DNA from: Planctomycetota bacterium
GTDB lineage: Bacteria > Planctomycetota > JAJSAM01 > JAJVHW01
Direction of reading: 5' to 3'
Assembly (NCBI GenBank): GCA_965248445.1
Contig: CBDFJG010000004.1
Span: 864,001 to 928,000 of the forward strand
Length of the DNA: 64,000 nucleotides
Shown here piece by piece: positions 1 through 64,000 of this stretch; positions within the stretch are counted from its first letter, which is position 1, and each line of letters opens with the position of its first letter. The notes beneath the pieces were generated by a model. The model was given only the letters and a program-made list of their open reading frames with translations, made no database searches and was not told the DNA's origin. Made by a program: the position numbers and the translations under genes.

Positions 1-1179
1 GTGACTCCCGTCATCGCGCAACACCTGGACCGCGTGATCAGCGAGGCTCCCGAGCGCGGGGCGCAACTGCTCCTGGTCCGTCTGGACACGCCCGGGGGCT
101 CGATCGAACTGATGGACGACATCGTCCAGTCATTCAACGAGTCCCGGGTCCCGATCGTCGTGTGGGTCGGCCCGCGCAGCGCGCAGGCGACGTCCGCGGG
201 CGTCTTCGTGACGCTCGCCGCCCACGTCGCTGGAATGGCGCCCGGCACGACCATCGGGGCCGCGAGTCCGGTCGCCGGCAACGGCGCCGATCTGCCCGAC
301 ACGCTGAAGTCCAAAGTGGTCGGTGTCCTCAGCGCCAAGATGGAGAACCTCGCGGCCCGGCGCGGACCGGATGCCGTCGCGTTCGGCATCGAAGCGGTGG
401 AGTCGGCCAGGACAATCACTGCCGAGGAGGCGCTGGACCTCCGCGTGGTCGACTTCCTGGCCGAGGACATCGACGCAGTGCTCGCCGAGATCGACGGGAA
501 GGAAGTGTCGTTCCCCGACCGCGTGGCGCTGATCGAGACGGCGAACATGCGGGTCGAGGCCGCGGGACTGAGCGTGATCGAGGGAATCCTCAACACGATC
601 ACGAACCCGACGATGGCGTACCTTCTGCTGTTGCTCGGGCTGATCGGCATCCTGTGGGAAGCCGTCGTGCCCGGGGTGGGATTGCCGGGGATCATCGGCG
701 GGATCTCCCTGATCGTCGGCGTGTACGCACTCGGAGTGCTGCCCGTGAACTACGCGGGCGTGGGGCTGATCCTGCTCGCGTTCCTGCTGTTCCTGCTGGA
801 CGTGAAGACCGGTGCGGGCGGTCTGGTTGCGATCGGCGGGGTGATCTCGCTGTTCCTGGGAGGCCTGTTGTTGTTCGAGTCGCCCTACTACTCGGTCTCG
901 ATCGGCGTGCTGATCGCCACCGCCATCGCGGCCGGGGTGTTCTTCGTGTTCGCCGGTCGTATGGCCGTGGCGATCCACAAGAAGAAGGCGACGACCGGAC
1001 TCGAGGGACTCGTCGGCGCCGTCGGTGAAGTCCGCGAGGACCTGGATCCTGATGGACTCGTCGCGGTGCAGGGCGAGACATGGCGGGCGACCGCCGAAGA
1101 CGGGCCCGTCGCGCGAGGTACGCGCGTCGAGGTCACCGTCGTGGATGGATTGCGAATCCGCGTGAAGCGCGCGGAATAG
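1..1179 (+). CDS. nfeD: NfeD family membrane-bound serine protease (ClpP-like domain, TM helices, OB fold); 5' end probably outside window
   Basis: LDTPGG, ATSAG and [13 protein letters not shown] motifs; TM block; C-terminal [10 protein letters not shown] fold; directly upstream of an SPFH gene. Confidence 0.93.
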
Positions 1180-1190
1180 GAGAGTCTCTG

Positions 1191-2078
1191 ATGGAACCCC
1201 TGTTCGGAATGACGGTCTTCGCGGCAGCCGGTGCGGTGATCGCCGTGATCGGCGTGCTTCTCGCGTTCGGTCTGATGCTCCTCATGCAGGCCATCCGCAT
1301 CGTGAAGGAGTACGAGCGCGGCGTGATCTTCCGCCTCGGTCGCCTGGTCGGCGCGAAGGGCCCGGGCCTGTTCTTCCTCGTGCCGTTCATCGACACGATG
1401 GTGAAGGTCGACCTGCGCGTCGTGACGCTCGACGTCCCGTCGCAAGAGGCGATCACGCGAGACAACGTGACGGTCAAGGTCAACGCGGTCGTGTACTTCC
1501 GCGTGCTCGACCCGAGCTCCGCGATCGTCAACGTCGAGAACTACAAGCGTGCCACGTGGCTCGTCTCGCAGACGACGCTGCGCAGCGTGCTCGGCCAGAG
1601 CGAGCTCGACGAACTGCTGGCGAACCGCGAGAAGATCAACGGCGAACTCTGCCGCATCATCGACGAGGAGACCGAGCCCTGGGGCATCAAGGTCTCGATG
1701 GTCGAGGTGAAGGACGTCGAGCTGCCACCGTCGATGCAGCGCGCCATGGCGAAGCAGGCGGAAGCGGAGCGCGAGAAGCGCGCGAAGATCATCCATGCAT
1801 CGGGTGAGGCCATCGCAGCGGTCGAGCTCGCCCAGGCGGCGCGCAAACTCTCCGCCGAGCCGGCCGCGATCCAGCTGCGCTACTTGCAGACGCTGACCGA
1901 GATCGGCGTCGAACAGAACTCGACGATCATCTTCCCGGTTCCAGTGGACATGCTCGCGGCCTTCATGAAGAAGGTCGGAATCGACGTGCCGAGCAGCATT
2001 GCGACACCGACCCCGCACACCGCGAGTGACGGGAACGGCCTCGGCGATCTCGAGGCGCCGGACGAGCGCATCGCGTAG
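1191..2078 (+). CDS. SPFH/stomatin (slipin) family protein
   Basis: [58 protein letters not shown] before ATG 1191. Confidence 0.95.
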
Positions 2079-2139
2079 CCGGGACCGCGCGGGAGAGAGA
2101 GACGTGAGCGGCGTCGGGCGTCGCGGGAGGGTGAGTTTC

Positions 2140-5100
2140 ATGCGATCGTTGCTGCCCCGATTCTCTCTGCTCGGCTGCGCCGTCGCGCTGACCGCCCTCG
2201 CGGTCCTCGCGCCCCCGGCGGAGGCCGCCTCCCCGATCCCCGAGTTCCCGGCCGACGGCGTCGCGCTGAGCGGCGTCCGCGACACGTTCGACGGACTCCG
2301 CCGTCACATCGCCGCACGGGAGACCCGCGTCGGAGCGAGGTACGTCGCCGTCATCGTGAAGTTCACTGAGCCGCGCAACCGCTCGGGCCGCCAGTACTCC
2401 CGCACCGCCATCCCCTACGTCGACCGCGTGTTCAAGTCGTGGGCCGACCAGCTCGATCCCGAGAATCACGTCCTGATCTGCATGTCGACCGAGAACCGCG
2501 GCATCGCGATCCACTCGGGCAGCCGGTGGTCGAATCTCGGATTCGCCGAGGCCGGAATCACGAAGGTCATCGACGAGTCGCCGTTCGCGCGGGTGGCGCG
2601 CACCGGCGACCACTCCGGCGCGCTGGAGCGCCTGGTCGACGCGGTAGATCTGCACCTGTCCTTGCGCGTGCAGAGCATCGAACGCAACGCGGCGCGGGTG
2701 CGTGACGACATCGGCGCGTACGGACGCGACATCGCGAACGCGCGAGCCGCCGCGAAGGCCGCCGGAACGCTGACCCCGACCGTGCGGGCGCGGCTCGACG
2801 CCGCGGTCACGGGTGCGCAGAGCGCGTCCCAGCGCGTCGACGCGGGCGACGTTGCAGGCGCCGAGCGCGAGTTGCGGAACGTGCACGCCGCGATCTCGGA
2901 CGTGCGCACCGCGGTGCAGCGCGCAGAGCACGAGAAGAACGAGATCACGCGGCTGACCGCCCAGGGGAACGCCCTCGTCCAAAGCGCGGAGGGCCTTCGC
3001 GCTGCGGCAGGAGAGCTGGCCGAGACCTCCCCCCGTGTGCACACTCGCCTCACGGCCATGGACGCGGGGGTGGAGCGCGTCCGCGACGTCCTGGGCGAGG
3101 GCTCGCTCAGCGAGCGGGCAACCGCCGTCGGCAACCTGGAAGCCCGCAACGGCCAGGTGCTGAACATGATCAAGGTCGAGACGGCCAACCGCGAGGAGCT
3201 GCTCCGGCTCCGCGCGGCTGCGCCCGACCAGATCCGCATCGCACGGGAGCGCCTCGCCGAGGTCCGCGAGAAGGTGGACGCCGCGCCAATGCGGCCGGCC
3301 GGCGCAGCGAACGTCCAAGAGGTCGAAGACCTGCTGATCGACGCCGACACGATGCTGCTCGCGAGCGATCCGCGCAGCGCAGTGGACTCGGCCGAACGCG
3401 CCGGCCGGATGCTCGACGGCATCGAGAGCTCCGTCGGGGTGGCCCACCGCTCGCATCGCTTCCGGACCACGACGCTCCCGATGATCATCGGCGGTGCGCT
3501 CCTGGCACTGCTGGTGCTGCTCGCCGTGCTGCACACTCTCGTACGCCGCGCGGCGCTGCGCCGCGCGACCCTCGTCATCGAGCGGTGGCGCAAACTGCTC
3601 GGACGCGCGGGCACGCGGCTCGTCAAGATGCGCGACGACCACCCGTTCCTGTTCGGCTCCCAACGGCTGGCTCAGCGGTTCACAGGCTCCACCGCCAGAC
3701 ACTTCGTGGAGATGGGCGAAGGCGCCGACGACCTGTTCCTCACCTACGGCGCCGCCGCCAATCAGCTCAAGCGCGCGGAGACCGTGCTCGACGAAGCGCC
3801 GGTGATCGGCTGGGGCAACTTCAACCTCATCGTTCGGCTGCTCGGCGAATCGAAGGTCGAACTGTCGCGCGAGCAGGTCGGAGACGACGAGCTGTTCCTG
3901 CCCGAGACGATCGTGGTCTCGCGTCCCGCGGCCGAGCTCCTGGACCACATGGGCGACGTCTACGAGGAGGTGTACGGGAAGGTGCACGCGCTCGAGGCCG
4001 AGCTCGTCGAAGTGCCGGAGATCCTGGCCGGTGCGCTCGACGCACTGACCGCCGCCGAGGAGTCGCTCGGCGATCTCCGCACGCGCGGAGTCGGCGTCGC
4101 CGCCTACGAGGAAGCACACGCCGCACATCGCGAGCGGCATGATTGGCTGCGCGCCCGGGTCGAGCACGACCCGATCGGTGCACGGCCGGACGCCACCTCT
4201 CTCGACGCTGCCGCCGAGACACTGATGGCGAGGCTGCGGCGCGTCACGGCTGCCCGCGATGTCCTCGACGACGCGCTCGACGTGCGGCTGGCCGCGGTGC
4301 TGAAGCGAATCGCCGCGCGGCGCGTCGAGGGCCTCCGCATGTCGGAGCCCGGTTTCGAGCCCGAGCGGATGTCCCGCGCCGCCGTCGATGCGGGAGGTGC
4401 TGCGATGACCAGCGCCGCCGCCGGCGAGGACCACGCCGCGGTCAACGCCGCGAGCCACGCGAACGACACCGTCGCCGAGATGGAGCGCCTCGTCGACCTG
4501 ACGCTGACGTCACGCGACACCACTCCCGGACAGCTCACCAAGCTGCGGGAGGAGGAAGAGACCCAGCGCAGCGTGCTCCACGAACGCGGCGGCAAGATCG
4601 CCACGCTGCAGTCCGAGCACGACGACCGCGCGATCATGCCCGCGCTCGACAACGCCGAGGAAGCCGCCACGGCGCTCGACTTCGTAGGCGGCTGCATCGA
4701 CGAGGCGCACGAAGCGCTCACCCCGGGCGCGCAGCGGTACCTCGCCGCCGCGGAGCTCGCCCGTCGCGCGCTGCATGTCCTCGCCGATGTGACCGACCTC
4801 TACGCGGAGATCGACTCGAAGGCGCAGCAGCTCCGCGAGGCGCGCCAGGACGCACGCGAGACGGTCGCGCTGGCGCGGAGGCGCTCGGGTGATCTCGCCG
4901 CGTTCCTCACGGCGGACGGCCCGTTCGCAGGCGAGTCGACGACGGATGCCTCGGCGACGCTCGAGCGGAGGGTCACCGAGGAGACCGAGGCGCAGGCGTC
5001 GCCGAAGCCGCATTGGATCGAACGTCTGGCCGCGGCGCAGGCGCTCGTGGCACACGAACAAGGCGTGCGCGTCGTGGCGGAAGAGGAACGCCGCGCACGG

Positions 5101-5799
5101 GACGCAGCGCGCAAGCTCTCGTCGTCTCTCGAGGGTGACTACCGCGAAGCTGAACGTCTCTTGCGCTCGTCCACCGACGACCGCCCGCCCGCGAACCGGC
5201 GCCTCGCCGAGGCGGCGGCGCTCATCGGACACGCCGGCGAACAGGACGGAGCGAAGCACCCAGACTGGGGAGCGATGGTCGCGCTGCTCACCGATGCACA
5301 GGAGCATGTACGCGAGGCTGTGCGCATGACGCACGAGGACCTCGAACTGGCCGCTGCGGCGCGCCGCTCGATCGGCAAGGCGCACGACGCCATCGCCAAC
5401 GCGGACCGTTCGTACGGACACAGCGTGCGCGCGCGGCTCGGCAGCTCCCGCAAGCGGCTGCGCAAGGCGCGCAACGCACTGGCGGTGCAGCAGTACGAGT
5501 TGGCTCGCGAGACGGCGGACGCAGCGCGGGCCAAGGCCGACCATGCGCGGCGGGACGCGGTCAGCGCCGCGCGCCGCAAGGCGGCCGCCGAGCTCACGAA
5601 GGCGCTCGCCACGGCCGCGGCGGTCACTGTGTTCTCGGGACGTGCTCGCGGCGGGTCGTCGTGGGGCGGCTCGTCGTCCTCGTGGGGAAGTTCGTCCGGG
5701 ATATCGTCTGGTAGTTCCTCGGGATGGTCCGGCGGATTCGGCAGCAGCTCCGGAGGCTCCAGTTTCGGCGGCTCGTCCAGCGGCGGCAGCTCCTGGTAG
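2140..5799 (+). CDS. Large TPM-domain membrane protein with long coiled coil and Gly/Ser-rich tail
   Basis: Signal peptide; TPM-like segment (VLICMSTENRGIAIHSG...GDHSGALERLVDAV); single TM (PMIIGGALLALLVLLAVL); helical repeats; GGSS-rich C-terminus typical of TPM proteins. Confidence 0.7.
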   Translation: MRSLLPRFSLLGCAVALTALAVLAPPAEAASPIPEFPADGVALSGVRDTFDGLRRHIAARETRVGARYVAVIVKFTEPRNRSGRQYSRTAIPYVDRVFKSWADQLDPENHVLICMSTENRGIAIHSGSRWSNLGFAEAGITKVIDESPFARVARTGDHSGALERLVDAVDLHLSLRVQSIERNAARVRDDIGAYGRDIANARAAAKAAGTLTPTVRARLDAAVTGAQSASQRVDAGDVAGAERELRNVHAAISDVRTAVQRAEHEKNEITRLTAQGNALVQSAEGLRAAAGELAETSPRVHTRLTAMDAGVERVRDVLGEGSLSERATAVGNLEARNGQVLNMIKVETANREELLRLRAAAPDQIRIARERLAEVREKVDAAPMRPAGAANVQEVEDLLIDADTMLLASDPRSAVDSAERAGRMLDGIESSVGVAHRSHRFRTTTLPMIIGGALLALLVLLAVLHTLVRRAALRRATLVIERWRKLLGRAGTRLVKMRDDHPFLFGSQRLAQRFTGSTARHFVEMGEGADDLFLTYGAAANQLKRAETVLDEAPVIGWGNFNLIVRLLGESKVELSREQVGDDELFLPETIVVSRPAAELLDHMGDVYEEVYGKVHALEAELVEVPEILAGALDALTAAEESLGDLRTRGVGVAAYEEAHAAHRERHDWLRARVEHDPIGARPDATSLDAAAETLMARLRRVTAARDVLDDALDVRLAAVLKRIAARRVEGLRMSEPGFEPERMSRAAVDAGGAAMTSAAAGEDHAAVNAASHANDTVAEMERLVDLTLTSRDTTPGQLTKLREEEETQRSVLHERGGKIATLQSEHDDRAIMPALDNAEEAATALDFVGGCIDEAHEALTPGAQRYLAAAELARRALHVLADVTDLYAEIDSKAQQLREARQDARETVALARRRSGDLAAFLTADGPFAGESTTDASATLERRVTEETEAQASPKPHWIERLAAAQALVAHEQGVRVVAEEERRARDAARKLSSSLEGDYREAERLLRSSTDDRPPANRRLAEAAALIGHAGEQDGAKHPDWGAMVALLTDAQEHVREAVRMTHEDLELAAAARRSIGKAHDAIANADRSYGHSVRARLGSSRKRLRKARNALAVQQYELARETADAARAKADHARRDAVSAARRKAAAELTKALATAAAVTVFSGRARGGSSWGGSSSSWGSSSGISSGSSSGWSGGFGSSSGGSSFGGSSSGGSSW

Positions 5800-5821
5800 C
5801 TGCGTCGTCTAACGTGGCGTC

Positions 5822-6433
5822 GTGACGACGGAACGCGCGATGCGAGGACGGGCCGGCGTGTCCGCGCTGGTTGGCGCGGCCGCGGGCATCGTTGCGGCAG
5901 CGTTGTTCACCGTGCTCATGAGTACGGGCTCTACCTCGAGGGCCCCGGGCAGCGACACTCCGGCGGTGAACTCGGAGCGCACCGACGCGCTCCTCGAGGA
6001 ACTGATCGACGAGGTCCGTGCTCTCCGTCGGACCGTGGCGAACGAGACCCGCGTCACGCCACCGTCGCGGCGGGCGCCCGAGGCCGAGCCACCGCGCGCC
6101 GTTGCAGCGCCGTCGGCGGCACCTCTCATGGAGACGCCGCTCACCGGCCGCACGCGGCACGTACCGACGGACGCGCGGAAGGACGCCGACTGGGCCGCAC
6201 TCAAGGTTCTGCAGAAGTTCGAGAAGGACGAGTCGGTCCGGCGCGCCTGGCTGTTGACCGAGGAGGCCGAGATCGAGCGCAGGTTCGGGTTCCCGACTGC
6301 GGTCTCGGAGAGCGGCCGGCAGTGGCACTACATCCGCCGCCGCAGCGACGGCGCGCAACTCGAGTACTACTACCTGAACTTCGATGACCTCGGCCGACTC
6401 GCCAGCATCTACTACCGGAACAAGCAGCGGTGA
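5822..6433 (+). CDS. Hypothetical membrane-anchored protein
   Basis: N-terminal hydrophobic helix, coding-like codon bias, co-oriented in operon. Confidence 0.6.
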   Translation: MTTERAMRGRAGVSALVGAAAGIVAAALFTVLMSTGSTSRAPGSDTPAVNSERTDALLEELIDEVRALRRTVANETRVTPPSRRAPEAEPPRAVAAPSAAPLMETPLTGRTRHVPTDARKDADWAALKVLQKFEKDESVRRAWLLTEEAEIERRFGFPTAVSESGRQWHYIRRRSDGAQLEYYYLNFDDLGRLASIYYRNKQR

Positions 6434-6439
6434 ACGCCC

Positions 6440-7312
6440 GTGGCGCGCGCTGACCTGCGCCGCCGCGAGAACGTCGCGGGCGATCTCTACGTCGATGATT
6501 CGTGCATCGACTGCGACACCTGCCGCTGGATGGCCCCCAGGACGTTCGCAGCGGTAGGCCGGCAGTCCGCGGTCGTTCGCCAGCCCGAGAGTGAGGAGGA
6601 CCTGCACGCAGCTCTCCTCGCCCTGGTCGCGTGCCCGACTTCCTCGATCGGCACCACCGAGCGGCACGACGTGGCGGCCGCCTCGCGCGCGTTCCCCATG
6701 CCGCTGACCGGCGACGTGTTCCTCTGCGGCTACCACGCGGAGTCGAGCTACGGCGCCACGTCGTACTTCGTCCAACGCGATGCGGGAAACGTGCTGGTCG
6801 ATTCGCCGCGCTTCGCCGGACCCCTCGTGAGTCGCCTGGAGGAACTCGGCGGCGTGCACACGATGTTCCTCACCCACCGCGACGACGTCGCCGACCACGA
6901 GAAATTCGCTGCGCACTTCGGCTGCGAGCGCGTGCTGCACGAGGGCGACATGGCGAGCGGGACCCGCGACGTCGAACACGTGATCACCGGCAACGAGCCC
7001 GTGGAGCTCGCAGACAACCTCCCCGTGATCCCGACACCCGGCCACACCACCGGCTCGGCGTGCCTGCTGCACCGCGAAGAGCACCTGTTCACCGGCGACC
7101 ACGTCGCGTGGAGCGTGAGCCGCCGCGCGTTCGGCGGATTCCGTTCGGTGTGCTGGTACGACTGGCCCACGCAGATCCGGTCGATGCAGCGGCTGGCGGA
7201 GCACCGGTACTCCTGGATCCTCCCGGGCCACGGGCGACGGCACCGCGTAGACCCTGACGACGTCCGCGCCGTGATTGCAGAGACGGTGCGCTGGATGGAG
7301 AGCGTGGCGTGA
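6440..7312 (+). CDS. Ferredoxin-fused MBL-fold metallo-hydrolase
   Basis: CIDCDTC...CPTSSIG Fe-S domain; THRDDVADH, TPGHTTGS, FTGDH, LPGHG motifs. Confidence 0.9.
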   Translation: MARADLRRRENVAGDLYVDDSCIDCDTCRWMAPRTFAAVGRQSAVVRQPESEEDLHAALLALVACPTSSIGTTERHDVAAASRAFPMPLTGDVFLCGYHAESSYGATSYFVQRDAGNVLVDSPRFAGPLVSRLEELGGVHTMFLTHRDDVADHEKFAAHFGCERVLHEGDMASGTRDVEHVITGNEPVELADNLPVIPTPGHTTGSACLLHREEHLFTGDHVAWSVSRRAFGGFRSVCWYDWPTQIRSMQRLAEHRYSWILPGHGRRHRVDPDDVRAVIAETVRWMESVA

Positions 7313-7328
7313 CGTCGGCGGCTCGCCG

Positions 7329-7793
7329 CTACCGCGCCATCGGCGCGCTCGACGCCGACTGGAGTGAGGGCAGGTCGCGCAGGAGCAGACGCGCGAGTTC
7401 CGCCGCGTCGGCCTCGCCGTTGGGGACGGCCACGCTGGCTTCGTAGAGCTTCTGGCCGGTGGCGTCGTACAGCGCGGTGCGCGCGCCGGTCATCTCGGGG
7501 CCCCGCGCCACCGTCGTGAGGAGCATGGCGTCGCCGCGCCCGCCGCCGTCCACGTACTCGGGATCGAGGGGACTGAAGTTGCGCGCGAGCAGGCCGTCGT
7601 AGAGTTCGCCCCGGATCTCGCCGGACATGGCGGGATCGGCGGTCGGCGCGGCCACTGCGACGTCGCTCATGTCGACGGTGGAGAGCGCCGGCGAGGACGT
7701 GGCGCGCACCGACGACGTCGGGGTCTGGCAGGCAGGCAGCGTCAGCGCCAGAGCGAGGAGGGACGCGGACAGCAGGGTCATGGGTGCACGCAT
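7329..7793 (-). CDS. Hypothetical lipoprotein
   Basis: Signal peptide with lipobox (LTLPAC); GGAG upstream of ATG 7793. Confidence 0.6.
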   Translation of the reverse strand: MRAPMTLLSASLLALALTLPACQTPTSSVRATSSPALSTVDMSDVAVAAPTADPAMSGEIRGELYDGLLARNFSPLDPEYVDGGGRGDAMLLTTVARGPEMTGARTALYDATGQKLYEASVAVPNGEADAAELARLLLRDLPSLQSASSAPMAR

Positions 7794-7866
7794 GGGGACT
7801 CTCCGGGGACGCGACGAGGCTAACGCGCGGCGGGGACCGTCCTCTCCCCGCCCGGGGCCGCGCCCG

Positions 7867-8475
7867 TCAACTCCCGATCGACCCGGACCACGGAGGACCC
7901 CCTGCCCGCGCTCCGGCGACATCCTGAGCGCGCGTCGCGCGCGCCGCACAGACGGCGACGCACGCGATCCCGGCCACCTCCAGCAGCCACCCGAACGACA
8001 GGTCCCCGAACGCGTCCGACACCACCGGAACGTGGTGAATCGCCGCAGCGCGAAGCAGCACGAACAGCGCTAGGATGCCGACGCCGACGAGTGCAATCCA
8101 AAGTCGACGTACGTCCCCGGAAGCCAGTCTCCATATGGCTTTTAGCCCGACGAGCCCACCGATCGTCAGCACCGCGACGAACGCGATCTGCACCCCCCGC
8201 CGCGCGTCGTACCACCCCTGCGCCCGCGCCACCCGACGCCCGAAGTCGGTCAGCAAATCGTGCAGGTCGAGTGGCTTGTTCGCACCGAGCAGCAACAGCC
8301 CCGCCGCCGCCACGACCCAGAACAACGCGACCCGAGACCGATCTCCCCACGCCCCCGTCACGACCGCCGCCCGCGCCGAGCGAGCAGCCCCCACACACAG
8401 CAGCGCGACCACGACATACGCGACCGCAATCGCCCACTCGAGGCCCTGGCCGGGGAACGCCGCCCACACTGGCAT
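7867..8475 (-). CDS. Hypothetical integral membrane protein
   Basis: About 5 TM helices; LLGANKPLDL...QGWYDARRGVQ segment; divergent from GT2; start uncertain. Confidence 0.65.
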   Translation of the reverse strand: MPVWAAFPGQGLEWAIAVAYVVVALLCVGAARSARAAVVTGAWGDRSRVALFWVVAAAGLLLLGANKPLDLHDLLTDFGRRVARAQGWYDARRGVQIAFVAVLTIGGLVGLKAIWRLASGDVRRLWIALVGVGILALFVLLRAAAIHHVPVVSDAFGDLSFGWLLEVAGIACVAVCAARATRAQDVAGARAGGPPWSGSIGS

Positions 8476-8604
8476 GTCCCGGCACCATCGCAGCCTCGGT
8501 ATTTCCGGATCAAGCGCAACGCTCCCCGCGCCATCAGTGAGAGCGCGCATCCCGTCGCTTCCACTGGGCCAGGACACGGGGCGCGCGCACAATGCAGACT
8601 GTCC

Positions 8605-9672
8605 ATGAACGCGACACCCGAGCCGGCACTGTCGATCCTGATTCCGACCCGCGATCGGGCGGAATCGCTGCGACTCACGCTCGAGGCCCTGGCCGCCGAC
8701 CGGACCGAGCACGCGTTCGAGGTCGTGGTGATCGACAACGGCAACCAGCCCACACTCGATCTCGACTCCCTCGTCGTGCCGACGCTCCCGTCACTCCGCC
8801 TGCTCCACGACCCCCGGCCCGGTAAGGCCCACCCAATGAACTGCGCGCTCGACGCGGGCGGCCTGGCCCCCCTCGTCGCGGTCCTCGACGACGACATGAC
8901 TCCCGCCACCGACTGGGTCGACGGCGTCCTCGCCGCCTCGGAGCGGCTGCCCGAGTTCGACATATTCTCCGGGCGCTCCCACGCCATCTGGCCGGGCGGG
9001 ACCACCCCGCCCGCGTGGGCGGACACGTTCGTCCTCGGTATGGCGTTTTCGGTGGCCGACCTCGACGCCGAACGCGACGTCGAGTTCGGAGTCGGTCCGG
9101 TCCCGGCCCCGAGCGGAAACCAGTTCTGGTTCCGCCGCACCGTGCTCCGAGCCGGGATGCGTTTCCCGGACGCGTGGCCGCCGGAGTTCCACTTCGTCAT
9201 GGCCCTGCGTGCTGCGGGACACAGGGGGACGTTCGTACCCGGAGTCGTCGCAGGTCACCGCGTGCAGCCCGAGCTGATCGGTCTCGGCGAGCTCCGGAAG
9301 AGGAGCGCCCGTCTCGGCCGCGAGATCGCGCGGCTGGAGTTCGTCCTTCCGGATCCCGCGGTACTCGGTGGCCCGCCGAGGATGAGCCGCTGGCGGCAGG
9401 CCGCTCGCGCGACCCTCGCGGTCGGCGCGTGGTCTATCCGGTGGGCGCGTGCTTCGCTGAGTCCGGCGGCGACGCGGCCCGGAACGCGGGCGCGGGCGAT
9501 CATCGGATTGGCGACGAACAGGGAGCGGCTGGCGCTGGCGTTCGCACCGGAGCGGGCGCGACTCCTTCGCGAGTGGATGTCGAGTACATCGCAGCCGATG
9601 TCCGGGGCAGCAGCACAACTCCGCAACGAGGAGTCGCACTACGGCAACGGCGCAAGCGAGTTCGCAAGATGA
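8605..9672 (+). CDS. Glycosyltransferase family 2
   Basis: LSILIPTRDR, EVVVIDNG, VAVLDDD (DxD) motifs; ATGA overlap with NRPS start. Confidence 0.85.
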   Translation: MNATPEPALSILIPTRDRAESLRLTLEALAADRTEHAFEVVVIDNGNQPTLDLDSLVVPTLPSLRLLHDPRPGKAHPMNCALDAGGLAPLVAVLDDDMTPATDWVDGVLAASERLPEFDIFSGRSHAIWPGGTTPPAWADTFVLGMAFSVADLDAERDVEFGVGPVPAPSGNQFWFRRTVLRAGMRFPDAWPPEFHFVMALRAAGHRGTFVPGVVAGHRVQPELIGLGELRKRSARLGREIARLEFVLPDPAVLGGPPRMSRWRQAARATLAVGAWSIRWARASLSPAATRPGTRARAIIGLATNRERLALAFAPERARLLREWMSSTSQPMSGAAAQLRNEESHYGNGASEFAR

Positions 9673-12600
9673 GTCAGCAGCCTGAGCCCCGGCCCGTCCC
9701 CGCCGAGTGGTGCGAGCGTACCGTCGCCTACGACCGCAGCGTCCCGGTGCACGGCCACTTCGCCCGCGCTGCCACGCGGTACGCCGACAAGGTCGCGCTC
9801 CGCTGGTCGGGAGGCGACATGACGTATGCCGACCTCGACGCGCGCTCAGCCCGCCTGGCCTGCCTGCTCGTGGACGAAGGCGTCCGCCCGGGCGATCTCG
9901 TCCCGGTCGCGATGCACCGCTCGCCAGAGGTCATCATCGCCTTCCTGGGGATCTTGCGGGCCGGCGCGGCATTCGTGCCGCTCGACCCGACGTGGCCCGG
10001 CCTCAGACTCGCCGGCATGCTCGCGGACATCGCGCCTCGGCTCGCCGTCGTCGACGGGGACGTGCCCGGCTGGCCAGAGGACATCGCGACGCTGTCGCTC
10101 GACAGTGTGGGCGACACGCTGGAGGGATGGCCCGGATCCCCGCCCGACGTCGCATGCGACCCGGAGTCCCCTGCATACGTGATGTTCACCTCGGGCTCCA
10201 CCGGGCGCCCTAAGGGGGTCGTCGTCCCTCACCGCGCGATCGTCCGCCTGGTCATAGGCAACGACTTCGCAGACCTCGGATCCGATCAGACGTGGCTGCA
10301 GGGCGCGCCGCTCTCCTTCGACGCCTCGACACTCGAGATCTGGGCCCCGCTTCTGAACGGGGGCACGTGCACACTGCTGGACGCGGAGATCCCCACGATC
10401 GAGGAACTCCGCCGGGCCATCGCGGACCTCGGCGTCACGAGTGTGTTCCTCACAACGGCGCTGTTCAACCTCGTGGTCGACGAGGATCTGCCCGCGCTGG
10501 CTCCGCTGCGGCAGCTGATCACCGGCGGCGAGGTCTGCTCTGTCCCGCACTTGCGGCGCGCGTTCGACGCGCTGCGCGCGACCCGGCTCATCCACGCCTA
10601 CGGCCCCACCGAGAACACGACGTTCACGACCTGCCACACGATCCGACAACAGGACTTCGCGTCGGCTGGGTCGATCCCGATCGGCCGGCCCATCGCGAAC
10701 ACGCGCGTGTACGTGCTCGATGAACAGGACCAGCCGGTGGGCGTCGGCGAGCCGGGAGAACTCTGCGCCGCCGGCGATGGCGTGGCGATCGGCTACCTGG
10801 GGCGTCCAGAGGCGACCAACCGGGCCTTCGTCCCGGACCCCAGAGACGCTGCTACCGGCGCGCGGATGTACCGGACCGGCGACCTGGTCAGGTGGGACGA
10901 CGACGGTCGCGTTCAATTCGTCGGCCGCAAGGACCGTCAACTCAAGATCCGCGGCCATCGCATCGAGCCCGGCGAGATCGAGGCGCATCTCAATCGCTGC
11001 CCAGGCGTGCGCCGCTCGGCGGTGCGGGCGGAGGAGACCGACGCCGGCCGACAGCTCGTGGCGTTCGTCGTCGCAGACGCGCGCGGCCGGACCGCAACTG
11101 CGGCGCTCCGCAAGCAACTCGCAGCCCATCTGCCTGCCCAGATGCTCCCGTCGCGGTTCGAGTGGATCGACACGCTGCCGATCGGCGACACGGGCAAGCT
11201 CGATCGCGAGCGGCTGCCCGCGCCGAGCGGCGAGTCGGACCAGGGGGCACGTCCGGTGCCCGACGCGTGGAACGGCCGCACCGTTCCTTACGACCGGTCC
11301 ACTCCTGTTCACGGGCACGTCGAACGGATGGCCGCAGCGCATCCAGGTCGCATCGCGATTCGCACGGGCAGCGAGGAGATCACGTACGCCGAACTGGACG
11401 CGCGCTCGGCGCAGCTCGCGCGCCTACTGGCCGAGCACGGCGTCGGCCGCGGAGACTTCGTCCCAGTGGCGATGTGCCGCTCTCCCGACGTCATCGTGGC
11501 CCTGCTTGCCACGCTGCGGGCCGGAGCCGCCTTCGCGCCGCTGGGCCCCGCATATCCGGCAGCACGGCTCCGAACCATGTTGGACGATCTGGCGCCACGC
11601 CTCGCAATCGTCGACGACGACATCGTCCGAGCGGGCTGGCTCGACGACATGACAGTCCTCGAGCGGCGTGATTGGGCGGACGTACCGCGTTCGCCCGAGC
11701 AGCCGCCGCCTCGCGTCAAGGTCGATCCGGATGCCCCCGCGTACGTGATGTTCACGTCGGGAACCAGCGGCCGGCCGAAGGGCGTGATCGTGCCCCACCG
11801 GGGGATCGTCCGCCTCATCGTCGGAGCGGACTACGCGAAGTTCGGTCCGGATGAGACGTGGCTGCAGGCAGCCCCGCTGGCGTTCGACGTCTCCACGATC
11901 GAGATCTGGGGGCCGCTCATGACTGGAGGGACCTGCGCGCTACTCCCGCAGCAGGTGCCGGTGGTCCACGAACTCCGCGACGCCATCCGCGAGCTCGGCG
12001 TGACCAGTCTGAATCTCACGACGTCGCTGTTCAACCTGGTCGTCGACGCCGACGTGGACGCTCTGGCGCCCGTTCGACAACTCCTCGTTGGCGGTGAGGC
12101 GCTGTCACCGCAGCACGTGCGACGTGCTTTCGAGGCGCTTCCGAACACCGCGATCATCAATGTCTTCGGACACACCGAGAACACCACGTTCACGACCAGC
12201 CACACCGTCCGCCGCGAGGACGTGGTGTCCGGAGAGTCGATCCCCATCGGCCGCCCGATCGCGAACACGCGTGTCATCGTCGTCGACCACGACGGCCGCC
12301 CTGTGGGTATCGGGGTGCCAGGTGAGGTCTGCGCGACAGGTGACGGTGTCGCGCTCGGCTACCTGAAGTCCCCGGATCTGTCGAGCCGCGTCTTCGTCCC
12401 CGACCCCACCAGCCCGGCCGCCCGGATGTACCGGACCGGCGACCAGGCGCAGTGGGGGGACGACGGGCTCCTGCGCTTCGTCGGGCGCATGGATCGACAG
12501 CAGAAGATCCGCGGCCACCGGGTCGAGCCCCAATCGGTCGAGATAGCGCTGCTCGCCTGTTCCGGCGTGCGCCAGGCGGCGGTCGAAGTGCACGCGGTTG

Positions 12601-15482
12601 CTGGCGCGAAGCAGCTCATCGCTTTCGTGTCGGGACGCAGGCGAACCGACCTGCGGTGCGAACTGTCCACGCGTCTGCCTGCGTACATGATGCCGTCGCG
12701 TATCCATTGGCTCGACGCGCTGCCCCTCGGACCACGCGGCAAGGTCGACCGCGCGACGCTTCGTCGACGGCTGGAGCGGTCGACGAGCATGCAGACTCCG
12801 CTCTCTCCGGGGGACGGAACCGCGCTGTCGGTCGTCCTCAACATCTGGCGCGAACTACTCGGGCTCGAGGAACTGGGCCCGAACGACGACGTACTCGCCG
12901 CCGGTGCCGACTCGCTCACGACGGTTCGTGCCGCCGCACGCATCGACGAAGAACTCGGGGTGCGATTGTCGTTCACGGATCTGCTGGCGGCGCGCACGGC
13001 GCTGAACATGGCGCCGCTCATAGAGGCGCCAAGGGACGACACGGAGGACGCAGAAGCGCTCCCGAGCGGTCCGCCGCAGCTCGGCGTCGGGGAACTCCTC
13101 GTCCATCTGGTGAGCCTGAGCAGTCCGCCGGCTGCGTACAACGAACCGTTCGCGACGACACTGCGCGGCGAGCTGAACGAGCTCGCCCTGCACGCCGCGC
13201 TCGACGACCTCGTGGCCCGCCACGAGGCGCTGCGAACCCGCATCGCGCGCCGCGAGGACTCGTTCGTGCCAGTGGTGCAGCCCCGTGCGCCGTTCCCGCT
13301 CGCCACGGCGGATCTTCCGTGGGACGAGTCCGCCGTCAGCGCCCGACTCGTCGAAGAATCCGCGCGTCCGTTCGACCTCGCGAGCGAAATGCCGGCGCGG
13401 GGCCTCCTTCTGCGTCACGGCCCGCGGCACGCGAGTCTCCTGCTCGTGTTCCACCACGTGGTGTTCGACGACTGGGCGATGGCCATTCTGTTCCGTGAAC
13501 TCGGCGTGCTGTATGCGGCGCACCGTGAGGGGCGGCTTCCCGAGTTGCCTGCTCCGGGGGGCCAGCCATCGGACATCGCGCGTACCCTCGCTCTCCGCCT
13601 GGACAAGCGACGACGGGCGCGGGAGATCACGTTCTGGAAGTCCACGCTCAACGGCGTGGACGTGCGACTCGCCCTGCCACGTCCGACGGATGACGATCTC
13701 GCTGTCGAGGGTCGGCAGTCCCAGCGGGAGATCCCGGTACCGATCGACGATCGAACGGCCGAGGCCCTCGAGGCGCTGGCCGTCGAGTGCGGTGTGACAC
13801 CGAACGCGGTGGCGCTCGCCGGCGTCGGAGCCGCTCTTTCCCGCGAACTCGGGCGGAAGGACGTCGTCCTCACCACGCACTTGACCCTTCGAGACGTGCT
13901 CTCGGCGACCGACATTGTCGGCATCGCGCTCAACGCCGTCATGATCCACATGCATCTCGAGCCCGACCTGGACCACCGTGGCCTGATCGGGCAGGTCGCC
14001 GAGACGAGCGCTGCGGCGTTCCGCCACGGTCTGGTACCGATCGCGGACGTGCTGCCGGCACTGGACATCCCGCGTGAATCCGCTCGGCGACCGCTCCAGG
14101 CCCTGGTCGTGCACCGTCCGCACACGGACGTGGTCATCGAGCTTGATGAACTGCAGTCCTCGCCCTTGACGACCCGCACGCAGATTCCCAAGGCGGACCT
14201 CCTTGTCTGGCTGGATCGCGCCGACGTCGGCTACGACTCGCGGATCGAGTACGACGGCCGGAACGTCTCGGCGGCGTGGGCTGCCCGCCTCGCCGGGACG
14301 CTCGCCGCCGTGTACCGGGAGATGTGCGAGGACGCCTCTGCGCTCGCTGTCCCTGCCGGCGCGTTGGCGCAGCTCGCCGACGACCCGGTACCGGCGTCAT
14401 CATCGGAACCCGCCGCCACGCCCGTGGCCCCCGCGACGGCGACCGAGACCGTCGTTCTCGAGGTCTGGCGCGAACTCCTCAGCAGCCCTGACATCGGGGT
14501 CCTGGACGACTTCTTCTCCCGCGGCGGGCACTCACTGCTCGCAGTGCGCATGCTCGCGCGTGTCGAGAAAGCCACGGGAGTCAACCTGCGCGCGCGGGCC
14601 GTGTTCGAGATGCCCACGGTGCGCGGCCTGGCAACTCTGATCGACGAACGCGGCACGCTGCCCACAGGCGCGGCGTCGGGAGCGCTGCTCCTGCGCGACG
14701 GTGGTGCAACGGCGCCGCTCTTCTGTCTTCCGGGCGTCGGAGGCCACGCGTTCCAGTACCGAGAATTGGTGGAACGCATGCAGACGCAACGCCCGCTTTA
14801 CGCGCTGCAGCTCCACGATCTCGATGTATCCGCCCGCTGTCTGGAGTCCGTCGACGAGACGGCGGCGGCGTTCGTCGCGAGCATTCGCTCGGTGTGCCCC
14901 CATGGGCCGTACGCACTCGCCGGCTACTCGTACGGCGGCATGCTGGCGATCGAGATCGCACGGCGCCTGACGGACGCAGGCGCAGCGGTGCAGTTCGTCG
15001 GCCTGATCGACACGTACGCACCCGGCGTCGCGTTTCCCGCACCGCGACTGCGCAAGGTGGGCGCGCACCTGCGCAGCCTCGCCTCCATGGGCCTCGGCGA
15101 GGCCTCCGAGTACCTCTCGAGTCGCATCCGCCGACGGATCGCGGCGGCTGCGTTCTACCTCCGCGAGCGGAAGACCGGAACGCCGGAGATCTCGGAGAGT
15201 CTCGCGACGCGAATCGAGGAGACACGCGTCCTCTGCCTGCGAGCGATTCGGAACTACGAGGTCCGCCCCATTCCGACTCCGGTCGCCGTCTTCCGGGCCA
15301 CCCGCCTCACCGATTGGGTCGACGTCAACGATCCCACCGGCACCTGCGGCTGGGGTCCGCTGGCTCCCGCCGTGACCGTGGTCGACCTCGACTGCGAGCA
15401 CCTCGAGCTCTTCCGCGAGCCTCACTTGAGCGAGCTTGCGGCCCGGCTCGACGAGGCGCTCGCGAGCCTGGGCGACGCCTAG
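9669..15482 (+). CDS. Non-ribosomal peptide synthetase, A-A-T-C-T-TE (~1937 aa)
   Basis: Two A domains (YVMFTSGSTGRPKG / YVMFTSGTSGRPKG; YRTGD; GKLDR/GKVDR); T1 GADSL; C HHVVFDD; T2 GGHSL; TE GYSYGG. Confidence 0.92.
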   Translation: MSQQPEPRPVPAEWCERTVAYDRSVPVHGHFARAATRYADKVALRWSGGDMTYADLDARSARLACLLVDEGVRPGDLVPVAMHRSPEVIIAFLGILRAGAAFVPLDPTWPGLRLAGMLADIAPRLAVVDGDVPGWPEDIATLSLDSVGDTLEGWPGSPPDVACDPESPAYVMFTSGSTGRPKGVVVPHRAIVRLVIGNDFADLGSDQTWLQGAPLSFDASTLEIWAPLLNGGTCTLLDAEIPTIEELRRAIADLGVTSVFLTTALFNLVVDEDLPALAPLRQLITGGEVCSVPHLRRAFDALRATRLIHAYGPTENTTFTTCHTIRQQDFASAGSIPIGRPIANTRVYVLDEQDQPVGVGEPGELCAAGDGVAIGYLGRPEATNRAFVPDPRDAATGARMYRTGDLVRWDDDGRVQFVGRKDRQLKIRGHRIEPGEIEAHLNRCPGVRRSAVRAEETDAGRQLVAFVVADARGRTATAALRKQLAAHLPAQMLPSRFEWIDTLPIGDTGKLDRERLPAPSGESDQGARPVPDAWNGRTVPYDRSTPVHGHVERMAAAHPGRIAIRTGSEEITYAELDARSAQLARLLAEHGVGRGDFVPVAMCRSPDVIVALLATLRAGAAFAPLGPAYPAARLRTMLDDLAPRLAIVDDDIVRAGWLDDMTVLERRDWADVPRSPEQPPPRVKVDPDAPAYVMFTSGTSGRPKGVIVPHRGIVRLIVGADYAKFGPDETWLQAAPLAFDVSTIEIWGPLMTGGTCALLPQQVPVVHELRDAIRELGVTSLNLTTSLFNLVVDADVDALAPVRQLLVGGEALSPQHVRRAFEALPNTAIINVFGHTENTTFTTSHTVRREDVVSGESIPIGRPIANTRVIVVDHDGRPVGIGVPGEVCATGDGVALGYLKSPDLSSRVFVPDPTSPAARMYRTGDQAQWGDDGLLRFVGRMDRQQKIRGHRVEPQSVEIALLACSGVRQAAVEVHAVAGAKQLIAFVSGRRRTDLRCELSTRLPAYMMPSRIHWLDALPLGPRGKVDRATLRRRLERSTSMQTPLSPGDGTALSVVLNIWRELLGLEELGPNDDVLAAGADSLTTVRAAARIDEELGVRLSFTDLLAARTALNMAPLIEAPRDDTEDAEALPSGPPQLGVGELLVHLVSLSSPPAAYNEPFATTLRGELNELALHAALDDLVARHEALRTRIARREDSFVPVVQPRAPFPLATADLPWDESAVSARLVEESARPFDLASEMPARGLLLRHGPRHASLLLVFHHVVFDDWAMAILFRELGVLYAAHREGRLPELPAPGGQPSDIARTLALRLDKRRRAREITFWKSTLNGVDVRLALPRPTDDDLAVEGRQSQREIPVPIDDRTAEALEALAVECGVTPNAVALAGVGAALSRELGRKDVVLTTHLTLRDVLSATDIVGIALNAVMIHMHLEPDLDHRGLIGQVAETSAAAFRHGLVPIADVLPALDIPRESARRPLQALVVHRPHTDVVIELDELQSSPLTTRTQIPKADLLVWLDRADVGYDSRIEYDGRNVSAAWAARLAGTLAAVYREMCEDASALAVPAGALAQLADDPVPASSSEPAATPVAPATATETVVLEVWRELLSSPDIGVLDDFFSRGGHSLLAVRMLARVEKATGVNLRARAVFEMPTVRGLATLIDERGTLPTGAASGALLLRDGGATAPLFCLPGVGGHAFQYRELVERMQTQRPLYALQLHDLDVSARCLESVDETAAAFVASIRSVCPHGPYALAGYSYGGMLAIEIARRLTDAGAAVQFVGLIDTYAPGVAFPAPRLRKVGAHLRSLASMGLGEASEYLSSRIRRRIAAAAFYLRERKTGTPEISESLATRIEETRVLCLRAIRNYEVRPIPTPVAVFRATRLTDWVDVNDPTGTCGWGPLAPAVTVVDLDCEHLELFREPHLSELAARLDEALASLGDA

Positions 15483-15504
15483 AACCTGCGACCGGCCGAC
15501 AGAC

Positions 15505-16549
15505 CATGCATATCCGGTTGACGACCGTGACCCCAAGGGGTAGTGTCTCGGACGCATGCCGAAGCCGGGCTACCCTCGCAACATCGTGGAGTTCACGGAG
15601 CAGTTCGCGACGGAAGAGCAGTGCCTCGAGTACCTCGTGCAGTGTCGTTGGCCCGACGGGTTCCGCTGCCGCCGGTGCGGCGGCAAGAAGTACTGGCCCC
15701 GTCCAGATCGAAGAGCGATGCGGTGCGTGGGCTGCGACCTGATCACGTCGGTCACCGCGGGCACAGTGCTGCATCGCAGCCGGCTGCCGCTGAAGTCCTG
15801 GATGTGGGCCGCGTACTTGATGACGACGGACAAGCGGGGCGTCTCTGCGCTCGCACTCCAGCGACAGCTCGGTCTGACCCGCTACGAGACCGCGTACCAG
15901 ATGCTCCAGAAACTGCGATCTGCGATGGTCGCGCCGGAGCGCGCGCAGTTGTTCGGCGTCGTCGAGGTCGACGAGGCGCTGATCGGAGCGCCGTTTCGAG
16001 GCCGAGAGGAGCGCACCGCGGCAGACAAGGCCGTCGTGGTCGGCGCGGTCGAGGTGCGTCCGACGAAGAGAGGTACACAGCCCGGACGCATCCGGCTGCG
16101 CCACGTGCCGGCCTCATCGAAGCCGCACCTGCTGGCGTTCGTCAAGGACAGCATCGAGCGTGGGGCGCTCGTCGTGACCGACGGCCACGAGACCTACGAC
16201 GCAGTCGAGAAACTCGGCTACGAGCACGGGATCGAGTCCACGATGATGGGCGCGGCGCAGGCGGACGTCCTGAGGCACCTGCACCTGGTCTTCTCCAACC
16301 TCAAGAGACCTGGCTCGTAGGCACGCACCACGGCCGGGTCTCGAAGAAGCACCTGCAGCGGTATCTCGACGAGTTCACGTTCCGGTTCAACAGGAGACGC
16401 ACGCCGCAGGCAGCGTTCCAGACGGTCCTCGGCATCGCGGCGAAGACGCCGCCGCGCACGTACGAACAGGTCTACGCCGACGAGCCTGCAAGCCCGCTGC
16501 CCTTCTAGCACAAGATGTAGTGGGCGCGGTCATTAACCGGATATGCATG
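15505..16549 (+). mobile_element. IS1595-family insertion sequence
   Basis: 23-bp terminal IRs (CATGCATATCCGGTTGACGACCG, 2 mismatches) and 8-bp direct repeat CGACAGAC at 15497-15504 and 16550-16557. Confidence 0.93.
15556..16508 (+). pseudogene. IS1595 (ISXO2-like) transposase, frameshifted near 16305
   Basis: Zn ribbon CRRC..CVGC, VEVDE, VTDG; C-terminus TWLVGTHHGRVSKKHLQRYLDEF continues in another frame after CTCAAGAGACC. Confidence 0.88.
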
Positions 16550-16559
16550 CGACAGACCG

Positions 16560-16572
16560 CCCCCCCCCCCCC
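16560..16572. repeat. Poly-C tract (13 C)
   Basis: Directly read; lies upstream of the PEP-CTERM promoter. Confidence 0.85.
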
Positions 16573-16650
16573 TTTCTTCCGAGTCTTCGGATCGAACGAA
16601 GTCCGGTCTCAGGCTGGGGTTCACACGATTCGAGAAAGTCAACTGTCAGC

Positions 16651-16691
16651 AAAAGAAAACGGTTGACGGGGTGTTAAGGGCTACTTAGGCT
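16651..16691 (+). promoter_or_regulatory. Putative sigma70 promoter of the PEP-CTERM gene
   Basis: A-rich UP-like tract, TTGACG (16663-68), 17-bp spacer, TAGGCT (16686-91). Confidence 0.55.
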
Positions 16692-16725
16692 CGTCGCACC
16701 GTCCGGAAGCTTCAGTTTGGGGAGT

Positions 16726-17469
16726 ATGAAGATGAAGACGAGTGTGGGTATTGGTGCGCTGGCCTTCATTGCCGCGCTTGGGCTGTTGGCGCCGATTGCG
16801 AGCGCTGACCTCATTGACGACGTAGAGGTCGGCGACTACCTGCGCCTCTACGACGGGCCCGGTGGCGGAAACGGTGGCGAGTTCGAGGCCAAGGTGATGG
16901 CGAACTCCACCACCTACACCAATGTCGTCGACAGTTGGTTCACGTTCTGCATCGAGCGGAACGAGCACTTCAACTACGGTGAACAACAGAGAGTCGAGAC
17001 GATCTCGGACACGGCGATCGGCGGCGGCGTCAACGCCTCCGGCGGAGGTGACGTACTCGAGTACACGACCGCGTATCTCTACACGCAGTTCCGCAACGGC
17101 ACGCTGGAAGGCCGGGACGGGACCGGCAACTTCTTCGACACCAATGAAGAAGTGGACAACGCGACGGCGCTCCAGGAGGCCATCTGGTGGCTCGAGGGCG
17201 AGTATGGCGCGACCGCTGCGGTCACGGATCGATCCACCGAGGCCCAGCACTACATCAGCCTCGCACAGAACGCGGGCTGGACGAGCCACGGGAACGTCCG
17301 CGTCATGAACCTCGAGAGACAAGTGACCGTGAGCGGTTCGACTCAGTGGATCGACGCACAGAGTCAACTCATGCTGGTCCCCGAACCGGCAAGCGTAGCT
17401 CTTCTGGGGATCGGACTCGCAGCCGCGGCCTGCCTGCGGCGGCGGCGCGTCGCAACTCTCTCGCGATAA
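16726..17469 (+). CDS. PEP-CTERM sorting-domain protein
   Basis: Signal peptide; FTFCIE motif; C-terminal VPEPASVALLGIGLAAAACLRRRR. Confidence 0.93.
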   Translation: MKMKTSVGIGALAFIAALGLLAPIASADLIDDVEVGDYLRLYDGPGGGNGGEFEAKVMANSTTYTNVVDSWFTFCIERNEHFNYGEQQRVETISDTAIGGGVNASGGGDVLEYTTAYLYTQFRNGTLEGRDGTGNFFDTNEEVDNATALQEAIWWLEGEYGATAAVTDRSTEAQHYISLAQNAGWTSHGNVRVMNLERQVTVSGSTQWIDAQSQLMLVPEPASVALLGIGLAAAACLRRRRVATLSR

Positions 17470-17490
17470 CAAGACCAACGGAACCCAAGC

Positions 17491-17560
17491 GCGCCGGCGA
17501 CGGCCTCATACGGGTGTAGTCCAGCAAAGGACTCATCAGAGGCTTGTCGTCGGCGCTTTT
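17491..17560 (+). terminator. Long stem-loop followed by T-run (terminator or attenuator-like)
   Basis: GCGCCGGCGACGGCCTC pairs with GAGGCTTGTCGTCGGCGC, followed by TTTT. Confidence 0.5.
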
Positions 17561-17707
17561 GTGCGTTCTTCGTGTCGTCGGCGGCGCGCTGCCGTTGGTC
17601 GGAGACTTCGACCGCAACGGGGGCGCGTCCTTCCCTCGAGGCTCGCGAAAACGCGGGGGACGGTAGCCTGTTAGAATCTGGGCGCCGATGATGGGGGATG
17701 ACGACGC

Positions 17708-18580
17708 GTGACCGCTGCGAGCGCGACCAGCAAGGGGTTCTGGGGTGGTCCCACGCACCGCGTGATTCTCCTCGTCGTCGTCGCGCTTCTCGTAGTGGCG
17801 TTCGGCCCGACTCTGGTGGAAGTCGTCACGAAGTGGAAGGACCAGCCCGAGTACAGCCATGGATTCCTGATGCCACTCGTCGCGGCGTGGATGGTCTGGG
17901 AACGGCGAGCGGAGTTCGGGCGCCTCGCCCCGCGTGCGTCCTTCGTGGGCGGCCTCCTGCTGCTCCCGTGCGTCGGTCTCCTGCTTGTCGGCGAGGTGGC
18001 GCTGTTCGAAGTCGTCAAGCCCTACGCCTTCGTGGGCGCCCTCGCGGCAATCCTCTGGGCCTTCTACGGGCGCACGTCGGTCCGCGTCGCGATCGCACCC
18101 CTGGTCGCGCTGTTCCTGATGTGCCCGCTGCCACGCTCGATCGTGGACGGAATGACGGTCCCCCTGAGGGGCAGCGCCGCGCTGCTCGCCACGGGCATGC
18201 TCGACCTCACCGGCATCCGCGCCACGCTGGACGGCAACCTGATCAGCCTGCCCGGTCTCGAGCAGTTGTTCGTGGCCGACGCGTGCAGCGGCATCAACTC
18301 GCTGATCTCGCTCGGCAGCCTGGCGATCATCGTCTGCCTGGTCTGGCGACGGCATTGGGCCGTCGCCTCCGTGGTCCTCCTGTCCTGCATCCCGATCGCC
18401 ATCCTGACGAACGCTCTGCGTATCTGGCTGACCGGGTTCCTGTCCGTCCAGATGAGTCCCGAGACCGCGAAGGGCGTCTTCCACAACTTCCAGGGGATGG
18501 CGCTGTTCGGTGTGGGGCTGGTGTTCCTGTGGGGCTGGACCACTCTCATCGGCCGCGCGTTCCCGGCGAGGCTCGCATGA
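17708..18580 (+). CDS. Exosortase (EpsH family)
   Basis: W...PEYSHG, VADACSGINSL (catalytic Cys), NALRI (Arg), FH (His); multiple TM helices. Confidence 0.93.
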   Translation: MTAASATSKGFWGGPTHRVILLVVVALLVVAFGPTLVEVVTKWKDQPEYSHGFLMPLVAAWMVWERRAEFGRLAPRASFVGGLLLLPCVGLLLVGEVALFEVVKPYAFVGALAAILWAFYGRTSVRVAIAPLVALFLMCPLPRSIVDGMTVPLRGSAALLATGMLDLTGIRATLDGNLISLPGLEQLFVADACSGINSLISLGSLAIIVCLVWRRHWAVASVVLLSCIPIAILTNALRIWLTGFLSVQMSPETAKGVFHNFQGMALFGVGLVFLWGWTTLIGRAFPARLA

Positions 18581-19260
18581 ACAACACCGTGCGCGCGCTG
18601 GTCATCGTCTCGCTGGTCGTCGCGGCGATCGGCGTCCACATGTTCCGGTCGATGGTCGCCCCGGGCGATCCCGACCCCATCCGCATCGCCGCGGTGCAGC
18701 GTCGCCTCGACGCGCTACCCATGACGCTCGCGGATGGAAAGTACACCGGCGTGCGGCAGAACCACGAGCAGGAGCTCGTCGTCAAGTCCGGCGCCGACAG
18801 CCACGCCGCCGCGGCGTTTGCCACCGAGAATCACGCGCTCCAGTTCAACATCTACATTGGCGGCTCCACCAACCCCGACCTCGCGTTTCACGCGCCGAGC
18901 GTCTGCCTGCCAGCCGCCGGCTGGGAGCTCGCCGACGATCGGTTGGTGGAGTTCGAGGCGTTCGCTGCCGACTCTCCCGACAGTCAGATGCGCCGCCTGC
19001 ACGTCAGGTTCGGCAACGACGAGAGGCTCTGCTACTTCTGGTTCCAGTCGGGAACGGACATCGCGCCCTCGATCTGGAAGGCTCGCTTCTTCAACTTCCG
19101 CGAGCGCCTCGGTGGCGAGCGGAATTCCCCGACGTACATCGTTGTCGTCTACGCGCCGATACGGGAGAGCGTGCGTCACACCGATCAGGCGGCGCGGCTC
19201 TTCATGAAGGCCCTGGGTCCCCAGATTCTGAGCGCCGTCGCAGAAGATCACGACGGATGA
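18577..19260 (+). CDS. epsI: EpsI family exosortase-associated protein
   Basis: FHAPSVCLPAAGW and CYFWFQSG motifs; ATGA-coupled to exosortase. Confidence 0.85.
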   Translation: MNNTVRALVIVSLVVAAIGVHMFRSMVAPGDPDPIRIAAVQRRLDALPMTLADGKYTGVRQNHEQELVVKSGADSHAAAAFATENHALQFNIYIGGSTNPDLAFHAPSVCLPAAGWELADDRLVEFEAFAADSPDSQMRRLHVRFGNDERLCYFWFQSGTDIAPSIWKARFFNFRERLGGERNSPTYIVVVYAPIRESVRHTDQAARLFMKALGPQILSAVAEDHDG

Positions 19261-22159
19261 CGAGTTCTGAGCCCCCTCCAGGCGCCGGGTCCTCGCGGCG
19301 CATCTGGGTCGTCGTACTCGCGTTCGTGCTCGCAGCCCTCGGCGTTGCGACCTGGCTGGCTGTCACGCGCGGGATGCGCCGCTCCGACCTCTACGCAGTC
19401 GCGCTCACCGAGTTCGCAGCCGGCGATCGCGCGACTGCCGAGAGTCTGCTACGCCAGCTCCTCGACGCCAACTCGGAAAACCCGAACGCTCGCAAGAAGC
19501 TGATCGAGATGCTCCTCGAGGACGAGCGCTTCGAAGAAGCCCGCGAGTTGGCAGAAGTCTGGACCGATCTCAACGCCCGACCGCACCTCGGCTGGGCCTA
19601 CCGGATCGAGGTGGAGCTGCGACAGGCACATCTGGCTGAGGCCGAGAAGCTCGCACGCGACGTCATCGACCGCATGCCCGAGCTCTCGCTGACGACCATC
19701 GTCCGGGTACGCGACGCGCTCGGTACGTACTCCGACCGCTGGGAAGCGCAGAAGGCCGCGGTCCACGTGGCAACGATCACCGATACGCCCGTGCGCAAGT
19801 CGATCAACTTGCTCTTCGCGGCGGAGACCATTCTGGACATCGCCCCCTCGATGACGGCGGGCGCCTCCGGTCCTGCCAGACAGATCGCTCGGCGCTACCT
19901 CGACGAGGCGCTCGACACGCTCGACGAAGCGACCCCCACCGGCAGCGAGAGCGACGAGGCACGTCGAGTACGCGCGCGCATCCTGCTCCTGTCAGAAGAT
20001 GAGTGGGAGCGCGAGAGCGGCGAGAAGACCCTCAACGCCATTCTGGACGCCAACCCGAGAGACTTCGAGTCGCACGCCGCGATGGCGACGTTCTACGCCG
20101 CGCAGCAGGACTGGAAGAGCGCTGTCGGCAAGGTCCAAGACCTGTCAGGCGCGAGCCGCCCGTACCTGATCTGGCTTCGCGCCGTGCGGCGCCTCGCCTC
20201 TCGCGCCCCGTTCGACATCGTTCTCCCGCTACTCGAAGCCTCGCAGCGTCCTGACGAGCCGCTCTTCGTGTTGCTGCGAGCCGGCGTCCTGCTCCGGGAG
20301 TTCGAGCGCGGAGGCAAGGAGGCGTACCGGGAGCAGGCAGCCGAGATGCTGTTCGGGCTTGCCGATCCGAATCGCGATGACGTCGACCGACGCATGCTCG
20401 TCGCCGCCTGCCGTCTCCTCGCAGCGAGCGGCGAACAGAAGCGAGCCCTGGGCCTCCTTGAACGGATTCCCGACGACGAACTCGACGCCGCCGACCGCGC
20501 GCTGCTCGGCAGCGGTCTCGGCGGCGGGACCGATCGCGCGGAGAGACTGCTCGACGGACTGTCCGGACGCGTCCGGACCCTGCGCGAGAGCATCCGCGTG
20601 CTGAGCGTGCTTCAGCGCAGCGACGACGACACCGTGTCCGCCTACCTGAATTCTCCCATCACCGCCGGAGGCGACGACGGCGCGCGTCTCCACTTGATGC
20701 GCGCAGTGTCGGCAGCAACGTTCGGTCGCCGGACACCTCCCGGCACGCGGCAGACGATCCTGCTGGACGCGGCCAAGCGCGACCTTCGAGCCATCTCCGA
20801 GACAGCGCCCAAGGAGACGCTTGCCGACGCCTTCCGGCTGTCGCTCGGCGTGCAGGAGTACGAGCTCGCCGGGATGCACCTCGGACGCGCGCTCGCGAAA
20901 GAGGGTCGGCCGTACGCTCTCTCACTCTTCGCCCTCGCACTGGGCCGCAACACCAAGGAAGCCGACGTCCGCGCGGCCATCGCGACAGGCATCCGGTCGG
21001 CCGCCGTGGACTCGAACGCAGAGCGCTACCAGCTCGCCGTGGCAGACGCCATCGAGACGCCGCCCGCAGCGAGCCCGGTTCGCAGACCGCCGCGCTCATC
21101 CTGGGCACCCAGCTGGCGAACGCAGACAAGGACTTCGACGACTCACGGCGCCTGGCCGAGACGCTCGTCGCGGCCCGTCCCGACTCGGAGTATGCGCGCG
21201 CGTTGCTCGGCGACCACTACCTCCGAGACAAGGACTTCTCGGCCCTCCTCGAACTCCACGACGGGAACACCGGCGACGATGTGGACGCCACCCGGCAGCG
21301 CGTTCTCGCTCTCTTCGAACTCGGGCAGGAGACCGAAGCGATCGCCCTCGCACGCAAGGCCACGAGAGCGCATGGCGATCGCAGCGACGAACCCCACCTC
21401 CTCCTGGCCCACCTCCTGAAGCGGACGCGACAGCCCATGCGCGCCCTGGGGGCCCTCGCCACGGCACCCAGCACCACTCGCGTGCTGCTGTTCCGCGCGC
21501 AGTTGTTGACCGATAGCGGAGAGCTGTGGGCCGCAGAGACGCTCTACGTCAACCTGCTTGCTCGCGCGTCCGAAGCCGACAACCGGACCGCGTGGTTGGG
21601 GATCAGCAACGTTCTCTCGCGGCAAGAGCGACACCCAGACCTGGTCGAGGTCCTGACGCGGGTACTTGAACCGCGTGACTCACAGTTGCCCGAAGCACTT
21701 CTCAGCACTCTGCACACGCTGCGTGGTAGCGCACGCGAGCGCCTTCCTGATTTCGGCCTCGCGCTCGTCGACTACGAAGCGGCCATCGAATTGAACCCGA
21801 ACGAGATTGTGGCCCTCAACAACGCTGCGTGGTTGATCCACGAGATCGCGCTCGAGCGGATCGACGAGGCCCGGCGGTTCATCGACACAGCCCTCGAGCT
21901 TGCGCCCGAGAACCGGAGCGTGCTCGACACCGCCGCGGTCGTCTATCTGGCGCTGGGCCGTCGCGAGCAAGCGCTCGAGTACGCAGAACGCGCCCTCGCC
22001 AAGGAACGCAAGCCCGAGTATCTGATCCATCGCGCCAAGGCGCTCCGCGAACTCGGACGCGACTCGGAAGCGAGAAAGAGCCTCGTGGAGGTGTTGGAGT
22101 CCTCGCCAGGCACCAACGCCGCCGCCCAGGCTTCGCGCCTTCTCTCGGACTTCCAGTGA
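19257..22159 (+). CDS. Membrane-anchored TPR-repeat protein, frameshift near 21058
   Basis: N-terminal TM; TPR repeats; C-terminal ALNNAAW...VLDTAAVVY typical of PEP-CTERM-system TPR proteins; two ORF halves in different frames. Confidence 0.75.
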
Positions 22160-22300
22160 TCCATGAGCCGTTGGCCTGCGGCAGTGAACCCGACATCCCT
22201 CTACGTCCTGTCGCTCAACTCCGACACCGTGGTCCATGGACGACGCCATCGGCAAGACGATCACGTGCGCACGTCTTGAGCCGGTCCATCTGCCGTGCGC

Positions 22301-23800
22301 GTAACCGTTCACCCCTTCGTCGCGAGCCAGGATCCAGATCGTTCGGCCATCGGTCGATCAAGAGGTTGTGGGCGAGCGGCAGGACGAGGATCTGCGGGCG
22401 ATGGTCGAGGGCCTTCTGGCCTGGATCGAGGAGCTGGAGCGTCGCGAAGCGAAGCATCTGCGCCGCATCGACGAGCTCGAGTCGCGTCTGAAGCGTGACT
22501 CCCGCAACAGCTCGAGGCCTCCGTCGTCGGACCCGGCGTGGTCCAAGCGCCGTCGCGGCCGAAGGCCGCGTAGCGGTCGCCAGCAGGGCGGACAGCCGGG
22601 CCATGAGGGCACGGCGCGCGAGCTGGTGGATCCGTCCAACGTCGATGAGACCAAGGAGCACCGTCCCGACCTCTGCGACGCGTGCGGACACGACGATCTC
22701 GAGCAGGGCATCGGCGATCCGTACCGGCACCAGGTGACGGTGCTCCCGCGCGTGCTCGTCACGGTGCGGGAGCACCGGCTGCACAAGGCGCGGTGCCGGC
22801 GCTGTCGTGCGGTCACGACGGCGGTCCTGCCCGATGGCGTGCCGACCGGGGCCTTCGGTCCGCGGCTGACCACACTTGCCGGCGCGCTGCGCGGCGTGTA
22901 CCGCGTGAGCGTGCGGGAGACGCAGCGGCTGCTCGGTGAGATCTTCGGTGTGAAGATGTCGCTGGGCAAGATCAGCGACTGTGAGCGTCGGCTCAGTGAC
23001 GCTCTGCACTCGTCGTACCTCGAAGCCCTCGGGGCAGTCCGCACGTCGCTGCGAGCCAACGTGGACGAGACGTCGTGGAAGGAACGGGGCCGGGTGTGCT
23101 GGCTGTGGGCGGCGGAGAGCGAGCACGCCACAGCCTTCGGGATCGATCGCCGCCGCAGTGCCAAGGCGAAAGGGCGGCTGATCGGGCGGCGTTTCGGTGG
23201 CACGGTGATCAGCGACCGGATGGGTGCCTACGAGTCACACCCACTTGCCCGCCGCCAGCTCTGCTGGGCGCACATCGAGCGCGCCTTCCGTGCGCTGGCC
23301 GAAGGCCCGCGAGGACATCGCCGCTTCGGCAACAAGGGCGTCATGATCGCGCAGTCGGTCATGCGCAGCTACCGGCTCTTCGGTGAGCACGGCGACCGTG
23401 ACCGGCTGCAAGGCGAAGCCGCTGTGCTGCGCGGACGGCTCGAGCGACTGATCGCGAACGACGACTCGGCTCTGGCCAACCATCTGCGCCCCCGCGTGGT
23501 CGCCCTCTTCACCTATGCGCGGACCCAGGACGTGAGTCCGACGAACAACGCCGCCGAGCGCGCGGTCCGCAAAGCGGTGCTCTGGCGCAAGGGCTCCTTC
23601 GGAAGCCAGTCCGCTCGCGGACTCCGTTTCGCCGAGCGCGTGTTGACCGCCGCGGCCACGCTGCGACGCCGTGGCAACCAAGTCTTCGACTTCCTCGCCG
23701 ACTCGGTCGCCGCGCACCTCACCGGCGCCGACCCGCCCGTCATGGTCCCGCTGCCCGTCGCACGCTGAGGCTCACACGCTGTCAAGGGGTGAACGGTTAC
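22301..23800 (+). mobile_element. IS66-family element (single-ORF type), copy A
   Basis: 17-bp IR GTAACCGTTCACCCCTT / AAGGGGTGAACGGTTAC; no flanking direct repeat. Confidence 0.92.
22368..23768 (+). CDS. IS66 family transposase
   Basis: DSRNSSRPPSSD, GGQPGHEG, NVDET, QLCWAH, PTNNAAERAVR. Confidence 0.95.
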   Translation: MGERQDEDLRAMVEGLLAWIEELERREAKHLRRIDELESRLKRDSRNSSRPPSSDPAWSKRRRGRRPRSGRQQGGQPGHEGTARELVDPSNVDETKEHRPDLCDACGHDDLEQGIGDPYRHQVTVLPRVLVTVREHRLHKARCRRCRAVTTAVLPDGVPTGAFGPRLTTLAGALRGVYRVSVRETQRLLGEIFGVKMSLGKISDCERRLSDALHSSYLEALGAVRTSLRANVDETSWKERGRVCWLWAAESEHATAFGIDRRRSAKAKGRLIGRRFGGTVISDRMGAYESHPLARRQLCWAHIERAFRALAEGPRGHRRFGNKGVMIAQSVMRSYRLFGEHGDRDRLQGEAAVLRGRLERLIANDDSALANHLRPRVVALFTYARTQDVSPTNNAAERAVRKAVLWRKGSFGSQSARGLRFAERVLTAAATLRRRGNQVFDFLADSVAAHLTGADPPVMVPLPVAR

Positions 23801-24483
23801 CACAGTCGCTGATCTTGCCCAGCGACATCTTCACACCGAAGATCTCACCGAGCAGCCGCTGCGTCTCCCGCACGCTCACGCGGTACACGCCGCGCAGCGC
23901 GCCGGCAAGTGTGGTCAGCCGCGGACCGAAGGCCCCGGTCGGCACGCCATCGGGCAGGACCGCCGTCGTGACCGCACGACAGCGCCGGCACCGCGCCTTG
24001 TGCAGCCGGTGCTCCCGCACCGTGACGAGCACGCGCGGGAGCACCGTCACCTGGTGCCGGTACGGATCGCCGATGCCCTGCTCGAGATCGTCGTGTCCGC
24101 ACGCGTCGCAGAGGTCGGGACGGTGGTCCTTGGTCTCATCGACGTTGGACGGATCCACCAGCTCGCGCGCCGTGCCCTCATGGCCCGGCTGTCCGCCCTG
24201 CTGGCGACCGCTACGCGGCCTTCGGCCGCGACGGCGCTTGGGCCACGCCGGGTCCGACGACGGAGGCCTCGAGCTGTTGCGGGAGTCACGCTTCAGACGC
24301 GACTCGAGCTCGTCGATGCGGCGCAGATGCTTCGCTTCGCGACGCTCCAGCTCCTCGATCCAGGCCAGAAGGCCCTCGACCATCGCCCGCAGATCCTCGT
24401 CCTGCCGCTCGCCCACAACATCTTGATCGACCGATGGCCGAACGATCTGGATCCTGGCTCGCGACGAAGGGGTGAACGGTTAC
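23801..24483 (-). mobile_element. Truncated inverted copy of IS66 copy A (left 683 bp)
   Basis: Reverse complement of 22301-22983 with a few substitutions (e.g. WSKR/WPKR, TKEH/TKDH); ends in IR at 24483. Confidence 0.92.
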
Positions 24484-24492
24484 CCTCATCCG

Positions 24493-24725
24493 ATGGCTCG
24501 CTCACCATCGCGATATCTCGCGTATTCGTTGGCGGCCGCGCTGGTCGCGGCTCTGTTCGTGGGGGACCCCGCCACGGCGGGCGATCAAGAGATCGCCAAC
24601 ATCCAGGCCGTCTGCGAGTCGCCGATCGGCTTCTCGCGTCGCGCGGCACTCTTGGACGACTTGCGCAAGAAGGACACATCCTCCTCGCGCAATGCGCTTG
24701 AGGACATGGCCGCGAGCGACCGGGA
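24493..24725 (+). pseudogene. 5' fragment of a secreted protein truncated by IS3
   Basis: Signal peptide MARSPSRYLAYSLAAALVAALFVG; reading frame runs into the IS end at ~24725. Confidence 0.55.
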
Positions 24726-24760
24726 CGTGTCAACGACTTTGAGACACCGCGTCTTCGAGT

Positions 24761-25789
24761 TTAGTGAGCAGCCTCCTGTGTCGCAGTCTCCAGCGCCGCG
24801 AGTTCCCGGGCCGGCGGGTTGATCCACGTCTCGGTCGGCAGAGCCGGCGGCGTCGGCGCACGGCGCACGAAGCGCTCGGGATGCGCCGCGTACGCGGCAT
24901 CGAGCACGACCGAGCGCGCGGCGACGGCCGCTTCGGCGCGGCCGTAGTGCACGGTCTCGGGCGTCAGCAGCCCGAGACTCGAGTGACGATGCTCGCGGTT
25001 GTACCAGTGGAAAAAGGCGCGGCAGTGCGCCCGCGCGTCCTCGATGCAGCCGAAGCGCGCTGGGAAGTCCGGCCGGTACTTCAGCGTGCGGAATTGGCTC
25101 TCGGAAAACGGATTGTCATTCGACGTGTACGGCCGGCTGTGCGACTTCGTCACGCCGAGATCGGCGAGCAGAAAGGCCACCGGCTTGCTGATCATCGGCG
25201 GCCCCCGATCGGAGTGGATCGTGAGCTGCTCCGCCGCGATCCCCTGCTTCTCGCAGGACTGCTCGATGAGTGCCGTCGCCAGCGCACCGCTCTCGCAGTC
25301 CGCCAGCATCCAGCCCACGACGTTGCGGGAGTAGATGTCGAGCACGACGTAGAGATAGAAGTAGCTCCACTTCACCGGGCCGCGGAGCTTGGTGATGTCC
25401 CAGCTCCAGACCTGGTTCGGGGAGGTCGCGAGGAGCTCGGGCTTCTTGTACGCGGGATGACGCAGCTGGTTGCGGCGCTCACGCACAGCACCAGCCGCAC
25501 CGAGGATGCGGTACATCGTGCGCACCGAGCACAGGTAGCGTCCCTCGTCGAGCAGGATCGCCCACGCCGCAAGCGGTGACAGATCGCAGAAGCGCTCCTC
25601 GCTCAGCACCGCGAGTACGGTAAGACGCTCGTCGATCGTGAGGGCGCGCGGCGAGCGCCGGCGCGGCTGCTGGGGCCGGGGGCACGTGCGTGCCGTTCGG
25701 CGCCGATAGAGCGTGGCGCGCGTGACTCCGAGCGCGCGGCACGCGGGGGCGACGCCCACGCGTCCCCCCAGCTCCTCCGCCGCAATCAC
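24761..25789 (-). CDS. IS3-type transposase OrfB (rve DDE)
   Basis: WSWDITK, HSDRG, DNPFSESQF; GTGA overlap with orfA stop. Confidence 0.9.
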   Translation of the reverse strand: MIAAEELGGRVGVAPACRALGVTRATLYRRRTARTCPRPQQPRRRSPRALTIDERLTVLAVLSEERFCDLSPLAAWAILLDEGRYLCSVRTMYRILGAAGAVRERRNQLRHPAYKKPELLATSPNQVWSWDITKLRGPVKWSYFYLYVVLDIYSRNVVGWMLADCESGALATALIEQSCEKQGIAAEQLTIHSDRGPPMISKPVAFLLADLGVTKSHSRPYTSNDNPFSESQFRTLKYRPDFPARFGCIEDARAHCRAFFHWYNREHRHSSLGLLTPETVHYGRAEAAVAARSVVLDAAYAAHPERFVRRAPTPPALPTETWINPPARELAALETATQEAAH

Positions 25790-26289
25790 GTGTCGCTCCC
25801 GCTCGTCTCGGGCATCTCGATGCCCAGCAGCCGTGAGACTTTTCGCTGCACGTCGATGATCACCTCGGCCGTCTCGAGCCGCTTCTCGAGACGGGCGACT
25901 TCGCGCTCGAGCTGCTCGTTGCGCTTCTTGAGCGCACGGTCCGGATCGGGCTTGGGACCACGCCGCTTGGGCGAGAGCGCCTCGAGCTGGCCCTGGTCCC
26001 GCGCGCGCCGCCACGTCAACAAGTGCGAGGAGTACAGCCCCTCACGGCGCAAGAGAGCGCCGATCTCGCCGGGCTTCGTGCACGCGTCCGCCGCCTCGAT
26101 GATCCGTAGCTTGTACGCGGCGCCAAAGCGCCGCCGCGAGGCGCGCGGCACGACCTCGGGGTCGCGCACCCCAACGTCCCCCGGGCCGCGCGCCCCGGGG
26201 GAGCCCCCTCCGCCTCGATCGCGCTCGCTATGCTCGCCCTCCCTCGGCTCCGGGATCTCCCCCGGCGCTGTGTTGTGGTTGTTCGTCAT
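25786..26289 (-). CDS. IS3-type transposase OrfA (HTH)
   Basis: RRRFGAAYKLRIIEAAD...LLRREGLYSSHL plus leucine-zipper-like segment. Confidence 0.88.
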   Translation of the reverse strand: MTNNHNTAPGEIPEPREGEHSERDRGGGGSPGARGPGDVGVRDPEVVPRASRRRFGAAYKLRIIEAADACTKPGEIGALLRREGLYSSHLLTWRRARDQGQLEALSPKRRGPKPDPDRALKKRNEQLEREVARLEKRLETAEVIIDVQRKVSRLLGIEMPETSGSDT

Positions 26290-26400
26290 CGCTGGTTCCT
26301 CCACCGCCCTGCACAGTAATCATCCGTGGGGTCGTCGGTGTCTCAGCCACGTTGGCACAGAGGGCGATCTCGTGGGGTGGAGGGGCAGGGAGCTACCTAG

Positions 26401-28046
26401 CCGCATCTGTTCACGAGACGTCGCGATGACGGTGCTTTCGGAGTCCACAGGGTCAGATCTTGGCCAGGCGAGGGCGGATGCTGTCGTCGTTGCCACAAGG
26501 GCAACGCGAGTGAGCGGCCGAAACGGCGCGGATTCTGCGGTGTGGGCAGACCGTAGGCCGGGCGGTGGTGTGGCGGACGGCGCGGCGGGACGTCAGGTCG
26601 GCTTCGGGGATGCCAGCAGTCGTTGCGCGCAGCGCTCGAAGACGTGCTGCCAGGGCCACGACGAGGACATCGAGACCCAGATCCGGCGCGTCGTGATCCG
26701 CACGAGCGCGCCGATCTTGAGCAGCCGCAGGCGGATCGTGCCGGCTTGCGCACGCGCCATCTCGGTGCCGGCGAGACCGATGCGTCGCAGCGCACAGGTC
26801 AGGACGTAGGCCATGGCCGACATGGCCATCCGCACGGCGTTGCCCTGCATCGTGTGCACCGACAGACGGGTGCCGAAGAGCTCGAGCTGCTGCTCCTTGA
26901 TGCGATTCTCCGCCTCGCCCCGGGCGCAGTAGAGCTGCTCGTAGAGACGCTTGCTGCTCCAGCTACGAGGCGGCAGATTGGTCACCACGAAGCGGGGATT
27001 GCGCTTGCCGCCCGGCAGGTGCTCGGCCTTGGCGACCACGCGACGCCTCTGGCTCCAGCTCCCCAGCGTGGTCCAGGCAAAGTCGCGAAAGACCCGGGCT
27101 GCTCGGCCGGTCTGCACGGCACGGGCTGCGGCCTCATCGAGCGCGTCTTCGACGTGTCGCTCAAGGCGCTCATTGCGCGCCATGCCCAGCAGGTAGAAGT
27201 GGCCGGCGGCCTCGCACCAGGCCATCAGCTCCTCGCGGCAAAAGCCCGAGTCTGCGCGCACGAGCACCTTGGCCCGGGGCCAGCGGCGCCGCAGACGTAA
27301 GACCAGCGCACGGAGCTCGTCCACGACTCCGCGCGCGGGATCTCTGTCAGCGGTCTGGAGCCGAGCGAGCAAGAGGTGCTCGCCGCAGAAGACGTACAGC
27401 GGCAGGTAGCAGTAGTGCCCGTAGTAGCCGTGGAAGAAGCGGCCCTCCTGCCGGCCGTGCAGCCGCACGTCGGAGTGGTCCAGGTCCAGCACGAGCAGGC
27501 CCGGATCCTCCGGCCCCATGGCCTCGCAGAAGACGTCGCTGAGCACGCTGTCCACGCGCTCCTGGTCCATCTCGATCTTGGCGTAGCGCGTCTGTGCCGT
27601 GGCGCCGAGCTGCGTGGTCTCGAGCCGCGAGAGCGTCGGGTGCGTGGCCAGAGCACCCTCGCGCTTGCCGCACGCCGCGGCAAACAGCGGGTCCTTGCCG
27701 ACATGGTCGTGGTCCACCAGATCCTCGTAGCCCGCGCACAGCCCGAAGACCCGCTGACGCAGCATCTGGCCGACCGTGTGCTCGACCCGACGCGGGTCCC
27801 GGTGGTCCCCGAAGCAGCGCGCAAACCGCGAGAGCAGATCGATGCGACGATCGGTCCGCTCGAGCAGCAGCACGCCCCCGTCGCTCGTCACGGTACCGGC
27901 GTCGAAGCGCGTCACCGCGGTGCGTCCACAGATGCCCGCGAAGAGGGTCCCCTGCGGGCTACAGTCTGTCGTCATCGGGCCGGCGCTCCTGTCGGTGCAA
28001 GTACTAGCGAGTACGAGCACTTAGACAGACGACGGCCCGCTCAGAT
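26401..28046 (-). mobile_element. IS1380-family element, copy 1 (left ~22 bp removed by adjacent IS3)
   Basis: Reverse complement of copy 2; CTAG at 26397-26400 next to the right end. Confidence 0.92.
26593..27975 (-). CDS. IS1380 family transposase
   Basis: FDAGTVTSDGG, HGRQEGRFFHGYY, RADSGF, YCARGEAENRIKE. Confidence 0.95.
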   Translation of the reverse strand: MTTDCSPQGTLFAGICGRTAVTRFDAGTVTSDGGVLLLERTDRRIDLLSRFARCFGDHRDPRRVEHTVGQMLRQRVFGLCAGYEDLVDHDHVGKDPLFAAACGKREGALATHPTLSRLETTQLGATAQTRYAKIEMDQERVDSVLSDVFCEAMGPEDPGLLVLDLDHSDVRLHGRQEGRFFHGYYGHYCYLPLYVFCGEHLLLARLQTADRDPARGVVDELRALVLRLRRRWPRAKVLVRADSGFCREELMAWCEAAGHFYLLGMARNERLERHVEDALDEAAARAVQTGRAARVFRDFAWTTLGSWSQRRRVVAKAEHLPGGKRNPRFVVTNLPPRSWSSKRLYEQLYCARGEAENRIKEQQLELFGTRLSVHTMQGNAVRMAMSAMAYVLTCALRRIGLAGTEMARAQAGTIRLRLLKIGALVRITTRRIWVSMSSSWPWQHVFERCAQRLLASPKPT

Positions 28047-28101
28047 TGGAGTTCCCCCGGTTCGGTGGACACCCGACCACTGAGGTTGGGAGGATGTCCA
28101 G

Positions 28102-28416
28102 ATGCCCAGATCGAGACCACCGTACGACGAGGAGTACAAGCGCCAGATCGTCGAGTTGCACCGCGCCGGCCGGAGCGTGATGAGCCTGTGCCGCGAGTTC
28201 GAGCCGACGGAGATGACGATCCGCAAGTGGATCAAGCAGGCCGCGCTGGACGCCGGAGAGCGTGACGACGGCTTGACCACCGCGGAGCGCGATGAGCTGC
28301 GCAAGCTCAGACGAGATGTGCGCCGGCTGCGCGAGGAGCGCGACATCTTGAAAAAAGCCGCGGCCTGGTTCGCTCGGGAGACGCGCTCGATCCCAGAGAA
28401 GGGTTCGGGTTCGTGA
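28102..28416 (+). CDS. IS3 transposase OrfA
   Basis: YDEEYKRQIV...ERDILKKAAAWF. Confidence 0.92.
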   Translation: MPRSRPPYDEEYKRQIVELHRAGRSVMSLCREFEPTEMTIRKWIKQAALDAGERDDGLTTAERDELRKLRRDVRRLREERDILKKAAAWFARETRSIPEKGSGS

Positions 28417-29054
28417 GCGATCACCAGGCAGAGCACGACGTGGCCACCATGTGTCGGGTCCTCGGCGTCTCGAGGAGCGGGTACTACGCATCGCGCGGCC
28501 GTGCGCCCTCGAAGAGAGATCGCGAGGACGCTGCCCTGACCGAGCGCGTCCGCGAGATCCACGAGCGCTCTCGCCAGACGTACGGATCACCGCGCATCCA
28601 TGCCGAGCTGCGCTACGAGGGCCTCCACATCGGTAGGAAGCGCGTCGAGCGCCTCATGCGCCAGGCTGGGATCGAGGGCGTGAGCCGCCGCAAGAGAGCC
28701 AAGACCACGAAGCGCTCGCAGCGTCAGGCGCCGGCCGCCGACCTGGTCGATCGCGACTTCACGGCCGACGCACCCGATCAGCTCTGGGTGGCCGACATCA
28801 CGTACGTGCCGACCTGGACGGGGTTCCTGTACCTGGCGGTCGTCCTCGACGTCTGGAGCCGCCGGATCGTCGGCTGGTCCATGGCCACGACGCTCCACAC
28901 CAAGATCGTGCTGGACGCACTCGAGATGGCCGTGCGCCAGCGCCAGCCCCTCGGAGTCGTCCACCACTCCGACCAGGGCTGCCAGTACACGTCGCTCGCC
29001 TTCGGGCGGCGCTGCAGAGAAGCGGGCGTCAGGCCGTCCATGGGATCGGTCGGA
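28413..29054 (+). pseudogene. IS3 transposase OrfB, truncated before the catalytic Glu
   Basis: YGSPRI, WVADITY, HHSDQG, SMGSVG then interrupted by the IS66 IR. Confidence 0.88.
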
Positions 29055-30586
29055 GTACCCGTTCAGCCCTTGGTTCTGAGCTCGGATCCAGATCGCTTTC
29101 CGTTCGGTCGATGAATCGGATGTGGGCACCGATGAGCTGCGTGATCTGGTCGAGCGCCTGACCCGTCGTCTGGACGCTCGGGACGAGACGATTGCCGAGC
29201 AGGCGGAGGTGATCGAGCGGCAGGCGGCACGGATCGACGATCTCGAGAGCCGTCTTCGCCGGGACTCCCGCACCTCCTCGCGCCCACCGTCCTCGGATCC
29301 GTCGTGGTCCAAGAAGCGGCGGCGGCGCAAGCCGCCGTCGGACAAGCGCCAGGGTGCGCAGCCCGGCCACAAAGGGGCGACGCGCAAGCTCGTGGACGAG
29401 TCCGAGGTCGATGGCGTAGAGGACCACCGCCCGCGCGAGTGCAGCGCGTGTGGGAGCGACGTGCTCGTCCCGATCGATCGCGCCCCGACACGCCAGCAGG
29501 TCTTCGAGGTCCCGCCACGGCTGATCCAGGTGACCGAGCACCGGTTGCACCGGGCACGGTGCACGGACTGTGGCGCCACGTCCACTGCCTCGCTGCCAAG
29601 CGGTGTGACGGCGAGTCCCTTCGGCCCGCGACTCTGTGCGCTCACCGCGGCTCTGGTCGGCGTCTTCCGCCTGTCGCGGCGCGAGACCAGTCGTCTGTTG
29701 CGTGACGTCATCGGCGTCTCGATGTCACCGGGCACGGTCAGTGCGATCGAGGAGCGGGTGTCGGGAGCCATCTCCTCAGCGCACATCGAGGCCCTCGGGG
29801 CCGTACGCACGAGCAGCGTCGCCTATGTAGACGAGACACCGTGGTCGCGTCGTGGCACGCTGCATTGGCTGTGGAGCGCGGTCTGTGAGCACGCCACGGT
29901 CCATCGTATCGATCGGCGCAGGAGCGCCAAGGCCATGCGGCGACTCGTGGGCAAGCGCTTCAGGGGCGTCCTCGTGACCGACCGTATGGGCGCTTACGAC
30001 CAGCATCCCACCGAGCGCCGCCAGATCTGCTGGGCGCATCTCGAGAGGGACTTTCGAGCGCTGGCCGAGGGCTCGCGCGGCGGCCGGCGCTTCGGCAAGC
30101 AGGCCGTGCGTCTCGCCCAGGCTGTCATGCGAGCTCAGCGTCACTTCGGCGAGCACGGGGACCGCGACCGCATGCGGCGTGAGCTGCGTCTCACATGGGA
30201 CCGACTCCTGACGCTGCTCGTGCGCGGCGCAGACAGCAAGCACCGCCGAGTACGCGGAACGACTCGGCATCTGCTCGACCGAGCGGAGGCTCTGTGGACC
30301 TTCGCCGACGTCCCTGGCGTCTCCCCGACGAACAACGCCGCTGAGCGCGCGGTGCGCAAGCCGGTCCTGTGGAGACGCGCAACGCACGGAAGTCAGAGCG
30401 AGCGCGGACTCCGCTTCGTCGAGCGCATCCTGACCGTCACCGCCACGCTCCGCCAGCGTGGCGAGAGCGTCTTCGATTACCTCGCAGACGTCAGCGCGGC
30501 ACTCGCGCACAACCGCTCGCCGCCGGCTCTCGTCGCGCTCCCGATCACGCGCTGAGGCCGCGGATCGTCATACCCTGAACGGGTAC
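29055..30586 (+). mobile_element. IS66-family element, copy B (distinct from copy A)
   Basis: IR GTACCCGTTCAG / CTGAACGGGTAC; no flanking direct repeat. Confidence 0.9.
29122..30555 (+). CDS. IS66 family transposase
   Basis: DSRTSSRPPSSD, YVDET, QICWAH, PTNNAAERAVR. Confidence 0.95.
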   Translation: MGTDELRDLVERLTRRLDARDETIAEQAEVIERQAARIDDLESRLRRDSRTSSRPPSSDPSWSKKRRRRKPPSDKRQGAQPGHKGATRKLVDESEVDGVEDHRPRECSACGSDVLVPIDRAPTRQQVFEVPPRLIQVTEHRLHRARCTDCGATSTASLPSGVTASPFGPRLCALTAALVGVFRLSRRETSRLLRDVIGVSMSPGTVSAIEERVSGAISSAHIEALGAVRTSSVAYVDETPWSRRGTLHWLWSAVCEHATVHRIDRRRSAKAMRRLVGKRFRGVLVTDRMGAYDQHPTERRQICWAHLERDFRALAEGSRGGRRFGKQAVRLAQAVMRAQRHFGEHGDRDRMRRELRLTWDRLLTLLVRGADSKHRRVRGTTRHLLDRAEALWTFADVPGVSPTNNAAERAVRKPVLWRRATHGSQSERGLRFVERILTVTATLRQRGESVFDYLADVSAALAHNRSPPALVALPITR

Positions 30587-30595
30587 AAACTTTCA

Positions 30596-30639
30596 GGGGG
30601 GGGGGGGGGGGGGTAAGTCCTTTTTGAACAACGACTTAC
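30596..30639. repeat. Poly-G tract (18 G) plus GTAAGTC-N13-GACTTAC inverted repeat
   Basis: Directly read. Confidence 0.8.
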
Positions 30640-30871
30640 GAGCTTCACGCGCCGTCTTTCCCCATCTCGCTGGCGTCTGCGCCAGGCTCGGGTGCGAGAG
30701 GCGTTCGGCTTGGCCATCGCGGGAGTAGAGCACGCTCCCCCCGCCAGCGCAAACGAACCCCTGAGGGACTTCGGCCGAGGGGTAGCGTCCCACGAAGGTG
30801 TGTACATTTGTCTGACGACAGATTCTAAGGAAGCAACCTGGATGGGCCAGCCACGGATAGGAGGTGCGACC

Positions 30872-31108
30872 TCACGCCGGCCGGAGGCTGTTGGGCGGGT
30901 TCGGATGCTCCCGGACGCACCACTCCCACAGCTCGACGTGGTGCTGGCGCTCCCGCAGGAGGTCGGGGTAGAGGCCGACGACGGCGTCCGACAGAGCCTG
31001 GATGGGAAGATCCACGATCTCCCCCGCGACGGCGAAGCGGCGCTTGCCGGTCGGGCTGAGGCCGAGATCCTGAGCGAGCAGGAGTGTCCCGGGGAAGCGA
31101 GCGGCCAT
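30872..31108 (-). CDS. Small hypothetical protein, last gene of tail operon
   Basis: Starts 3 nt after the lipoprotein stop; no recognisable motif. Confidence 0.5.
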   Translation of the reverse strand: MAARFPGTLLLAQDLGLSPTGKRRFAVAGEIVDLPIQALSDAVVGLYPDLLRERQHHVELWEWCVREHPNPPNSLRPA

Positions 31109-31111
31109 CGG

Positions 31112-31615
31112 CTACTCGGCGGGCTCCGGTTCCTTCTCCGGATCGGCGGTCGGCGCCTCGGTGGGCTTCTCGGCCGCCACGTCGTTCGAGCCGCCCGCCA
31201 GACCAAGGGCCTCCGCGACCGACTCGGCGGCTCCCTTCGCCGGGCCGTCCAGGTTGGCGTCCACGCGGATCGGGGTCTCGTTCGTAGGAGACGCCGTGCC
31301 TCCGCGCTGATCGGTGCCGACCTTCACGTCCTGGCGCGAGTAGAACAGATCGCCGACGCTGCCGGGGTTGCCCGCGGCCGCGCGTGCCTGGACAAACGCG
31401 GCGAGCTGCTCGGGCGTCCAGCGGTCCATGCCGAGCGGCCAGTCGGAGACGGTGACCTGGGTACGCACGACATCGGCTTCCTCGACGGCGAGGACACCGG
31501 CCGACCAACTGAGCGTCGGGTTGGCGGCGCCGGCGTCGGCGCGCCCGGTGGCGCAGCCGGGAAGCAGGAGAGCGGCCGGCAGGATGGCGAGAGCGGCGAG
31601 CAGGGGGAACTTCAT
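31112..31615 (-). CDS. Lipoprotein in lysis-module position (spanin-like or exclusion lipoprotein)
   Basis: MKFPLLAALAILPAALLLPGC lipobox; ATGA-coupled to holin-like gene. Confidence 0.6.
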   Translation of the reverse strand: MKFPLLAALAILPAALLLPGCATGRADAGAANPTLSWSAGVLAVEEADVVRTQVTVSDWPLGMDRWTPEQLAAFVQARAAAGNPGSVGDLFYSRQDVKVGTDQRGGTASPTNETPIRVDANLDGPAKGAAESVAEALGLAGGSNDVAAEKPTEAPTADPEKEPEPAE

Positions 31616-31893
31616 CGGTGTGACTCCTCTCGGTCGAGATGGTGCTCGACCCGTTCGATGGAGGCCTTCGCGGCCCCCAGGATCTCGGTGCACGTGGTGA
31701 TGAGCGCCGCGGACCTCTCTTCGAGGACCTCCACGGCGCGCACGGACTGACGCTGCGCCTCGTGGCACGCGTCGGCGATCACCTTCTGCGTCGCGTCGCT
31801 CTCGCGCATGCGGCGCAGGAAGAGCACCACCAGGACGACGAGCACCACGAGGGAGGGCACCTGACGGGCGGCTTCGGTGAGCACGGCTTCCAT
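31612..31893 (-). CDS. Putative holin (single N-terminal TM plus coiled coil)
   Basis: 93 aa; VPSLVVLVVLVVLFLRR TM followed by charged helix; located after tail genes. Confidence 0.55.
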   Translation of the reverse strand: MEAVLTEAARQVPSLVVLVVLVVLFLRRMRESDATQKVIADACHEAQRQSVRAVEVLEERSAALITTCTEILGAAKASIERVEHHLDREESHR

Positions 31894-31896
31894 GGA

Positions 31897-33197
31897 TCAG
31901 GCCCGGGCTGCAGCGTCACCTGCGTGCGCGTGACGGCCACGATCTCGACGCTCCCCGGGTAGCCGAGCAGGTGGGCCGTGACCTTCGGGGCGTTCTGGAA
32001 GGGCTCCGGGAACACCACCACGATCGGATCGTCGGGGCCGACCACCACGTCGCCCTCGAGCTTGCGGTTGAACTTGCGTCGGATGATCACGAGCCGTGGG
32101 ATGCGCACGTACCGCAGGCCGTCGCCTCGAACGGTGACCCGCAGCCGACAACGCCAGTACGTGTAGGTCCCGGCGACATGCGGACGGTAACCGTCCCAGG
32201 GCCCCGCGGGCGTCGGGCTCGTGTCGATCTCAACCTCAACGTCCGGCGGGACCAGCGGCGTGAGTCGCCACGAGTTCTTGGACGCGAAACCCGGTGTGCC
32301 GAGCGGGATGGTCGTGCCGTCCCTGGTCCGACGCGCGCCGAGTGCCGGACGGCGCACGGCGCCGAACGGGAGTGCGCCGTCTACGGGATACTCGACGCCG
32401 AGGTCGAGTTCCACGCGCTGGTGCTCGACCTGGCCGGCATCGAAGACGGACGACTCGTAGGAGCCCTCGGGCCAGTACTTCGCGAAGCACGGCACTTCCA
32501 CGAACGACCCGAAGGGTGACGCCGCGGCCCCGAAGTGCTCGGGCAGGCGTTCGAGACGCAGAGCGCCGCCGTCCAACTCGACGTGAGTCTTCGGACCCAT
32601 CCAGCCCTGGGCACCCTCGTCGGACGTGTCCTCCGTGACGTGGTCGTCGAGCGACTCGATCGTGACGGTGACCGTCGCTGCCGCGCGCGAGGTGCGTCCG
32701 TTCCGGTCCACGGCCTTCATGTGGAACTTCTGCGAGCCGGAGGAGGACCAGGCCCAAGAGTACGGCGAACTGTTCGGGTCTGCGGCGACGCGTGTCCCGT
32801 CCTCCCACGTGGACCCTCCGCGGATCTCGTGCGTTGCAGTCACGCCATCCGAAGGCACGGACCAGCGGAAGTTCAGGTTCGCTCCGTCCTGCGAGACGGC
32901 GAACCCGCTGGGTGTGCCGGGGAGCTGAGGCGTGCCCTCGTCCGCCATCGGCGCGACCCGGACGGTCTCCCACTCGTCCTCTTCGACGAGGCCGCCGTCA
33001 TCGAGGACTGCTGCGGCGGCGAAGGAGTAGGCACGCTCCGGGTGCAGTCCCTCGGCTGTGAACTCCGTTCCCTGCGTGCGACTGACCTCCGTCCAACCCG
33101 TGCTCCCCTCCTCGCGCTTGAGCACGGCGGTGGTGCCCGACTCTGCGCGAGACCAGGAGAGAACGACATCGACGTAGCGGAGGGTGTCATCGCCCAC
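31897..33197 (-). CDS. Tail tip/fibre protein with FN3-like domains
   Basis: VLSWS...YSFAAAAV and PGTPSGFAVSQDGANLNFRW FN3-like repeats; C-terminal VVFPEPFQNAPKV; probable stop at 31897 if a 1-bp indel is present (ORF otherwise runs to 31779). Confidence 0.7.
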
Positions 33198-33240
33198 GTG
33201 TCCGAGGATCTCTCCGTGCGGAGCCTCTCTCCACTCGCCG

Positions 33241-35871
33241 TCACCTGACCCGCGCTCGCAGGTTCGTCACGCGCCGCGGGCGGCGTCCCCGACGTCTCGC
33301 CTGGCGTCCACGCCCACGCGCCACCGTGGCCTGCGCGCTGACGGGCACGGTCACGGACTGGAGCGTGTAGGCCGTGGACTTCATCACGCGGCCCGCGTAC
33401 CGCACCACGATCTTGCCGTCCTCGTCGCGTCCGACGATCCCGGCCAGGACACGGACCTTGAGCTCCAGCGCCTTGGGGCCGGTCGAGTACGGCACCCGCG
33501 TCTTCACGGTCACGATGTCGGCAGCCTCGATGTGCTGCACACCGGGGTGCGCTTCCCACGAGCAGGGGAACGGCAGCTCGCGCGCCTGCACGGCCAGGTG
33601 ACGAAGCATCCGCGCGGCCTCGGTCTCGCGCGTGGCGCCGCGCAGGTTCACCTCGCGGATGTTCGTGGGCGTGCCCTCGGGGAGCCCGTCCACCGGGTAG
33701 AGCAGTTCGTCGCGCTCGTGCCGAATCGTCTCGTTCCAGAAGGATCCCTGGATGCCGGAGGGGGACTTGCCCCACTCGTCGAGCTTCAGCACGAACTTCG
33801 ACATGTTCTGGTTGCGCGGGTCCACGTCGTCGATGAACGTGAAGACGGGGTCGCCGTCCTGGTCGAGCGGGAACCGCCAGCGCACGCCCTGGAGCGTGGC
33901 GAAGCAGTAGCCGAGGAAGGCAATGTCGCCGACCGTCTCCATGAGCGACTGCGGCGTGTCGAAGACGACGTTCAGGCGGCAGCGGCGCTCGCCGTTGGTG
34001 GCTGAGGCGGGCCGGTTGGCGTCGTCGCCGGGTCGGTGAACCCATGCGTCGCAGAAGTCGGCGAACGCAATCAGGCCGTTGCGTTCCGCGGGCGAGCCGT
34101 TGGCACCAAGGAAGAGGTCCTGGCCGGTGAAGAAGAAGCCCGCCCCGTAGCGCTCGGTGGCCGCGCCCTCCGCCGAGGTCACAAGGTCGCGGATCGCCAG
34201 CGCGGCGTTCTGGCTGGAGCCGAGGTCCCGCGCCCCTCCCTGCGCATCCGTGCGCGGGTCGTAGAGCTTCGCCCGCCGCGCGATGCAGGTGACACGCAGG
34301 CTGCCACCCGAGAGGAACGCACCCGGGCTCCCGCGTAGACCGAGCAGCGCCGTCCCCGGGTAGCAGAAGCCCTCGTGGAGCACCTCGGTGACGTACGTGA
34401 AGTTGAGCTCGTCCACGACGAGCGGGTCCGTCGGGTGCGCGGTCAGCCGCGTGACGCGGACCTCGTAGGCGTCGCGGTCGAACTCCTCCAGCGCCGTCGT
34501 CGCTCCGCTCTCGCCCTCGATCGCGCGCTGGGTCAGCTCGTCCTTGACGTCGATCTCCCAGCGCATCGTGCCGGGTCGCTCGCCGATCAGCACGAAGCTG
34601 TTCCCGCCGGCGGACCGCAGCCGGTTCCAGGAGGACGCACCGAGCGTGCGGTACTCGACGCGCAGCGCCACCTGGACCGCGCGAGTGCCGCCGTCGTCCT
34701 TGTAGTGGATCATCCCCTGCGGGGCGGTGATGCCGATCCGCAGGTTGTCGGCCTCGCGGCCCGCGGTCGTGTAGCTGATCGGGTTGGAGCGCTTCAGCAG
34801 ACTGTCGTTCGGGTTGCGCGATTGCTCGAGGTCCGTGACCCCGTCGATCGGCTGCTGGTCGAGCGTTCCCGGTCGCCACACGATCCGAAGCCGCCGGAAC
34901 GCCGACGTCCGGTAGGTCGCGGTGACCTTCTTCCCGCTCGACGGCGCCCTGCCGAAGATCACCTTGGTGACGCCCTTGACGTTCTGCGTGAACGCAACGC
35001 CCTCGGCGCCCAGGTACTCGTAGGCGACGCGTACCGTGAAGCCCCGCGGCGGCCGCCGCTTGAAGCGGATCTTCACGCGGTGTGGCGCGAGCTTCTGCGC
35101 GCTCCACCGGTAGACGCCCACGCCGCGAAGCTGCTCGAACTCGGGCGCTCCCGGGCCGCGGATGAAGAGCCGCAGCGAGCGGCCGAGAATGCGGTCCGTC
35201 CGGTCGTCGCGACGCAGGTTGAAGGTGAGCTTGGGGCGCGGGAGCGGGAACCCGGTGAGCGGGTTGTACGTGACGGGCGGCGGTGCGGGGACCGTGAACT
35301 CCGCGCTCGCCGTCAGCGTCATCCACGCCTTCTTGACCCCGTCTACGAAGAGCTCGACACCCGGCATCTCGTCGTCGCCGAGCACGACCTTACGGTGCGG
35401 GAACGTGAACGTGCGCCTCTTGTTGTTGCCCCGCCCGAGTTCCTCCTCGTAGAGCTTGGACAGGATCTCACGGTCGTTGATGCGGATGTCGGAGATGTCC
35501 GCGATCTCGCCCTCGGCGACGATGCCGAGCCAGCGGAACTCCTGGCGGCGGGTGTTGCGGATGTCGCCCGGCGAGACGCCCTCGATCGCCTCGGTGACCG
35601 ACTCGTTGATCACGACCGGCTTGATGGTGTGCTCGCCGTAGAGGATCGGGACGTGCGCCTCGGGGCCGCGGGGGTTGTCGAAGCGGTCGATCCCGTAGGT
35701 GGGCGAGTCCCGGAGCTGCTTTTGCCGCGGCGGCGTGGGGGTGAGCGCCGTGCCGGCGATGGTCCCCGCTCCCGACACGATCAGCGGGACGCCCACCGGC
35801 GTCGCGATCAGCAGGATGCCCGCGACGATCTGGAGCGCGCCGAGGACGTAGCCGAGGGTCTTGCTCGCCAC
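33241..35871 (-). CDS. Phage tail tip / host-specificity protein (lambda gpJ-like)
   Basis: VPILYGEH, IVAEGEI, YEVRVTRLT, YPGTALLGL, SQNAALAIRDL, FADFCD, RCRLNVVFD. Confidence 0.85.
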   Translation of the reverse strand: MASKTLGYVLGALQIVAGILLIATPVGVPLIVSGAGTIAGTALTPTPPRQKQLRDSPTYGIDRFDNPRGPEAHVPILYGEHTIKPVVINESVTEAIEGVSPGDIRNTRRQEFRWLGIVAEGEIADISDIRINDREILSKLYEEELGRGNNKRRTFTFPHRKVVLGDDEMPGVELFVDGVKKAWMTLTASAEFTVPAPPPVTYNPLTGFPLPRPKLTFNLRRDDRTDRILGRSLRLFIRGPGAPEFEQLRGVGVYRWSAQKLAPHRVKIRFKRRPPRGFTVRVAYEYLGAEGVAFTQNVKGVTKVIFGRAPSSGKKVTATYRTSAFRRLRIVWRPGTLDQQPIDGVTDLEQSRNPNDSLLKRSNPISYTTAGREADNLRIGITAPQGMIHYKDDGGTRAVQVALRVEYRTLGASSWNRLRSAGGNSFVLIGERPGTMRWEIDVKDELTQRAIEGESGATTALEEFDRDAYEVRVTRLTAHPTDPLVVDELNFTYVTEVLHEGFCYPGTALLGLRGSPGAFLSGGSLRVTCIARRAKLYDPRTDAQGGARDLGSSQNAALAIRDLVTSAEGAATERYGAGFFFTGQDLFLGANGSPAERNGLIAFADFCDAWVHRPGDDANRPASATNGERRCRLNVVFDTPQSLMETVGDIAFLGYCFATLQGVRWRFPLDQDGDPVFTFIDDVDPRNQNMSKFVLKLDEWGKSPSGIQGSFWNETIRHERDELLYPVDGLPEGTPTNIREVNLRGATRETEAARMLRHLAVQARELPFPCSWEAHPGVQHIEAADIVTVKTRVPYSTGPKALELKVRVLAGIVGRDEDGKIVVRYAGRVMKSTAYTLQSVTVPVSAQATVARGRGRQARRRGRRPRRVTNLRARVR

Positions 35872-35874
35872 GAC

Positions 35875-36522
35875 TCACTCCACCCGGAGCGCGCGCGCGT
35901 CAGCGGAGGTCGGGAACCCCCCGAACCGAAGCGGCTCGCCCTCGTAGTGCTTGCGGCAATCCTCGCGTGTCCTCGCGCAGGTCGGCAGATCGCCCACGTA
36001 GCCGCAGTGGCTGCCCCGGTAGATCCAGCGGCAGCGAAGCCCCTGGAGGGTGCGGTCGGGGATGCGGATCTCCTCCGCGGGGAAGACGCCCAAGTCGAAC
36101 GCCACCGCCTCGCGCCCGATGAAGGAGTAGGCGCTGACGAAGAAGACCCACTCGATGACCAGGTCCTCGGGGGCTGGGTTCCCGGGGAGTGGGCCCGTGA
36201 GCAGCGTGCGGCTTGCCTGCCGGATCGTGCAGCGACGGCCGCGCAGGTCCTCGCCACCCGCATCGGGGTGGCAGAGCGGACCGAGCACACCGTCCGCGTT
36301 CTGGAGCACCAGCTGGAGGGCGGGGATCTCGCGCTCGGCTGACTCCTGGATCTCGCCGAACGCGCCGCCTGTCGCCTCGAACGTGAGGTCGTTCCACACG
36401 CGGGGCTCCGTGTCGATCGCGTAGCGAAGCGGCGTCGTCTTGCGCTCGATCTCGACCAGCGCCACCAGGTCGAGCTGGTCGCCTTCCAGCAGCGCGAGCA
36501 GCGCGGGGCTCTTGGCTCTCAC
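35875..36522 (-). CDS. Minor tail protein (lambda gpL-like hub with Cys cluster)
   Basis: CRWIYRGSHCGY...CARTREDC...RFGGFP. Confidence 0.8.
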   Translation of the reverse strand: MRAKSPALLALLEGDQLDLVALVEIERKTTPLRYAIDTEPRVWNDLTFEATGGAFGEIQESAEREIPALQLVLQNADGVLGPLCHPDAGGEDLRGRRCTIRQASRTLLTGPLPGNPAPEDLVIEWVFFVSAYSFIGREAVAFDLGVFPAEEIRIPDRTLQGLRCRWIYRGSHCGYVGDLPTCARTREDCRKHYEGEPLRFGGFPTSADARALRVE

Positions 36523-37175
36523 AGGACGTTCGGGGTCTCGGCGTAGCTCCAGCCGGGCCCCGCCTCCCGCAGTTGGACGGACACCGTACGGTCAACGAGC
36601 GCGTCGCCGACGGCGCCGCCGGTCGCGAGCTCCTGGTCGTCGGGCAGATCGTCCCCCTCGAAGCGCACGGGGACATAGAAGTCGTAGGCGAGCGTGACGG
36701 TCGCGCCCGTCCCGGGTGCCGTGACGAAGCGGACGACGAGCTTGGAGGACGTGCCGAGCACGTACGCGCCGCCCGACTCGTTCACCACCGAGTAGTGGAC
36801 GCCGAGCGTCTGCAGGAAGCCGTCCTTCCGGACGACCAGCGTCGCGGTGTCCACGTAGCGCCGCGTCGCGTCGAAGTCCTTCTGCGTCGCGCTCTCGACA
36901 GCGGGCGCGTCGATCATCGCCTTCGCGCCGGAGTTCTGCTGCTGGTAGAGGAACGCCTCGAAGCCGCCGAAGCGCGCGTTCCAGAACGCCTCGAAGTCCC
37001 TGTAGGTGCCGCCCTTGTTCGGGAAGAGCAGTGAGCCGCGCACGGCCAACTCGCCCGCGGCGTGGATCTTCTGCAGCGTGCGCCGCCCGCCGCCCTGCTC
37101 GTGGACCACGTTGCGAAACGCCTGGTACTCGACGAACGACCTGCGGAGGAACGTGAAGGGGAAGATCGTCGCCAC
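36519..37175 (-). CDS. Distal tail protein (DUF2460-like)
   Basis: FEAFWNARFGGFEAFLY, FVTAPGTGATVTLAYDFYVPVRF. Confidence 0.8.
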   Translation of the reverse strand: MATIFPFTFLRRSFVEYQAFRNVVHEQGGGRRTLQKIHAAGELAVRGSLLFPNKGGTYRDFEAFWNARFGGFEAFLYQQQNSGAKAMIDAPAVESATQKDFDATRRYVDTATLVVRKDGFLQTLGVHYSVVNESGGAYVLGTSSKLVVRFVTAPGTGATVTLAYDFYVPVRFEGDDLPDDQELATGGAVGDALVDRTVSVQLREAGPGWSYAETPNVL

Positions 37176-37177
37176 CG

Positions 37178-39629
37178 TCAGTCCCTCGCCCGTGCGCCGC
37201 GGCGGCCAGGACGGCTGAGCGCCGAGCCGACGATCGCCGCGCGCGCATCGGGGCTGGACTTGGCCATCACGTCGTCGGCGATGACGGCGGGCGGCCGGAC
37301 GGTCAGCGCCACGTTGATGTCGCCCTCGCCGCGGGAGTTGGCGCCGTCGGTCACGCGGATCACTTCGCCCGGCGAGACCTTCATGGTGACGAGCTGGCTG
37401 TCGAGGCCACCGAAACCGCCCACGCGGAAGGTGCCTCCGTGCGCCGCCGAAGCAGCCGGCGCGGCCGAGGCCCCTCCAGCACCGGCATCGGCACCGCCTC
37501 CTGCCCCCGAGAGGCCTGGGAACAGAGACAGGATCGCCTTCATGATCAGGGCCTGCTGGATCATGCGTGCCACGTCGAGAGCGAACTGCGCCGCGAAGTC
37601 CCGGAACGCCTCCGACGCCGACCTGCTCCCGCTGGCGACCTCTGCCAAGGCGTCGTTGATCCCCGCCGGAGAGGTCGTTCACGGCGACATCGGCCATCTG
37701 CGCTCCCAGCCGACCCCACCCCGCCGTCTCCTCGCGAAGCTGGCTGATCCGCGCCTGGAAGCCCGCGCCGAGATCCTCGCCGGTGACCGCCGCGGACAGC
37801 TGCCCCTGCCGGCGAACGCGCGCCTGCGCCTGCGCCGAGAGCGCCTCGATCTCCAGCGCCTTCGTGAGCTCGCCGCGGCGGCGCAGTTCCTCGACCTGCT
37901 TGCGCGTCTCCTCCTGGAGTGCGGCCAGGTGCGCCGCTGTGGCAAGGCGCGCGAGCCGGGACTGATCCGTCTCGCCCTCGGCCGCGAGGGCGAGGACGCG
38001 CTGGTTGTAGTCGGCGAGCCAGGCGAGCTCCTGCTCGCGCCCCTCGCGAAGGATCGTGCGACGCTGGTCGATGTGTGCGGCGAAGAGCGCGCGGCGCTTC
38101 TGCCCGGCCTGCTCCTGCGGCAGGAGCCCGCGCCGTTCGGCGTCGCCGACGATGCGGACCTCGGCGCTGTAGCGCGCCCCCGCCTCGTCGAGCTGCAGCC
38201 GCGTGAGGTTCCGGTCGTCCACGAGCGTCGCGGCCTGCGCCTGCCGGCGGATCGCGTCCACGCGGTCGAGGAAGTTGCTCTGCGCGTCGATCGCGAGCTG
38301 GTCGTGCTCGGCGTTGATGGCCGCCTCTCGCCGACGGAACTCCTCCACGAGCCGCAGGTACTCCGGCGCGTCGCGCTCGAGCCCCTCCAGCGCCTTCGAC
38401 GCGAGCGTCTCCTCGACCTCGGCGCGATGCTCGGTGAGCGCCTTGTCGCGGTCAGCGACGCCGGGGTCCACGCGAAGTGCGGCGCGGTCGTTCTCGCGGC
38501 GCAGCGCATCCGCGCGCGTCGCAGCGGTGCGCACGGCAGCGATGCCCTCCCGAACCGTCTTCTCGCGCTCCAAAAGATCGAGCATCTCGCGCTCGTGCTG
38601 GATGCGTGCCCGTAGTTCGTTGCGCTTCTCGGGCGGCCCGTCCGAAGCGCGCCGCAGGTCGTCGATCGCGTCGTTGATGCGAGAGCGCTGGCGCTCCAGC
38701 GCGGGATCGAAGAGATCGGGACGCAGCAGCCCCTGGATTGCGACGCCCTTGTCGCGACGCGCCCGCTCCCGCGCAGTCTGCGCCGCGTCGAACTGTGCCT
38801 GCGCGGACGCGGCGGCCTTGGCGTCGGCGGCGATCTTCTTCTGCGCGTCGGCCTCTTCCTTCACGGCGGCGGCGGCCTTCTTCCGGCTGCCCGCGATCTC
38901 GTCCTGGATCTCCTGCTGCTCACGCAGGCCGGCGATGTAGCGCTCCTGCTCCCTGACCAGCGCGTCGGCGGCCTGGGCGGCGTTGTCGATCGACGGGAGG
39001 AAGCCCTCGCGCGGGAAGATCGCAGCGCCGAGATTGCGCCAGAACGAGCCAACGTCCTCGTGGCCGATGAGGCCCGCCTGACTCTCCCTGACAGCGAGGT
39101 TCTTGCGGCGGCGGAGTTCCTTCTCGGCGCCCGCGATGTCCACGTCAGCCGACTCGGCGTCCTCGCCGCGACGCAGGAGGCCCAGTTCGATCCGCAGCTT
39201 CTCCAAGCTCTCGCGTGTGGACTTCGCCCGGTCCTCGGTCGCAGCGAAGACCGAGACGATGTCCTCCTTCTGAGAGACGAGCAGCGCGAAGCCCGCACCG
39301 ACAGCGGCGATGGCGATGCCGACCGGCGTGAAGCCACCCGAGACGAGTCCGGCGAGCGAGGTCGTGATGCCGGACATCGCCGGGGACACCTCGCTGCCCA
39401 TGAGCGTCAGGGACTGGGTGGCGAGCTGCGTCGCCTGCTCCACGCCGCGCAGAGCCGGACCAACGCCCTGGATCTCGTTGGTGACCGAACGCATTGCCTT
39501 GCCCGCGCTGCCCATCTGGCGGATCTCGGTGCCGGTCTTCTTGACGGCGGCGCGCGCCTTGCCGAGATCGGACGTGATCTGCGCGGAGTCCGCGCTGAGC
39601 AGCACTCGCAGCTTTCCGACGACGGCCAT
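37178..39629 (-). CDS. Tail tape measure protein (~816 aa), +1 G frameshift at ~37661
   Basis: VGKLRVLLSAD N-terminus; long Ala-rich helices; C-terminal AHGGTFRVGG...GEVI; removing one G in CGGGGATC restores the frame. Confidence 0.85.
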
Positions 39630-39632
39630 GGG

Positions 39633-39940
39633 TCAGGCTTCCCGCCCGGAGGGGGCGACGGAGAAGGACGCGGCGAGCGCTCGCGCGGCGTCCATCTGCT
39701 CCTCCGGGTCCTGTTCAGCGTCGCCCCGCCCGGAGACTCGGTCCATGAGGGGGCCGAGGTCCGGCATGCGCTCGACGCGGGAGAGCGCGGCGGCGTGCCA
39801 GGCCGTGAAGATCGCGAGTTCGTAGGTCCGTTGGCGCTCAGCGGAGAGTGCGCGCAGGTGACACGCGGTCTCGCGCGGCGTCTGCCGCCAGAACACCGCG
39901 GGCGGGATGCCCGCTTCGGCGGCCCGGTCCCGCCACTCCT
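39633..39940 (-). CDS. Tail assembly chaperone GT extension (likely -1 frameshift product)
   Basis: AGIPPAVFWRQTPRE...AWHAAAL; lies in the -1 frame relative to upstream G ORF with no own start. Confidence 0.7.
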
Positions 39941-40327
39941 CTAGTCCGAAGGGGCGGGCGTCGGAGGGACGGCGGTCCCTTGCGAAGGGTCCGCCTCGGC
40001 GGTCTCGGGCTGTTCCTCCTCCAGTTCCGGGAAGTAGTACCGCAGGGCGACTCCGAGGATGCGCTGCGCCTCCTTGCGGCCCATCGCGTCGATGAGGCGT
40101 CCGGCGAGCTTCAGGGTCAGGTCGGGGTGGTGCTCCTGGAGGCCCGCCCAGAGCATCGCGCGCAGCGATGTCGCGGAGAGCTTCTCGTGGGCGATGTCGA
40201 GCAGGGCGTCGGAGAGCACGCGGCCCGAGGCGTGCTCGAACTCGCACGCAGCGGACCAGTGGAACTTCACCCGGTAGACCTTCTCGTCGGCCTCGAAGGC
40301 CGCCTCGCCACGCAGTGGATTCGGCAT
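39941..40327 (-). CDS. Tail assembly chaperone G (GTA-gp10-like)
   Basis: MPNPLRGEAAF...LRAMLWAGLQEHHPDLT. Confidence 0.8.
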   Translation of the reverse strand: MPNPLRGEAAFEADEKVYRVKFHWSAACEFEHASGRVLSDALLDIAHEKLSATSLRAMLWAGLQEHHPDLTLKLAGRLIDAMGRKEAQRILGVALRYYFPELEEEQPETAEADPSQGTAVPPTPAPSD

Positions 40328-40881
40328 CAGCCAACCCTCCTCAAGTAACCGGCCAACTTCACCAGCAAGCCGAGGTCGTCGTGAGCCTGCCCGAGGGCTC
40401 GGTTGCATCTGTCGCAGAGGAGCCCTCGGATGCACTCCCCGCACGAACGCCTGCCCGGGCAGCACCCGTGATCGTGGTCCACCGCAAGCCGCCGGGGCTC
40501 TCCGGTGCGCTTGTTGACGGCCGTCTCAGTCCCGTCGCACACCGCGCATCTCCCGCCTTGCTTCGCGAGCATTCCGTCGTAGTCCGCAAGGCTGATCCCG
40601 TACTGGCTTCGCAGGTACCAGTCCGCGCGCTTGTCTGGGTTGGCGACGAACCAGGCCCGGTTCGTCGCCTTCACCTGCTCCCGGTGCGCCTCGCACCAGG
40701 CCTTCTGATACGTCTTCCTGCAGGGCTTGCACCATGCGGTCCGGCCATCGCGTGCCCGGCTCGCTCGGTGGAAGTCACCCCGAGACTTCGCCTCACCGCA
40801 CTTGCTGCAGACCTTCAGCGCCGGAGCGGCTTGGGGCACGCAGGTCGAGGTCTCGGACACGCTCCGAGAGTCGAGGCGCAC
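40327..40881 (-). CDS. Endonuclease VII-type HNH nuclease
   Basis: CSKC..WCKPC Zn finger; QYGISLADYDGMLAKQGGRCAVC...LAVDHDH...IRGLLCDRCNRALG. Confidence 0.9.
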   Translation of the reverse strand: MRLDSRSVSETSTCVPQAAPALKVCSKCGEAKSRGDFHRASRARDGRTAWCKPCRKTYQKAWCEAHREQVKATNRAWFVANPDKRADWYLRSQYGISLADYDGMLAKQGGRCAVCDGTETAVNKRTGEPRRLAVDHDHGCCPGRRSCGECIRGLLCDRCNRALGQAHDDLGLLVKLAGYLRRVG

Positions 40882-40904
40882 GGAGACTCGCGCAACCAGT
40901 CCGA

Positions 40905-41354
40905 CTACGCGAAGTCCGTCGGGACTGCCTTGCCTGTGACCTTAATTTTCACCGCCACGGTGAGCAGGTCCTTGGCAGCCGAGGACGGCTCCCAACCAGT
41001 GATGAAGCCGGGCACCGTCAGGGTGGGGGTGTTCGGGAACTGCGGCCACTCGACGCGCCACTTGCGCGTCGTGCCCGCGAGGAAGTCCGCGAGCAGACCC
41101 GAGTTCGAGCCGTGGGAGACGTGCTCGGGGCGGAAGTTGAGCACCAGTGAGATCTCGCCGCCGTTGGCGATCCCCGGTACGAATTCCGCGTGGTCGTCGG
41201 GGGACTCGGTGTGGGTGGCCTCGACCGCGTCCCTCGACAGGGAGGGTCCGCCGATCGACTTGACCTCGGCCACCGAGACGAAGGTCCCGCCATCGACGGG
41301 GTCCTCCTTCAGAAACCGGGTCTTGGTGCCGAGCTTCGCGCCAGTCGCTGCCAT
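40905..41354 (-). CDS. Non-contractile phage tail tube (major tail) protein
   Basis: VAEVKSIGGPSLSRDAVEATH...EFVPGIANGGEI...IKVTGK. Confidence 0.88.
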   Translation of the reverse strand: MAATGAKLGTKTRFLKEDPVDGGTFVSVAEVKSIGGPSLSRDAVEATHTESPDDHAEFVPGIANGGEISLVLNFRPEHVSHGSNSGLLADFLAGTTRKWRVEWPQFPNTPTLTVPGFITGWEPSSAAKDLLTVAVKIKVTGKAVPTDFA

Positions 41355-41372
41355 CGCTGTCTCCTCCGCCCG

Positions 41373-41714
41373 CTACAGGGCGAACACCCCCACGGAGAGG
41401 TCCGCCTCGGTCGAGTAGGTCACGACCACGCGGGCGTTGGTGTCGTTGAACGCAGGCGGGTCGAGGGGGCCGATCCAGCGCTCCTCGTCGGCGGGCACGG
41501 AGACGACCAGATCGGTCTTCGCGGCACCTTGCGGCAGCGCCCCGGCCGGGAGCTGCGAGACGATCGTCACAGTCCGGGACGTCAAGAGGTTGGCGTTGAC
41601 CACGCGCAGGAAGACGCGGCCGGAGTTCGGGAAGGCGTCGCCCCCCGCCGCCGTGGGGTCAAGCGCCGGGTCAATCCCCGCGCGCGAGATCTGCTGGACC
41701 GTCAGCACCGCCAT
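41373..41714 (-). CDS. Small phage virion-type protein, first gene of tail operon
   Basis: All-beta-like 113 aa (GDAFPNSGRVFLRVVN...WIGPLDP); GGAGG RBS. Confidence 0.6.
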   Translation of the reverse strand: MAVLTVQQISRAGIDPALDPTAAGGDAFPNSGRVFLRVVNANLLTSRTVTIVSQLPAGALPQGAAKTDLVVSVPADEERWIGPLDPPAFNDTNARVVVTYSTEADLSVGVFAL

Positions 41715-41863
41715 GAGCCCCCTCCGGGGTTGCGCTCTGATCTTGAGCGTCGAGGGCTCCGGAGAGTCGTTCAAGGCAGCGGCACCAGACAGTACGATGC
41801 GCGACTTCACATGGGACATGGGCCGGGCCGACTCAAGCCTGGTGCCCCGGAGGAACGAACCAC

Positions 41864-42247
41864 ATGCCGCGAACCGCCAATACCACCGACGCCCTTCTTG
41901 CCGACCTGAGTAACCGACTCGCGCGACTGGCCGAGACCGCACGCAAGGAGGGCCGCGAAGAGGCGCTCGCGGATGTACGCTCCCTCGTGAGCGGCGAGGC
42001 GACGAAGCGCCGGAAGCCGACTCCGAGGAAGCCCAAGGCGGCGCGCAAGGCTGCCAAGCCACGGACGAAGTCGAAGAAGCCCCGCAAGAGCTCCTGGGCC
42101 GGACTGACGCCCGAGCAGTGGCTCGCACGCGTGAACGCGATCCGGAAAGGACGGGGGCTGCCGCCGAGGGCTGCCACCGAAGAAGGAACGGTAGCTCGGA
42201 GCGAGTCTGGGTTCGGCGGGGTTACCTTGACTAACGACGCCAACTAG
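41864..42247 (+). CDS. Small basic, putative nucleic-acid-binding protein
   Basis: GGAGG RBS; N-terminal helix, K/R/P/A-rich linker, SSWAGLTPEQWLARVNAIRKGRG; stop lies within the IS target CTAG. Confidence 0.65.
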   Translation: MPRTANTTDALLADLSNRLARLAETARKEGREEALADVRSLVSGEATKRRKPTPRKPKAARKAAKPRTKSKKPRKSSWAGLTPEQWLARVNAIRKGRGLPPRAATEEGTVARSESGFGGVTLTNDAN

Positions 42248-43916
42248 CCCGAATCGTTCACCAGCCGGGAATCTGAGCGGGCCGTCGTCTGTCTAAGTGC
42301 TCGTACTCGCTAGTACTTGCACCGACAGGAGCGCCGGCCCGATGACGACAGACTGTAGCCCGCAGGGGACCCTCTTCGCGGGCATCTGTGGACGCACCGC
42401 GGTGACGCGCTTCGACGCCGGTACCGTGACGAGCGACGGGGGCGTGCTGCTGCTCGAGCGGACCGATCGTCGCATCGATCTGCTCTCGCGGTTTGCGCGC
42501 TGCTTCGGGGACCACCGGGACCCGCGTCGGGTCGAGCACACGGTCGGCCAGATGCTGCGTCAGCGGGTCTTCGGGCTGTGCGCGGGCTACGAGGATCTGG
42601 TGGACCACGACCATGTCGGCAAGGACCCGCTGTTTGCCGCGGCGTGCGGCAAGCGCGAGGGTGCTCTGGCCACGCACCCGACGCTCTCGCGGCTCGAGAC
42701 CACGCAGCTCGGCGCCACGGCACAGACGCGCTACGCCAAGATCGAGATGGACCAGGAGCGCGTGGACAGCGTGCTCAGCGACGTCTTCTGCGAGGCCATG
42801 GGGCCGGAGGATCCGGGCCTGCTCGTGCTGGACCTGGACCACTCCGACGTGCGGCTGCACGGCCGGCAGGAGGGCCGCTTCTTCCACGGCTACTACGGGC
42901 ACTACTGCTACCTGCCGCTGTACGTCTTCTGCGGCGAGCACCTCTTGCTCGCTCGGCTCCAGACCGCTGACAGAGATCCCGCGCGCGGAGTCGTGGACGA
43001 GCTCCGTGCGCTGGTCTTACGTCTGCGGCGCCGCTGGCCCCGGGCCAAGGTGCTCGTGCGCGCAGACTCGGGCTTTTGCCGCGAGGAGCTGATGGCCTGG
43101 TGCGAGGCCGCCGGCCACTTCTACCTGCTGGGCATGGCGCGCAATGAGCGCCTTGAGCGACACGTCGAAGACGCGCTCGATGAGGCCGCAGCCCGTGCCG
43201 TGCAGACCGGCCGAGCAGCCCGGGTCTTTCGCGACTTTGCCTGGACCACGCTGGGGAGCTGGAGCCAGAGGCGTCGCGTGGTCGCCAAGGCCGAGCACCT
43301 GCCGGGCGGCAAGCGCAATCCCCGCTTCGTGGTGACCAATCTGCCGCCTCGTAGCTGGAGCAGCAAGCGTCTCTACGAGCAGCTCTACTGCGCCCGGGGC
43401 GAGGCGGAGAATCGCATCAAGGAGCAGCAGCTCGAGCTCTTCGGCACCCGTCTGTCGGTGCACACGATGCAGGGCAACGCCGTGCGGATGGCCATGTCGG
43501 CCATGGCCTACGTCCTGACCTGTGCGCTGCGACGCATCGGTCTCGCCGGCACCGAGATGGCGCGTGCGCAAGCCGGCACGATCCGCCTGCGGCTGCTCAA
43601 GATCGGCGCGCTCGTGCGGATCACGACGCGCCGGATCTGGGTCTCGATGTCCTCGTCGTGGCCCTGGCAGCACGTCTTCGAGCGCTGCGCGCAACGACTG
43701 CTGGCATCCCCGAAGCCGACCTGACGTCCCGCCGCGCCGTCCGCCACACCACCGCCCGGCCTACGGTCTGCCCACACCGCAGAATCCGCGCCGTTTCGGC
43801 CGCTCACTCGCGTTGCCCTTGTGGCAACGACGACAGCATCCGCCCTCGCCTGGCCAAGATCTGACCCTGTGGACTCCGAAAGCACCGTCATCGCGACGTC
43901 TCGTGAACAGATGCGG
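42248..43916 (+). mobile_element. IS1380-family element, copy 2 (complete)
   Basis: Imperfect IRs CCCGAATCGTTCAC / GTGAACAGATGCGG; CTAG on both sides (42244-47, 43917-20). Confidence 0.93.
42342..43724 (+). CDS. IS1380 family transposase
   Basis: Translation identical to 26593-27975. Confidence 0.95.
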   Translation: MTTDCSPQGTLFAGICGRTAVTRFDAGTVTSDGGVLLLERTDRRIDLLSRFARCFGDHRDPRRVEHTVGQMLRQRVFGLCAGYEDLVDHDHVGKDPLFAAACGKREGALATHPTLSRLETTQLGATAQTRYAKIEMDQERVDSVLSDVFCEAMGPEDPGLLVLDLDHSDVRLHGRQEGRFFHGYYGHYCYLPLYVFCGEHLLLARLQTADRDPARGVVDELRALVLRLRRRWPRAKVLVRADSGFCREELMAWCEAAGHFYLLGMARNERLERHVEDALDEAAARAVQTGRAARVFRDFAWTTLGSWSQRRRVVAKAEHLPGGKRNPRFVVTNLPPRSWSSKRLYEQLYCARGEAENRIKEQQLELFGTRLSVHTMQGNAVRMAMSAMAYVLTCALRRIGLAGTEMARAQAGTIRLRLLKIGALVRITTRRIWVSMSSSWPWQHVFERCAQRLLASPKPT

Positions 43917-43949
43917 CTAGACGCCGCCCACGCCCACCCGTGCTTGGCT

Positions 43950-44044
43950 AGCGTCTGTACCGCAGCGTCTGTACCGAGTCAGGACAGGTTCTGAAGCGTT
44001 CGCGTTGCTAGAGCGCACGGACTCTGCAGGAATTGTCCTGACTC
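43950..44044. repeat. 13-bp tandem direct repeat plus ~69-nt imperfect hairpin
   Basis: AGCGTCTGTACCG twice (43950-62, 43964-76); GAGTCAGGACA...TGTCCTGACTC stem. Confidence 0.75.
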
Positions 44045-44130
44045 CGTATGCGTGAACCAATTCGCAAGGGACTATTTGCCGATTCGCCAACCATCGGGCC
44101 CCTCCGCCGCGTGCCGCGCTGGCCGCTTCT

Positions 44131-44811
44131 CTACGGCTCGCGATGCAGCTCGAAGACGAGACAGCCGTCCTGTTCCTCGAACACCTCGCGCTCTGTTCCG
44201 TCACCCGGATCGAGGCGCACCTCGCGAAGGAACCGGTGCACGCGCGTCCGTTGCCAGCCCGGGAAGTAGACGAGTAGGAGGCGGTCGTCTCCGGCCCAGT
44301 GGCCGCGCGGCTCTCCCGACTCGTCGTGTACCTCCCCATCCGGCAGGAGATCGAGCAGGCCCGGCGCCTCGTCGAAGCAGCTTCGCCAGCGACCGGCGAG
44401 GTCGGAGGCGTGACCGAGCTCCGCGAAGTCGGCCGCGCGGGCATCGCGCACGAATTCGAGCCACTCGACGCTCTCGTGCTCGCGACCGCGCCCGGTGGCG
44501 AGGCCGCGCCACCGGCCACCGACATCGCTGTCGCTCATGGCCCCGCGATCCGGTCGCCCACTCCGGAGTACGGGGCTACCGTTCCCGGAGTTCGCAATGG
44601 TCCACTTCCCCGGGATCGGGGTTCCGCCGGGGGATCGCGCCACCGCGCCGTCGTGTGGACTCCCCCACAGGAACCACGGCGCCTGCCCGGACGCGAAGCC
44701 GTGCTCATTCTCCGCCAGACTCTCGAGCGACCAGATGTTGCTCGCGATGTAAAGGGCAACGGCGCACGAGAGAACCACCAGCGCAACCGTGCCGCCGATG
44801 GCCCACCGCAC
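44131..44811 (-). CDS. Hypothetical membrane-anchored protein
   Basis: N-terminal TM (GGTVALVVLSCAVALYIA); start uncertain. Confidence 0.5.
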   Translation of the reverse strand: MRWAIGGTVALVVLSCAVALYIASNIWSLESLAENEHGFASGQAPWFLWGSPHDGAVARSPGGTPIPGKWTIANSGNGSPVLRSGRPDRGAMSDSDVGGRWRGLATGRGREHESVEWLEFVRDARAADFAELGHASDLAGRWRSCFDEAPGLLDLLPDGEVHDESGEPRGHWAGDDRLLLVYFPGWQRTRVHRFLREVRLDPGDGTEREVFEEQDGCLVFELHREP

Positions 44812-44974
44812 GCCGTGCGAGACGGCAGAGAGCGGTTCGTCGTGCGACGATTTCGGCAGGCCGGGTGGAGGCGCCACGTCCGCAGTTTACGCCGGAGTTG
44901 CGAGTCGCGGCGGCAGGCAGGCTGCTGTTGCGGTCCTTCTTCCAGGTGTCCGGCGTTCTACGCACGTCTCCCGC

Positions 44975-45967
44975 CACGCCGACCTGCAGGGCTACTCCGC
45001 TGAGTGGCGCGACGTCATTCGCTTCGACTACCGCGATCGCAGCGTCTGGTCGATGCCACCGCCGTCCAGCGGCGGCCTCTGCCTCGCGATGATGGCGAAC
45101 GTGCTCACGCTCTACCCGCGCGGCGCGATCGACCTCGACACAGATGCGGGTGTGCATCGCTACGTGGAAGCGGCGCGCCGGGCGTATGCCGACCGCGCCG
45201 TCCACCTTGGCGACAGCGACTTCTACGACGTGCCCCGCACGTGGCTCCTGTCGTCCGCCCATGCGCGCGCCCGCCGCCGCGAGATCGGCGAGCGTGCGAC
45301 CCCGAGCGCCGAGGTGCGGGCCGGGGCGCCAGTGAGAACAGAGGGTGAGGAGACGACTCACTACTCGGTGCTCGACGCCGACGGGATGGCGGTGAGTGTC
45401 ACGACGACACTCAACTTCGGATATGGCTCGCTCGTGAGCGTCGAGGGCGCGGGGTTTCTCCTGAACAACGAGATGGACGACTTCAGTGCGAAGCCCGGAG
45501 TCCCCAACGCCTACGGGCTCATCGGCAACGAGGCGAACGCCATCGCTCCCCGCAAGCGGATGCTCTCCTCGATGTCACCGACCATCGTCACTCGCGGCGG
45601 GGAGGTCGAACTGGTGGTTGGGACGCCGGGCGGCAGCACGATCATCACGTCGGTGCTGCAGCAGATCGTCCGGATCCTCGACATGGGGCAGAGCGCTGCA
45701 GAGGCGTGCGCCGCTCCCCGCATCCACCACCAGTGGCTGCCCGACGAGGTGTTCTACGAGTCGGGGCGGAAGCCGGCGGGGCAGCTGCTCGACGCGCTGC
45801 GCGGCCGGGGGCACGCGCTGTCCGGCCGCTCGGCCATCGGCGACGTCTGCACGATCCACGTCGCCGGTCGAAGGGTCTACGCCGTCTCGGACCCGCGCGG
45901 CCGCGGCGCGTCCGGAACTGCCCCGTCCCCGGGCCCGCGAGCAGCCTCGCAGAGCACCGCGGAATAG
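44975..45967 (+). pseudogene. ggt: Gamma-glutamyltransferase, N-terminal part missing
   Basis: MPPPSSGG, AYADR..LGD, catalytic TTHYS, LLNNEMDDF, LSSMSP, GTPGGSTI, SDPRG; no ggt-like sequence upstream of ~44975. Confidence 0.85.
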
Positions 45968-46202
45968 GAGCACGAGGCTCGTCTGTTCTGCGCCCGACGG
46001 CGCCGGAGGATGGGTTTCATGGCGCTTTTTCGCGGCTTCTTGGCGGCGGAAAGTCCCAGCGCCCGAGCCCGGTGCTGGCGCCGTCGTTGTAACGCGTTAC
46101 CGTCGTTCCGTGCGGTGACCGTCAGCGCTCTCGCGCTTTGCACCGCCCGGCGGGATCATGGACCGCGGCCCGATCACGAGCGCCGCCAAGGAGATAGACG
46201 TC

Positions 46203-46313
46203 ATGGCCAAGGGCAGAAGTGCGCAGAAGGCGAAGGGCAACAAGCCGAAGCTCTCCACCAAGGAGAAGAAGGCGAAGAAGGCGGAGAAGAAGGCCAAGAA
46301 GGGCCTGCGCTGA
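46203..46313 (+). CDS. 36-aa lysine-rich small protein
   Basis: AAGGAG RBS; MAKGRSAQKAKGNKPKLSTKEKKAKKAEKKAKKGLR. Confidence 0.6.
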   Translation: MAKGRSAQKAKGNKPKLSTKEKKAKKAEKKAKKGLR

Positions 46314-46369
46314 TCGAGCTACTGGGCTGATCGGGCTACTGGGCTGATCGGGCCATCTGGGCTGATCGG
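46309..46369. repeat. ~17-bp tandem repeat (GCTGATCGRGCTACTGG, ~3.5 copies)
   Basis: Directly read between convergent genes. Confidence 0.75.
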
Positions 46370-46411
46370 CCTAGCGGGACGGGCGCCCGGAGCGCCGTAG
46401 CCGCTGGCCTT

Positions 46412-47725
46412 TCAGCGCCCGCGGCCGCCGCGACCGGGCCACTCGGGCTTCTCGCCCTCGGCCGGGTCGGGGAAGTAGCGCGCCGGCATGCCGTCGTAAT
46501 CCGGGACGTCCCTGCCCTTCAAGCGTCTGATCGCGAGATCTACGGCTCGCTCCAATCGCCAGTCCCAGCGACCGAGTGACTCCCGGTACTCGACGAGCGC
46601 GTCCTTGACCTTCTCGTCCTCGCTCAGCCCGAGCGCCCACGTGGCTGCGGCGCGCACGTCTTGCCCGCCGCCCTGGACTAGGATCTTGCGCAGTCCGGCC
46701 TTCACCGCCTTCTCGGTCGCGAACGGTGCGATGGCGACGGACGCCTGCTCGCGCACGAGCTCTTTCTTGTCGCCAAGTGCCTTGGTCAGGGCCTTGCGCA
46801 CGTCCGCGTTCTCCGGGCCGAGCGCGCCCAACGCGCGGCAGATCGACGACTTCGCCTTCTCGTCCTTCTCCTTCTTGACCCGCGCGAGCAGCGGTGCGAG
46901 GTGGTCCTCGAAGCCGCTCCGGCGCATCGCGAGCGCGACGCGCATCCGTACCTCGGGCGCCTTGTGCTTGAGCGCGGCGTGGGCGAGGGCGCGCCGTTCC
47001 ACCGTGTCGGCGAGGGCGAACGCCCCGAGTACGGAACCGACGACGTCGGCGTCCCGCGACGCCTTGGCGCGCTTGGCGAGTTCTGCGTCGATTGCAGGGT
47101 CCTTCTCCGCGATGAGCTCGGCGAGCGCGATGTCGCGCACCGCGGAGATCGGGTCGAACGCCCGGTCCATCCGTCCCTCGAGCGTGTCCCACGCCGCGAG
47201 GCGTTCGGGCGTGCACAACTCGGATGCGCGGGTCATGAGCGCGGCGAGATCCGCTGCCGACATCGTCCATACCCGCTGGAACAGGATCTTGCCGTCGGGC
47301 GATACGAAGAAGTGCCGCGGCGAGTTGACGTCGTCCTTCGGACCGAGACCCAGCCACTCGCGGCGGACGGTGTCTTCGATCGTCTGGTGCTGGTCGCAGG
47401 TCACACTGCCGAAGCGCTCGCACACACCGCCAACCAGCCGGTGCTTGTAGAGCGACGCGATCGCGATAGCGCAGCTCTCCGCTGCTTTGTGGAAGACCGG
47501 GTCCGTGTAGACGTCGTCCACCATCCCCTGGTTGCCGCGCTCGCTGTCCATGTTGAGCGCGACCATCAGCGCGACACCGCGCTTCTCGGCCGCCGCGAGC
47601 CCCGCTTCGAGCGATGGTTCCCAACGCGGATGCGTCGGCCGGTCCTGCGCGGCGGCGGGGACGACCGAGAGGGCGAGCAGCGTGACGGCGAGCAAACTGA
47701 GGCGTCTCACGATGTGTGCGCGCAT
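46412..47725 (-). CDS. Secreted thioredoxin-like plus HEAT-repeat protein
   Basis: Signal peptide; WEPSLEAGLAAA...SPRHFFVSPDGK; HEAT repeats (EVRMRVALAM, LVREQASVAI). Confidence 0.7.
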   Translation of the reverse strand: MRAHIVRRLSLLAVTLLALSVVPAAAQDRPTHPRWEPSLEAGLAAAEKRGVALMVALNMDSERGNQGMVDDVYTDPVFHKAAESCAIAIASLYKHRLVGGVCERFGSVTCDQHQTIEDTVRREWLGLGPKDDVNSPRHFFVSPDGKILFQRVWTMSAADLAALMTRASELCTPERLAAWDTLEGRMDRAFDPISAVRDIALAELIAEKDPAIDAELAKRAKASRDADVVGSVLGAFALADTVERRALAHAALKHKAPEVRMRVALAMRRSGFEDHLAPLLARVKKEKDEKAKSSICRALGALGPENADVRKALTKALGDKKELVREQASVAIAPFATEKAVKAGLRKILVQGGGQDVRAAATWALGLSEDEKVKDALVEYRESLGRWDWRLERAVDLAIRRLKGRDVPDYDGMPARYFPDPAEGEKPEWPGRGGRGR

Positions 47726-47764
47726 GGCTCTTCCGACCTCCAAGTCCGCAGAGGGTACAGGCCG

Positions 47765-48178
47765 CTACTGCTCTCGCAGATCGATGCGTTCGGTTTGGCC
47801 CTCGACCTCCACCTCGAGGTAGTCGTAGCTCCAGACGCCACGCTCGCGAGGCGCGTTGACGTAGATCTTGGCGGAGCCCTCGGGTCCGGAGATCGGGATC
47901 GTGAGATTCGCGTCGCCACCCTGGTTCTGGATGTTCACGTTTCCCTGGACGAAGAACCCCTCCTCGATGGGTTGGCCGAGTGCCTCGACCACGCGCTCGT
48001 TGCTGCGGGCCCGTTCCATGGCGACCTGGAAGGGCTTCGTGGACTTGATGATCCCCATCACGCCGCCGAACACCCCGAAGCCGCACGCGGCGCATAGCAC
48101 CGCGAGCAAGAGCAGCGTCGCTGGCACGAACCACAGCCAGTTCCGCCCGAACCAGCCCTTCTGCGGTGTACCCGTCAC
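47765..48178 (-). CDS. Coa1 family (cytochrome oxidase assembly factor-like) protein
   Basis: WFGRNWLWFVP, VVEALGQPIEEG, ANLTIPISGPEG. Confidence 0.8.
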   Translation of the reverse strand: MTGTPQKGWFGRNWLWFVPATLLLLAVLCAACGFGVFGGVMGIIKSTKPFQVAMERARSNERVVEALGQPIEEGFFVQGNVNIQNQGGDANLTIPISGPEGSAKIYVNAPRERGVWSYDYLEVEVEGQTERIDLREQ

Positions 48179-48264
48179 CTCCACCTCCTCGCGGACAGAG
48201 ATCGTACGGCGGCTCGGCGCCGAGCCCAGGGACGCAATTCGCGCCCGCCGCTCCGCCTGCCTGA

Positions 48265-49920
48265 ATGCGCGCCCTTGAGCCGGAGAGGCTCCGCCGCGTA
48301 CCGTCTGCCGCGATGGGTGAGGATGACCTGACTGCTGACGCCCTCGACGATGAGGAGCGGACCGAGGACGAGCGTGGACCGGGCCACGACACGGTCTCGT
48401 TCGACGACCTCGAGCCGGCTCCCGGGGATCCCGCGCCGCTGCTGCTCGAGACGCTGGCGCCGCTGCCCACCGTCGCTCCGATGGGAGAAGTGGCTCCGTT
48501 GCCGACCCTGGCGCCACTCGAAGCGCCTGCACCTGTGCCGCGTGACAGGTCGCGTGAGGCTCCACCCGACGAGGGGCCGCCGGAGCTCGCGCCGATCGCC
48601 TCGGCACCCATCGAGATCGCAGAGATACCCACGGAACCGCCGGCGGCTCAGATGCACCTCTCGCCGCGCTACGAGTACACGTCCCTGCCGGCGGACGATC
48701 CGCCGGCGCTCGGTGTTCTCGTCGAGCTGGAGGCGCTCGGGCAACCGCTGGTCGAGAAGGGCGCGGGCCCCGTGGCACACGTCATCCTCGCGCTCGACAT
48801 GTCGGCCAGCATGAACGACCCGGACAAGTACCCGGTGCTGCGAGAGGCCGTCGGCTCGATGCTCGACGACCTGCACGCCGAGGACGCGGCGGACGTACTG
48901 CTGAGCGTCGTGATCTTCTCGAAGGGTGCGGACGTGATCGTGCGCGACGCCCGCGCGCGGAAGATCTCGAGGCGCGCGCTGTTCAAGGCGCTCGACCGGC
49001 ACCCGCTCGCGTTCGGGAAGTACACCGACATCGCGGGTGCGTTGGGCAAGGCCGGGCGGATCGCCTACGACCAGTGCCGCCGTTCGCGCTTGCTGCCGGT
49101 GCGCGTGTACCTGCTGACGGACGGCCGGCCACAGGACGTGCAGCGCGCCGCCGAGATGGCGAATCGGCTCGGGAAGATACCCGCGGACCTGCATGCGCTC
49201 GCGTTCGGCTCCGACGCAGACGTCGTGATCCTCCAGAACCTGTTCGCCGGCAAGCGCGGGGGAACGGTCAAGAGTGTCCGCAAGGACACGATCGGCACCG
49301 CGTTCGAGCGCGTGGCCGAGGTCGCGCAGCGCGTCATCGCGACACGCTGCATCGTCTCCGTCGACCTCGCACTCGGAGTCGTGGGTGGCGACGCGTTCCG
49401 TTACCGCCCGGCCCGTGTGCGTTTCCCCGAGCCCGCGTTCGAGAAGGGCAAGCACTTCCGCGCCGACCTCGGCACGATCGAGACCGACCGCAAGTACTCG
49501 CTTCTCTTCGAACTGCGTCCCCCAGAGCGCGACGAGCAGGTCACGCATCTCGGCAAGGTCGAGATCTCGATCCCTGGTCACGGCGGCCCAGTCACGACGA
49601 CTCTCGACCTGACGCTTCCGCGGACCGGCGTCGGCTCGGAGCCGGGCGACGTGGAGGCATCGGTGCGCACCGCGCTCGACATCCTGGGCGCGCTCGACGA
49701 CGACGACCCACAGGTGGCGTTGCGCGCGTTGCGCCTGCGCCGCGACCTCTACGAGCGCGAACGCCGTGACCCAGGACTCATCCGGATCATCTCTCACGCC
49801 ATCATGACGCTCGAACGCGACGGCTCACTCGACGCGCTCGGGGCCGGCGACCTGGCGACGTTGCGCGCGCACACGTGCACGTCCTCGGGCGACCAAGATC
49901 TCGCGTATCTGCGTGGCTGA
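48265..49920 (+). CDS. Cytoplasmic vWA-domain protein
   Basis: MIDAS motif LDMSASM, T, LLTDG; Pro-rich N-terminus; alternative start 48313. Confidence 0.85.
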   Translation: MRALEPERLRRVPSAAMGEDDLTADALDDEERTEDERGPGHDTVSFDDLEPAPGDPAPLLLETLAPLPTVAPMGEVAPLPTLAPLEAPAPVPRDRSREAPPDEGPPELAPIASAPIEIAEIPTEPPAAQMHLSPRYEYTSLPADDPPALGVLVELEALGQPLVEKGAGPVAHVILALDMSASMNDPDKYPVLREAVGSMLDDLHAEDAADVLLSVVIFSKGADVIVRDARARKISRRALFKALDRHPLAFGKYTDIAGALGKAGRIAYDQCRRSRLLPVRVYLLTDGRPQDVQRAAEMANRLGKIPADLHALAFGSDADVVILQNLFAGKRGGTVKSVRKDTIGTAFERVAEVAQRVIATRCIVSVDLALGVVGGDAFRYRPARVRFPEPAFEKGKHFRADLGTIETDRKYSLLFELRPPERDEQVTHLGKVEISIPGHGGPVTTTLDLTLPRTGVGSEPGDVEASVRTALDILGALDDDDPQVALRALRLRRDLYERERRDPGLIRIISHAIMTLERDGSLDALGAGDLATLRAHTCTSSGDQDLAYLRG

Positions 49921-50902
49921 CGCGGGTGGCGACCGGGAGGTCTCGCGTCGCGAGCGGCGCATCGGCAGCCGGCTCGCCGCGCGCGGCGATGGTGATCTGT
50001 TCGCGTGCTTGCTGTCCCTCCGGGGACTGGCGATGCGCGAGCGCTTCCACCTCGAGGAACTGCTTGCGGTAGGGGGCGAGGGCGCGGTGTTCGTGGTCCG
50101 CGACGAGACCGACCCGGACGCGCGCCTGGTCGGAAAGTTCGCGCTGGCGCCGTGGCACAAGCACGTGCGGCTCTCGTCGAAGCTGCTGCGCAGCGCGCGG
50201 CACGTGATCGAGCAGGAGGCGCGCGTCCTGACGATCGCCGGGAGTCCCTTCCTGCCGAGCTGCGAGGGTCTGCAGCAGTTCGACAATCCGTTGCTCGATG
50301 CCGACCGCGGCGGGGAATTCGCCAGGCCCGAGCCGTGTCTCGTGATGGAGCGGTTGCCCGGCCATGACCTCGACACGTGGCTTTGCCGCGTGCACCGGGG
50401 AGGTGTCGACCGAACGGCGCTCCGCGCGACGTTCGACCGCCTCGCGGTCGGTGTCGTGCAGGCGCTCTCGGACCTCGAGCGCCGCGGCTACCTGTACGCG
50501 GATCTCCGCCCCGGAAACCTGCGTGTTCTCGGACGTCCGCGCCGGCGCGTGCGACTTCTCGATGCGGGCGGTTGCGTGCGCGCCGACGACCCCGAGCGTC
50601 GCTTCCCGCATGTGCCGTCCTACTTGCCGCCGCGATTGTTCTCGAAGTCCCAGAAGGGTGAGGCGTTCCAGCCGGACTCCGTGACGCAGGCTGCGATGGC
50701 CGGACGCACGCTGTACGAAGTCGCGACGGGCGAGGCGCCGCAGGCGTCCAGGCACCTGGAAATGTCACGTCTCCTGAAGTCGCCGGTGTCCCCTCCGGTC
50801 GCCGGCGTGATCGCCGCGCTCGCCAACGAGGACTTCCCCAACTGCGAGTCGGCTCTCCACGAGCTGGCCGCGCGAGCCCGCCGCCGCGTCGGCCGAGCGT
50901 AG
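49913..50902 (+). CDS. Ser/Thr protein kinase-like protein
   Basis: AVGGEGAVF, VGK, LVMERLPG, YADLRPGN, LDAGG; overlaps the vWA stop. Confidence 0.8.
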   Translation: MADAGGDREVSRRERRIGSRLAARGDGDLFACLLSLRGLAMRERFHLEELLAVGGEGAVFVVRDETDPDARLVGKFALAPWHKHVRLSSKLLRSARHVIEQEARVLTIAGSPFLPSCEGLQQFDNPLLDADRGGEFARPEPCLVMERLPGHDLDTWLCRVHRGGVDRTALRATFDRLAVGVVQALSDLERRGYLYADLRPGNLRVLGRPRRRVRLLDAGGCVRADDPERRFPHVPSYLPPRLFSKSQKGEAFQPDSVTQAAMAGRTLYEVATGEAPQASRHLEMSRLLKSPVSPPVAGVIAALANEDFPNCESALHELAARARRRVGRA

Positions 50903-50975
50903 TTCCCCGGTCTCCGTACGGCGGCCCGGGTGCTAGGCTGCGCGGCTCGATTCTGCTCAGGAGGGTGAGGCCACC

Positions 50976-53738
50976 ATGACCGGTTCCACGTATCGCAATG
51001 CCGTTAGCGTCGCCGCTCTCGCGGCCGCCGCTGTCTGTGCCGCAGCGACACCCGCGGCGGGTGGTGACTCGGATCTGCCCGAGATCGCGTACACGAAGAA
51101 GGTGCTCGCAAACGGGCTGACCGTGATCGTGCACGAGGATCACAAGGCGCCGGTCGTCGGTGTGAACATCTGGTACCACGTCGGCTCGAAGAACGAGCGG
51201 CCGGGGCGCACCGGGTTCGCGCACCTGTTCGAGCACCTGATGTTCAACGGCAGCGAGCACGCGGACACCGACTGGTTCCGCGGCACGTCGGAGATGGGCG
51301 CGACCGGCGTCAACGGCACGACGAGTAACGACCGCACGAACTACTTCGAGACCGTGCCGAAGGGCGCGCTCGATCGCACTCTGTGGCTGGAGTCCGACCG
51401 CATGGGCCACCTGCTCGGCGCGATCGACCAGGCCAAGCTCGACGAGCAGCGGGGCGTGGTCCAGAACGAGAAGCGGCAAGGCGAGAACCGTCCGTACGGC
51501 AGCGTCTGGAACCGGCTCCCTCCGCTCGCCTATCCGCAGGGCCACCCGTACTCGTGGTCCGTGATCGGTTCGATGGAAGATCTCGACGCGGCGACGGTCG
51601 ACGACGTTCACCAGTGGTTCGGCGCGTACTACGGAGCGGCGAACGCGGTACTCGTGCTCTGCGGTGACGTAGAGACCGAGCACGCACTCGCGCGCGTGGA
51701 GCACTACTTCGGCGACATCGCTCCGGGCCCGGACATCACGCGTCCTGAGGCGTGGGTCGCCAAGCGCAGCGGCACGACCCGGATCTCGGTCGAGGAGCGC
51801 GTGCCGCAGGCGCGCATCCACAAGCTGTGGAACACACCGGAGTGGGGCTCCGAAGACGCCACGCTGCTCGAGCTCGCGGCCAGCATGCTCGCCCGCGGCG
51901 AGAACTCGCGGCTCTACCAGCGCCTCGTGCGCGCAGACGGCCTCGCGACGGACGTCGTTGCTTTCCAGGACACCGCAGAGCTCGGCAGCACGTGGCACGC
52001 GTGGGCCACGGCATCGAGCGGCGTTGCGCTCGCCGACCTCGAGGCGGCACTCGACGAGGAGATCGCACGCTTCCTCGCCGATGGCCCGACGGCGGACGAA
52101 CTCGCCACGGAGAAGATCCAGGAGCGCGCTTCGCTCCTGCGGAACACCGAACGCGTGGGCGGGTTCGGCGGCAAGGCAAACCTCCTCGCATCCAGCGAGG
52201 TCTTCGGCGGAAGCCCCGACGCGTGGAAGAACCGCATGAGCGTCATCGCGGCCGCCACGCCGCAGAGTGTCCGTGACGCCGCGCGGCGCTGGCTCGCGGA
52301 CGGGGCACTGGTCATCGAGACGCTGCCGCTCGCGAGGTTCACCGCGGCAGACACAGGGGCCGACCGAACGACGCCTCCCGTGATCGAGCCGGCGTCCGCC
52401 GCGAGATTCCCGACGCTCGAGCGAGCGACGCTGTCGAACGGACTGCAGGTGGTGCTCGCCCCGCGGCCGGGATCCCCGTTGGTGCGCGTCGACGCGCTCG
52501 TGGACGCCGGATCCGCTGCGGATCCGCGCGGCGGCGCCGGCACGAACAAGTTGGTGGCCTGGTTGCTGAGGGCGGGCACCACTACGCGCACGGCCGAGCA
52601 GATCAACGTCGAAGCCGACCGTCTCGGCGCCGAACTCACGGTCAACACGGACATCGACGTGACGCGCGTGACCATCTCGTCGCTCGTCGAGACCCTCGAG
52701 CCGTCGATTGCACTGCTCGCGGACGTCACGCTGCATCCTTCGTTCCCCGACGGCGAGGTCGAGGCCCGGCGCAAACAGCAGCTCGCCGCCATCGCTCAGG
52801 AGAAGGTCGAGGGCTGGGGCATGCTCAACCGCGTGCTGCCCGGCGTGCTCTACGGCGCAGGCCATCCGTACGGCGCGCCGTGGTCCGGTAACGGTCTCGC
52901 TGACAGCGTGTCCGCCCTCGACGCGAACGCGTTGCGCGCGTTCCACAGCACGTGGTTCCGGCCTGGCAGCACGACGGTGGTGGTCACGGGTGACGCAAAG
53001 ATGGAGCAGCTGACGCCGCTACTCGAGAAGGCGTTCGCGGCCTGGAAGGCCGGCAAGGCGCCCGCGAAGGTACTGCCTGCCGCGCCTGCCGCGCAGGCGT
53101 CCCGCGTGTTCCTGCTCGACCGGCCCGGCGCGCCGCAGACCGTGATGGTCGCCGCGCAGCTCGCGCCGCCCCGTGGCGGGGACGCCGAGCTCCCGTTCGC
53201 GATCATGAACACCGTGTTCGGCGGCAGCTTCGTGTCGCGACTCAACATGAACCTGCGCGAGGACAAGCACTGGTCGTACGGCGCGCGCTCGCGCCTGTAC
53301 CAGTCGCGCGGGCCGCGCATCGTCTCCGCCGGCAGCTCGGTGCAGACCGACAAGACGTCCGAGTCATTGACGGAGATCCTGAAGGAGGTCCGCGGCATCG
53401 GCGGTGCGGTCCCGCCGACTCCGGAGGAGGTCACGACGGCGAAGTCGGGCATGACGCTCACTCTGCCGGGGCGCTGGGAGGCGACGAACGCGATTGCCGA
53501 GTCCGTCGGCGAGATCGTGACGTTCGGGTTGCCGGACACGTACTTCGACGGCTACGCCGACCGGGTGCAGGCCGTGACGACCGAGCAGCTGGACACTGCC
53601 GCCGCGCACTTCCATCCGGATCATCTGGTCTGGATCGTGATCGGCGATCTGGTCACGATCGAGGAGGGCGTGCGCGCTCTCGGCCTCGGAGAGACCACCG
53701 TGATCGACCCGGACGGGAACGCGGTCACGGCGCGCTGA
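50976..53738 (+). CDS. M16 family zinc protease (pitrilysin-like)
   Basis: GFAHLFEHLMF (HxxEH); duplicated LANG/LSNG halves; SRLNMNLREDK; signal peptide. Confidence 0.95.
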   Translation: MTGSTYRNAVSVAALAAAAVCAAATPAAGGDSDLPEIAYTKKVLANGLTVIVHEDHKAPVVGVNIWYHVGSKNERPGRTGFAHLFEHLMFNGSEHADTDWFRGTSEMGATGVNGTTSNDRTNYFETVPKGALDRTLWLESDRMGHLLGAIDQAKLDEQRGVVQNEKRQGENRPYGSVWNRLPPLAYPQGHPYSWSVIGSMEDLDAATVDDVHQWFGAYYGAANAVLVLCGDVETEHALARVEHYFGDIAPGPDITRPEAWVAKRSGTTRISVEERVPQARIHKLWNTPEWGSEDATLLELAASMLARGENSRLYQRLVRADGLATDVVAFQDTAELGSTWHAWATASSGVALADLEAALDEEIARFLADGPTADELATEKIQERASLLRNTERVGGFGGKANLLASSEVFGGSPDAWKNRMSVIAAATPQSVRDAARRWLADGALVIETLPLARFTAADTGADRTTPPVIEPASAARFPTLERATLSNGLQVVLAPRPGSPLVRVDALVDAGSAADPRGGAGTNKLVAWLLRAGTTTRTAEQINVEADRLGAELTVNTDIDVTRVTISSLVETLEPSIALLADVTLHPSFPDGEVEARRKQQLAAIAQEKVEGWGMLNRVLPGVLYGAGHPYGAPWSGNGLADSVSALDANALRAFHSTWFRPGSTTVVVTGDAKMEQLTPLLEKAFAAWKAGKAPAKVLPAAPAAQASRVFLLDRPGAPQTVMVAAQLAPPRGGDAELPFAIMNTVFGGSFVSRLNMNLREDKHWSYGARSRLYQSRGPRIVSAGSSVQTDKTSESLTEILKEVRGIGGAVPPTPEEVTTAKSGMTLTLPGRWEATNAIAESVGEIVTFGLPDTYFDGYADRVQAVTTEQLDTAAAHFHPDHLVWIVIGDLVTIEEGVRALGLGETTVIDPDGNAVTAR

Positions 53739-53753
53739 CGGTACTGTCTCCGC

Positions 53754-55426
53754 ATGCTGCTCAAGGCACTCGGCGCCGCACGTGACCTGGGTCGCGTTCA
53801 GGAGATCGCGCGGGTCCTGATCCGCCACGGCTTCGGCGACCTCGCGCGCCGTACGGGACTCCTCAGCGTGGTCGAGACGGCGGGGCGCATGCTGCACTGG
53901 GAGCGCGCGCAGAACGTCGAGACGCTGACCGTCCAAGTTCGGGCGCGCAATGCGATGGAGGAGCTCGGGCCGACGTACGTGAAGTTCGGCCAGGTGCTCG
54001 CGTCGCGCCCCGACATCCTGAGGCCGGACTGGGTTGCCGCGTTTGCGCAGTTGCACGAGCACGTCGCGTCGGTGCCGTACGAAGATGTGCGAGAGCAACT
54101 CGAGGAGGACCTCGGCGGTGCCCCCGGTGACGTGTTCGCGACGTTCGACGAGGAGCCGTTCGCCGCGGGTTCGATCGCCCAGGTGCACCGCGCGACGCTG
54201 CACGACGGCAGCGACGTGGCGGTGAAGATCCGCCGCCCCGGCATCCATTCCCGCGTGCTCGCGGACCTGCGCATCCTGGAGCGTCTCGCGGAGCTGGTCG
54301 AGAAGGAGATTCCGGAACTGCGCCGCTACCGTCCGCGGGAGGTCGCACGGCAGTTCGCCCGCACGATGAAGGCGGAGCTCGATCTGGCGCGCGAGGCCCG
54401 CAGTCTGCGGCGGATCGGCGAGAACCTGGGCGAGAGCCCGTCCATCGTCCTCCCCGAGGTGATGACGAAATGGACGCACGAGCGGCTGCTGGTGCAGCGC
54501 TACCTCGACGGTCTCTCCGCTGCCGCCTGGCTGGCGGGCGAGCGACCCGCTGATGTGGATCCGCAGCCGCTGGTGCGCGCCGGCGCCGACGCAATCGTGC
54601 ACATGGTGTTCGTGGATGGCCTCTACCACGCGGATCCGCACCCGGGCAATGTGATGTTCCTGCCCGGCGGGCGCATCGGGCTGCTCGACTTCGGCATGGT
54701 CGGGCGGCTCTCCGACGAGCGCCGGGAGCAGTTCGTGCTTCTTCTCGCGGGGGTCGTGGAGGCCGACGAGGAAGCGATCGTCGATGTGCTCATCGACTGG
54801 TCTGCGCACGGCGACGCGGACATGGAGCACCTGACGCAGGACGCGTGCGAGTTCCTGGACCGCTTCCACGGCGTGCCGCTCGGGCAGCTCGACGTCACGG
54901 CCATGCTCACGTCGATCGCTGCGATCGTGCGCGAGAACCGGCTGGTGCTGCCGTCCGACGTGGCGCTGTTGGTGAAGGTCTTCGTCACGCTGGAAGGGCT
55001 CGGCCGCGCGCTCGATCCCGACTTCGACATGGCGAACCACGTCGAACCCGCGGCCCGCGAGATGGTGGCGCGGTACCGTTCGCCGCGACGCATGGCCCGG
55101 CGCGGGTTGTTGCAACTCAGATCGCTCCTCGCGTCGCTGCCGCGCGACGTGCAGGCGATCATCAAGCGCGCCCGCCGCGGCAACATGCGCGTCGAGTTCG
55201 ACCTCGCGCGTCTCGAGCAGTTCGGAAGTCAGATCGAGCGCAGTGCAAACCGCGTCACGATCGGTCTCATCACGTCCGCGCTGATCGTAGGAACGTCGAT
55301 CTCGATGACGATCGAGGGGTCGCCGAGCGTGTTCGGGTTGCCAGTGTTCGGTGTGCTGGGGTTCGTGACGTCCCTGCTGATCGCCTCGGCCTGCTGTGGG
55401 CCATCGTGCGCAGCGGCAGGCACTAG
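53754..55426 (+). CDS. ubiB: ABC1/AarF/UbiB family kinase; 1-bp frameshift near 55383
   Basis: LGPTYVKFGQ, AAGSIAQVHRA, VAVK, HADPHPGN, LDFGMVG; C-terminal TM continues LGLLWAIVRSGRH in another frame. Confidence 0.88.
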
Positions 55427-55515
55427 CTGCGCCCCGATCGCAATATCCGTCGCTGGAGGAACGCTCGCCGTCACCGTGCGGGGCTTCCCGCGCCCCGCGG
55501 CCGGGAGTGCCTGTC

Positions 55516-57261
55516 ATGACCGACGAACCAGATGCTTCCGCCGCCGCCCCCGCCCCCGATCGCGGCTTCGCCGCCTTGGGCCTCGGTCCCGAGCTCGTGC
55601 GGGCCGTCGAAGAACTCGGTTACGAGGAGCCGACGCGCATCCAGCGAGAGGCCGTTCCGGTGCTGCTCGCGGGACGCGACCTGCTGGGGCAGGCTGCCAC
55701 GGGCACCGGCAAGACAGCGGCGTTCGCGTTGCCAATGCTGCAGCGCCTGCGCGACGCGCCGGACACCGGACAGCTCAGCGGTCTCGTACTCGTACCGACA
55801 CGCGAGCTGGCGATCCAGGTGGCCGAGGCCGTGCACCGTTACGGGCGCGACCTCGGTGTGCGGGTGCTGCCGATCTACGGTGGCTCGTCGATGGGGCAGC
55901 AGTTGCGCGCGTTGCACCGTGGGGTGGACGTCGTCGTCGCAACACCCGGACGCGCTCTCGATCACCTGAAACGCGGAACGCTCGTTCTCAAGGAGATCCG
56001 GACCGTCGTCCTGGACGAAGCGGACGAGATGCTCGACATGGGATTCCAGGAGGATCTCGAAGCGATCCTCGGCGCGACCCCGCCCGAACGGCAGATGGCG
56101 CTCTTCTCGGCGACGTTCCCTCACCGGCTTCGCGAGATCGCCGGTCGCGCGATGCGCGATCCGGTGCGCATCGAGGTCGGGCGCGGAGACGCCGCCGCGG
56201 GTGAGATGCCGAAGATCCGTCAGCTCGTGTTCGTCGTGCGCCGGAACGACAAGAGCGCCGCGCTCTGTCGCGTGCTCGACATGGAGGCGCCGCGGGCGGC
56301 TCTCGTGTTCTGTCGCACACGAGTCGCCGTCGAAGAATTGACCGAAGTGCTGCAGAGCCGGGGCTACGGCGCCGAGGCGCTGCACGGTGGGTTGAACCAG
56401 GCGCAGCGGGACCGCGCGATGGGGCGGCTCCGGTCCGAGGCGGCCGACATCATCGTCGCCACCGATGTCGCTGCGCGGGGTATCGACATCGACCACCTGA
56501 CACACGTGGTGAACTTCGACGCGCCTCCGGGACCGGAGCAGTACACGCACCGCATCGGCCGCACCGGCCGCGCCGGGCGCGAGGGCACGGCGATCACATT
56601 CCTCGAGCCGCGGGAGCGCCGCGTTGCGCATCGCATCGAGCAAGTGACCGGACAGAAGGTCGAATCGGCGCACGTTCCCTCGGCGGCAGCGCTGCGCGCT
56701 CGCCGTCTGAACGTGCTGCGCGAGCAGATCCTCGAAGCGGCGGCGTCCCCGGGGCTCGATCCGTTCCGCGCTGTGTGTGACTCACTTGCCGGTGAACTCG
56801 CTCCGCTCGAGATCGCGGCCGCGGCGATGCGCGCGTTGCACCGCTCGGCCTGGAACGACAACCTGCAAGAGATCCCCAGCTACTCGATCGACGCGCCGCC
56901 CCGTGAGGGTCGCTTCGGCCGGCCGGACGTCGGAGGTCGGACACCCCGCCGCGACGACCATCGCCCGCAGCGTGACCAGCGACCGAGCGGAGATGCCCGG
57001 GACTCCGGCGCCGAGTGGACGCGCCTCTTCATCGGTGTGGGACAACGCGCGCGAATCCGACCCGGCGACATTGTCGGCGCCATCTTGAATGAGACGAGCC
57101 TGCCGAAGGAGGCGCTCGGACGGATCGAGATCGCGTTCAACGTCTCGTTCATCGACGTGCGTCCGGATGCTGCTGAGGCCGTTATGGACGCACTCCGCGG
57201 TACCAGTCTGCGCGGGAAGAAGGTCAAGGTCCGCCGCGACCGCGGCCCGGCGCGTCGCTGA
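55516..57261 (+). CDS. deaD: DEAD-box RNA helicase with DbpA RNA-binding domain
   Basis: Q motif, ATGTGKT, PTRELA, DEAD, SAT, HRIGRTGR; C-terminal RPGDIVGAI. Confidence 0.93.
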   Translation: MTDEPDASAAAPAPDRGFAALGLGPELVRAVEELGYEEPTRIQREAVPVLLAGRDLLGQAATGTGKTAAFALPMLQRLRDAPDTGQLSGLVLVPTRELAIQVAEAVHRYGRDLGVRVLPIYGGSSMGQQLRALHRGVDVVVATPGRALDHLKRGTLVLKEIRTVVLDEADEMLDMGFQEDLEAILGATPPERQMALFSATFPHRLREIAGRAMRDPVRIEVGRGDAAAGEMPKIRQLVFVVRRNDKSAALCRVLDMEAPRAALVFCRTRVAVEELTEVLQSRGYGAEALHGGLNQAQRDRAMGRLRSEAADIIVATDVAARGIDIDHLTHVVNFDAPPGPEQYTHRIGRTGRAGREGTAITFLEPRERRVAHRIEQVTGQKVESAHVPSAAALRARRLNVLREQILEAAASPGLDPFRAVCDSLAGELAPLEIAAAAMRALHRSAWNDNLQEIPSYSIDAPPREGRFGRPDVGGRTPRRDDHRPQRDQRPSGDARDSGAEWTRLFIGVGQRARIRPGDIVGAILNETSLPKEALGRIEIAFNVSFIDVRPDAAEAVMDALRGTSLRGKKVKVRRDRGPARR

Positions 57262-57727
57262 CGAAGCGCGCCGCGCCGAGCGGAGATTCAACCGGCGAGA
57301 AGCCCAGCGCCATCACGAGACGTTGGGCACGCACGTTGTTCGGAGTTGTCTCTGCGAAGATGCGCGTCACGCCGAGTTCGCCGCGGGCGAGTTCGATCAG
57401 CGCGGTGACCGCCTCGCGCGCATGGCCGAGCCCCCAGTGGCCGGGATCGACCTCGATGCCGAGGTCGGCCTCGCCGCAGGCGTGGCCTGCCTGCCGAATG
57501 CCCGCGCACCCGATCACGCGACCGCCCTCGCGCAACGTGACGATCAGCTGGAAGTTGAGCCGTGGGGCGGCGGCCGCCCACTCGCGTGCCGTCGCGACGA
57601 TGCTCTCCGCGTCCGGCGCCTCGGCGTAGTGCTCGAGGTACCGCGGGTCGCTCTGATACGCAGCTAGCGCGCGCGCGTCGCCGGGTTCGGCTTCACGCAG
57701 GACCAGCCGTTCTGTCACGAGTTGCAC
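57224..57727 (-). CDS. GNAT acetyltransferase (RimJ/RimL type)
   Basis: LVTERLVLRE, HWGLGHAREA, NVRAQRL..LGF. Confidence 0.85.
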   Translation of the reverse strand: MQLVTERLVLREAEPGDARALAAYQSDPRYLEHYAEAPDAESIVATAREWAAAAPRLNFQLIVTLREGGRVIGCAGIRQAGHACGEADLGIEVDPGHWGLGHAREAVTALIELARGELGVTRIFAETTPNNVRAQRLVMALGFSPVESPLGAARFVSDAPGRGRGGP

Positions 57728-57746
57728 GCCCGCTGCTCCCTCCCTT

Positions 57747-58616
57747 GTGCTGGACCGCCCGGTCCAACAGTATTCCACGCCAGTGGGCACACCGGACACC
57801 TCCGCCCTCGACGACTACCTCTCGTTCCTCCGGGACGCCGGGGCCGAGTTCGACATCGCGCCGGACGTGGTCCACGAACCGGACCACGTTGGGCATCCGC
57901 ACTCCGACGACCGGCCGGTCCGCGATCTGCAATTGCCGGGTCTTGCGCCGATCCGCGAGCATCGGGACCCAGGCAGCAGCGTCTCCGCGTGCCATGCGAC
58001 GTTCTCGGTTGCGCAGGCCATGGCGCAGTTCGGACTGGTGCAGCCGAAGACGCCGTTCTGGGACGTCGGTTGTGGGACGGGCGTGCTGGCGCTCGCCGCG
58101 GCTTCGTTGGGCGCCGTGCCGATTCGCGGCACCGACGTCAGCTCGGACGCGCTCGCACTGGCCCGCCGGAACGTCTCCGAAGCGGGCGCCGACATCGCTC
58201 TGGCCGAGTGCTCGCTGCTCGGCGAGGGACCGACCGTGAGCGGACTCGTGGCAGCCAACCTCCCGCACAAGCCGTCCCGCGCGGCGGGGCAACTGCCGCT
58301 CGCACACGATGGCGGCCCGGACGGCGATAGGCTCTTCTCGCAGATGCTCGACGAGGCGGAGCAACGCTTCTCCCCGGGTGCGCAACTGCTGTTCTTCCTG
58401 CACTCGCTGCCGCACCCGCGACTCCTCGCGCGCGTGGGACGCGAGTTCGAACTCGGCCTGCTCTCGTGGAAGCGACGCTTCTTCGCTCCCGGCGAGTACG
58501 GCGACCTGCAGGACTGGTTTGTCGAACGGCACGCGGCAGGTACGTCGTTCGTCGGCGAGGGCGAAGACGGCCGGCGCTTCCTCGTCTGCGGGGTCTGGCT
58601 CGCGGAACGGCACTGA
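57747..58616 (+). CDS. Class I SAM-dependent methyltransferase (PrmA/HemK-like)
   Basis: WDVGCGTGVLA, GTDVS, VAANLP, DGGPDG. Confidence 0.8.
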   Translation: MLDRPVQQYSTPVGTPDTSALDDYLSFLRDAGAEFDIAPDVVHEPDHVGHPHSDDRPVRDLQLPGLAPIREHRDPGSSVSACHATFSVAQAMAQFGLVQPKTPFWDVGCGTGVLALAAASLGAVPIRGTDVSSDALALARRNVSEAGADIALAECSLLGEGPTVSGLVAANLPHKPSRAAGQLPLAHDGGPDGDRLFSQMLDEAEQRFSPGAQLLFFLHSLPHPRLLARVGREFELGLLSWKRRFFAPGEYGDLQDWFVERHAAGTSFVGEGEDGRRFLVCGVWLAERH

Positions 58617-58653
58617 CCGGCGCCCGCCCCCTGGTTCGCGTATCCTCTCTGCG

Positions 58654-59571
58654 ATGTCCGGACGCCTGATTCCCGCTTTGCTTCTCGTCGGACTCGGTGC
58701 CGTCGTCGGTGGCGTGGTGGGGGCGCTCGTGGCGGGTGGTCCGCGCGGGGACAGCGTGACGACAGATCCGGACGGCGACGCAGGCGCGACCGAGACGCGG
58801 GTCGACGACGTCGAGCAGCGCCTCGTGGTTCTCGAGAAGCGCACGTCTGGGCGAGTGCGCGCGGACGTCGCTCGCGACGACGCGCCGGCTAGCGGCGCTG
58901 ACGCACGCCCAGCCATCGACATGTGGCGGTAGAGCGGCGACGGCGCCGCGGGCGACGTTGGCGTCACGGCAGACTTCGTGAAGGCCGTGCGCGAGGCGAT
59001 CGACACGATCCGCAGCGAGGACGCCGTCGCCGCCACGGAGCGCAAGCGCGCCGCAGACTTCAAGAACAGGATGGGTGAGGTCGATCGACGGCTGCGCGAC
59101 TACAAGGCGAAGCTCGAACTGACGGATGCGGAGGCGACTGCATTCAGGGCCGCTGCGGAGGCGGGGCTCGAACGGCACCTGGTCGCGCAGGCGGACGGCG
59201 CTTCGCGTGAGGACCTCGCCGCGATCGACCGGGAGAAGGAGCGCGCCTACCGTGAGATCCTCGGCAACGCCAAGCATCGCGAATTCCGCAAGCTCGAGAT
59301 CGACCACCTCGCACGGCCGGTGATCGTGGACGCCGCGAACCGCGCCGGTGTTGACAGCCACCAGCGGGATCAGATCGAGCGATTGCTCTCCGATCACATC
59401 GAGCGCTACGTCGATCCAGAGATCCGCCTCCGCACCGAGGAACTGGACGCCGCGACGCGCGGCTCGATCATGAAGGACATGAAAGAGGCCAACCGCGCGG
59501 CGTGGGACCGGCTACGCAACCAGATTCTCACACCGGAGCAGCGCGAGCGCGTCCCCGTCCGACTGCGCTAG
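58654..59571 (+). CDS. Hypothetical membrane-anchored helical protein interrupted by in-frame TAG (58930-32)
   Basis: N-terminal TM; both halves are in the same frame. Confidence 0.55.
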
Positions 59572-59590
59572 CCACGAACCGGCCCTCTCG

Positions 59591-60739
59591 ATGAGCGCCC
59601 GCTCCGCCTGTCCGATCGCCGCGCCCGAGGAGCAGCCCGTCACGTTCGTCGAGCTGTTCTTCGATCTCGTGTTCGTGTTCTCACTCACGAAAGTCGTGGG
59701 GTTGCTGCATCACGACTTCGGCTGGGCGGCCGCAGGACGCGCCGCGCTCGTGTTCTGGCTCGTGTGGTGGGCGTGGACGCAGTTCACGTGGGCACTGAAC
59801 GCGGCGGACACCAAGCACACACTCGTGCGTCTCGGAACGCTACTTGCCACCGCCGTCACGTTCTTCATGGCGATCGCCGTGCCAGAGGCGATGGGCGAGC
59901 GCTCTCTCTGGTTTGCGGTCTCCTACGTGATCGTGCGCGCCATCGGGCTCGGCATGTACCTGTGGGTCGTCTGGTGGCACTCCGCTCACCGACGTGCCGT
60001 GATCAGCTTTGCGGCCATGTCGGCGTTCGGACTCTGCGCTGTGCTGGCCGGCGGTGCCGTCGGCGGCACCGCCCAGTACGGCCTATGGGGTCTGGCGATC
60101 GCTCTCGACGTTCTCGCCGGTCTCGTCAGCACGAAGAAGGAGGGCTTCCGGGTTCAGCCCGCGCACTTCGGCGAGCGCCACGCGTTGTTCGTGATCATCG
60201 CTCTGGGCGAGACGCTCGTCGTTGCAGCAGGGGGAGTCACTGGGGCCGCGTGGACGATCGACGTCCTCGAGATCGCTGCGCTCGCGGTCGCGACCACGTG
60301 CGCCCTCTGGTGGACGTACTTCCCGCTCTCCAAGCCTCGTCTGGAGGGCGCTCTGCACGCGCAGTCCGCGGCGTCGCAGAGCAACATCGCCGGCGACGCA
60401 TTCAGCTTGCTCCACTTTCCCGTGCTGTGTGGCATCGTCGCTTTCGCGCTGGCGGTGGAGCAGTCGCTTGCGCACGCGGGTCAGACGATGCCGCGGGAAG
60501 GCACGGCCGCGCTGGCCGCGTCGGTACTCCTCTTCGTCGGCGGGACCGGTCTCGCGCTCTGGCGAGCGACGGGCCGAGTCCCCTTCGCGCGACTCGCCCT
60601 TGCGGCAGCAACAGGGCTCACCATTGCGTTTGCGCGCGGAATCTCCGTTCACACCTCGCTGGTGATCGCGCTGGCCGGCGCGACCGCCGTGGCGGTATTC
60701 GAGCAGGTCACTGCTCGCTCGTCGGCCGCCACGACGTAG
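59591..60739 (+). CDS. ltrA: Low temperature requirement protein A
   Basis: VTFVELFFDLVFVF, HFGERHALFVIIALGE, LWWTYF. Confidence 0.93.
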   Translation: MSARSACPIAAPEEQPVTFVELFFDLVFVFSLTKVVGLLHHDFGWAAAGRAALVFWLVWWAWTQFTWALNAADTKHTLVRLGTLLATAVTFFMAIAVPEAMGERSLWFAVSYVIVRAIGLGMYLWVVWWHSAHRRAVISFAAMSAFGLCAVLAGGAVGGTAQYGLWGLAIALDVLAGLVSTKKEGFRVQPAHFGERHALFVIIALGETLVVAAGGVTGAAWTIDVLEIAALAVATTCALWWTYFPLSKPRLEGALHAQSAASQSNIAGDAFSLLHFPVLCGIVAFALAVEQSLAHAGQTMPREGTAALAASVLLFVGGTGLALWRATGRVPFARLALAAATGLTIAFARGISVHTSLVIALAGATAVAVFEQVTARSSAATT

Positions 60740-60758
60740 GTACCTGCCGCGGTGGCGG

Positions 60759-61769
60759 CTACCGGCCGCGTCCGCCGCGTCCGCCGCCAGGACCGGGCCC
60801 GCCCATCTCCTTCATCGGATCCGACTCGGTGTAGCCGTCCGGGCGGGTGACGAACACAGCGTCGCCGTGAGTTGCCTCCTCGGCGCTCTTGACTCGCGTG
60901 GTCTCGGTGATCTTGCCCTCGTCGTACGTCACGGTGACCCACGGGAAGCCCTTGATGTGCTCCATCTCGTCGGCGAACCCGAAGCGGCGGGTCTGGCCGG
61001 GGATGTTCTTGGGCATCAGGTCCATGATCTTCTGCATGTACTTCGCGAACGCCATGTAGGACTCGCGCGCCTCCGCGGTCGCGCCGGAGGCAGGGAGCGT
61101 GTAGACGTGCCGCTTGAGCACGCCGCTCGGGTCCTTGACGCTCCACTTCGTGTACGTCTTGCCCTCGAACGTCGCGCCGCCCTCGTTGGTGTAGGTGTCG
61201 TGCGGCGGCTTGCCGTCCGCGGCCTTGGGCTGCTTCATCTTCTCGAGGTTCTTGATCGGGTCTTCGAGCATCTTGCGGACGCTGTCCGGCGTTCCCGCCG
61301 GGAGACTCGCGAGCGACTGCTTGAGCCGCGCGATCGAGGCGTCGATGTCACCGCCCGCACCACCCGCACCACCGGGAACGCCGCTGCCCACACCGCCCAT
61401 GCCTCCACCCATGCGGTTGCGCATCGCCTCCATGCGCTTCAGCATCTCTTTCATCTTCTCCTCGGTCATGAGCTGGAACGTCTTCTTCTCATGGTCGAGG
61501 ACGCCCATCTCCTTGCCGTTGAAGGCCGTCGACGAGGTCTTCCCGGTCGGGTCCTCGGCCGATGGCGTCGTCATGGCGAGCTTGTCGCCCTCGGCCTTGA
61601 CGACGCTCGTCATCTTCACTTCTTTGGCTTCCCCAGCCGGTGCCGGCATGCCCGGGTACATGGGCTTGGGCATCTCCTTCGACGTGGTCTCGATGGTGAG
61701 GGTGGCGCCGGCGCTCGCCGTCGCGGCGAACATGGCGACGAGCGCCGTGGCGATGAGTTTGCGTCGCAT
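60759..61769 (-). CDS. Secreted protein, DUF4412-like
   Basis: Signal peptide; VLDHEKKTFQLM; GFP...FVTRPDGY. Confidence 0.55.
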   Translation of the reverse strand: MRRKLIATALVAMFAATASAGATLTIETTSKEMPKPMYPGMPAPAGEAKEVKMTSVVKAEGDKLAMTTPSAEDPTGKTSSTAFNGKEMGVLDHEKKTFQLMTEEKMKEMLKRMEAMRNRMGGGMGGVGSGVPGGAGGAGGDIDASIARLKQSLASLPAGTPDSVRKMLEDPIKNLEKMKQPKAADGKPPHDTYTNEGGATFEGKTYTKWSVKDPSGVLKRHVYTLPASGATAEARESYMAFAKYMQKIMDLMPKNIPGQTRRFGFADEMEHIKGFPWVTVTYDEGKITETTRVKSAEEATHGDAVFVTRPDGYTESDPMKEMGGPGPGGGRGGRGR

Positions 61770-61884
61770 GTGGGTCTCCTCCTCTTCCTCCGCCTTGGGC
61801 CCGGCAGTATAGGGCGCACTAGGCTCCATGACTCCCGATCGCACCCGAACCGGAGGCCCTCCCGCACGTTCGCATCGGGCAAGG

Positions 61885-63309
61885 ATGCGTTACCTCGTTC
61901 TGATCTGCTTCCTCACGTGCCTCGGCGCCGCATGGATGGTGTTCGAGCAGCCGGCCCGGCCCGCGCCGCAGGTGATACAGCCCGAGCCGGAGGAGGCCGG
62001 CGGTCCAGCCACAGTCTCTCCAGCGCCCGACCGTGCCCGCGTCGTCCAGCCCGCCGCAGCTGCCCGGGGCGACCGGTACCGCCACAGGGATCGCGTGGTG
62101 ATCCACGGAACGCTCGAGGACTTCGAGAGGGTCAATAACGTCATCTTCCGCATCGACGGCCAGGTCGTCCCTCTGCCGATCTCGTTGCGGAGCGGACTGC
62201 ACCGCGTGGAGATCACGGCCGGGCAAAGACGGCTGGTGCGAGAAGTCGAGATCCGGCCAGGTGAGTCGACCGATGCCCGCTCCGGCACTCTTGTGTGGAC
62301 CGCGACGCACTGCGAAGGCGAGAGTTCGGACCGGAAGTCCTGTCCGGAATCCCTCTGCTGGATGGCTCGCCACCAGGAATGGGACGGTTCGTTCCGCGCC
62401 GCGATGTACCAGCGGCAGTGCGACACGGAGGCGTGCCGCGCCGCCGGTGCCGTGCGCGGCGTCGACGACGCGCAGTCGACCGGGCTCGCCCTCCTTGTGT
62501 TCCTCGGGGCCGGCGAGACGCACAACTCGGGGGCGTACAAGCCGCACGTCAAGGCCGCGCTCAAGTGGATGAAGGAGCGGCAGACCGCAAACGGTTGGCT
62601 GGTGGCCGATCGCTCCGACGTTCACGCGCACGCGATCGCGACGCTCGCCCTTACGGAGGCGTATGGGCTGACCGGAAGCCGGTTGTGGAAGGCAACTGCG
62701 CAGCGCGCGGTGGAAGCACTCGTCGACGCAGGGCGCGGGCCGGTCGGCTGGCCCGCCCGCAGCACAGATCGCCACACGGATGCCGCGACGACCGCGTGGG
62801 CGTCCTTCGTCCTGCGCTCGGCGAAGATGGCCGAGCTGAACCTGCCGGACGACGCGTGGACCGACGGAGTCGCCTCGGTGCAGGCGTTCGGCCCGCCTGC
62901 TGCGCGGCCGTTCGACGAGTGCGCGGCACTCTGCGCAGCGAGGGCGGTCTTGAGGGAGACCATCGAGCCGTCCCCGGAGTTCTCCGAAGGCATCGCACGA
63001 CTGATGGAGACCGAGCCGGGTGACGCCGCGGGTCTCGATCCGCGGGACGTGTACTTCGCGTCTGTTGCTACGTTCCAAGTCGGCCTCGTCGCTTGGAAGA
63101 CCTGGAAGAAGGTGCTCGAGGCCGTCTTGTATCGGCGTGGTGAGCAGCGAGACCTGTCGCACACCTGCGCAGCGTGGCTCCAGCGCTCGGCTCCGGAAGT
63201 GCGACGCGGCCGTCTCGCGACCACGTCGCTGACCGGTCTCAGCGCGGAGCTCTTCTACCGCTACGGGCGCGTCTTCGGTGCCTCCTCCACGCGCTATCCG
63301 CGCCGATGA
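61885..63309 (+). CDS. Prenyltransferase/squalene-cyclase-repeat protein with PEGA-like N-terminal domain
   Basis: QW-like repeats WMARHQEWDGSF and WMKERQTANGW; TGLALLVFLGAG; HAIATLALTEAYG. Confidence 0.7.
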   Translation: MRYLVLICFLTCLGAAWMVFEQPARPAPQVIQPEPEEAGGPATVSPAPDRARVVQPAAAARGDRYRHRDRVVIHGTLEDFERVNNVIFRIDGQVVPLPISLRSGLHRVEITAGQRRLVREVEIRPGESTDARSGTLVWTATHCEGESSDRKSCPESLCWMARHQEWDGSFRAAMYQRQCDTEACRAAGAVRGVDDAQSTGLALLVFLGAGETHNSGAYKPHVKAALKWMKERQTANGWLVADRSDVHAHAIATLALTEAYGLTGSRLWKATAQRAVEALVDAGRGPVGWPARSTDRHTDAATTAWASFVLRSAKMAELNLPDDAWTDGVASVQAFGPPAARPFDECAALCAARAVLRETIEPSPEFSEGIARLMETEPGDAAGLDPRDVYFASVATFQVGLVAWKTWKKVLEAVLYRRGEQRDLSHTCAAWLQRSAPEVRRGRLATTSLTGLSAELFYRYGRVFGASSTRYPRR

Positions 63310-63373
63310 TCAGAGGATGAGCGGCGCGATGTTGGGGAAGACGTTGTCCGTGTACGTCTGTTCGGCGTCGAGC

Positions 63374-63646
63374 CTACCCGCCGCTCAGCGCCTGGAGAAT
63401 GTGGACCTCTTGATGAGCGGCGATCGGGTGTTCCAGTGTGCGCGCCAGTTCGCCGCCGACGAACACGTTGACGTGCGGGCGCACGCGGTCCTGCTCGTCC
63501 ACGACCCGGAAGCGGATCCCCGGATAGCGGGCCTCGAGGTCGGCCATCAACTCGCCGACCGTCGATCCGGAGGATTCGATCGTGTGCGTCGAAGACCCGC
63601 TGCCGCCGGTGTAGTGGTGCAGGATCGACGCTACGTGGACCTGCAT
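63374..63646 (-). CDS. MoaD/ThiS family ubiquitin-like protein
   Basis: TVGELMADLEARYPG...HVNVFV...LQALSGG C-terminal GG. Confidence 0.9.
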   Translation of the reverse strand: MQVHVASILHHYTGGSGSSTHTIESSGSTVGELMADLEARYPGIRFRVVDEQDRVRPHVNVFVGGELARTLEHPIAAHQEVHILQALSGG

Positions 63647-64000
63647 CACGCGCGGCCGGTCGTGATCGAGTAGACGTGCGGCAGGTTGAGCGAGAGCGCG
63701 CTCCACGAGGCGCCCTCGTCGAGGCTGTGCCACACCTGGCCGCCGGTCGTGCCGAAGTACAGGCCAAGCGGATCGCCGTCGTCGCACGCCATCGACTGGC
63801 GCTTGACGGTCCAGAACGCGTCGGTGGCGGGGAAGCCCGTGTCCTGACGCTCCCACGTCTCGCCCCCGTTGCGCGTGCGGTACACGCTCGGCCGTCCACC
63901 CGGGCTGGTTCGTGGCCAGACCTGGCTGCCGTTCATCGGCAGCACCCACACGGTGTCGGGGTCACGCGGGTGCAGGACGACGGGGAACCCTATGTCGCCG
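63646..64000 (-). CDS. BNR/Asp-box beta-propeller protein (3' part only)
   Basis: YRTRNGGETW and WHSLDEGASW Asp-boxes; LYFGTTGG. Confidence 0.85.
   Translation of the reverse strand, partial: GDIGFPVVLHPRDPDTVWVLPMNGSQVWPRTSPGGRPSVYRTRNGGETWERQDTGFPATDAFWTVKRQSMACDDGDPLGLYFGTTGGQVWHSLDEGASWSALSLNLPHVYSITTGRA

Follow-up and report, generated by a model that had tools for sequence, protein, structure and literature searches.

The tail-gene block in a 64,000-nt stretch of the genome of a Planctomycetota bacterium (the whole stretch analysed, hereafter the window) is very probably the tail module of an HK97-like temperate phage with an IS1380 element at its head/tail boundary; IS1380 recombination likely removed the head, and the orphan module is likely non-functional. 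The block is thus likely a decaying prophage remnant, decapitated by an insertion sequence, and not a bacterial weapon. The original prediction, an F-type tailocin-like particle, was not supported, and its fallback, a prophage decapitated by IS activity, gained support from the IS1380 at the boundary and from headed sister copies in the same genome; the guess that the host is a planctomycete was borne out as well. Three results had been named as speaking against a tailocin. Two were found, since head-side genes flank another IS1380 at C3:1192497 and almost every informative locus has its homologues behind a head; of the third, a frameshift together with dN/dS near 1, the frameshift is present in the assembly but dN/dS lies well under 1. 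Insertion sequences are well known to bring about prophage decay, and the locus as found matters little; it is a clean worked example that a head-less tail block within one window is not evidence for a tailocin.

The tail module and its headed counterparts

ORF mapping and family profile searches bore out the claim of twelve co-oriented tail ORFs, which run on the minus strand from 41714 to 30872 (Table 1) and include siphophage-type non-contractile tail genes (tube, chaperones, tape measure and tip) without a sheath. Most of the genes as first named were matched to families, but one ORF proved to be an unnamed endonuclease VII-type nuclease; it sits between tube and G, where the C1 and C2 paralogues have none, and so is inserted relative to them. 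The holin-like and lipoprotein ORFs are there, but neither the 93-aa nor the 167-aa ORF matched a family above cut-off in profile searches, and both names rest on sequence appearance. Seven structural genes are intact (first gene, tube, G, GT, DUF2460, gpL and gpJ), and identity to the headed prophages is 92% for the first gene, 97% for the tube protein (C1 and C2 copies) and 89-95% for the gpJ-like protein. The frame position suggests that G and GT may be joined by a programmed frameshift, and the sequence around the G stop is kept in C2. No regulator family was found among the 13 ORFs scanned in the block, and no peptidoglycan hydrolase matched in the block or in the tail-distal genes of the headed C2 copy; as that copy shows no match either, the lysin of this phage family may go unrecognised. 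An RBS of its own and a 150-bp intergenic start had been read as marking the operon; both are present, but they are internal phage sequence, found also behind the head module at C1:97870-98395 (99.2%), and the headed copy on C2 shares ~60 bp of the intergenic region. The divergent 127-aa ORF, with no Pfam or PHROG match and only leads below 0.9 in an Atlas search, has copies of 100% amino-acid identity at C1:97874-98254 (behind the head module) and C2:458459-458839.

Table 1. Features of the orphan tail module and its flanking insertion sequences (window coordinates)
Feature	Position	Strand	Evidence or remark
IS1380, 26 nt short	26397-28047	-	part of IS stack closing distal end
IS3 family	28046-29054		part of IS stack closing distal end
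IS66	29055-30586		part of IS stack (26397..30586) closing distal end
78-aa last phage gene	30872..31108	-	97-100% to C1/C3 copies, 78% in G006 (relative)
167-aa lipoprotein-like protein	31112..31615	-	signal peptide and lipobox-like motif in sequence
93-aa protein, hydrophobic N-terminal stretch	31612..31893	-	holin-like by appearance and position only; 94-100% to C1/C3 copies
FN3-type tail-tip protein, truncated	31779..33197	-	phrog_31 positions 888-1084
Deletion junction	31903..31904		blastn ends; 2-bp overlap at junction
gpJ-like hub/central tail protein, 876 aa, intact	33241..35871	-	PF24801, phrog_31 E 3e-41
gpL-like minor tail protein	35875..36522	-	PF05100
DUF2460 protein, 218 aa, distal-tail position	36519..37175	-	PF09343
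Tape measure gene with +1 frameshift following codon 656 (near 37661-37664)	37178..39629	-	alignment to C2, C1, G006
Chaperone T/GT-like frame overlapping end of G	39633..39896	-	phrog_19318
Tail assembly chaperone, G-like	39941..40327	-	phrog_2115; weak PF11836 below cut-off
Free-standing endonuclease VII-type nuclease	40327..40881	-	PF02945 E 1e-18
Major tail tube protein, lambda-like	40905..41354	-	PF16461, phrog_158
113-aa tail protein, first gene of module	41373..41714	-	phrog_16194 'tail protein' E 8e-10
Intergenic phage sequence with the native RBS of first tail gene	41715..41863		common to C1 up to 41723
127-aa divergent ORF	41864..42247	+	between DUF2924-like gene and tail genes; stop codon inside CTAG target
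IS1380-family element at phage head/tail boundary	42244..43920	+	CTAG at both ends; PF13701 E 1e-141
DDE_Tnp_1_4 transposase of boundary IS1380	42297/42342-43724	+	PF13701

The stated lack of capsid, portal and terminase genes in the window held: the genome-wide searches that had been proposed gave 7 terminase (TerL), 4 portal and 5 capsid matches, none of them in the window, and no head gene family was found among the ORFs scanned in its 16-48 kb region. Two further copies of the tail operon, with 88-93% nucleotide identity, lie directly behind head genes elsewhere in the genome. The copy at C2:866857-877918 is preceded by a full head module (terminase, portal, protease, major head, Ad1, Hc1, neck and tail terminator by PHROG), and that at C1:3784-15850 by a capsid end and connectors at the contig start; both remaining tube genes of the genome belong to these two headed copies.

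Synteny in relatives, likewise proposed as a check, went against a tailocin: a capsid gene lies upstream of the tube gene in 13 of 15 tube-bearing loci, the other two being a broken remnant (L074) and a contig edge (L054). The first set gave 10 of 11 loci with the capsid upstream on the same strand, and three further loci (L055, L057 and L058) were added. Neither an intact head-less copy nor a head-less cluster at a fixed chromosomal locus was met among the 15. Eight loci were not scorable for a head from gpJ, namely L046-L049 and L060-L062, which break off inside gpJ or no more than ~2 kb upstream of it, and L063, a 4.7-kb contig; L059 has a partial gpJ only and no tube, and the distant gpJ loci L050-L053 (34-51% identity, no other query gene matched) were left out of the count. 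Among the genomes searched, matches to gpJ occurred in 8 of the 16 from the same family or order and in none of 44 that are less closely related, and a tube protein query found no relatives of the phage family in a viral contig collection (20 pattern matches). To our knowledge, few phages of Planctomycetota have been described; a multi-copy temperate siphophage family is now documented in two families of uncultured Planctomycetota.

IS1380 at the head/tail boundary

IS1380 targets CTAG and is present in ~69 near-full copies in this genome. The left flank of the boundary copy is one half of an empty site still preserved at C1:97871, where a head module without tail genes ends. The other half (20 nt compared, 1 mismatch) borders another IS1380 copy, at C3:1192497, next to remnants of a tail terminator. 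Among 74 IS1380 left ends examined, an empty site and a partner were found for seven, and in five of these the partner flank lay at another IS copy; thus, flank exchange is common here. The window and C3 pieces are probably, though not provably, the halves of one prophage copy: the pairing is unproven because window 41639-42249 has a further match of 100% identity in a third piece, C2:458454-459064 (with its IS1380 in the opposite orientation), and because identity between the C3 head-side piece and C1 is no more than 92%.

We propose a model whereby the module would once have stood, as the same gene string does in sisters and relatives, behind terminase, portal, protease, capsid, connectors and tail terminator, and an IS1380 would have entered at the CTAG whose empty form is C1:97871. 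The other half of that site now lies at the IS1380 of C3:1192497, with head-side genes behind it; an IS1380-IS1380 crossover would have separated the halves, and later IS insertions would have eroded the head side. With the tape-measure frameshift and the 3-kb tail-tip deletion seen in the assembly, the module would then be left without a late-operon promoter, the tape-measure C-terminus and the tip accessories, and no tail should be buildable from it alone.

The genome is 92% complete in four contigs, and the breaks at prophage repeats (they fall inside prophage copies), the ~69 near-identical 1.7-kb IS copies and the lack of a sample contig spanning the stretch raise the question of a mis-join at IS1380, with the prophage intact in the cell. 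We consider such an artefact highly improbable: the C3 head-side piece extends only ~0.84 kb before other insertions, so that re-joining would not restore a head; in all four runs of one sample, contigs stop at the IS boundary 42248/42249, as they should at a genuine repeat junction; and the internal lesions do not depend on the IS join.

Lesions and selection in the orphan module

An intact tape measure of ~816 aa had been assumed, but its frame is shifted by a 1-bp insertion, seen as one 1-bp gap against C2 (alongside one in-frame 3-bp gap), at a site where C1, C2 and G006 are in frame. The shifted frame runs via off-frame sequence into DUF2460 as one 1036-aa ORF, whereas the paralogues have separate genes of 817 and 218 aa; DUF2460 keeps its own start despite the fusion, and the out-of-frame C-terminal 160 aa of the tape measure still match tape-measure PHROGs. 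The frameshift falls in a G run and is known from the assembly. An alignment of 112 IS copies, with 175,553 bases aligned, contains no gap, and the assembly is therefore not visibly indel-prone. In contigs of four runs of one sample, a comparison in which sister copies collapse onto 29500-44500, no indel is listed for that region and none of the contigs listed spans the tape-measure site.

At 31903/31904, ~2.96 kb are missing relative to C3:904741-907705. One sample contig (X3) matches 31875-32655 with 0 differences, crossing the junction with fewer than 31 letters on one side and thus not bridging it. The missing stretch holds putative fibre or accessory virion genes and an HNH gene in C3, and its genes gave no tblastn match in the window. 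Compared with C3 and C2, the last 22 residues of the FN3-type protein are replaced by 40 off-frame residues running over the next gene, and the 322-aa and 330-aa genes that follow it in other copies are deleted. These two genes match phrog_11518 (tail fibre), yet also phrog_2647 and PDB 9nx3 (capsid decoration), and they have an Atlas neighbour in which 46% of members carry Mtd_N; a putative fibre role is a lead only.

The dN/dS comparison that had been suggested gave 0.09-0.14 for the tail genes, the same as between headed copies (0.09-0.18), and is uninformative on domestication; matching the intact copies, the low values reflect phage history. Window-private changes have a pN/pS of 0.12, against 0.115 for G006. 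Because there is no signal of relaxed selection, any decay must be recent, and a recent relaxation would not show against the long phage-era branch.

A domesticated F-type tailocin, whose operon the host would keep and induce for head-less non-contractile killing particles, is extremely unlikely in view of these lesions. Like F-type pyocin clusters (10.1101/2021.02.16.431561), the module does begin just before the tube and lacks a tail terminator, its genes are under purifying selection and holin-like and lipoprotein genes stand at its end; set against this, the tape measure is frameshifted, the putative fibre genes are deleted, no regulator or recognisable hydrolase is present in the block, IS elements lie on both sides, no intact head-less copy was seen among the tube-bearing loci of relatives, and headed copies show the same dN/dS.

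The orphan parts might still be usable, the intact genes being expressed with induced sister prophages or serving as recombination donors to yield mosaic virions. The window proteins are 89-97% identical to sister-prophage proteins, the copy looks mosaic (99.9% to C3 over the last 1.25 kb, 91.5% upstream) and a tail-less head module is at hand on C1. We nevertheless judge this unlikely: no promoter is evident before the first tail gene in a scan of sigma-70 type only (0 sites versus 0.1 expected), the C1 head module carries a stop in its portal gene, and the C2 prophage has a complete tail module of its own and needs no donor. That the module is a tailocin at birth, cut by IS1380 at very nearly the point where F-pyocin clusters start (between terminator and tube) and supplied in trans by sister prophages with tape measure and fibres to make head-less killing tails, is very unlikely; if true, it would give Planctomycetota their first system of this kind and show the initial step of domestication in traceable form. 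The preferred reading remains that of a decaying prophage remnant.

Comparison with known systems

F-type pyocins of Pseudomonas aeruginosa likewise consist of lambda-like tail genes without heads or a tail terminator, occupy the fixed locus trpE-trpG in all strains studied and carry PrtN/PrtR, a full lysis cassette and specificity fibres (10.1101/2021.02.16.431561); in contrast, no fixed locus, PrtN/PrtR, full lysis cassette or specificity fibres were found for the window block, and its tape measure is broken. The monocin (ftb cluster) of Listeria monocytogenes shares a tube, tape measure and tip derived from a siphophage tail, and is TP901-1-like, with regulatory genes, the terminator cap FtbF, side fibres with a receptor-binding protein and a holin-lysin pair (PMC11830787); the window block lacks both terminator and regulator, and its putative fibre genes are gone. 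Of the hallmarks of a tailocin, the locus shows the lack of head and packaging genes, though cognate heads lie elsewhere in the genome; its tape measure is not intact in the assembly, the candidate receptor-binding or side-fibre genes that would follow the central fibre are deleted, and there are no dedicated regulatory genes among the 13 ORFs, the 127-aa divergent ORF being phage-borne. The accessible portions of the literature on Planctomycetota prophages and tailocins announce no planctomycete tailocin.

The closest likeness is to IS-inactivated cryptic HK97/lambda-like siphophage prophages, as reviewed in PMC13492144: IS-associated inactivation is followed by deletion and frameshift, and the intact sisters have the order head-connectors-terminator-tube-G/GT-tape measure-distal tail-gpL-gpJ. 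The window block is collinear with complete head-plus-tail prophages and carries inactivating lesions of each kind (IS insertion, deletion and frameshift), as a defective member of that group would. It differs from the known cryptic prophages described there in that its host belongs to an uncultured Planctomycetota lineage and in that a single genome still holds the empty site as well as both halves, which makes the event traceable.

Gene content of the tail block and its headed copies

The original prediction of twelve co-oriented, tightly coupled ORFs was borne out, as was the lack of capsid, portal and terminase genes, since the genome-wide search returned no such match inside the window. 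Family matches upheld the calls of tube, chaperones, DUF2460, gpL, gpJ and FN3, whereas the 93-aa "holin-like", 167-aa lipoprotein-like and 78-aa proteins had none above the cut-off in Pfam or PHROGs; the endonuclease VII-type nuclease had been missing from the predicted gene list.

Features of the tail block, its surroundings and related loci (window positions unless a contig, C1-C4, is named)
Feature	Position	Strand	Basis or remark
Tail block, 12 ORFs	41714 to 30872	minus	
113-aa tail protein		minus	Pfam/PHROGs
Lambda-like tube		minus	Pfam/PHROGs
Endonuclease VII-type nuclease	between tube and G	minus	one of the 12 ORFs
G- and T-like chaperone frames		minus	Pfam/PHROGs
DUF2460		minus	Pfam/PHROGs
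gpL-like protein		minus	Pfam/PHROGs
gpJ-like protein		minus	Pfam/PHROGs
FN3-type tip protein		minus	Pfam/PHROGs
Extra base in tape measure gene	near 37661-37664		within G run
Deletion join	31903/31904		2-bp overlap
127-aa divergent ORF	41864-42247		
IS1380	42244-43920		borders tail block on one side
IS66/IS3/IS1380 stack	26397-30586		borders tail block on other side
PEP-CTERM protein, exosortase, EpsI-like (DUF3485), TPR genes	16732-21419		host locus beyond IS stack
Gamma-glutamyltranspeptidase ORF	44789-45967		covers only profile positions 198-512
Tail-less head module	C1:75.5-98.4 kb		adjoins tRNA-Asn
Empty CTAG site	C1:97871		within tail-less head module
Second IS1380	C3:1192497		
Copy of window 41639-42249	C2:458454-459064		100% identical
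Tail-end remnant	C3:903486-911882		rearranged
Large terminase, 936 aa	G000:C2:887706-890516 (L003:9179-11989)	minus	insertion at residues 111-463
Unrelated prophage-like regions	G000:C4:465587-495624; C2:787909-809546		capsid- and tail-like genes

Head genes, sought in the rest of the genome (5.4 Mb, 4 contigs, 92% complete; the window is C4:864001-928000) as a test of the tailocin reading, were present: there were seven TerL, four portal and five capsid matches, part of which belong to unrelated prophages and several of which are 100% identical repeats at contig ends. Two nearly full copies of the window operon (88-93% nucleotide identity) were found, and the remaining two tube genes of the genome both sit in these headed copies. 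In the C2 copy the genes run TerS, TerL, portal, EndoVII, ClpP-type protease, major head, two small genes, Ad1, Hc1, neck and tail terminator, then a DUF2924-like gene rich in Lys and a 91-aa gene, followed by the window's 113-aa gene, tube, G, GT, tape measure protein (TMP, 817 aa), DUF2460 (218 aa), gpL, gpJ, FN3 (454 aa), a gene of 330 aa, HNH and, at the end, three small genes. Contig C1 begins within the capsid gene and then keeps the same order.

Contigs break within prophage sequence at both ends of C1, C2 and C4 and at the end of C3. The terminase region is 100% identical across 7-12.7 kb at five places, which points to a prophage family with numerous recent copies, IS-cut in most cases. 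The ~350-aa insertion in the C2 large terminase has Hom_end/LAGLIDADG matches, is missing from the relatives' terminases and is likely an intein. The unrelated prophage-like region on C4 carries a gpJ-like gene (24% identical).

Relatives, lesions and selection

Close tube homologues were present in 11 records (top identity 98%), 10 of them from Planctomycetota bacterium, which upholds the predicted planctomycete host at the level of phylum. gpJ was present in 8/60 other genomes searched (same family 4/7, others in the same order 4/9, more distant 0/44), counts that include kin and are not independent. A capsid gene lay upstream on the same strand in 10 of the 11 tube-anchored loci (from 4 assemblies), the sole exception being L074, where a broken remnant has a piece of tube directly next to a piece of FN3. 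L055, L057 and L058 were further headed loci and L054 lies at a contig edge; L044/L045 and L056 duplicate tube-anchored loci and were not recounted. Synteny thus spoke against a tailocin, with 13/15 tube-bearing loci in relatives headed and none of the 15 intact and head-less. In L044 and L055-L058 the stretch that separates the first tail gene from the DUF2924-like or terminator gene spans 0.8 to 4.9 kb and is, judged from sequence, a cargo hotspot at the head/tail boundary.

Two lesions mark the window copy. Its TMP gene has one extra base in the assembly sequence relative to C2, at a site where the frame is intact in C1, C2 and the related genome G006. The product would comprise 656 correct residues, an off-frame stretch and then DUF2460; the lost C-terminal 160 aa match TMP families. 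Because the lumen of the tip is reported to house the C-terminus of the monocin TMP (PMC11830787), the window copy has probably lost tip engagement. The predicted 816-aa TMP and 120-nm tail fit the intact sister copies, not the window copy. The assembly does not look prone to indels, as 112 IS copies had 0 gaps in 175,553 aligned bases, although polishing may be more even across repeats than over unique DNA. The second lesion, a loss of ~2.96 kb relative to the C3 copy, removes the last 22 residues of FN3 together with three genes (322, 94 and 98 aa), part of the 330-aa gene, an HNH gene and an ORF on the opposite strand. Fibres or accessory virion proteins are the putative products of the 322-aa and 330-aa genes, for which some matches are to tail fibre and others to capsid decoration.

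A dN/dS near 1, named in the original prediction, in combination with read-supported frameshifts, as grounds for abandoning a tailocin, was not found: values for seven genes were 0.094-0.144 in window pairs versus 0.089-0.183 in other pairs, and window-private changes gave a pN/pS of 0.12. Such low values count against decay; we place the selection in the phage history, and the inactivation looks recent.

IS1380 and the proposed parting of head and tail

Near-identical IS copies have expanded genome-wide (69 near-full IS1380, 32 IS66, 11 IS3-family). CTAG starts 60/74 IS1380 left ends, and IS1380 also occurs in head-to-tail tandems with one CTAG common to both. The tail-less head module on C1 ends with a tail terminator, a DUF2924-like gene, the window's 127-aa divergent ORF and then the window's intergenic DNA, the match reaching window 41723 (99.2% over 526 bp) next to an IS3-like transposase fragment. 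One side of its empty site is the left flank of the window's IS1380, and the other is the right flank of the second IS1380 on C3, behind which come the DUF2924-like gene, what is left of a tail terminator and, beyond these, other insertions. These flank orientations agree with a model whereby IS1380 inserted once at a CTAG on the phage head/tail boundary and a crossover between IS copies then parted the two sides. Such flank exchange is not unique to the window, as among seven left ends with a findable empty site and partner flank the partner lay at another IS copy in five and at the own copy in two. The C2 copy of window 41639-42249 adjoins an IS1380 end in opposite orientation, implying more than one insertion or later duplication, and the window and C3 flanks are for this reason only a probable exact pair.

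The supposed operon start, with its own RBS and 150-bp gap, proved to be internal late-operon sequence, present behind the C1 head module and, for ~60 bp, in the headed C2 copy. The 127-aa divergent ORF has a predicted coiled-coil start, a Lys/Arg-rich linker and a small C-terminal domain, with homologues (45-58% identical) at four further sites in this genome; it looks like a putative small DNA-binding or silencer-like protein. The 5' end of the gamma-glutamyltranspeptidase ORF, close to IS1380, may be missing.

Head genes, headed sisters and the empty site together make it very probable that the block is a decapitated prophage; of the two readings originally offered, this one is supported and the tailocin is not.

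Comparison with tailocins and cryptic prophages

F-type pyocins are described as sitting at a fixed site and encoding PrtN/PrtR, specificity fibres and a full lysis cassette, but no tail terminator (10.1101/2021.02.16.431561); monocins reportedly encode regulators, side fibres and holin-lysin as well as a terminator cap (PMC11830787). An F-type tailocin in the window would find its best argument in the non-contractile architecture and missing terminator shared with F pyocins (10.1101/2021.02.16.431561), but it is not supported, as the block falls short on an intact TMP, fibres, regulators and a conserved head-less locus. The titles and abstract openings searched held no planctomycete tailocin on point, which is not proof of none in print. 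A review of cryptic prophages describes their enrichment in IS elements, the deletions that follow and, in some cases, domestication into tailocins (PMC13492144).
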